Virus record (IMG/VR): IMGVR_UViG_3300010052_000182
Coordinates: 1 to 29,349 of that record
DNA length: 29,349 nucleotides
Source of the DNA: a virus
Taxonomy: Duplodnaviria; Caudoviricetes
Direction: 5' to 3' (one strand)
In this document: one piece after another, positions 1 to 29,349 of the stretch
Layout of the letters: the number at the start of each line of letters is the position of its first letter
Numbering within the stretch: the stretch's first letter is position 1
The notes under the pieces: model-generated
The model's input: only the letters and a program-made list of their open reading frames with translations
The model's database searches: none
What the model was told of the DNA's origin: nothing
Program-made: the position numbers and the translations under genes

Positions 1-1536
1 ATGCCGAAGGGAGCAGCGACTAGCCAGAAGCGCCCCGACGCTTTGCGCATTGCGCTCCACCCCAAGCAGTGGGTGGCGTTCGGGTCGGCGGCGACCGAGG
101 TGCTTTATGGCGGGGCGGCGGGTGGCGGCAAATCGCATCTGATGCGGCAGGCGGCGATCAGCTGGTGCGCCGAGATCGCCGGCCTGCAGGTCTATCTGTT
201 TCGCCGTATCCGCGAGGATCTGAGCAAGAACCATATGGAAGGCCCGTCGGGCTTTCGCGCGCTGCTCGCCGGCTGGGTGGAATGCGGGTTCGTGGTGATC
301 GTCGAGGACGAGATCCGTTTCTGGAACGGCAGCAAAATCTATCTCTGCCACTGCAAGGACGAGAAGGACCGTTTCAAGTACCAGGGCGCCGAGATCCACG
401 TGCTGCTGATCGACGAGCTGACCCATTTCACCGAGGTGATCTATCGCTTCCTGCGCAACCGCGTGCGGATGACCGGCATTGCGGTGCCGGAAAAATACCG
501 CGGGCGGTTCCCGCGCATTCTCTGCGGCGCCAACCCCGGCGGGGTCGGGCACCAGTTCGTCAAAGTGACCTTTATCGATGCCGCGGCGCCGCTCGCAATC
601 CATCGCACCGAGGCGGCGGAGGGCGGCATGTTGCGCCAGTTCATCCCGGCACGGCTCGAGGACAACCCGACGCTCACCACCGAGGACCCGGCCTATGAGG
701 CGCGGCTCGAGGGGCTGGGCAGCGCCGCCTTGATCCGCGCCATGCGGCATGGCGACTGGGACATTGTCGATGGCGCCTTCTTCGATTGCTGGCAGACGCG
801 GCTGCATGTCATCGATCCCTTCGCCATCCCCGAGGACTGGGCGAAGTTCCGCTCCGGCGACTGGGGCAGCGCCCGGCCATTCTCGTTCGGCTGGTGGGCC
901 ATCGTCGGCGACGACACCCGGCACCCGGTGAGCGGCGTGCTGCTGCCGCGCGGCGCCATCATCCGCTATCGCGAATGGTATGGGTGCGAGCCGGGAAAAC
1001 CCAACAAGGGGCTGAAGCTCACCGCCGAGCAGGTCGGCAAGGGGCTGGCGCAGCGCGAGACCGAAACGGTGGGGCTCGGCGTGCTCGACCCGGCGGCCTT
1101 TGCCGAGGATGGCGGGCCCTCGATTGCGAGCCGTATTACGCTGGGCTCGGGCGACAAGCGGATCTTCTTTCGCGGCGCCGACAACAAGCGGGTGTCGCAG
1201 CGCGGCGCCATGGGCGGCTGGGACATGCTGCGCCAGCGTTTCGTCGGCACAACGCTCGATGAAGACGGTAAGCCCGACCCCGCGGGGCGGCCGATGATCT
1301 ACTGTTTTTCCACCTGCCGCGACTCGATCCGCACCATCCCGATGCTGCAGCACGACCAGGCGCGGCCCGAAGATCTCGACACCGACACCGAAGACCATGC
1401 CGCCGACGACTGGCGCTATGCCGCGATGTCGCGGCCGTGGGTGAGGGCGCGGCCGGTGGCGGAGCCGCACCGGCAGAGGTCGGGTTACGCGGCAGTGAGT
1501 GGAAGCGCCATGCCGGGTGATTGGCAGAGCTATTGA
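1..1536 (+). CDS. terL: Phage terminase large subunit
   Basis: LHPKQ adenine-binding motif, Walker A YGGAAGGGKS, Walker B LLIDELTHF, ANPGG motif, nuclease motifs GDWGSARP and EDHAADDWRY. Confidence 0.95.
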   Translation: MPKGAATSQKRPDALRIALHPKQWVAFGSAATEVLYGGAAGGGKSHLMRQAAISWCAEIAGLQVYLFRRIREDLSKNHMEGPSGFRALLAGWVECGFVVIVEDEIRFWNGSKIYLCHCKDEKDRFKYQGAEIHVLLIDELTHFTEVIYRFLRNRVRMTGIAVPEKYRGRFPRILCGANPGGVGHQFVKVTFIDAAAPLAIHRTEAAEGGMLRQFIPARLEDNPTLTTEDPAYEARLEGLGSAALIRAMRHGDWDIVDGAFFDCWQTRLHVIDPFAIPEDWAKFRSGDWGSARPFSFGWWAIVGDDTRHPVSGVLLPRGAIIRYREWYGCEPGKPNKGLKLTAEQVGKGLAQRETETVGLGVLDPAAFAEDGGPSIASRITLGSGDKRIFFRGADNKRVSQRGAMGGWDMLRQRFVGTTLDEDGKPDPAGRPMIYCFSTCRDSIRTIPMLQHDQARPEDLDTDTEDHAADDWRYAAMSRPWVRARPVAEPHRQRSGYAAVSGSAMPGDWQSY

Positions 1537-1570
1537 GCGGTCCGAGCACGCTGAACGTGCAGTCGGCGCA

Positions 1571-1781
1571 CCCTCTCCCACTTGCGGGGGAGGGTGGACC
1601 AGCCGACAGGCTGGTGGGAGGGGGGTGCCGCACGCATCGGCTTTGCCCCAGCCGCGCACCGTCCCGGCGTGGAGCATTGCCGACTGCGACGGCGGGGGCG
1701 TCAGCCCACCGTTTGAGCGTGGGGCACCCCCCTCCCACCACGCTTTCGCGTGGTCCCCCCTCCCCCGCAGGCGGGAGAGGG
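1571..1781. repeat. RIME-like intergenic element: ~59 bp inverted arms (1571-1629 and 1723-1781), each with internal hairpins
   Basis: ccctctccc-acttgc-gggggagggtggacc...ggtgggagggggg-tgcc is the near reverse complement of ggca-ccccctcccacc...ggtcccccctccccc-gcaggc-gggagaggg. Confidence 0.8.
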
Positions 1782-1836
1782 AGTCCTGACTGCGCCATCG
1801 GCGTCGTTTGACCCGTGCAGTGATTTAGGAGTTCCG

Positions 1837-3798
1837 ATGAGCGATTTCGCCAACACCACGGCTGCGCCAGTTGCGCCCCCTGCCCCGGCCGCTGTGCCGG
1901 GTAGATCCCTGGCGCGGCTGAAGCAGGATTACCTGAGCTATCTCGATGGCAAGCGCGCCGAGATCGATGAGCAGCAGGAGGCGCGGCGCTATTACCATGG
2001 CGCGCACTGGACGGCGAAGCAGATCAAGACGCTGAATCAGCGGAAGCAACCGGTGGTCACCTACAACCGCATGGCGCGGAAGATCAACGCCGTGGTCGGC
2101 TTGCTGGAGCGGCAGCGCCAGGACCCCAAGGGCTATGCCCGCACGCCCAAACATGAGGACGGCGCGGAGGTCGCGACCGCGGTGCTGCGCTATGTGCTCG
2201 ATGAGCAGCGCTGGCAGGAAAAGTCGCCGATCGCCGGGCTCAACGGCGCGGTCGACGGCATCGGCGGGCTCGAGCTGACGCTGGAAGCCGGCGACAAGGG
2301 CGACACCGAAATCGGCTTCGAAGTGGTCGACCCCGCGGGGTTCTTTTACGACCCGACCTCGACCCGCGCCGATTTCTCCGACGCGGGCTATATGGGAATC
2401 GGCAAATGGGCCGATGCAAGCGAGCTTCTCGCTGCCTTCCCCGACAAAGAGCGCGAGATCGAGGCGTCGGTGGACGTGGGCTCCGAGCTCACCAGCAACC
2501 CCGACAGCGACGATAACTGGGTGATGGGCGACGAGCACCACCGCCGGGTGCGGGTGATCGACCACTGGTACAAGCGCGGCAACCAGTGGTGCTTTGCCAT
2601 CTATACCGGCGCCGCCATTCTCGCCGAGGGCGAGAGTTATCTGCGCGACGAGAAGCGCCGGACGCTCTGCAAATACGTGATGTTCTCGGCCAATGTCGAC
2701 CATGACGGCGACCGTTACGGCTTCTTCCGCAACATGAAATCGGCCCAGGACGAGATCAACCAGCGCCGCTCGAAAGGGCTGCACACCAGCCAGTCGCGTC
2801 GCATCGTCATCCGTGATGGCCAGGGGCTGGAGCCGGAAAAGATCCGCGCCGAGCTTGCCCGCCCCGATGGCGTGGTGGTGGTGCCGGTGGGCGCCGAGCT
2901 GCCGCAATTCGACGATGCAGCGCGTGGCGCCGAGCTCAACGCCAATCTCGGTTTCCTCGAGGAGGCCAAGCAGGAGATCGAGAATTACGGCTTCAACCCG
3001 GCGCTGATGGGCTCGGGCGTGCAGGATATGAGCGGCCGCGCCATCGCGCTGCAGCAGCAGGCGGGGATTGCCGAACTCGGCCCGTATTTGCTCGGTTATC
3101 GCGGCTGGAAGCAGCGGGTGTATCGCGCCATTTGGAACGCGGTGCAGAGCCTCTGGACCGCCGAGCGCTGGATCCGTGTCACCGATGACGAGGGCCTGGG
3201 CAACTGGCTCTCGGTCAACCGGCTGGCGATCGACCCCATAACCGGCATCCCCACCATCACCAATGCGCTCGGCTCGCTCGATGTCGATGTCATCCTCGAT
3301 GAGGGGCCGGACACCGTGACCATGCAGGCCGACACCAACGAGTCGGTGCGCCAGGCGCTGCAGGCCGTCGGCCCGCTGCTGCAACCGGCAGTGGCCGCGG
3401 CGGCGCTGGAAGTGTTGATCGAAACCTCCTCGATGCCGGCTTCCGCCAAGAAGAAATTCCGCGATGCGACGCGGCAAAAGCCGCAACAGCCCGACCCCAG
3501 GGAACAGCAGGCCGCCATGCTGCAGCAGCAGGCGGCGATGCTGGAGCTGCAGGGCAAGGCGCTCGATAACCGCAAGACCGAGGCCGAGACGATGAAGCTG
3601 ATGGCGGAGGCCGAGGATATCGGCGCCGAACGCGAGGCCGAAGGGCTGGAACAGCGCATCGACGCGGTAGAACGCCAGGACGAGCTGATGTTCCGGCGCG
3701 AGGAACAGGAGGCACGGCGGGCTAACCGGCAGCTGGAGCTGGCGGGGCGGGCGTTGCAGGTGCAGGCGGCTGAGGTGCGGGCTCGGCCGGGTGGGTAG
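1837..3798 (+). CDS. Portal protein (P22-like)
   Basis: Follows terL. AGGAG RBS at 1827-1831 before ATG 1837, so start moved from 1750. Motifs YYHGAHWT, PVVTYNRM..KIN, QDEINQRRSK, SGRAI..QQQAG and a Q/E-rich coiled C-terminal tail. Confidence 0.9.
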   Translation: MSDFANTTAAPVAPPAPAAVPGRSLARLKQDYLSYLDGKRAEIDEQQEARRYYHGAHWTAKQIKTLNQRKQPVVTYNRMARKINAVVGLLERQRQDPKGYARTPKHEDGAEVATAVLRYVLDEQRWQEKSPIAGLNGAVDGIGGLELTLEAGDKGDTEIGFEVVDPAGFFYDPTSTRADFSDAGYMGIGKWADASELLAAFPDKEREIEASVDVGSELTSNPDSDDNWVMGDEHHRRVRVIDHWYKRGNQWCFAIYTGAAILAEGESYLRDEKRRTLCKYVMFSANVDHDGDRYGFFRNMKSAQDEINQRRSKGLHTSQSRRIVIRDGQGLEPEKIRAELARPDGVVVVPVGAELPQFDDAARGAELNANLGFLEEAKQEIENYGFNPALMGSGVQDMSGRAIALQQQAGIAELGPYLLGYRGWKQRVYRAIWNAVQSLWTAERWIRVTDDEGLGNWLSVNRLAIDPITGIPTITNALGSLDVDVILDEGPDTVTMQADTNESVRQALQAVGPLLQPAVAAAALEVLIETSSMPASAKKKFRDATRQKPQQPDPREQQAAMLQQQAAMLELQGKALDNRKTEAETMKLMAEAEDIGAEREAEGLEQRIDAVERQDELMFRREEQEARRANRQLELAGRALQVQAAEVRARPGG

Positions 3799-3823
3799 GG
3801 TTGAGCCACGGGAAATCACCCCA

Positions 3824-3923
3824 AACTCGGTGTCATCCCAGCGAAAGCTGGGACCCATTTATCCACTGGCACGTGCTGCGAGTTGGGTCCCAGCTTTCGC
3901 TGGGATGACAGCCGGTGGGTGGG
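3824..3923. repeat. REP-like doublet, unit 1 (two inverted GTCATCCCAGCGAAAGCTGGGACCCA arms)
   Basis: Arms at 3832-3857 and 3884-3909; conserved flanks aactcggt and agccggtgggtggg. Confidence 0.9.
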
Positions 3924-3935
3924 TTGGCTTGGTGC

Positions 3936-4238
3936 CTACCAGATGCCTTTGCCCAATGCCGGAAACAGATCATCCCAATTCGGGTTCAGGTCCCGGAACA
4001 GCTCAATCTTCCATGCGCGCTGCCACGTCTTGATCTGTTTTTCTCGCGTGATCGCCGCCTCGACCGAGTCGTGCGGCTCGAACCACACGAGCCGGGTGAC
4101 ATCGTACTTGCTGGTGAACCCAGACACGACATGTTCGCGATGTTGCGCAACACGGCCCATCAGGTCGCTGGTCACGCCGGTGTAGAGCGTCCCGTTGCGC
4201 CGCGAGGCAAGCAGATACACGAAGTACGTTTTGTGCAC
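3936..4238 (-). CDS. Small GIY-YIG nuclease family protein, REP-flanked
   Basis: YFVYLLASRRNGTLYTGVT..L..RV.QH, FTSKYDV..LVWFE, AITREKQIK.W.RAWKI.L....NP.W.DL. GTG at 4238 with GGAGG upstream. The longer ORF start (4406) runs through the repeat. Confidence 0.9.
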   Translation of the reverse strand: MHKTYFVYLLASRRNGTLYTGVTSDLMGRVAQHREHVVSGFTSKYDVTRLVWFEPHDSVEAAITREKQIKTWQRAWKIELFRDLNPNWDDLFPALGKGIW

Positions 4239-4251
4239 CTGCAGCCCCTCC

Positions 4252-4350
4252 AACTCGGTGTCATCCCAGCGAAAGCTGGGACCCAACTCGCCGCAGCGCA
4301 AGTGGGTAGATGGGTCCCAGCTTTCGCTGGGATGACAGCCGGTGGGTGGG
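4252..4350. repeat. REP-like doublet, unit 2
   Basis: Same arms (4260-4285, 4311-4336) and same flanks as unit 1, in direct orientation. Confidence 0.9.
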
Positions 4351-4421
4351 AACAATTGTGCCACTTCCCAAGATCTGCGGCCCCACGAACCGGCCCACCG
4401 CCCCACACAAAAATTCCGTCC

Positions 4422-4524
4422 GCGCCACGATACGGCGCAACGGGCTGCCGGCGCCCTCTGGCCGGTTTCGCTGCACTCTCCGCGACAGTGAGGGTCACGC
4501 CAATCGGACGCGATAGTCCGGGAG
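4422..4524 (+). promoter_or_regulatory. Tandem stem-loops with CGAYA loops in the scaffold 5' leader, ending at the GGAG RBS
   Basis: gcgcc-acgatac-ggcgc (4422-4438), actctc-cgcgacagt-gagggt (4475-4495), cggac-gcgata-gtccg (4505-4520); GGAG 4521-4524. Confidence 0.45.
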
Positions 4525-4531
4525 ACACGAG

Positions 4532-5299
4532 ATGAACGACACTGAAACGGTCGACGATACCGCCTTGTTCAACGCTACCGTCACGGGTGAAGCGCCTGTG
4601 GCCGAAGCGGAGCCGGTGACCGAGCCGGTCGCTGAACCGCGGCCCGAGCCTGCTATTCCCCCTGCCCGGCTGCGTGAAGAAGCCGATGCAAGGCGGGCGG
4701 CGGAGCGGGATCGGGATGAGCTGAAGCATCGGCTCACCCGGCTCGAGGCGCAGCTGCAGCCGCAGCAACAGGCGGCACGGCCTCCCGAATTCTGGGACAA
4801 CCCGGATGAATGGGGCCGTTCGCTGGTCACCCCGATCCACGAGCAGCTGTTCCAGCAGCGGCAGGGCGTCTCTCGCCTCCTGGCGGAAGAAAAGCATGGG
4901 TCGGACAATGTCAGGGCGGCCTACAACGCGCTCGGGCAGGCCATGCAGACCGACCCGGCGGTGCAGACCGATTACCTCAGGATCATGCGGTCGAACCACC
5001 CCTATGGCGAGCTCGTCGCCTGGCACAAGAAGCGTCAGGCGTTCGATGAGATCGGCGGCGACCCCGCTGCCTATCGCAACCGCGTGCTCGACGAGGCGAT
5101 GCGGGACCCCGAAGTCCAGCAGCGTTTCCTCGCCCAGCTGCGCGGCGCTGCCCAGCCCAATATCGAAGCCCCCCGTCGTTCAACCGTGCCGCACATCCCC
5201 TCGCTGCAAGGCATCGGCACCGCCGCCGGCCCCGCATCCGCGGCCGGCGACCCCTCCGATGCCGAGCTGTTCTCGGCAACCACCCGCCGGCGGCGCTGA
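4532..5299 (+). CDS. Putative capsid scaffolding protein
   Basis: Between portal and capsid; acidic/Pro-rich N-terminus, IPPARLREE plus coiled coil, short C-terminal DAELF tail; GGAG RBS. Confidence 0.75.
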   Translation: MNDTETVDDTALFNATVTGEAPVAEAEPVTEPVAEPRPEPAIPPARLREEADARRAAERDRDELKHRLTRLEAQLQPQQQAARPPEFWDNPDEWGRSLVTPIHEQLFQQRQGVSRLLAEEKHGSDNVRAAYNALGQAMQTDPAVQTDYLRIMRSNHPYGELVAWHKKRQAFDEIGGDPAAYRNRVLDEAMRDPEVQQRFLAQLRGAAQPNIEAPRRSTVPHIPSLQGIGTAAGPASAAGDPSDAELFSATTRRRR

Positions 5300-5333
5300 A
5301 GGCGCGCCCGGCTGAAATCAGGACCATCAGACA

Positions 5334-6536
5334 ATGGCTCTTTCTCCCAACCACCCCAATAATGAAGTGATCAAGTTCCGCCAGGATGTCGCCTATGACT
5401 TCCTGCGCTCGTCGCGCTTCGATGCCTATATGGGCGACGATTCCACCTCGGTGATCGTGCGCATGTCGGATCTCGAAGCCGACGGCAAGGAGATCCGCGT
5501 GCCGCTCGTCACCCAGCTTTCGGGCGATGGCGTCGGCGCGGGGACGCTGCGCGGCAACGAAGAGCAGATCGACAGCTACGGCATGCCGCTCTGGGCCGAC
5601 TGGGCCAGAAACGCCGTGGCCAACAACCGGGCGCAGAACAAGGAGAGCTCGTTCTCGGTGCGCTCGACGGCCCGGAGCCTCCTGCGCGGCTGGTCGAAGC
5701 GGATCGTCCGCGACGACCTGGTCGATGCGCTGCTGTCGATCCCCACTTCGGCGATGCAGGCCGGCCGCTTCGGCAACCCCGGCAACCGGGTCAACGGCAT
5801 CAAGTGGTCGGCGGCCACCGCCGGCAACAAGAACGCCTGGGTCACTGCCAACCCCGACCGCGTGGTGTTCGGCTCGGCGCTCTCCAACTACTCGACCACC
5901 TTCGCCACCGCTGTGGGCAATGTCGATGCGGCCGCCGACAAGATGTCGGCGGCGGTTGGGAGCCTGTTAAAGGACCAGGCCAAGCAGACGGGCGTCGACC
6001 CCAACAACCCCGGTGTCTATAACGGCCGGCCCAGGATCAGCCCCTATATGGAAGCCGAAGGCGACCAGGAATGGTTCGTCTGCTTCGTCGGCGCCCGCGG
6101 CTTCCGCGATCTGAAGGCCGACCCGGTGATGACCGCGGCCAACCGCGACGCCCGCAACCGCGAAGGGGGCGACCCGACCAAGACCAACCCGCTCTTTACC
6201 GGCGGCGCGCTGGTCTATGACGGGGTGATCTATGTCGAGATCCCCGAGATCACCCAGCGCCTGCTGCTGAAGGGTGCCGGCGCCGCGGGGATCGATGTCG
6301 AGCCGGTGTTCCTCTGCGGCCAGGGGGCGCTCGCCTATGCTCTCGGCCAGATGCCGCGGCCGACCACGCTCGAGGACGGCGACTACGACTTCGTCACCGG
6401 CATGGGCATCGAAGCCCAGTACGGCGTCGGCAAGATCGCCAAGGCCCCGCTGGCGGCCGGGGCGTCGGCCACCATCGGCTCGCTGGTCGACTGGGGCGTG
6501 GTGACTGGGTTCGTCGCGGGGGTGGGGAATAGCTAG
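5334..6536 (+). CDS. Major capsid protein (DUF4043 / N4-gp56-like)
   Basis: 400 aa after the scaffold; G..IRVPLV.QLSG.GV...TLRGNEE, NPLFTGG..VYDGV, FLCGQGALAYA and DYDF..G.GI motifs. Confidence 0.85.
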   Translation: MALSPNHPNNEVIKFRQDVAYDFLRSSRFDAYMGDDSTSVIVRMSDLEADGKEIRVPLVTQLSGDGVGAGTLRGNEEQIDSYGMPLWADWARNAVANNRAQNKESSFSVRSTARSLLRGWSKRIVRDDLVDALLSIPTSAMQAGRFGNPGNRVNGIKWSAATAGNKNAWVTANPDRVVFGSALSNYSTTFATAVGNVDAAADKMSAAVGSLLKDQAKQTGVDPNNPGVYNGRPRISPYMEAEGDQEWFVCFVGARGFRDLKADPVMTAANRDARNREGGDPTKTNPLFTGGALVYDGVIYVEIPEITQRLLLKGAGAAGIDVEPVFLCGQGALAYALGQMPRPTTLEDGDYDFVTGMGIEAQYGVGKIAKAPLAAGASATIGSLVDWGVVTGFVAGVGNS

Positions 6537-6566
6537 GGCGGGCTCTCCCGCACCGCCCTCTCCGTA

Positions 6567-6804
6567 ATCCTCCCCCGCATGGCGGGGGAGGGGGACCAGC
6601 GAAGCTGGTGGAGGGGGCGGCGAGACGCTCAGTCGCTCGTCGCTTACGCTCCGATCGCACAACCTGCGGTTGCGATACCCCTCATCCGCCCTTCGGGCAC
6701 CTTCTCCCTCAAGGGGAGAAGGTAGGTCGGTGCGCAACTGCAGGCTCTTACTGCCCCCTCCACCGCCTACGGCGGTCCCCCTCCCCCGCCACGCGGGGGA
6801 GGAT
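6567..6804. repeat. RIME-like mosaic element: outer inverted arms (6567-6618, 6753-6804) plus an internal CCCCTCATCCGCCCTTCGGGCACCTTCTCCC..GGGAGAAGG unit (6678-6722)
   Basis: atcctcccccgcatggcgggggagggggacc...ggtggagggggc pairs with gccccctccacc...ggtccccctcccccgccacgcgggggaggat; same style as 1571-1781. Confidence 0.8.
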
Positions 6805-6879
6805 CACTGAGAGGCCGGTGCCCGCGCGCGAAGGCACCCTGCCCACATTCCCATTCCCCCTCACAAAAGGAGATCGGCC

Positions 6880-7302
6880 ATGGCTGATCGTAACGCCTAT
6901 AGCCAGCCGCAGGTTGGCAACCAGGGCTTTGCCCGGACCATGAAGTGCCTTGGCGCCGATGTGGCGCTCGTCGCCGGCGACCTTGCCCTCAACAAGACCG
7001 TCGGCCTGTTCGTGGTGCCGCGCGGCTTCGTGCTCACCGGCATTTCGGTGGTGGTGCCCGACCTCGACAGCAACGGCTCACCGCTCCTCACCTTCGCCAT
7101 TGGCGATGGCGGCGACGATGACCGGTTCATCGCCACCGGCGCCACCACCGGCCAGGCCGGCGGCACCAACACTACGCTGGCGGCGACGGGCCTGAACTAC
7201 GAGTTCACAGCCGATACCGAGATCGTCTGGAAGACCGTCGCCGCGGCGGCCACGGCGGTCGCCGGCACCATCCAGCCGCGCTTTTTCGGCTACATGAAGT
7301 AG
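6880..7302 (+). CDS. Putative capsid decoration / minor virion protein
   Basis: 140 aa, beta-rich, Ala/Gly/Thr-rich; directly after the capsid gene; AAGGAG RBS. Confidence 0.55.
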   Translation: MADRNAYSQPQVGNQGFARTMKCLGADVALVAGDLALNKTVGLFVVPRGFVLTGISVVVPDLDSNGSPLLTFAIGDGGDDDRFIATGATTGQAGGTNTTLAATGLNYEFTADTEIVWKTVAAAATAVAGTIQPRFFGYMK

Positions 7303-7310
7303 GCCCTGAT

Positions 7311-7655
7311 ATGGCGAAGGTCACCTACCACGCGCCCGAGGGCGACAGCGAAGTGGTGAGCCTTGCGGGGCTGCGCTTCTTCGATGGCGAGCCGCGCGAG
7401 CTCGACGATGCCGAGCACGTCGCCCTGCTCGGAAAGCTCATCCACAACCCACATTTCGGGGTCGAGGGCACGCTCACCGTGCTCGACGAAACCGACCCGC
7501 CGGCAATCGGGCTCAGGGCCATCCACAATGGCGGCGGGCGGTTCATCATCGTCCGTGGCGACAAGGACCAGAAGGTCAAGGACGGCCTCAACAAGGCCGA
7601 AGCCCACGCCTTCAACGCGCTGTCGGAGGCCGAGAAGCGGGCGTTTGTGGGTTAG
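7311..7655 (+). CDS. Hypothetical phage protein (head region)
   Basis: 114 aa ORF with phage-like codon usage, 8 nt after the previous stop. Confidence 0.6.
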   Translation: MAKVTYHAPEGDSEVVSLAGLRFFDGEPRELDDAEHVALLGKLIHNPHFGVEGTLTVLDETDPPAIGLRAIHNGGGRFIIVRGDKDQKVKDGLNKAEAHAFNALSEAEKRAFVG

Positions 7656-7695
7656 GGCGCGGCCGGCGGCGAAAACTGGTTGGCCTCGCCCCTGC

Positions 7696-7794
7696 CCCAC
7701 CCACCGGCTGTCATCCCTGCGAAAGCAGGGACCCAACTCGCCGCCCGCGCCAGCTGATGCTTGGGTCCCAGCTTTCGCTGGGATGACACCGAGT
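7696..7794. repeat. REP-like doublet, unit 3 (inverted relative to units 1 and 2)
   Basis: cccacccaccggct-gtcatccctgcgaaagcagggaccca...tgggtcccagctttcgctgggatgac-accgagt. Confidence 0.9.
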
Positions 7795-7886
7795 GTGGGG
7801 TGATTGCAGTGCGTCAGTTCGACTGCAGCGCAATCCCCCATCTCGCCGGCTGACTCGCACTTATCCCCTCCCACCCAGGAGCCCCC

Positions 7887-8225
7887 ATGCCCAAAACCCG
7901 TCACGACCTCGTCAACCGTGCGCTGGCCGAACTCGGCGTCGTCGGCGCCGGACAGACCGCTGCCGCCGAGGATTTCGATGAGATTGACAACGCGGTTGCC
8001 CCTGTCATGAGCGACCTCGCTACCCGGGATATCTGGGTGTGGGGCGACCCCGATGCCTATGACGACGATGCCTTCGACCACCTCGCGGTGCTGCTCGCCA
8101 ATGCCCGGGCCCGCGCCTTCGGCGTGGCGCCCGACGAGCAGAAGCGCTTCCTCGCCGAACAGCGGCTGCGTGGCCTGAAGCCCACGATCCTCTCCGGCCG
8201 CACCCAGGAAATCGAGTATTTCTGA
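7887..8225 (+). CDS. Putative head-tail adaptor (P22 gp4 position)
   Basis: KTR.DLVNRALAELGV..AGQT..AED N-terminus and short ..EYF C-terminus typical of podophage adaptors; AGGAG RBS. Confidence 0.7.
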   Translation: MPKTRHDLVNRALAELGVVGAGQTAAAEDFDEIDNAVAPVMSDLATRDIWVWGDPDAYDDDAFDHLAVLLANARARAFGVAPDEQKRFLAEQRLRGLKPTILSGRTQEIEYF

Positions 8226-8250
8226 TGCCCCGATCCCCTGGCCTGCCGGC
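8210..8250 (+). repeat. Left copy of imperfect direct repeat (adaptor stop / hub start junction)
   Basis: aatcgagtatttctgatgcccc-gatcccctggcctgccggc versus 13330-13371: 36 of 42 aligned positions identical by eye. Confidence 0.8.
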
Positions 8251-8420
8251 CAGGGGCCATGCCCGATGCGCTAGGCGCCTTTGGCGGCGCGCGTCTCCGT
8301 TAGTGAACGCATCCGGCCCGCGGAGTCCCCCTAGCAGCGCCACCACTCCATCGTCGCGTGGGCCAAGGCCGGCGCTACCGCCGGTTTCTCCTCCATAACC
8401 AACAGCTACGAGGTGCAATG

Positions 8421-10166
8421 ATGGCTTGGGTACCGTTCGATCCAAAGCAGCCCCCAACGTATTCGGAAGATCCGCTGCTCGCGATCTATCTGGCCAGGGC
8501 GCAGGACGCCAACGCCAACCGTCCCGAGACTTACGGCGAAAGCTACCTTGCGCAGGGCATGTCCGGGGTGAACGGGGGCATCGGAAAGCTCCTCGGAGGG
8601 CCGGTCGATCTCGGTGCAGGCCTGATCAACCTAGGCATCGGTGGGCTGAACCTGATGCTTACGCCCGAGCAGACCCTGGCGGACCAGATCGCCGGCATAC
8701 GACGGGAGCCGCCCCTCAAACCGATCGTGGACCCGGTAGGCGGCTCGCAGATGTTCAACCGCTTCATGGCCGATGTCGGCGCGATCACGCCGGAAACCGA
8801 TGACCCCAGCAAGCAGTTTGTGCGCCGCGCTGGCGAGGAAATTGGCGCTTCGATCGTCCCGACGATGGCCACGATGAGCCGTGCGGCACGCCCCCTTGCC
8901 GCTGCGGCCAAGGAACTCACCCTCGCAGCCGGCGCGGGCATCGGCGCCGCTACTGCGGATCAGCTGGCCCCGAACAACCCTTGGGCCGAGCTTGTAGGAC
9001 AGATATTGGGGACTGTTTCGGCAGCGGGCGCCACCAGGCTCGGCAAGAAACTCGTCACCCCATTTCCAGTTCGGGACCCCACTCAGCTCGGCGCGATGGA
9101 GATGTTGCGACGTGAGGGCATCGACCTTTCCGCGGGTCAGCAAACCGGACACAAGGGCCTGCAGAACATTGAAAGTGAATTGGCCGGTGCCCAGGTGGCG
9201 CAGCTCAGCGAGCAGCAGGCAGAGCAGTTCACCCAGGCCGTGCTCAAGCGGGCCGGCATTAACGCCAGTCGCGCAACCAAAGAGGTGCTGAAGGCTGGTT
9301 ATGAGCGCCTGGGCACCGCATTTGGCGACATCGGCTCGCGCAATGACATCCTGCTGGCAGACGGAAAACTTGGCAAGAAGCTGGGCGAAGCATACCAGAC
9401 GTATGCCAAGAGTACCGCTGAGGCCGATCGTCTGCCGGCGATCGATGACTTCATCATCGAAGCCGTCACGGCGATGAAATCGAAAGGTGGAGGTCACGTG
9501 ATTGATGGAAGTGCCTACGCTAGCCTCAGGACCCGGGTTGGCCTGCTGGCGCATGAGACGGCCGACCGCGCACAGAAATCCGCGCTCCTGGACATCCAGC
9601 GGGCCCTGGACGACGCTATGGAGAGCAACCTTTCCAAGGGAGATATCGACGCGTTTCGGTGGGCTCGCGCTGCGGATCGCGACTTCAGCATTATTGAGAA
9701 GGCGGCATTGCAGGACCCGTCCGGCGGGCTGATCTCACCAGAGGCGTTGCAGAAAGCCGCCGTGGCCGGACAGGGAGATCTCGCAAAGCTCGCCGACAGC
9801 GGCAAGGCCTTGATGACACCCCTGCCGTCCGGCTCAGCACCTAACGTGCGAAATCTGCTCGCAACGGTGCCGGCTGTCGCTGGCGGCACTCTTGGCTACT
9901 ACATGGGCGATGCGAATGGAGCGGTGAACGGAGCGGCGATCGGAGCGTTGGGCGGAGTTGCCGCGCCCTATGCCGCCGGTCGGGCAATCCTGTCGAAACC
10001 GGGACGACGGTACCTCGCTAACCAAGTGCTCAATGGATCACCTTCCGGGTCCAACGGTTTCGGACCGCTCGGTGCCATGCTAGCCGCGCAGACCAGCCAG
10101 ATCAGTCCGTCGCGCGACCCACTGGGCGAGTTGAGTGTGTTAATGCATCAAGCCGGGGTCAATTGA
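8421..10166 (+). CDS. Putative DNA ejection / internal virion protein (extra copy)
   Basis: ~580 aa Ala/Gly-rich helical protein with hydrophobic Gly-rich patches and C-terminal AGRAILSKPGRRYLANQ. GAGG RBS; start 8421 (or 8418). N-terminus shared with the 16413 gene. Confidence 0.6.
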   Translation: MAWVPFDPKQPPTYSEDPLLAIYLARAQDANANRPETYGESYLAQGMSGVNGGIGKLLGGPVDLGAGLINLGIGGLNLMLTPEQTLADQIAGIRREPPLKPIVDPVGGSQMFNRFMADVGAITPETDDPSKQFVRRAGEEIGASIVPTMATMSRAARPLAAAAKELTLAAGAGIGAATADQLAPNNPWAELVGQILGTVSAAGATRLGKKLVTPFPVRDPTQLGAMEMLRREGIDLSAGQQTGHKGLQNIESELAGAQVAQLSEQQAEQFTQAVLKRAGINASRATKEVLKAGYERLGTAFGDIGSRNDILLADGKLGKKLGEAYQTYAKSTAEADRLPAIDDFIIEAVTAMKSKGGGHVIDGSAYASLRTRVGLLAHETADRAQKSALLDIQRALDDAMESNLSKGDIDAFRWARAADRDFSIIEKAALQDPSGGLISPEALQKAAVAGQGDLAKLADSGKALMTPLPSGSAPNVRNLLATVPAVAGGTLGYYMGDANGAVNGAAIGALGGVAAPYAAGRAILSKPGRRYLANQVLNGSPSGSNGFGPLGAMLAAQTSQISPSRDPLGELSVLMHQAGVN

Positions 10167-10213
10167 GGTTGCCGTCCGCGGTGAGAATACGGGCGTTCCA
10201 TGACCGGTCGCCG

Positions 10214-10390
10214 CTACATCGATCGCTCAAAGATGAGTTTCACCAGCGACTGCAATGGACGGACGACGAAGTGGTAAAAGAGTCCGCTGGCAACTATGCC
10301 GAAGAACACCCCGACCGCCACGTTCAGCGCGATCGGGTTGGTGATTCCAAACACGCCGAGTATGGAATAGAAAAACTCCTGAAGTTGCAC
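10214..10390 (-). CDS. Small membrane protein (58 aa), convergent with the ejection-like gene
   Basis: GTG at 10390 with GGGAG upstream; hydrophobic IALNVAVGVFFGIVASGLFYHFVV segment. Confidence 0.6.
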   Translation of the reverse strand: MQLQEFFYSILGVFGITNPIALNVAVGVFFGIVASGLFYHFVVRPLQSLVKLIFERSM

Positions 10391-10488
10391 TGTATCGCTC
10401 CCGTCGTTGCATCGCCAACGATACGGGTGCGTCTTCGGGGCAGCAATGCCTCGCGCTCGTCGTCCCACTGGATGGTGGAGCGCTCTGG

Positions 10489-10778
10489 TTCGGTAAGTCC
10501 TTCAACAACGCGCTGGGGAACAGCGAAACCGCTTCCCATCTTCCCGGTCAACCCGACGTTTCCCCGCGCAATCTAGCGACCTCTATCGAGCCTGTTCACC
10601 GCGATCCCGCGAACAGCGGCGAAAACTGCAGCCAGCATGCGGCCCGAAGCTGTGAGTACTCGTATCGCTGCGACGCAGATGAACCGGCCAACACCGGCCT
10701 ATATCGACCAGTTGATCGCGGCGCGGGCTCTCGCCAACCGCAAGAGCCTTCTCCCGCCGGGCGGCGTCGCGGCAGCGC
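10489..10778 (+). pseudogene. Frameshifted orphan C-terminal fragment, type C, copy 1
   Basis: Translates FGKSFNNALGNSETASHLPGQPDVSP then, after a frame change, SLFTAIPRTAAKTAASMRPEAVSTRIAATQMNRPTPAYIDQLIAARALA; homologous to 12364-12561 and 13096-13293. Confidence 0.65.
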
Positions 10779-10784
10779 GGACAG

Positions 10785-10920
10785 CTACCCCCTCACGTTA
10801 CGAAGCCACATTGCGAGGGACACGCCCAAGCCGCCGCCAACCAGCGCACCCGCAATCACCCGACCCTCAGCCGAGAACCCATCTCTGAACAGGTAGAGGG
10901 TCATCGCAAACCGCAAGCCT
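10785..10920 (-). pseudogene. 3' remnant of a membrane-protein gene homologous to 19001-19138
   Basis: MTLYLFRDGFSAEGRVIAGALVGGGLGVSLAMWLRNVRG* aligns with VMLYLYQEVFSPEGRILAATLVGFGLSVCFLMWLRNVR*. Confidence 0.7.
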
Positions 10921-10939
10921 CGCGGCCACGATCCGCGAC

Positions 10940-11725
10940 GTGGCGCAATCCAATGGGCTGATCTCACGTAAAGGCCGGCTGGACGCCTCGCGTACGCCCA
11001 TCGTGCAGATCATCAAGTCCTTCGACGACCTCGCGGGCCGAAAGATGAGCGTCATGCAGATAAAGGCACTGCGGACCAGGCTCACCGACATTGCGAAAAG
11101 CAGCGACCCCGCCGAACGCCACATCGCCACCCAGATGCTCGAAGAGTTCGACACGTTCACGGACGCGCTGGCCGAGACTCTGAAGACGGGCAACGCACAT
11201 AGTCACAGTGCCGCAAAGGGCGACCTCATCGAAACCGCGATTGAAACTGCAGCCGAGGATGCCAAGCGGCCCAGTGGCACCGCCTTCGCGGACGCCTTAC
11301 GCACCCAATTCAGGGCCCTGCAGCACCAGATCAAAAGAGGCGAGCTTAGGGGGCTAACCGAAGCAGAGATCGATGCGATCAACAAGGTTGCCGATGGCAC
11401 GCCCATCGCAAATGTACTGCGCGGCATTGGACAAATTGCTCCTCCCGGTGCAGTCCCTGCCATGGCCCTTGGCATGGTTGCAGACGAACCCACGCTTGCC
11501 GGGTCGACTGCCATCGCGCTGGGCACGGCGGGGATCGGCAGTCGCGTCACCGCAAATACCTTGACCAAGAACGCCGCTGAATCGGCAGCGTTGATCGCAA
11601 GGAACGGCGGCGTGGCCGTACCGCGCAAGCAACTCACTGCAGAGGAGTTGGCTCTGATCGCATGGCTGCGGCGCGGAGCAAGTCTCGAAGCAGGGCAATC
11701 GCCATTGGAGGCACCAGCGCCGTAG
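10940..11725 (+). pseudogene. Orphan C-terminal half of an ejection-like protein (type B, paralogous to 16413-17972)
   Basis: AKSSDPAERHIATQMLEEFDTFTDAL vs ARSEMPGEAEVAKSMLKQLDSFMDGL; LIETAIETA vs IIETAIENA; LTEAEIDAI vs LSPEDIAGI. GTG start with no clear RBS; lacks the N-terminal half. Confidence 0.65.
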
Positions 11726-11848
11726 GCCTCGATGCGATCCGTCAGAGGCTCGCGTCCCGGGGCCCTGGACCGATTTACCCACGCCACCCCGTCCGGCGGA
11801 ACAGCATGCTCCAGCCGGAGGGTCGTGTCTTTGGACTTGATCGAGTTA

Positions 11849-12061
11849 CTAGGGCCACCATGGCAAGTGCCACCAATCAGGCCACGCCTTGCCAAGGGCG
11901 AAAAATGCGGCCCAGGCGATGACGATCAGAACCCATCGAATGTACCGCAACTCAAAGAGCACCTCCCGATTGTTCTGCCTCATGACCAAGCGCGTCTTGT
12001 CGCCCTCGGACATGCGATCAAAGATCTCTTGTTGGCGCATAAGCTTGTCTTTGCGGGACAT
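11849..12061 (-). CDS. Small membrane protein (70 aa, single C-terminal TM, Trp-rich tail)
   Basis: Charged helical N-terminus then WVLIVIAWAAFFALG; convergent with the 10940 fragment. Confidence 0.6.
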   Translation of the reverse strand: MSRKDKLMRQQEIFDRMSEGDKTRLVMRQNNREVLFELRYIRWVLIVIAWAAFFALGKAWPDWWHLPWWP

Positions 12062-12305
12062 CGTGAGAACATATCCATGTCGAAGCGATCGGCAATATGG
12101 CCACAGGTCCTCAGCGCCGCAAGATGCTTGCGGTCCCCCTACTGCCAGGCCGAGCAGCTTCGACCATCGGCACGGCGGCCAACGACTTCAAGGTCCTGAC
12201 GACGCGTTCAAGGGCCGGTCCGCCGAAGTCGGTCTCGATCCGTCGACAACGGAGAGCATGCTGTGGTCGCTAATGAAGTCAGATTACGGCGAAGCGGCCT
12301 TGCAG

Positions 12306-12362
12306 GCATCAGATCACCGCGAAGAAGCGGACGACACACCAAATGAACACGACCATCGATAC
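12306..12362 (-). repeat. 57 bp copy of the 3' end of the 18116 membrane gene
   Basis: gcatcagatcaccgcgaagaagcggacga(cac/ggc)accaaatgaacacgaccatcgatac, 55/57 identical to 18113-18169; encodes VSMVVFIWCVVRFFAVI*. Confidence 0.85.
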
Positions 12363-12363
12363 G

Positions 12364-12561
12364 GCGACGAACACTGCGGCCCGCATGCGGCCAGAAGCCG
12401 TCAATGCTCGTATTGCCGCGGCGCTGATGAATCGGCCATCACCGGCCTACGTCGACCAGTTGATCGCGGCGCGGGCGCTTGCCAGTCGCCAGGGCCTACC
12501 GGCGCCGGGCGTCGCGGCGGCATTGTCACAGCCTCAATGGCCTGAGATCAGCGGGCAGTGA
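12364..12561 (+). pseudogene. Orphan C-terminal fragment, type C, copy 2
   Basis: TAARMRPEAVNARIAAALMNRPSPAYVDQLIAARALA; clear DNA and protein match to 10625-10750. Confidence 0.7.
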
Positions 12562-12705
12562 TCACCAGTCGAGGTGCTTCAGACTGATAGTGAACGTTCC
12601 GCCGGCCATGAACCCGAACGCGACAATCACCAAGTAGACATGCCGCTCCAAGATGTCGGTCAGAAACCCGAAATAGACCAGCGAAACCAAGTCGCCCGGG
12701 CGGAG
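12562..12705 (-). pseudogene. Short membrane-protein ORF or 3' remnant
   Basis: Manual translation: LVSLVYFGFLTDILERHVYLVIVAFGFMAGGTFTISLKHLDW*; its stop abuts the stop of the type C fragment; no convincing start. Confidence 0.4.
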
Positions 12706-12735
12706 TTACCCCCGGATGCGCCGGCGCGCCCGGCG

Positions 12736-12942
12736 CTAGCGCCATAGGCTGAGGGTCCAGTCCGACAGCGCGAACGCAGGACCCCTAAGTAGCGCGGCCA
12801 CGAACAGCCCCAAGGCGATCCAGGCCGCATACACTGCAAGGCGTGCCAACCCGTCTGGTTGCATCGCCGGCTCACCCGGAAGCGGGTCCGCGCGGTAATC
12901 CTTCGGCTCAAGGTCGATCTGGGGAGGTCGCTTGTCGGTCAC
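12736..12942 (-). CDS. Small membrane protein (68 aa) with N-terminal DLEPxxYR motif
   Basis: PQIDLEPKDYR then a TM segment LAVYAAWIALGLFVAALL; motif shared with 18600-18932. Confidence 0.55.
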   Translation of the reverse strand: MTDKRPPQIDLEPKDYRADPLPGEPAMQPDGLARLAVYAAWIALGLFVAALLRGPAFALSDWTLSLWR

Positions 12943-13095
12943 TGGAGCACCACCGCGAAGTAATCAGGCGTCCGCACGAACCCAGGCCCAGTCGGCCCGG
13001 GTGGAAACAACCGGGCAACGCGATAGAGGACCCGAACCGCACTTGAGATGCCGAGCGCGCGACACGTCCTCAGCGACAAGCTGGTGTCGGCATCG

Positions 13096-13293
13096 GGTCC
13101 GGAGAAAGCTGACCAACTGATTGCGATCCCCTAGCGCGAGACTTGGGTTGGATAAATCCTTCAACTACGTGCCGGGGAACAGCGAAAACCGCTGCCCGCC
13201 TCTGCCGGTCACGCCGACGTTTCCCCCACGCAGTTCAACGGCCCGCCGGCGAGCCTGCTCAACGCGATCGCGCGAACTGCTGTCCGCATGCGC
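13096..13293 (+). pseudogene. Degenerate orphan C-terminal fragment, type C, copy 3
   Basis: GPEKADQLIAIP*RE..DKSFNYVPGNSE/TAARL..DVSP..SLLNAIARTAVRMR with stop and frameshifts; DNA tccttcaac..ggggaacagcgaaa(a)ccgct..ccgacgtttcccc matches 10498-10565. Confidence 0.65.
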
Positions 13294-13329
13294 GCGGCAT
13301 GTCTCCGGTGCTCTACCCAAACCAACCCC

Positions 13330-13371
13330 AATCGAGTATTCCCGATGCCCCCGATCAGCTGGCCTACCGGC
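13330..13371 (+). repeat. Right copy of imperfect direct repeat (contains the live hub start codon)
   Basis: aatcgagtattcccgatgcccccgatcagctggcctaccggc. Confidence 0.8.
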
Positions 13372-14763
13372 ACTGCGCCGGGCGTGAACCCCACCGAAAC
13401 CGGCGGCCGGCTGATCAATGCCATCGCCGAGCGGGCCCCCACGGGGTCGCGCAGCGAGATCGTCTGGCGCCGCGTCGCCGGGCTGATCGCCCGCTTCACC
13501 ACCACGCAGACCGCCATTCGCGGCGCGCTGCTGGTGGGCTCCGTGCTCTATGTCGTCTCCGGCAACCGGGTCTATTCGATCACCTCGAGTTATCTCGTGA
13601 CCGAACTGACCGGCACGGTTGGCGGCAGCGGCCCCGTCACCATGGCGCGCAACATGAAGGCGCCGGTGCCCGACGTGCTGATCGCTCACTCCGGCGGTAT
13701 GTCTTCCATCAATATCTCGACCGCCTCTGTCGCCGTGTTCAGCGATGGCGACCTGCCCTCGGTCAACTCGATCTGTTGGGTCGATGGCTATTTCATCGTC
13801 ACCGCCGAGAACGGGCTCGCCTACCAGTCGGGGCTCAACGACACCAGTTTCGCCTCGGTCGACCGCACCACGGCCGAGGCCGACCCGGACGGGCTCTATC
13901 GCGCCATCGCCTCGGGCAGCGACCTGATCCTGATGGGCACGGCCTCGCTCGAATTCTACGCCAATGCCGGCAACCCCACCGGCTTCGCCTTCAACCGCAG
14001 CGTGGTGGTGCCGATCGGGCTCAAAGCCCCCTATGCGGTGGCCGGGTTCGAGCCGGGCTTTGCCGATACGGTGATCTTCGTCGCCAATGACAACACGGTG
14101 CGCAAGCTCGGGGGTTATGACCCTACCCCGATCTCCGGGCCCGACCTCAACCGGCTGATCGAGGCGGTGACCAACCCCGCCGAGCTGATCGCCTGGGTCT
14201 ACCAGGCCGCCGGCCACGCCTATTGGGTGCTGAGCGGGCCGGGCTGGACCTGGGTCTACGACGTCTCGACCGGCAGCTGGCACGAGCGGCAGAGCTATGG
14301 TTTTGGCGATTGGCGCTGCCGCTATGGCGTCGCCGCCTGGAGCAAGTGGTTCACCTTCGACCTTCAAAGCGGCAAGGCGTTCGAGCTGAGCTCGGCGGCG
14401 CGGCGCGACGGGGCAAACCCGCTGGTCTGGACGCTGCGCTCCAACCAGGCGCACCGCTTCCCCGGCCGCGCTGTGATCCATAAAGCCAGCTTCGATTTCG
14501 AAACCGGCATCGGCATCGACGCCGGCATCTCGCCGATCGAAACCGACCCGGTGGTGCGGATCCGCTGGTCCGACGATGGCGGCCGCAGCTGGGGGAACCC
14601 CTTGACCCGCAAGATCGGCACGCAAGGCGAAGACCTGCCCATCGACATCAACAATGCCGGCCTCACCGGCCGCAAGGGCCGGATCTGGGAGATGAGCATT
14701 TCCGACCCCATCGAGATCGCGTTTTTCGGCGGCGCCATGGATATCGAGGAGCGCGCCGCATGA
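13345..14763 (+). CDS. Packaged-DNA stabilization / tail hub protein (P22 gp10-like)
   Basis: ~470 aa beta-rich; DGYFI, AEADPDGL, YQAAGH.YWVL..P..TWVYD.STGSWHERQS and WSDDGGRSW motifs. Start taken at ATG 13345 (MPPISWP). Confidence 0.85.
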   Translation: MPPISWPTGTAPGVNPTETGGRLINAIAERAPTGSRSEIVWRRVAGLIARFTTTQTAIRGALLVGSVLYVVSGNRVYSITSSYLVTELTGTVGGSGPVTMARNMKAPVPDVLIAHSGGMSSINISTASVAVFSDGDLPSVNSICWVDGYFIVTAENGLAYQSGLNDTSFASVDRTTAEADPDGLYRAIASGSDLILMGTASLEFYANAGNPTGFAFNRSVVVPIGLKAPYAVAGFEPGFADTVIFVANDNTVRKLGGYDPTPISGPDLNRLIEAVTNPAELIAWVYQAAGHAYWVLSGPGWTWVYDVSTGSWHERQSYGFGDWRCRYGVAAWSKWFTFDLQSGKAFELSSAARRDGANPLVWTLRSNQAHRFPGRAVIHKASFDFETGIGIDAGISPIETDPVVRIRWSDDGGRSWGNPLTRKIGTQGEDLPIDINNAGLTGRKGRIWEMSISDPIEIAFFGGAMDIEERAA

Positions 14764-15137
14764 GCACGCCCGACAGCCTGAGGCCGATCCCGCATCCCAG
14801 CGCCCGGCTGGTCGACGCCGACGGGGCGATCGCCAAACCCTGGTACGACTGGCTGAACCAGCTGGCGACAAAACTCGCCGAGCTGACCCCGCTCGAAGCC
14901 AGCGCGACTTACGATCCGCCGCTGCTCGCCGATGGCGCCGGCGCCACCACCGACGTGACGGTGCCGGGCGCGGCGCTCGGCGATTTCGCCACCGCAGCGT
15001 TCTCGCTGACGACGGCCGGCATCACCATCACCGCGTGGGTTACCGCCCCGAACACCGTTTCCGTCCGCTTCCAGAACGAAACCGGCATGCCGCTCGACTA
15101 TGGCAGCGGCAGGCTCACCGCCCGCGTTTACAAATAG
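14760..15137 (+). CDS. Small tail-associated protein (P22 gp26 position)
   Basis: ATGA overlap with the hub gene; IP....LVD..G.I.KPWYDWLN N-terminus then a beta-rich domain. Confidence 0.6.
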   Translation: MSTPDSLRPIPHPSARLVDADGAIAKPWYDWLNQLATKLAELTPLEASATYDPPLLADGAGATTDVTVPGAALGDFATAAFSLTTAGITITAWVTAPNTVSVRFQNETGMPLDYGSGRLTARVYK

Positions 15138-15146
15138 GAGCCTCAA

Positions 15147-15833
15147 ATGGCTGACATTTTCGAAACCATCGGCGACTGGCTGGGGCTCAACAAGGGCAAG
15201 GCCACGCAGAAGGCCGCCGAGCAGAACCGCGGCGTCATCAACCAGCTGGGCAATACCGGCCGGCCGATCATCGAGGGGATCCAGGGGGTTACCGGCGATT
15301 ACCTCGATCTCGGCAAGCTCGGCGCCGGCCGTTACGCCGATGCCATGGGCCTCAACGGCGCCGACGGCTACGCCCGGGCCGAGGAGGCGTTCCGCGCCGG
15401 GCCGGGCTACCAGTTCGCGCTCGACCAGGGGCTCGATGCGGTGGCCCGCAAGGGCTCGGCCATGGGTCGGCTCGATAGCGGCAATACCGATCTCGACCTG
15501 ATGCGCTACGCCACCGGCTATGCCGACCAGGCCTGGGGCAACTGGATGAACGGGCTCTCGGGCTACAACAATATGTACGGCCAGGGCGTCGGCAACGACG
15601 TCGCCGCCCGCGGCCTCGGGCTCGATTTCGAGAGCGGCCTCGCCTCGAGCTACATGGGCGCCAACAACCAGGTCGCCGCCGGCAAGGAAGCCGGCCAGGG
15701 CGCCATGCTCGACGCGCTGGGCGCCGTCGCCGGCATCGCCGGCCGCGCCTTCGGGGGCGGGGCATTTGGCGGCTATGGCGGCTTCGGTGGCAACTCCGTC
15801 AACCCCACCACCAAAATGCCCGCAAGCTTCTGA
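15147..15833 (+). CDS. DNA transfer / ejection protein (P22 gp7-like)
   Basis: Gly/Ala/Asn-rich with PGYQFALDQG..AV and G.L.SG.T motifs; AGGAG RBS; expected position. Confidence 0.75.
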   Translation: MADIFETIGDWLGLNKGKATQKAAEQNRGVINQLGNTGRPIIEGIQGVTGDYLDLGKLGAGRYADAMGLNGADGYARAEEAFRAGPGYQFALDQGLDAVARKGSAMGRLDSGNTDLDLMRYATGYADQAWGNWMNGLSGYNNMYGQGVGNDVAARGLGLDFESGLASSYMGANNQVAAGKEAGQGAMLDALGAVAGIAGRAFGGGAFGGYGGFGGNSVNPTTKMPASF

Positions 15834-15844
15834 GGAGCCCGAAG

Positions 15845-16303
15845 ATGGCACTGAACTACCCCAACTATGTCATTCCGCAGCCCTCGCAGACCAAGCCCAC
15901 CGACCTGCTCGACCTATGGGACCAGGGCGTGGCGCAGGGCAAAGCCGATCGCTACGAGCGTGAAGCGCCGCAGCAGTTCGCGAATGCCGCAGCGCCGTTG
16001 TCGCAGTACGGGCTCACGACGCCGCCCGATCAACTGCGGGCGCTATTCGCCAATCCCGACACGCGGCCGTTTGCCATGCAAATGGTGCAGGAAGCGACAC
16101 AGCGTCGGGCCGATGCCTATGCCTCGCCGGGTCAGCTCGGGGGGACGGCCCGGACGCCGCAGCCCACCGCATCGACCTCTCCCTACGCACCCTACCCTCT
16201 GCCGCGCGAAGCGCGTCCATCGCCGCCGGCCCAAAGGGGTTACGCCTTTACCGGCTTCACCGGCGGTGACTCCTCCAGCCCCGCAAATTGGGAGAGACCC
16301 TGA
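15845..16303 (+). CDS. Short putative ejection protein (gp20 position)
   Basis: GAGGAG RBS; Pro/Gln-rich 152 aa ending GYAFTGFTGGDSSSPANWERP; lies between the gp7-like gene and the large ejection-like gene. Confidence 0.55.
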   Translation: MALNYPNYVIPQPSQTKPTDLLDLWDQGVAQGKADRYEREAPQQFANAAAPLSQYGLTTPPDQLRALFANPDTRPFAMQMVQEATQRRADAYASPGQLGGTARTPQPTASTSPYAPYPLPREARPSPPAQRGYAFTGFTGGDSSSPANWERP

Positions 16304-16413
16304 TGGCCGATCCCCGGGAGAACTTGGCCCTCATTCCCGATCACCGCTCCCGCAGACTCATACGCGCCGCTTTCGGCCCCTCCCTCGCAACCAAAGCTAG
16401 CAAGGTGCAATAA
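16303..16413 (+). other. 36-codon mini-ORF overlapping both neighbours (TGATG and TAATG)
   Basis: MADPRENLALIPDHRSRRLIRAAFGPSLATKASKVQ*; GGGAGAG RBS upstream. Confidence 0.4.
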
Positions 16414-17972
16414 TGGTTGGTGTACCCTTCAACCCCCAGCAGCCAAAGGGCTTGGTCAATGAGTCGCACGCCGCGGCCAACGCCGCCCAGGATCCGTTGC
16501 TCAGCCTATACCTGAAGAACACGTATGGCCTCGAGCCCGCGGGAGCAAAACCGGACTTCACCGAGAATGTGGCCCGGGCCGCGGGGCAGGGCTTGTCGTT
16601 TGGCTGGGGCGATGAACTGTTTTCGCTCGGCCAGGCGGGCCTAGATCAGTTGCTGCACGGCGACGACGGCAAGGATTTATGGCAACGGTACGACTCCAAT
16701 GTCGCTCGCGAGCGCCGCAACCTCGAAGCCTTTCGCCAGGAGAACCCGATCGTTGCCTATGGCGCCGAGATCCTGGGCTCACTCCCGACTGCACTCGTGA
16801 CCGGCGGCACCGGCACAGCCACCGGCCTGGGCCGGATCGGCACAAACCTCCTGGTCAACGGCGTTCAGGGCGCTTTTTACGGCGCGGGCGCGGCCAGCGG
16901 TGACACGCTTGCCGACCGTGGCTGGGGTGCGGCTACCGGTGCGGCTGGCGGCATGGCCGCAGGCGTCGCGCTCGATGCAGCTGGAAATGCTGTCAACGCC
17001 GGACTCAAAGCAGGCGCCAAATACCTTGCCGACTCAAAGACCATCGCCGCCGCACCAAGCGGTGCTGCCGTCAAGGCTACCGCGGAGGCAGCCCGTGAGG
17101 CAGCCGAGTCAGCGGACGTGGTCTTAACGCCCACCGCTACCAGTCTCCTCAAGCAGGACTTGGGCCAGACCCTGGTTGGTGAAGGGGTGACGGTCCGCGG
17201 CGAGATGGTCGCGAACTACGATCGAGTGCGTGGCTCTATGAGGTTGCTCGACCAGTTCGCGGACGAGCCGATGACAATCAAGTCGTTCCGGCGGCTCTAC
17301 GAGAGCTTCGAATACGCGGCTCGTAGCGAAATGCCGGGCGAAGCCGAGGTCGCCAAAAGTATGCTCAAGCAACTCGACAGCTTTATGGACGGCTTGCCGC
17401 AGGAGGCATTCAAGGGCACCGGCGACGGTGTTGAGGCTGCGGCGCAATGGCGCGCGGCGAAGGCACAACTTGCGAAATTCGAGCGCACAAACATTATTGA
17501 GACAGCAATCGAGAACGCGAGAACATTCGGTGACAATTTTCCAGAAGGCCTCAAAAATGAGTTCCGCGAAATCCTGAGAAGCGGGGAAAAGAAAGCCAAA
17601 CTGTCACCAGAAGACATTGCCGGTATTAAGCACTTCATTCAGGGCGATAACATCAACAAGGCCCTTAAGTTCCTGAGCGAGGCCGATTTACGCGGCGCCC
17701 TCGATGAGCTCCCCATCCCAAAAATCGTCGGCAGGATGGCGCAACCGTTCGTCAGAGGAGCTGCCCGAGGGCAGATCGGCCAAAACGCCCAGCGCTCTGC
17801 TGACATTGTGCGGGCCACCGCCGCACTTGGCGAAGCAATCCCTCCCGTACCTACGGGGACGCTCGACCTCCGCGCATTGGCTCCAGGGCTCGGCAACAAC
17901 GACGGGGTTCATATCATCGTCAACGGTGGGAATCCCCTGCTCCCGCCCTATGTCGACGATCGGTCGTATTGA
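16413..17972 (+). CDS. Putative large DNA ejection / internal virion protein (gp16 position)
   Basis: 519 aa; AAGQGLSFGWGDEL, F...NPI.AYGAEILG, Gly/Ala-rich hydrophobic middle and helical C-terminal half; AAGGT RBS. Confidence 0.7.
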   Translation: MVGVPFNPQQPKGLVNESHAAANAAQDPLLSLYLKNTYGLEPAGAKPDFTENVARAAGQGLSFGWGDELFSLGQAGLDQLLHGDDGKDLWQRYDSNVARERRNLEAFRQENPIVAYGAEILGSLPTALVTGGTGTATGLGRIGTNLLVNGVQGAFYGAGAASGDTLADRGWGAATGAAGGMAAGVALDAAGNAVNAGLKAGAKYLADSKTIAAAPSGAAVKATAEAAREAAESADVVLTPTATSLLKQDLGQTLVGEGVTVRGEMVANYDRVRGSMRLLDQFADEPMTIKSFRRLYESFEYAARSEMPGEAEVAKSMLKQLDSFMDGLPQEAFKGTGDGVEAAAQWRAAKAQLAKFERTNIIETAIENARTFGDNFPEGLKNEFREILRSGEKKAKLSPEDIAGIKHFIQGDNINKALKFLSEADLRGALDELPIPKIVGRMAQPFVRGAARGQIGQNAQRSADIVRATAALGEAIPPVPTGTLDLRALAPGLGNNDGVHIIVNGGNPLLPPYVDDRSY

Positions 17973-18115
17973 ACCCCGAGAGCTTCTCGGCGGGATGAGT
18001 CTTTTGCTACGACAGTTCGTGCTGAGCTGTCGCTCTGCAGCAAGGAAAACGAGCGTCAATTCGCTCGACGCCTCCGATGCCCCTTCGACAACATCGCTTC
18101 ATCTCGAACCAAGCA

Positions 18116-18511
18116 TCAGATCACCGCGAAGAAGCGGACGAGGCACCAAATGAACACGACCATCGATACCAAGGCTGGGACCAGGTTCCACGCGGCTCTG
18201 TGAAACTCTTTCGAGTTGCGCCTCTCTCGCGCCTCAACCTCGTCAATGGCTCTTTCCTTCCCTTTGGGATCGAGAAGCCTTCGCATTTCCATCCGAGCTT
18301 CGGCGACCTCCTGCTTCAGCTCGCGAATCTCTGCGTTGTTTCCACTCCCCGTCGAATTGATCATCGCATAAAGCATTCCGGCGAGCGTAACGATCAGCAC
18401 CTCGGTACGGTCGGTTACCCGCTCGAGCACGTACCAGACGACGCCGAGCGGTATCAAATTGATCCCGACGATCAAAAGGGACCAGACACCCAGAAACAGC
18501 GTGCGCAACAT
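18116..18511 (-). CDS. Membrane protein (about 3 TM plus coiled coil), convergent with the ejection gene
   Basis: Start taken at ATG 18511 (MLRTLFLG) after GGAGAGAGAAGG; alternative start 18628. Two N-terminal hydrophobic segments, charged helix, C-terminal TM. Confidence 0.65.
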   Translation of the reverse strand: MLRTLFLGVWSLLIVGINLIPLGVVWYVLERVTDRTEVLIVTLAGMLYAMINSTGSGNNAEIRELKQEVAEARMEMRRLLDPKGKERAIDEVEARERRNSKEFHRAAWNLVPALVSMVVFIWCLVRFFAVI

Positions 18512-18599
18512 ACGGCCTTCTCTCTCCAACGTCGGGCGAACATAGTGGCGAAGGTCCTTGCTGGGAAGGCGGGCGGCGCCGCGCGCCAGCCACACGAAC

Positions 18600-18932
18600 T
18601 CACTTCGGAAGTCGAGCGTGCGGTACATCCTCAGTCGTTCCCGCCTTGGATCGGCCTATCTTTGCCGGACCCCGATCCTTCGCTTCAGTTGCACGCTTGA
18701 TCCGCGTTCCGTCCAGGGCTTCGTGCAAGACGATCAGGGCGATGCCAGGAGCCAGCACCAACCCCCAGGCAACCCACTGCGGAACAGGTGGGAAGAATGA
18801 TAGCACCCCTGCCGCCAGGAACGGGGCCAGGATGCCGGGCGGAACAGCGAGCGTCGCCAGCCACCCCATGTCTCGCAGACTATAGGTGCCATTGCGACGA
18901 TACTGATGCGGTTCAAGATCCAGATCAGGCAT
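18600..18932 (-). CDS. Small 2-TM membrane protein with N-terminal DLEPxxYR motif
   Basis: MPDLDLEPHQYR; hydrophobic WLATLAVPPGILAPFLAAGVLSFF and WVAWGLVLAPGIALIVL. Confidence 0.6.
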   Translation of the reverse strand: MPDLDLEPHQYRRNGTYSLRDMGWLATLAVPPGILAPFLAAGVLSFFPPVPQWVAWGLVLAPGIALIVLHEALDGTRIKRATEAKDRGPAKIGRSKAGTTEDVPHARLPK

Positions 18933-19000
18933 CAGAACCCGAAAGAGCTAACCAGTCACTGGACGGCTATGGCGAAGCTGCGGAGCGCGAGCGAATTCCA

Positions 19001-19641
19001 TCATCTTACGTTGCGGAGCCACATTAGGAAGCAGACGCTCAAGCCGAAGCCAACCAGAGTGGCAGCGAGTATTCGACCCTCTGGTGAGAAAACCTCCTGG
19101 TACAAGTAGAGCATCACCCCGAGGGTGAGCACTACAAGCCCCCCAGGAAGCTAAAGAGCGGCCGGACCTGGACGTTCAGCAACGGCCGCCTCATGGTCCA
19201 TCGTACTACGACCACGCCGCCTACTAAGAGGCCAGGCATTACTGAGAACTGCGCGAGCCTGTCTTGGTCCTCAAAATGACCCCGGTAGACAAAGGTCGCG
19301 ATCAGCCCCAGCACCGCAGCAACGGCGAAGGCGTACCAAATGTGTGGCCCCTTGAATTGGTACGTCTCGTCCACTACCGGGTCAGAAGACTCGTAGCGAT
19401 CAGGCGTCGCGTCAACGTCATCGCCGCGTGCCACGGGACGAGGCTTCCAGAGTTTTCCTGCGATCCAGACGATCGCGCCGGGGACTACGCTAAGTAGCAG
19501 CACCAGCAGCGGGTTCAGCTCCGGCCTGACCTGGGAACCGGCTACCAATGCAAACATCCCGATCACGACCGCGATCACATACGCGCTTTCCCAGAACAAG
19601 GTCTCGCCGCGCGTCAGCACGGCACGCTTTCGCTCAGACAT
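19001..19641 (-). pseudogene. Multi-TM membrane protein gene with a frameshift in a G6 run
   Basis: ORF from MSERKRAV (19641) stops at 19132 right after G6 (+ strand C6, 19139-19144). The adjacent frame continues LVVLTLGVMLYLYQEVFSPEGRILAATLVGFGLSVCFLMWLRNVR* to 19001. Confidence 0.65.
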
Positions 19642-19833
19642 TGGAGCTTGTCCTGGCTGGTGCATCGCCGACGCCGCAGCACGCGCCATAGCAACCGCCA
19701 ACGGCGTCGTTCTGAGAAATACCAGCCCTCATCTATCCCCCAAGCAATCGAACACAGCATAGTCACGGCGATCGGCCCCGCAAGCTGTTTGCGTGTTGCC
19801 GACAGCCCATCCCCTCCCCACGGAGACTTCCCC

Positions 19834-20835
19834 ATGGCAGCCATCTGGCCTGGCTCGCGCGTGCCCAATTTCGGCATTGGCGACCAACTCTATTTCTACG
19901 ATACCGCCACCTCGACGCCGCAGGTGGTCTATGCCGATGGCGCGCTGAGCGTGGCGCATGATCAGCCGATCCTCGCCGATGCGCGCGGCATGTTCCCGGT
20001 GATCTACCTGAGCCCGGCGCCGGGCAGCTATCGCCAGAAGCTCACCGACGCCAATGGCGTCCTGATCTTCGACGATGACGATATCGACGTGCCGCAATCG
20101 GCCGATTACGAGCCGCCCGACCCCGGCGTCACCGACCCGACGCTGCTCGTCACCACCGGCATGCGCATCGGCTATTATGGCACCGCGGCGCCCACCGGCT
20201 GGGTACGCTGCAACGGCCGCAGCCTCGGCTCGGCCAGCTCGGGCGCCACCGAGCGCGCCAATGCCGATGCCCAGGCGCTGTTCCTCCACCTGTGGACCGC
20301 CGACGCCACGCTCGCCGTCAGCGGCGGACGTGGGGCATCCGCCGCCGGCGACTGGGCTGCCAACAAGACCATCGCGCTGCCCGACTATCGCGACCGCATC
20401 GCCATCGGGCTTGGCGCCATGGGCAATGCCGATATCAACCTGATCCCCGATGCGACGGTGGATGGTGGGGAAACCAACACCACTCTGGGCGCCACGGTTG
20501 GCACCGCGGCGCAGACGCTGACGGCAGCGCAGATCCCGGCCCATCAGCACAACGCCGGCACGCTGCTGATGCCCAACCACGGCCACCCCGCCAAGATATC
20601 TGCCAGAAACGACAGCGGACCGGTTCAGACCACATACGGTGGCATGGGGCTCATCGGGCTTGGTACCGCCAGCTACCCGGCCTACACCGGCGCGATCGGC
20701 GACACGGCGGGCCAGCAGATCGGCGGTTCCGGCACCGCGGCGATCACCGGCGCTACTGCCGACAGCACGGGCGGCGGCGCCTCGCACCCCAACGTCCAGC
20801 CCTCGCTGTTCGAACTCGTCATCATCAAACTCTGA
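19834..20835 (+). CDS. Tail fibre protein with N-terminal head-binding-like region and tail collar domain
   Basis: GGAG RBS, ATG 19834; LYFYD..T.TP..VY.D...PI.AD.RG....IYL N-terminus; collar motif APTGWVRCNG...LPDYR; LT.AQIPAH.H and GGG.SH.NVQP end. Confidence 0.8.
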   Translation: MAAIWPGSRVPNFGIGDQLYFYDTATSTPQVVYADGALSVAHDQPILADARGMFPVIYLSPAPGSYRQKLTDANGVLIFDDDDIDVPQSADYEPPDPGVTDPTLLVTTGMRIGYYGTAAPTGWVRCNGRSLGSASSGATERANADAQALFLHLWTADATLAVSGGRGASAAGDWAANKTIALPDYRDRIAIGLGAMGNADINLIPDATVDGGETNTTLGATVGTAAQTLTAAQIPAHQHNAGTLLMPNHGHPAKISARNDSGPVQTTYGGMGLIGLGTASYPAYTGAIGDTAGQQIGGSGTAAITGATADSTGGGASHPNVQPSLFELVIIKL

Positions 20836-20843
20836 GGCCCGGC

Positions 20844-21182
20844 ATGTACGAGTTGCAGTTCTTTGCCACCGACGATGCCGATTGGGCGCAGCGGGTGGAT
20901 TTGATCGACGACGCCACCAACCTGCCACTCGCCACGGCGGGCGTGCTGTTCGAGCTCGAGGTGAGCGAGAGCGGCGCCCGCCGGCTGTTCGCCACCACCG
21001 CCGACAACAGCATCGAGATCCCCCAGCCGGGCACCATCCAGTGGCGCTTCAGCGTGCCGCAACTGGCCGCGCTCGATATCCGCAACACGTATCGGGTGGG
21101 CTGCCGGATGACCAATGGCACCGGCACGACACAGCTCTTCACCGGCACGCTGGCCTTCGTCGGGGGCGGGTTCGGCTCATGA
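20844..21182 (+). CDS. Small tail-associated protein (fibre adaptor-like)
   Basis: MYELQFFATDDADW..., 112 aa, beta-rich; ATGA-coupled to the next gene. The ORF-track start at 20292 overlaps the previous gene. Confidence 0.65.
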   Translation: MYELQFFATDDADWAQRVDLIDDATNLPLATAGVLFELEVSESGARRLFATTADNSIEIPQPGTIQWRFSVPQLAALDIRNTYRVGCRMTNGTGTTQLFTGTLAFVGGGFGS

Positions 21183-22636
21183 GTGACACCATCACCCCAC
21201 GGCTCAGGATCAAGGCGCAGCCCGAATTCGCGGTGCGCGCCAAGGCCGTCCCGCCGCCAAAAGTGCGGCTGCGCGTCACCCCGGCGCTGCTACCGATGGA
21301 GATCGAGCTCAGAAACACCGGCATGATGGTGCAGTGGCGCTATCTGGGGCAGGACTGGCAGGACCTGATCGCCATCGACGACCTCGACACCACTGTCACG
21401 GTCGGCAGCGTCACCACCCTGCCACCAGGCTCGCCCGCCACGGTCGCCAATGTCGGCACCGTCAAGGATATGGTGCTCAACTTCGGCATCCCCCAGGGTA
21501 TTCAGGGCATCCAGGGCGAGGCGGCCACCATTGCCGTCGGCACGGTGACGACGGTCAACCCCGCCGACCCGGCTGAGGTGACCAATGTCGGCTCGCCCAA
21601 CGACGCCATTTTCGATTTCGACATCCCACAGGGCGCGGCCGCCACCGTCGCGGTGGGCACCGTTACCACGCTGGCGCCGGGGGCTTCGGCCAGCGTCGTC
21701 AATGTCGGGACGCCTGGCGCCGCGGTGCTCAATTTCGGCCTGCCGCGCGGCGCGCCGGGCATCCTCACCTCGGTGGTCGCCGGCACCAACATCACCGTCG
21801 ACAATACCGACCCGGCCAACCCGGTGGTCGCTGCGGCCGGCAATATCAGCGGGCCGGCGAGCGCGGTCGATAGCCGCGTGGCGCTGTTCGACGGCACCAC
21901 CGGTAAGCTGCTCAAGGACAGCGGCGTGCTGCTCGGCAACGCGGCATCGCGCAATGTCGGCACTGCGGCGGGCACCGTGGCGGCGGGGGATGATGCCCGC
22001 ATCACCGCCGCCATCCCGTCGAGCGCGCTGACCACGCAGGGCGACATTCTCGTGCGCAATGCCAGCGCTCCGACCCGGCTCGCAAAGGGCACGCAATACC
22101 AGGTGCTGCAGGCCGGGGCGACCGACCCGCTCTATGGCGCGCTGAACCTCGCCCAGGCGGCGGCGGTCACCGGCGTCTTGCCAGCGGCGAACCACCCTGA
22201 TGCGACGACGGTCGCGAAGGGCATCTCGGAATTTGCCACGGCCGCGGAGTATCGTACCGGCACCGATACCGTGCGCGCACTGGTCGTCGACCAGGTCTGG
22301 GCGGCGGCGGGCCTCGCCGGGCTCACGGACGGCGCCAACATCGCCGTGGATTTCGCCGCCGGCTTCAACTTCGGCGGCGCCGCCAACGCCGTGCTGGGGC
22401 TCAACGGCAACCAGAGCCTTTCGGCTCCGACCAACCTCAAGACCGGCCAGACCGGCATCCTCTGGTTCGGCGCCGTCACTTCCACCCGCATCCTGACGCT
22501 CAACGCCGCCTGGCTGCTCTGCGATGGCGTCGAGGCCGGCCCCTACTCCATCACCACGGCGCAGGAGCTGGGCATCGCCTACGTCATCCGGGCCAGCCGC
22601 ACCTACGTCACAGCAATCATAAGGAGAGCCGCATGA
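21179..22636 (+). CDS. Tail fibre protein with internal repeats
   Basis: Start ATG 21179 (MSDTITPRL); QWRY motif, GIQGIQG collagen-like triplets, FDGTTGKLLKDSG, NVGTAAGTVAAGDD.R, ATT..KGI.EFAT fibre motifs. Confidence 0.8.
   Translation: MSDTITPRLRIKAQPEFAVRAKAVPPPKVRLRVTPALLPMEIELRNTGMMVQWRYLGQDWQDLIAIDDLDTTVTVGSVTTLPPGSPATVANVGTVKDMVLNFGIPQGIQGIQGEAATIAVGTVTTVNPADPAEVTNVGSPNDAIFDFDIPQGAAATVAVGTVTTLAPGASASVVNVGTPGAAVLNFGLPRGAPGILTSVVAGTNITVDNTDPANPVVAAAGNISGPASAVDSRVALFDGTTGKLLKDSGVLLGNAASRNVGTAAGTVAAGDDARITAAIPSSALTTQGDILVRNASAPTRLAKGTQYQVLQAGATDPLYGALNLAQAAAVTGVLPAANHPDATTVAKGISEFATAAEYRTGTDTVRALVVDQVWAAAGLAGLTDGANIAVDFAAGFNFGGAANAVLGLNGNQSLSAPTNLKTGQTGILWFGAVTSTRILTLNAAWLLCDGVEAGPYSITTAQELGIAYVIRASRTYVTAIIRRAA
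21392..21751 (+). repeat. Three ~36-aa coding repeats TxxVGxVTT...NVG...FxIPxG
   Basis: TVTVGSVTTLPPGSPATVANVGTVKDMVLNFGIPQG / TIAVGTVTTVNPADPAEVTNVGSPNDAIFDFDIPQG / TVAVGTVTTLAPGASASVVNVGTPGAAVLNFGLPRG. Confidence 0.85.
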
Positions 22637-23064
22637 CCCTCGTTCACCAGGTCGACGGCGCCTGGACGCCGATCCACGGCGTGCAAACCCTCGAGCGCAT
22701 GGTGGCGACCTGCACCGTCACCTATCACGATGGCCGCCAGGCGGAGATGTCGTGCGAGCCCTACCCGGTCGCCGAAACGCTCGACCTGGGCAAGGTCGAG
22801 CAGCTGGTGGCAGAAGGGCTGTGGGGCGTGGAGGAACTGCAGGCTTACGGGCTGCGGCCCGCCATGGCAGTGGACGTGCCGGAGGGCAAGCAGCGCGTCG
22901 GGGAGCCACGATACGTCGAGCGCAAGAACGAGGTTGTCGAAGAGTGGACACTGGAGCAGATCCCCGCACCGGCGGCCGATCCGACACCGGCCGAGAAGCT
23001 GGCGGCGTTGGGGCTCACCGTTGAGGATCTGAGGGCCTTGTTCTCCGTGGCGGGTAGTGACTAG
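22633..23064 (+). CDS. Tail-fibre-associated protein (assembly/chaperone-like)
   Basis: ATGA-coupled, AGGAG RBS; C-terminal TPAEKLAALGLTVEDLRAL motif. Confidence 0.6.
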   Translation: MTLVHQVDGAWTPIHGVQTLERMVATCTVTYHDGRQAEMSCEPYPVAETLDLGKVEQLVAEGLWGVEELQAYGLRPAMAVDVPEGKQRVGEPRYVERKNEVVEEWTLEQIPAPAADPTPAEKLAALGLTVEDLRALFSVAGSD

Positions 23065-23775
23065 ATGTTGCCAGGCACGATCTCAGTAACAGGGGGACGT
23101 ATTCGCGACCCCTACTTCGCCAACGTTGCCCTTTTGCTGCACGGGAACGGCGCGAACGGCGCCGGCATCGTCGATAGTTCGAGCAATGCGTTCAGTATCG
23201 TGGCTGGTGGAGACGCGGCATGCCGCACAGCGGTTTCGAAGTTTGGTGGTGCCTCAATCGGACTTGATGGTACTGGCGACTGGCTCGTCGCCGACTCCAC
23301 GTTCGCCGCCCCAGGCAGTGGGGACATGACAATCGAGGCGTGGGTCTACCCGACGAACGGCGCGAAGCAACAATGCGTGATGGACTTCCGCCTTCAAAAT
23401 GGCGACTACGAGCCACGCATAGACTTCGACAATACCTTTGATGGCGGCAACAACGACGGTTTTGTGTTCTTTGTGGGAAACGCCGCGAGGGCCGCCACCA
23501 CCACCTTGGCGCTTAACACCTGGTACCATCTTGCGGTCTCGCGCAACGGCGGCGTTTGGCGCTTCTTCCTCAATGGCGCTCAGGTTGGGTCCGACTTCAG
23601 TCTGACGACCAACATGACCCGGAGAAAGTTGAGCCTCGGTACCTATTGGGACGCCCGCGGGACCAACGCGAGTTACAAGTTCCAAGGTTATGTCGATGAC
23701 TTTCGTCTAACGATTGGTGTGGGTCGCTACGCGGCGAACTTCACTCCGCCGGCTTCGCAGTATCCTGATGGGTAG
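23065..23775 (+). CDS. LamG / concanavalin A-like lectin-domain tail protein
   Basis: DPYFANV.LLLHG.G, SKFGGAS...DG.GD, DMTIEAWVYP, NTWYHLAVSR, FQGYVDDFR.T.G.GRY..NFTPP. Confidence 0.8.
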   Translation: MLPGTISVTGGRIRDPYFANVALLLHGNGANGAGIVDSSSNAFSIVAGGDAACRTAVSKFGGASIGLDGTGDWLVADSTFAAPGSGDMTIEAWVYPTNGAKQQCVMDFRLQNGDYEPRIDFDNTFDGGNNDGFVFFVGNAARAATTTLALNTWYHLAVSRNGGVWRFFLNGAQVGSDFSLTTNMTRRKLSLGTYWDARGTNASYKFQGYVDDFRLTIGVGRYAANFTPPASQYPDG

Positions 23776-24556
23776 GCCGAGCTAGCAGGGCCGCACCCTC
23801 CTGAAGAATGCGTCCCATCGGCGATGAGGGGGGAGGACTGCCCAAGTGCAGTTTCCGATGCATCTCGTTGTACAAGTGAACAACCAGCGTCTGGGGTTGG
23901 ATCAGATCCTGCAGACGCAGGGCTGGATCCCACAGCGCCCGCACGTCCGACCAATCGACCGGATAGAAGACGGCCCGTGCGCTCGCCATGTTCTCAACGT
24001 CGTGCTTGCGTGCGTAGTACTGCATGGCGCGCGGCCCCGCGGTGCCCCATTTCATGTTCTGCAGCTTTTTCGGTCTGCCCAACCAGCCCCGCAGACGGCG
24101 GTCGGCGCGCCTCCACCATGGCAACCACGGGGGGACAAAGCCGTGGTCGATTGACAGCAACTCCGCCAACAGGGGGCTGTCGGGAGCGAGCTTCAGGACG
24201 GCGGTGTTCAAGCCGCTGCTTTCCTTGCCATAGATGCTGGGAGCATCAGCGATCGGCCGAATGCAGTAGCAGTCCGTGTCGACCCAAATGCCTAGCCCAC
24301 GAGCGAGCATTGCGTACCGGAATAGATCGGACGCGCAAGCATAGGCCCCAGCCTCGAGGATCTCAGCCACCCGTCCCCATGGCAGCACGTCATGGGCATC
24401 CCCTGGCTCGATCCCAGGTGGAAGGTTCAGCGGAGCATATGAATACAAGACCACACGGTGGCCTTGTCGCACAAAGGAGACAAGACACGCTGCAGCACTC
24501 GGGCCCAATGCCGATCCGTGCCAGAACGACGCAATAGTCGGCAGTGCGTTTGGCAT
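23741..24556 (-). CDS. DXD glycosyltransferase (GT32-like, alpha-1,4/Lgt5-type)
   Basis: ASFWHG.L, SF..QGH.V.LYSY, SDLFRY, GIWVDTD, WGTAGP, VFYP, VHLYNE. Start taken at ATG 24556. Confidence 0.75.
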   Translation of the reverse strand: MPNALPTIASFWHGSALGPSAAACLVSFVRQGHRVVLYSYAPLNLPPGIEPGDAHDVLPWGRVAEILEAGAYACASDLFRYAMLARGLGIWVDTDCYCIRPIADAPSIYGKESSGLNTAVLKLAPDSPLLAELLSIDHGFVPPWLPWWRRADRRLRGWLGRPKKLQNMKWGTAGPRAMQYYARKHDVENMASARAVFYPVDWSDVRALWDPALRLQDLIQPQTLVVHLYNEMHRKLHLGSPPPSSPMGRILQEGAALLARPTHQDTAKPAE

Positions 24557-24830
24557 CGCGGTTCCTTGGGGCGCCCCATCGTCGCGGTCACGCGCTTCGT
24601 AGCGCAACACCCTGTCCTCGTGAAGACCGTACAACCCGCCTAAGAACTACCGTCTGACTGCCACGTAGTTGGTAATCCCAAACAGGGCCTCATCGTTGTC
24701 CCTGTACTTCTTGAAACTCGAGGGGTACTTGGCCCGCAAATAGGGGCTCACCGGCTCGCTGCCCGGCGGCCCGCCATACAAAACCGCAGCCCCGCTCGTC
24801 TGAGAGCCGCCGGTCACAAAGGGGAGCCGT

Positions 24831-25541
24831 GTGTCAAAATCCAGAAGCTTGCGCGTCGTCACGGGGGCCAGTGCAAATCACGGCAAGTCGCTTCTGCAAC
24901 TGCTGAGGTCGCTAAAGCGCTGGGAGAGAAACACTGCCGTTGCGGTTTACGACCTCGGGCTCGAAGATCATCACGTCGAAGCCGTGAGGCAGCTAGGTTT
25001 CGAACCGATCGTGTTTCCCTTCTCAGACTACCCGCCGCATTTCGACATCAGCGTCAATGCCGGCGCGTATGCTTGGAAGGTGGCAATCATAAAGCTGGAG
25101 ATGGACAAGGGGGGGGCGCCGCTACTTTGGCTGGACGCCGGGAACCTCGTACGATTTCCGCTGCTGTGGGTTCGTTACGGCCTTCGCCGGGACGGTTTCT
25201 TTTGCCCAAAGACATGGTTCACCGTGACGAGGTACACCCATCCCGGTATGTATGAAGCGCTGGGCATCCCAGTCGGGTGGGCCGGTGAGCGGAAGCAACT
25301 GAACGCTGCGATTGTCGGCGTGAACCACACATTCCCATCGACGCGGGCGCTCGTGGATGAATGGCTCGCTGGAGCGATGGAAGAGTCGATCATTGCGCCC
25401 CCAGGGTCTAGCCGCGACAATCATCGGTGGGACCAGTCGCTGCTCACCCTTCTCGCCTATCGTGCAGGCATCCTTGAGAAGCCCAGCCGCACTGAACCCG
25501 GCATTCTGACCCACCAGGATATCCCCGAAGGTTCAGCCTAG
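24831..25541 (+). CDS. DUF1647-like GT-A fold putative glycosyltransferase
   Basis: VVTGASANH, AVYDLGL, FPFSDYP.H, YAWK..II, LWLDAG, NHRWDQSLL; GTG start with AAGGGGAG RBS. Confidence 0.65.
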   Translation: MSKSRSLRVVTGASANHGKSLLQLLRSLKRWERNTAVAVYDLGLEDHHVEAVRQLGFEPIVFPFSDYPPHFDISVNAGAYAWKVAIIKLEMDKGGAPLLWLDAGNLVRFPLLWVRYGLRRDGFFCPKTWFTVTRYTHPGMYEALGIPVGWAGERKQLNAAIVGVNHTFPSTRALVDEWLAGAMEESIIAPPGSSRDNHRWDQSLLTLLAYRAGILEKPSRTEPGILTHQDIPEGSA

Positions 25542-25636
25542 AACCTCTAGCGGTCGTTTGACTCGATTCTATCGCCAGCCACGAGACCTGCCGACAGGGC
25601 CAGGCGGCCCGTGAAACCGTTCCGCAACACCGCCAA

Positions 25637-27916
25637 TTACCAGATCAGCTCGAGCGCCTCGGCCAGATCACCCAGGTGATTGCCCTGCTGGAATCGAGCG
25701 AGGGCACTCTGGCGTCCTGCCTGGCCGAGCCGATTGGCGAGCAATCGGTCTCGCACCAGAATTTCCACCTGCCGCTGCAGCACGGCCTGCCCGTCCTCCC
25801 CCGTCGGGTATTGATAACCGGTGACCCCGTCGACAATGATTTCCGCAGTGCCGCCAGCCGAGGTGCCCAGCACCGGGAGCCCGAAGGCCATGGCCTCTGT
25901 CGTCACGCGGCCAAAGGTTTCCCCTCTGCCTTTTGTCGCTCCCTGCGAGTTCATGATGAAAGCGTCGCTGGCGAGGTAAAACGAAGCAAATGCCGACTGC
26001 CGCAGGTAGGTTCTGGCTGGCGACAGGACGGCTTTCTCGTCCGAGGTCAGGTCCTTGAGAAGTGCCGCGCGGTCGGAGCGGTTCAGGCCCACAAGCAGCA
26101 GCTTGATCGGAAGCCCGCTCTCCGCTGCCAGCCTCGCAATCGTCCGGATGAGCATCCGTTGCCCTTTCCCGGGCTCCAAGCTACCCAGGGAGAGCAGAAG
26201 AAAATCATCCTTCGACACGCCAAGTCGTCGGCGGATGTCGTCACGCGCGAGTTCCACCGGACGTTGCGTACGGGTCTGCGGCTTCATCGGAAAGGGCAGC
26301 GATGCGCGGCTTGCCGTCTCCACGAAGTCATCGCTCAGCGGCGGGTGCATGACGCGAACCTTTGGCGGCAACGCTACGGCTTCCTGCCAGGCGGCACGCG
26401 CCGCGTTGCTGTCGAAAATCGCAAGCGCCGCCAGCTGAAGCAGATCGGCCGCCTGCTTGAAATTCTCGATGTCGATTTCATGCACCCACCAGACCAGGCG
26501 CTGCGCCAGAAATGGATTTGCAGCGAGGCACTTACGCACCCAGGCTGCGGTTGGATCGCTCGCTGTATTGGCGATAATGGCGTCGGAAGCCGCCGCGACG
26601 GCGATGGCGCTTTCGATCGGGATCAGGGGTATGCCGAACTGGGACGCCAGGTTCCAGCCCCTCACGTCATCTGATGCGGTCGCGAGGCGGACGGTGGCGC
26701 CGCTCTCCATGAGGGCCTGAGCCGTTTCCAGCAGCAGGAGCGGCGCTCCGCTGCGGGACAGATCATGCGAAACCAGCAGTATCTTCCTGCCGGCGAAACC
26801 GGCGCCTTCACGCACCCGCGCCGCTGGTGAGGCCGGCAGAGTCGTCGTCAACATTTCGCGGGTGATTTCACCCGGCCGGTCGCCGTCCGGCAGGGCGCCG
26901 CGTTGACCAGCGACGACGAACAGCCGATCGCCGAGCCGGCCGACGACCGGAATCTTGAGCTTGTGCGGCAGGTAGCCGAACATTGACCAGCGATCCGCCA
27001 GCGGATCGTAGGCTTGTATTGCGTCGGTCAGCCTCAGGTAAAATTGCTCCGGGTCTTTATAGACCTGCCCGCCGATCAACAGAATCCGGCCATCGACGAC
27101 TATGGTCGAGAAGTCGGCATGGGATACTGCGATGGGAAGGTCTGCAACTCTGGTCCACGGGCCCGAAGGATCGGACAGGCGGAAGGCGGAGGACAGATAG
27201 GTCTCCGGCGTGCGCCCCGTACAGGTGCAGTCCGGATCGCCTGGAATCGCCTGGAAATCGCCCTGCTGGCCGCCGAACACGTAGAGACTGTCGCCCAGCA
27301 CAGCGCTCGATCCGTGCATTCCGGCAACAGGGATCGGCTGCTCGGCCCGCCAGCCCGCCTCATCAGTTCGCCCGCCCGACACGGCAAGGCTCCAATGGTC
27401 GGCCCTTGCTGTCCAGCGGTCCTCGTCTGCACCTCCGACGAGGTGCAAGCGTCCGCGCCAGTACTGCATTGCAGCAGCGTATCGAGAGGCCGGAACTGGC
27501 GGCAACTCGTGCCACCGATTTTCGCGGGTATCATACGAAAAGACACTCGGAACCGCTGGCCGGCATTGGGGCCCGAGCTGTCCAGACGCGAAGTAGATGT
27601 AGCGATGCCCGTCGGAAGCGACCGCACAGTGAGAATGCGCCAGCCCTGAAGGCGTCGCTATGCGGCCAACCCAGCGTTCCCTCTGCATATCGAACACGAA
27701 GATCGCTTCGTTCGCCGCGTTCGGGGATTTGTAGCCGCATGCAACGTAAAGCAAATTGCCGATCTGAGCACCGCCGGCATCCAACAGCGGTTCGGGGCAC
27801 GGCGCGCCATTTTTCCATTCCAGCCCATCCCGCAGCGCCCTTCGCCTGAGCCACCAGGCTTCAGCTCGGCGCGCCCAATGCTCAGGCTTCTTCAGCCACG
27901 CGGAGACCCGGGCCAT
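25637..27916 (-). CDS. Kelch-repeat beta-propeller fused to a GT4 (GT-B) glycosyltransferase
   Basis: AGAGGA RBS before ATG 27916. About six Kelch repeats (LHLVGG, LYVFGG, ILLIGG, YDP..D.W), then ILLVSHDLSRSGAP, WWVHE, KGQ and ETFGRVTTEAMAFGLPVLGT..GGTAEII.DG.TG. Confidence 0.85.
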   Translation of the reverse strand: MARVSAWLKKPEHWARRAEAWWLRRRALRDGLEWKNGAPCPEPLLDAGGAQIGNLLYVACGYKSPNAANEAIFVFDMQRERWVGRIATPSGLAHSHCAVASDGHRYIYFASGQLGPQCRPAVPSVFSYDTRENRWHELPPVPASRYAAAMQYWRGRLHLVGGADEDRWTARADHWSLAVSGGRTDEAGWRAEQPIPVAGMHGSSAVLGDSLYVFGGQQGDFQAIPGDPDCTCTGRTPETYLSSAFRLSDPSGPWTRVADLPIAVSHADFSTIVVDGRILLIGGQVYKDPEQFYLRLTDAIQAYDPLADRWSMFGYLPHKLKIPVVGRLGDRLFVVAGQRGALPDGDRPGEITREMLTTTLPASPAARVREGAGFAGRKILLVSHDLSRSGAPLLLLETAQALMESGATVRLATASDDVRGWNLASQFGIPLIPIESAIAVAAASDAIIANTASDPTAAWVRKCLAANPFLAQRLVWWVHEIDIENFKQAADLLQLAALAIFDSNAARAAWQEAVALPPKVRVMHPPLSDDFVETASRASLPFPMKPQTRTQRPVELARDDIRRRLGVSKDDFLLLSLGSLEPGKGQRMLIRTIARLAAESGLPIKLLLVGLNRSDRAALLKDLTSDEKAVLSPARTYLRQSAFASFYLASDAFIMNSQGATKGRGETFGRVTTEAMAFGLPVLGTSAGGTAEIIVDGVTGYQYPTGEDGQAVLQRQVEILVRDRLLANRLGQAGRQSALARFQQGNHLGDLAEALELIW

Positions 27917-28207
27917 ACTATCCTCTGGTTGATTGCGGCTCGGCACCGCTCGGCAAACACCACAGCGCCATCAGTTCATCGACCATCGCAGGGTGCGTGC
28001 GCTCTTATCCGGCCGGTATCGCGATGTCGATCTCGATCGGCCGCGGCAGTTCGGCAGCTGGCGGCCGGCGAAACTCTCCCGGACGTCGATCACGCCGGCT
28101 GACCGCCGATCGATGCTCGCTCGCATGATCTTCACCGGTGCCGCGCCCCCCTGAACGCCCCGCAAGCTCGCGCGGTGCGAACTACCTCGTCAACATCGGA
28201 GAACCCC

Positions 28208-28942
28208 ATGAACCCCAACGTCCCCCGCGGGGCGGCGATGCTGCTCGACTTCATCGCCGGCCTCGAGACCAACCGGCCGGGCCGGGCCGGTTATGAGACC
28301 ACCATCGGCTATCGCAACGAGAAGCCCGGCGCGCTGCCCAAGCCCATCACCGAGATGACGCTCGACGAGCTGCTGGTCGAGCAGAAGCGCTGGGTCCGCA
28401 ATCTCAAGGCGCCGAGCGGCGCGGCCGGGCGCTACCAGATCATCCGGCCGACCCTCCTCAGCCTCATCGCCGAGCTGGGCGTGCCGCTCTCGGCGACGTT
28501 CACGCCCGAGCTGCAGGACCGCTTCGGCCTCGCCCTGCTGCAGCGGCGCGGCTGGAGCCAGTTCGCCGCCGCCACCTTGTCGCTGCGCGATTTCGGCAAC
28601 CGCCTGGCGCGCGAATGGGCGAGCTTTCCCGTGCTCAGCCGGCAGCAGGGCGCCCATCGCACGGTGGAACGCGGCGAAAGCTATTATGCCGGCGACGGCA
28701 TCAACGCCTCGCTGACCAAAGCCACCAACGCCGAAGCCGTGCTGGCCGAGGTGCTGACCGAGCTTTCCCGCGCGCCGGCGCCGGCCAAGCCCACGCCGGC
28801 CCCGCTCCCAACCGACCCCGCGCCCACCCCAGGACCAACCCCGCCCCGCAAGGGCTGGGGCCCGCTGGGCTGGTCCATCCTCGGGCTCGCCATCGCCGTG
28901 GGCCTGGTGGTCGCTGCCTTAACCCTCCCGCTCCCCTTCTGA
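28208..28942 (+). CDS. Endolysin (lambda R-like lysozyme fold) with Pro-rich linker and C-terminal TM helix
   Basis: LLDFIA..E, SGAAGRYQII..TL, FTPELQD, LAREWASFP, SYYAGDG.N; GGAGA RBS before ATG 28208. Confidence 0.85.
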   Translation: MNPNVPRGAAMLLDFIAGLETNRPGRAGYETTIGYRNEKPGALPKPITEMTLDELLVEQKRWVRNLKAPSGAAGRYQIIRPTLLSLIAELGVPLSATFTPELQDRFGLALLQRRGWSQFAAATLSLRDFGNRLAREWASFPVLSRQQGAHRTVERGESYYAGDGINASLTKATNAEAVLAEVLTELSRAPAPAKPTPAPLPTDPAPTPGPTPPRKGWGPLGWSILGLAIAVGLVVAALTLPLPF

Positions 28943-28953
28943 GGACACTTGAA

Positions 28954-29349
28954 ATGACCGCGTTTCTCTCTTCCGCCGCCCTCGGCTGGTTCCTGCGCCG
29001 CATCCTCGATTGGGGCGGCTGGCTCGGCGCCGCCTTGCTCGCCATGATCAACTTCTACAACGCGCTGCCGCCCGAGCTGCAGGTGGTGATCACCAAGATC
29101 GTCGCCGGCAACTGGCAGGAGATCACCCTTGGGGCCGTGCCCGGGCTCGTGGCGCTGCTCTGGAGCCAGATCCAGTCCTATCGCGCTACGGTCAGGCCTC
29201 AGGTAGTGATCGATGGCCAGCAGCTGCCGATCAACAGAATGCCGCACCGCGAAGCCACCGGCGTCGAGGAACTGAGCCGCACCGCGCTGGAGAAGCGCGG
29301 CGAGACCCTGGTCGAGAAGCTGCTGAAGCTCAAGCTGGGGAGGCCGTGA
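28954..29349 (+). CDS. Holin-like membrane protein
   Basis: Directly after the endolysin; GAGGA RBS; two hydrophobic segments and a basic C-terminus. Confidence 0.55.
   Translation: MTAFLSSAALGWFLRRILDWGGWLGAALLAMINFYNALPPELQVVITKIVAGNWQEITLGAVPGLVALLWSQIQSYRATVRPQVVIDGQQLPINRMPHREATGVEELSRTALEKRGETLVEKLLKLKLGRP

Follow-up and report, generated by a model that had tools for sequence, protein, structure and literature searches.

A resident virion module and its duplicated ejection cassette

Judged from its sequence, the stretch of DNA analysed here (the window, 29,349 nucleotides) is a P22-like podovirus virion module that occurs in Devosia genomes (Table 1). A P22-type portal, a closure gene and three ejection genes are all found ahead of the tail gene (PF16510, PHROG 578, 598 and 26400). 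In the three genomes whose flanks were checked (G134, G002 and G005; the window's own contig starts at the terminase), the module is in each case placed between shared bacterial genes, and no integrase or replication genes accompany it there, i.e. the early genes are absent. Virion and lysis genes are conserved, with dN/dS values mostly of 0.05-0.3 indicating purifying selection on the virion genes; the closure gene is split in L025 and L047. Shortened copies of the gp20-like gene are 152-163 aa long (dN/dS 0.10-0.39), as against 522-591 aa, with transglycosylase matches, in the outgroup copies of L016, L024 and L034. A 'major head protein' label (PHROG 21712) on ejection-type proteins was discarded because the capsid gene is that at 5334-6536.

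Table 1. Features of the module and its two ejection cassettes in the window
Position	Strand	Feature	Remarks
1..8225	+	Head genes: terminase, portal, scaffold-like, capsid, adaptor	Intergenic host REP palindromes
8210..8288	+	Left duplication junction	Joins adaptor end and closure start with 3' part of gp7-like gene
8421..10166	+	Full gp16-like ejection gene, type A, site 1	581 aa; PHROG 26400 DNA ejection, E 8.6e-15; Atlas lead PF26808 P22 gp16
10214..10390	-	Membrane gene F1	58 aa; type A partner here and in L018
10497..10776	+	Broken type C 3' fragment	Two frameshifts relative to full C gene; no proper ORF
10785..10916	-	F2 membrane gene remnant	Last 42 aa
10907..11725	+	Orphan 3' half of type B gene	ORF 10940-11725, 261 aa; 74% aa identity to L013 type B
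11849..12061	-	Intact membrane gene F5, type B cognate	Follows 4/4 full B genes
12165..12307	+	Type C and type F gene scraps	Absent from the original prediction
12309..12362	-	F0 membrane gene, last 17 codons	95% identical to 18110-18169
12346..12561	+	Type C tip, in frame	Lacks a start preceded by Shine-Dalgarno
12562..12683	-	5'-truncated membrane gene F3, type C cognate	Cut by left end of replaced block
12736..12942	-	Intact membrane gene F13	68 aa; 44% homologue follows B-like gp16 gene in L175
13077..13277	+	Internal type C fragment, broken	Covers 1647-1835 of the 2034 gene positions; frameshifts and stop
13288..13344	+	Right duplication junction	Tail gene piece joined to adaptor end
15147..15833	+	gp7-like ejection gene	PHROG 598 DNA ejection
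15845..16303	+	Shrunken gp20-like gene	152 aa; no transglycosylase-like part, unlike outgroup copies
16413..17972	+	Full gp16-like ejection gene, type D, site 2	Homology to type A: hhalign 97.6%
18116..18511	-	Intact membrane gene F0D, type D cognate	Promoter-like motif upstream
18603..18700	+	Orphan type E tip	Overlaps end of F4 gene in antisense; absent from the original prediction
18600..18932	-	Intact membrane gene F4, type E cognate	Follows 5/5 full E genes
19001..19641	-	Membrane gene F2, frameshift-split	Whole (213 aa) in L025

A tandem duplication gave rise to a second ejection cassette, located at 8223-13345. At its left junction 8210-8250 matches 13330-13371 and 8245-8288 matches 15690-15734, and at its right junction 13288-13317 matches 19979-20008. 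In duplicated lineages each genome has two full ejection genes that differ from one another. The gene at 16413-17972 had been taken for the native one, but it is no more so than that at 8421-10166, a type A gene occupying the second site in L009 and L018.

The original prediction, made from the sequence alone, described 8421-13293 as an array of orphan ejection-protein tips alternating with convergent small membrane genes. Every element it listed is present, but several ends and identities needed correction. The full gene (dN/dS 0.24 relative to its relatives), the membrane genes at 10214-10390, 11849-12061 and 12736-12942 and the remnant at 12309-12362 stand as proposed, as does the type C tip given as 12364-12561, which here begins at 12346. 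Type C homology was likewise found for the tip placed at 10489-10778, although the extent is shorter and the fragment is broken, and the remnant placed at 10785-10920 does derive from F2 but stops at 10916, the proposed end being out of frame. The type B tip has the expected open frame and homology, yet the homology already begins at 10907 and the start at 10940 has no Shine-Dalgarno sequence; it holds a recombination tract (11215-11434) with 22 clustered differences from L008 and L010. In these two the F3 gene is whole (85 aa), whereas the membrane ORF proposed at 12562-12705 is a truncated F3 gene whose homology stops at 12683. The piece at 13096-13293 is not a type C tip but an internal fragment. 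Three of the six membrane genes in 8421-13293 are whole. Convergent membrane genes were also predicted after the gene at 16413-17972, and F0D, F4 and the split F2 were found there.

Ejection types and their membrane partners

That the plus-strand products are gp16-like ejection proteins is borne out by PHROG 26400, by the hhalign comparison of types A and D and by a lead to PF26808, for which Atlas feature matches reach 0.95-0.96, a lead that comes with no alignment. Among 24 relative cassettes the gene falls into at least seven very divergent types, which differ along their entire length (~20-45% identity). No fixed trunk-tip junction is conserved among them; chimera joints lie around residues 100-150 (the first 100 aa of the L043 chimera are F-like and its body is B, and D and D2 share their first 150 aa), and observed chimeras exchange ~75-80% of the protein. 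In relatives, the B and C tips form the ends of full-length genes. The type A profile found 0 matches among PDB sequences, and the type A model 0 in PDB by Foldseek at E<=0.001; such negatives rule nothing out. The best VIA match of this model (Z 10.1 over 93 residues) is a generic helical bundle, and generic helical bundles were all that was seen, with no clear match to a toxin fold, for type A, the only type modelled. A complex prediction for type D and F0D returned no answer (score 0.00) and says nothing either way, and a C/F/H alignment run against viral contigs matched only itself.

In the 24 cassettes each ejection type is followed by its own convergent membrane family. The cognate family comes after the full gene in 4/4 cases for B, 2/2 for C, 5/5 for D and D2, 5/5 for E, 2/2 for F and 2/3 for A; in L009 type A is followed by F12 instead of F1, and F12 also follows the F/B chimera. 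Orphan tips stand before their cognate family in 20 of 23 cases; shuffling gives a mean of 5.5 and reaches 20 in none of 100000 rounds, although orphan units share ancestry and the 23 pairings are not 23 independent events. The type C tip at 12361, which the pairing script wrongly linked with the F0 remnant, precedes F3 when placed by hand, raising the count to 21/23. The predicted co-occurrence of tip type and membrane family is thus non-random. Physical linkage alone suffices to explain such pairing, which counts against a library of specificities. In other Devosiaceae loci with D3 as best match (30-49% identity), an F17 homologue (34-58%) follows in five of seven.

Cassettes carry one to seven membrane genes each. 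Under the script rule used to call a gene whole, 25 of the 27 in first position and 40 of the 61 in later positions are so, the other 21 being partial or broken. Their dN/dS is mostly 0.2-0.6, with F5 pairs reaching 0.46-1.10 and F2 pairs 0.52-0.89. Membrane location was assigned by hydropathy only. No named Pfam or NCBIfam family was returned for 22 membrane proteins, and the SieA motif FxRYPxEAxxFNK was not seen in the family representatives examined. The F0 profile has matches in 5 of 243 family genomes, and all six places are resident cassettes. Upstream of 11/11 F0 genes lies TATGTT or TACGTT, in most cases with a preceding CTTCCC- or CTTCAC-like hexamer; a generic promoter scan gave 2 sites against 2.3 expected. 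In one RNA-like run (X20), which has no strand information, was found via the first of these contigs and also covers the host ribosomal operon, a contig at 11777-12070 (294 bp) covers F5 with no differences and another lies on the 5' part of F4. Gaps in its cover (26 of 30 bins of 7800-20200, and L130 668-4002) were not counted as evidence, and no RNA holder is listed among 24 runs. By their dN/dS and upstream motifs, the membrane genes have the look of genuine genes, each with its own expression.

Erosion of the orphan tips and replacement of blocks

The fate of the ejection genes differs from that of their partners. Full genes of 1.4-2.1 kb have been reduced to tips, eroding from the 5' side, while most membrane genes stay whole. 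Orphan tips have a median length of 101 bp, 12 of 17 contain frameshifts or stops, and the type E tip is usually a mere antisense overlap with the membrane gene; from their sequences, the leftover ends appear to be mostly decaying scraps. An IS-like insertion was seen in site 1 of L023. The block 12683-19807 has been replaced between strains that are ~100% alike in both flanks, and displaced units stay downstream, which supports the proposal that units of a tip and a membrane gene are swapped and stacked.

Relation to known systems and possible function

In 46 of 64 other phage records a hydrophobic ORF of convergent orientation has its end next to the ejection gene, as against 5/64 at a control position; the remaining 18 have no such ORF. 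A strict count of convergent membrane ORFs over 69 other phage records, which left out 8 short ones, gave none in 41, one in 24, two in 4 and more in 0, and a single such gene is found in two intact prophages and most other podophages. Under a relaxed rule, at least two hydrophobic ORFs occur within 1.2 kb in 33/64, a noisy count that includes chance antisense ORFs; membrane-gene stacks are therefore not demonstrably unique to the module. Orphan tips downstream of the ejection gene were found in 0/64 with queries drawn largely from the Devosia pool, which biases the search. The pairs occur in types found also in other Devosiaceae prophages. No description of such an array was encountered in the literature searched, which covered few subscription papers.

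In CDI/Rhs loci, displaced 3' ends and cognate partner genes are stacked downstream of the full gene. The Devosia array resembles them in its orphan 3' ends with cognate partners, but has no conserved trunk-tip junction and, for the type A model, no clear toxin domain match, and its partners are convergent membrane genes and its tips decaying. Orphan immunity libraries, such as the T6SS acquired interbacterial defence arrays, keep protective genes without the cognate effector; the Devosia stack, in contrast, is built from phage ejection loci, and no integron-like recombinase was seen. Pore-forming colicins have convergent inner-membrane immunity genes, a likeness in layout and predicted partner location, whereas here the partner is a virion ejection protein with no colicin fold match. 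A resident virion module without replication genes, in which terminase, capsid and lysis genes are conserved, recalls gene transfer agents (GTAs), PBSX-like defective-prophage particles and FpGTA I, which has short-tail homologues (PMC12946183); for the Devosia module particle production is putative, and polymorphic duplicated ejection cassettes with membrane stacks are not described for such elements in the literature searched. P22 SieA, too, is encoded by a small gene placed between gene 16 and the tail gene, the position that membrane genes take at window site 2 and in 3/3 outgroup cassettes, and the likely target is again the ejection conduit (PMC10883804). Homology to SieA is not detectable by Pfam/NCBIfam family assignment, as distinct from direct comparison, and many unrelated families are paired here with ejection types, one to seven genes per cassette instead of one, in a Devosia host element without early genes. 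Escape mutations from P22 SieA map to C-terminal regions of both gp16 and gp20, and SieA types A and B (24% identical) exclude indistinguishably, so that specificity by allele is not the established rule; the same paper treats as open how exclusion proteins of the inner membrane recognise ejection proteins as diverse as those of short-tailed phages (PMC10883804).

The array is likely best read as an accumulating library of SieA-like entry-exclusion genes, a putative function. We lean, with little better than even confidence, towards a duplicated cassette of a chromosome-resident Devosia module in which older pairs give way to incoming ones and the membrane genes that remain would exclude particles with a matching ejection protein. 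New pairs of ejection and membrane genes would enter with the DNA of phages or particles and be recombined in by one homologous and one illegitimate end. Each membrane gene would be transcribed from its own leftward promoter, and its product might jam the cognate gp16-like channel in the inner membrane, as P22 SieA does. The front full-length ejection gene would be kept because the module still builds particles, and the tips would be by-products, at most recombination handles. It could also be, although we regard it as unlikely, that the resident module is a capsid-borne bacteriocin, the gp16-like protein killing kin upon insertion into their inner membrane and the stacked membrane genes conferring cognate and orphan immunity. 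The absence of early genes next to conserved virion and lysis genes, the loss of the transglycosylase-like part of the gp20-like gene, the two different full ejection genes of duplicated lineages and the colicin-like layout would fit; yet ordinary prophages show the same one-gene pairing, the retained terminase and portal point to DNA packaging, and the type A model matches generic helical bundles but no clear toxin fold.

Repeated recombination with passing prophages may instead simply have let the ends of former genes, together with the genes beside them, accumulate at a site that tolerates them, nothing past the first pair being functional. The broken tips, the partial state of a third of the later membrane genes and half of those in 8421-13293, and the insertion in L023 would be expected from this, and the dN/dS values below 1 may be inherited from a time in active phages; the lopsided erosion, with two thirds of the later membrane genes whole, the persisting upstream motifs and the RNA-like contigs on two orphan membrane genes make it improbable. 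Should the membrane proteins neutralise the module's own ejection protein during particle production, orphans lingering with no exclusion role, tight cognate pairing and co-divergence would follow, but retention of orphans whose ejection gene is lost would be left unexplained, and together with the phage records devoid of such an ORF this renders the idea very improbable. Least credible, and already largely refuted, is a CDI/Rhs-like use of the orphan C-termini as spare tips recombined onto a conserved trunk to alter specificity (the original prediction had tentatively raised spare tips); chimeras and the tract inside the B tip speak for it, but the types differ over their whole length, and spare tips are unsupported because the tips are short and often broken and startless and because it is most of the protein that is exchanged in real chimeras.

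The window locus points to a resident podovirus particle system in Devosia that is previously undescribed. More speculatively, and in our estimate improbably, it could be a domesticated system in which interchangeable gp16-like proteins serve against kin as warheads or entry keys with allele specificity, cassettes spread by in-place packaging of the locus, and cognate immunity genes are collected as a record of encounters. If true, this would be a polymorphic conflict system built from the phage ejection apparatus. The locus offers at least eight natural pairs of ejection type and membrane family in one host genus, making specificity testable as a matrix, and, if the library reading is true, bacteria can hoard phage exclusion genes as they do orphan immunity genes.

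Resident module and duplicated cassette

The window is a single contig of 29,349 bases. Its podovirus virion module has genes for terminase, P22-type portal, capsid, closure, a gp7-like ejection protein, tail, fibre and endolysin. Copies of the closure protein in six Devosia/Devosiaceae genome records match it at 80-97% identity, and it is present in 9 of 243 family genomes. In relatives such modules are resident in the chromosome. In the genomes G134, G002 and G005 it is bordered by bacterial genes that are common between genomes at 74-86% identity; no integrase was found on the contig or nearby in these three, nor any replication family among the 70 of their approximately 114 called flank proteins that were scanned. 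In the outgroup locus L024 the upstream side falls beyond the contig. The genomes G244 and G232 hold fuller prophages with integrase matches, and some of their ORFs, read from the sequences and not from a family search, appear to encode a helicase, a primase and a repressor. A REP-like host palindrome located between head genes of the window has 105 copies in G134 and 288 in G001, and none in G244 or G232. Two long inverted-repeat elements between head genes are likely another host repeat or MITE. Virion genes mostly show dN/dS ratios of 0.05-0.3. The gp20-like gene encodes 152-163 aa in the resident clade versus 522-591 aa in outgroups, where the protein has a transglycosylase-like domain; the reduced gene is kept throughout the clade, and its dS exceeds that of core genes. 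Two genes inserted before the endolysin gene are possibly surface-modification morons.

The array is a tandem duplication of the closure-to-tail region with a deletion. Its left end is a fusion of the closure start with the gp7-like gene's 3′ part; at its right end a tail-gene piece is joined to the adaptor end. The elements listed in the original prediction are present, some of them in corrected form. The duplication is present in the relative loci L007-L010, L013, L015, L018, L023, L025, L044 and L046, and absent from L011, L012, L014, L016, L017, L021, L022, L024, L041, L043 and L047. Since the type A ejection gene is at site 1 (the array) in the window and at site 2 (the downstream cassette) in L009 and L018, ejection types move between sites.

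Coordinates of features in the window and in relative loci (L numbers)
Sequence	Position	Feature	Remark
Window	1539-1813; 6550-6821	Inverted-repeat elements	Arms 97 and 76 nt
Window	3816-3923; 4244-4350; 7694-7805	REP-like palindrome	
Window	12683-19807	Block differing from L008/L010	14900-19400 matches L025 at 89-100%
Window	15845-16303	gp20-like gene	
Window	21390-21711	Three 70-nt repeats	In tail fibre gene
Window	24831-25541	DUF1647-like gene	Before endolysin; only in some relatives
Window	25637-27946	Kelch + GT4 glycosyltransferase gene	Before endolysin; only in some relatives
L007	6338-7989	Full ejection gene, frameshifted or 5′-damaged	Two-site genome
L015	13272-14842	Full ejection gene, frameshifted or 5′-damaged	Two-site genome
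L023	13257-14761	Full ejection gene, frameshifted or 5′-damaged	Two-site genome
L023	4675-7185	Site 1 containing IS-like transposase ORFs	
L009	5769-8489	Site 1: closure start + gp7-like end + spacer into type E gene	Single open frame, 906 codons
L025	4389-5661	Closure gene split by frameshift	Decay or sequencing error
L047	426-1791	Closure gene split by frameshift	Decay or sequencing error
L018	15374-16128	Divergent tandem F3 copies after type C	
L015	8697-9362	Divergent tandem F3 copies after type C	
L044	6070-6734	Divergent tandem F3 copies after type C	
L046	4289-5035	Divergent tandem F3 copies after type C	

Ejection types and their membrane genes

That the plus-strand products are ejection proteins, as first proposed, is borne out, and they are gp16-like. 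The 581-aa gene (type A) matches PHROG 26400 (DNA ejection), PHROG 21712 is matched by this gene, the B tip and the 519-aa gene (type D), and profile comparison shows homology between types A and D; Atlas features point from types A and B to P22 gp16 (PF26808), as a lead only. The predicted structure of type A is almost wholly helical (pLDDT 78) and resembles solely uncharacterised phage proteins. Full ejection genes sort into types A, B, C, D/D2/D3, E, F and G, which mostly share less than 30% identity (local maximum 44%), with within-type dN/dS of 0.13-0.37.

Twenty-nine cassettes were tabulated, and setting aside two near copies of the window's left 24 from the resident clade and 3 outgroups; several metagenome loci duplicating members of the set were not added. 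Types B (4/4), E (5/5), D and D2 (5/5), C (2/2), F (2/2), G (1/1) and A (2/3) are followed by their own first membrane family. Resident cassettes carry 1-7 membrane genes, at least three in 18 of 24, and each of the three outgroup cassettes carries one. The predicted co-occurrence of tip type and membrane family across relatives is non-random: among 23 orphan fragments lying immediately in front of a membrane gene, 20 precede the cognate family (shuffle mean 5.5). Linkage explains this pairing, yet the pairing shows the units to be displaced pairs. The divergent tandem F3 copies suggest sub-specificities. Similar pairs exist elsewhere. Ejection genes of the B/D-like kind are present in 22 of 243 family genomes, and some of them form a second locus in genomes that carry the resident module; in the 17 such loci examined, an F17 homologue follows five of seven D3-like genes and one D-like gene, and an F13 homologue follows one B-like gene. 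An A-like phage gene is followed by a homologue of family F6 at 50% identity, and a single convergent hydrophobic ORF is common in other phages (46/64, versus 5/64 at a control position).

Erosion is lopsided. The first membrane gene of a cassette is whole (covering 85% of the representative without a stop) in 25 of 27 cases, and later ones are whole in 40 of 61; dN/dS of membrane genes is mostly 0.2-0.6, higher in F5 and F2. A -10-like TATGTT or TACGTT lies upstream of all 11 F0 genes; a looser promoter-like pattern occurs in 17 of 60 upstream regions, where shuffling gave a mean of 5.5, and the excess is driven by F0. At the cut-off used, none of 22 membrane proteins matched a named family; F5, F12 and F7 may form one remote single-helix superfamily according to alignment A6. 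In X20, a sequencing run taken as RNA by guess, contigs cover the host ribosomal protein operon (95-99% alike to G001), and two fall on this region, the first on F5 and the second on the start of F4; as a sign that these genes are transcribed, this is weak and comes from a single run.

Exchange of units and possible roles of the array

The window is approximately 100% identical to L008/L010 over 6880-12683 and from 19807, and the block in between has been replaced. The left boundary of the block cuts an F3 gene and the right boundary coincides with the conserved tail start, which would fit one homologous and one illegitimate recombination end. Pairing, swapping and stacking of units, as put forward in the original prediction, thus stand, given the displaced pairs and this replacement between near-identical loci; its suggestion of spare tips is not supported. 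The tips are leftovers, with a median length of 101 bp (range 37-805), and E tips usually consist of no more than the 84-101 bp that overlap the end of the F4 gene in antisense. Of 17 tips aligned to a full allele, 12 have a frameshifting indel or new stop; in the B tip this is a pair of mutually compensating changes, perhaps produced by the alignment. A usable start from which the tip could be translated was seen in none of the 17. True chimeric ejection genes have their joint at residue 100-150. One point does favour a role for tips: 22 differences from L008/L010 are concentrated in 11215-11434, versus 2-4 elsewhere in 8300-11800, so that the B tip served as a recombination target. A store of spare tips is nevertheless the least probable of the readings considered here.

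A particle-borne killer, with the membrane genes as immunity, could also be considered, and is unlikely. Mere debris, a reading to be set beside both the decayed tips and the largely whole membrane genes, is less likely again, and self-protection factors are quite improbable. Systems with which the array can be compared are CDI/Rhs loci, orphan immunity genes of the T6SS, colicins and PBSX. As described in PMC10883804, the P22 protein SieA stops injection, its escape mutations map to the C-terminal regions of gp16 and gp20, and its types A and B have the same action, the locus being presented there as a single gene per phage. In the literature searched, mostly the starts of abstracts, we found no description of an array of this kind. 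On balance, we lean towards the array being an exclusion library: the module would produce particles, and the membrane genes would be expressed as inner-membrane proteins, each of which may block its cognate conduit.
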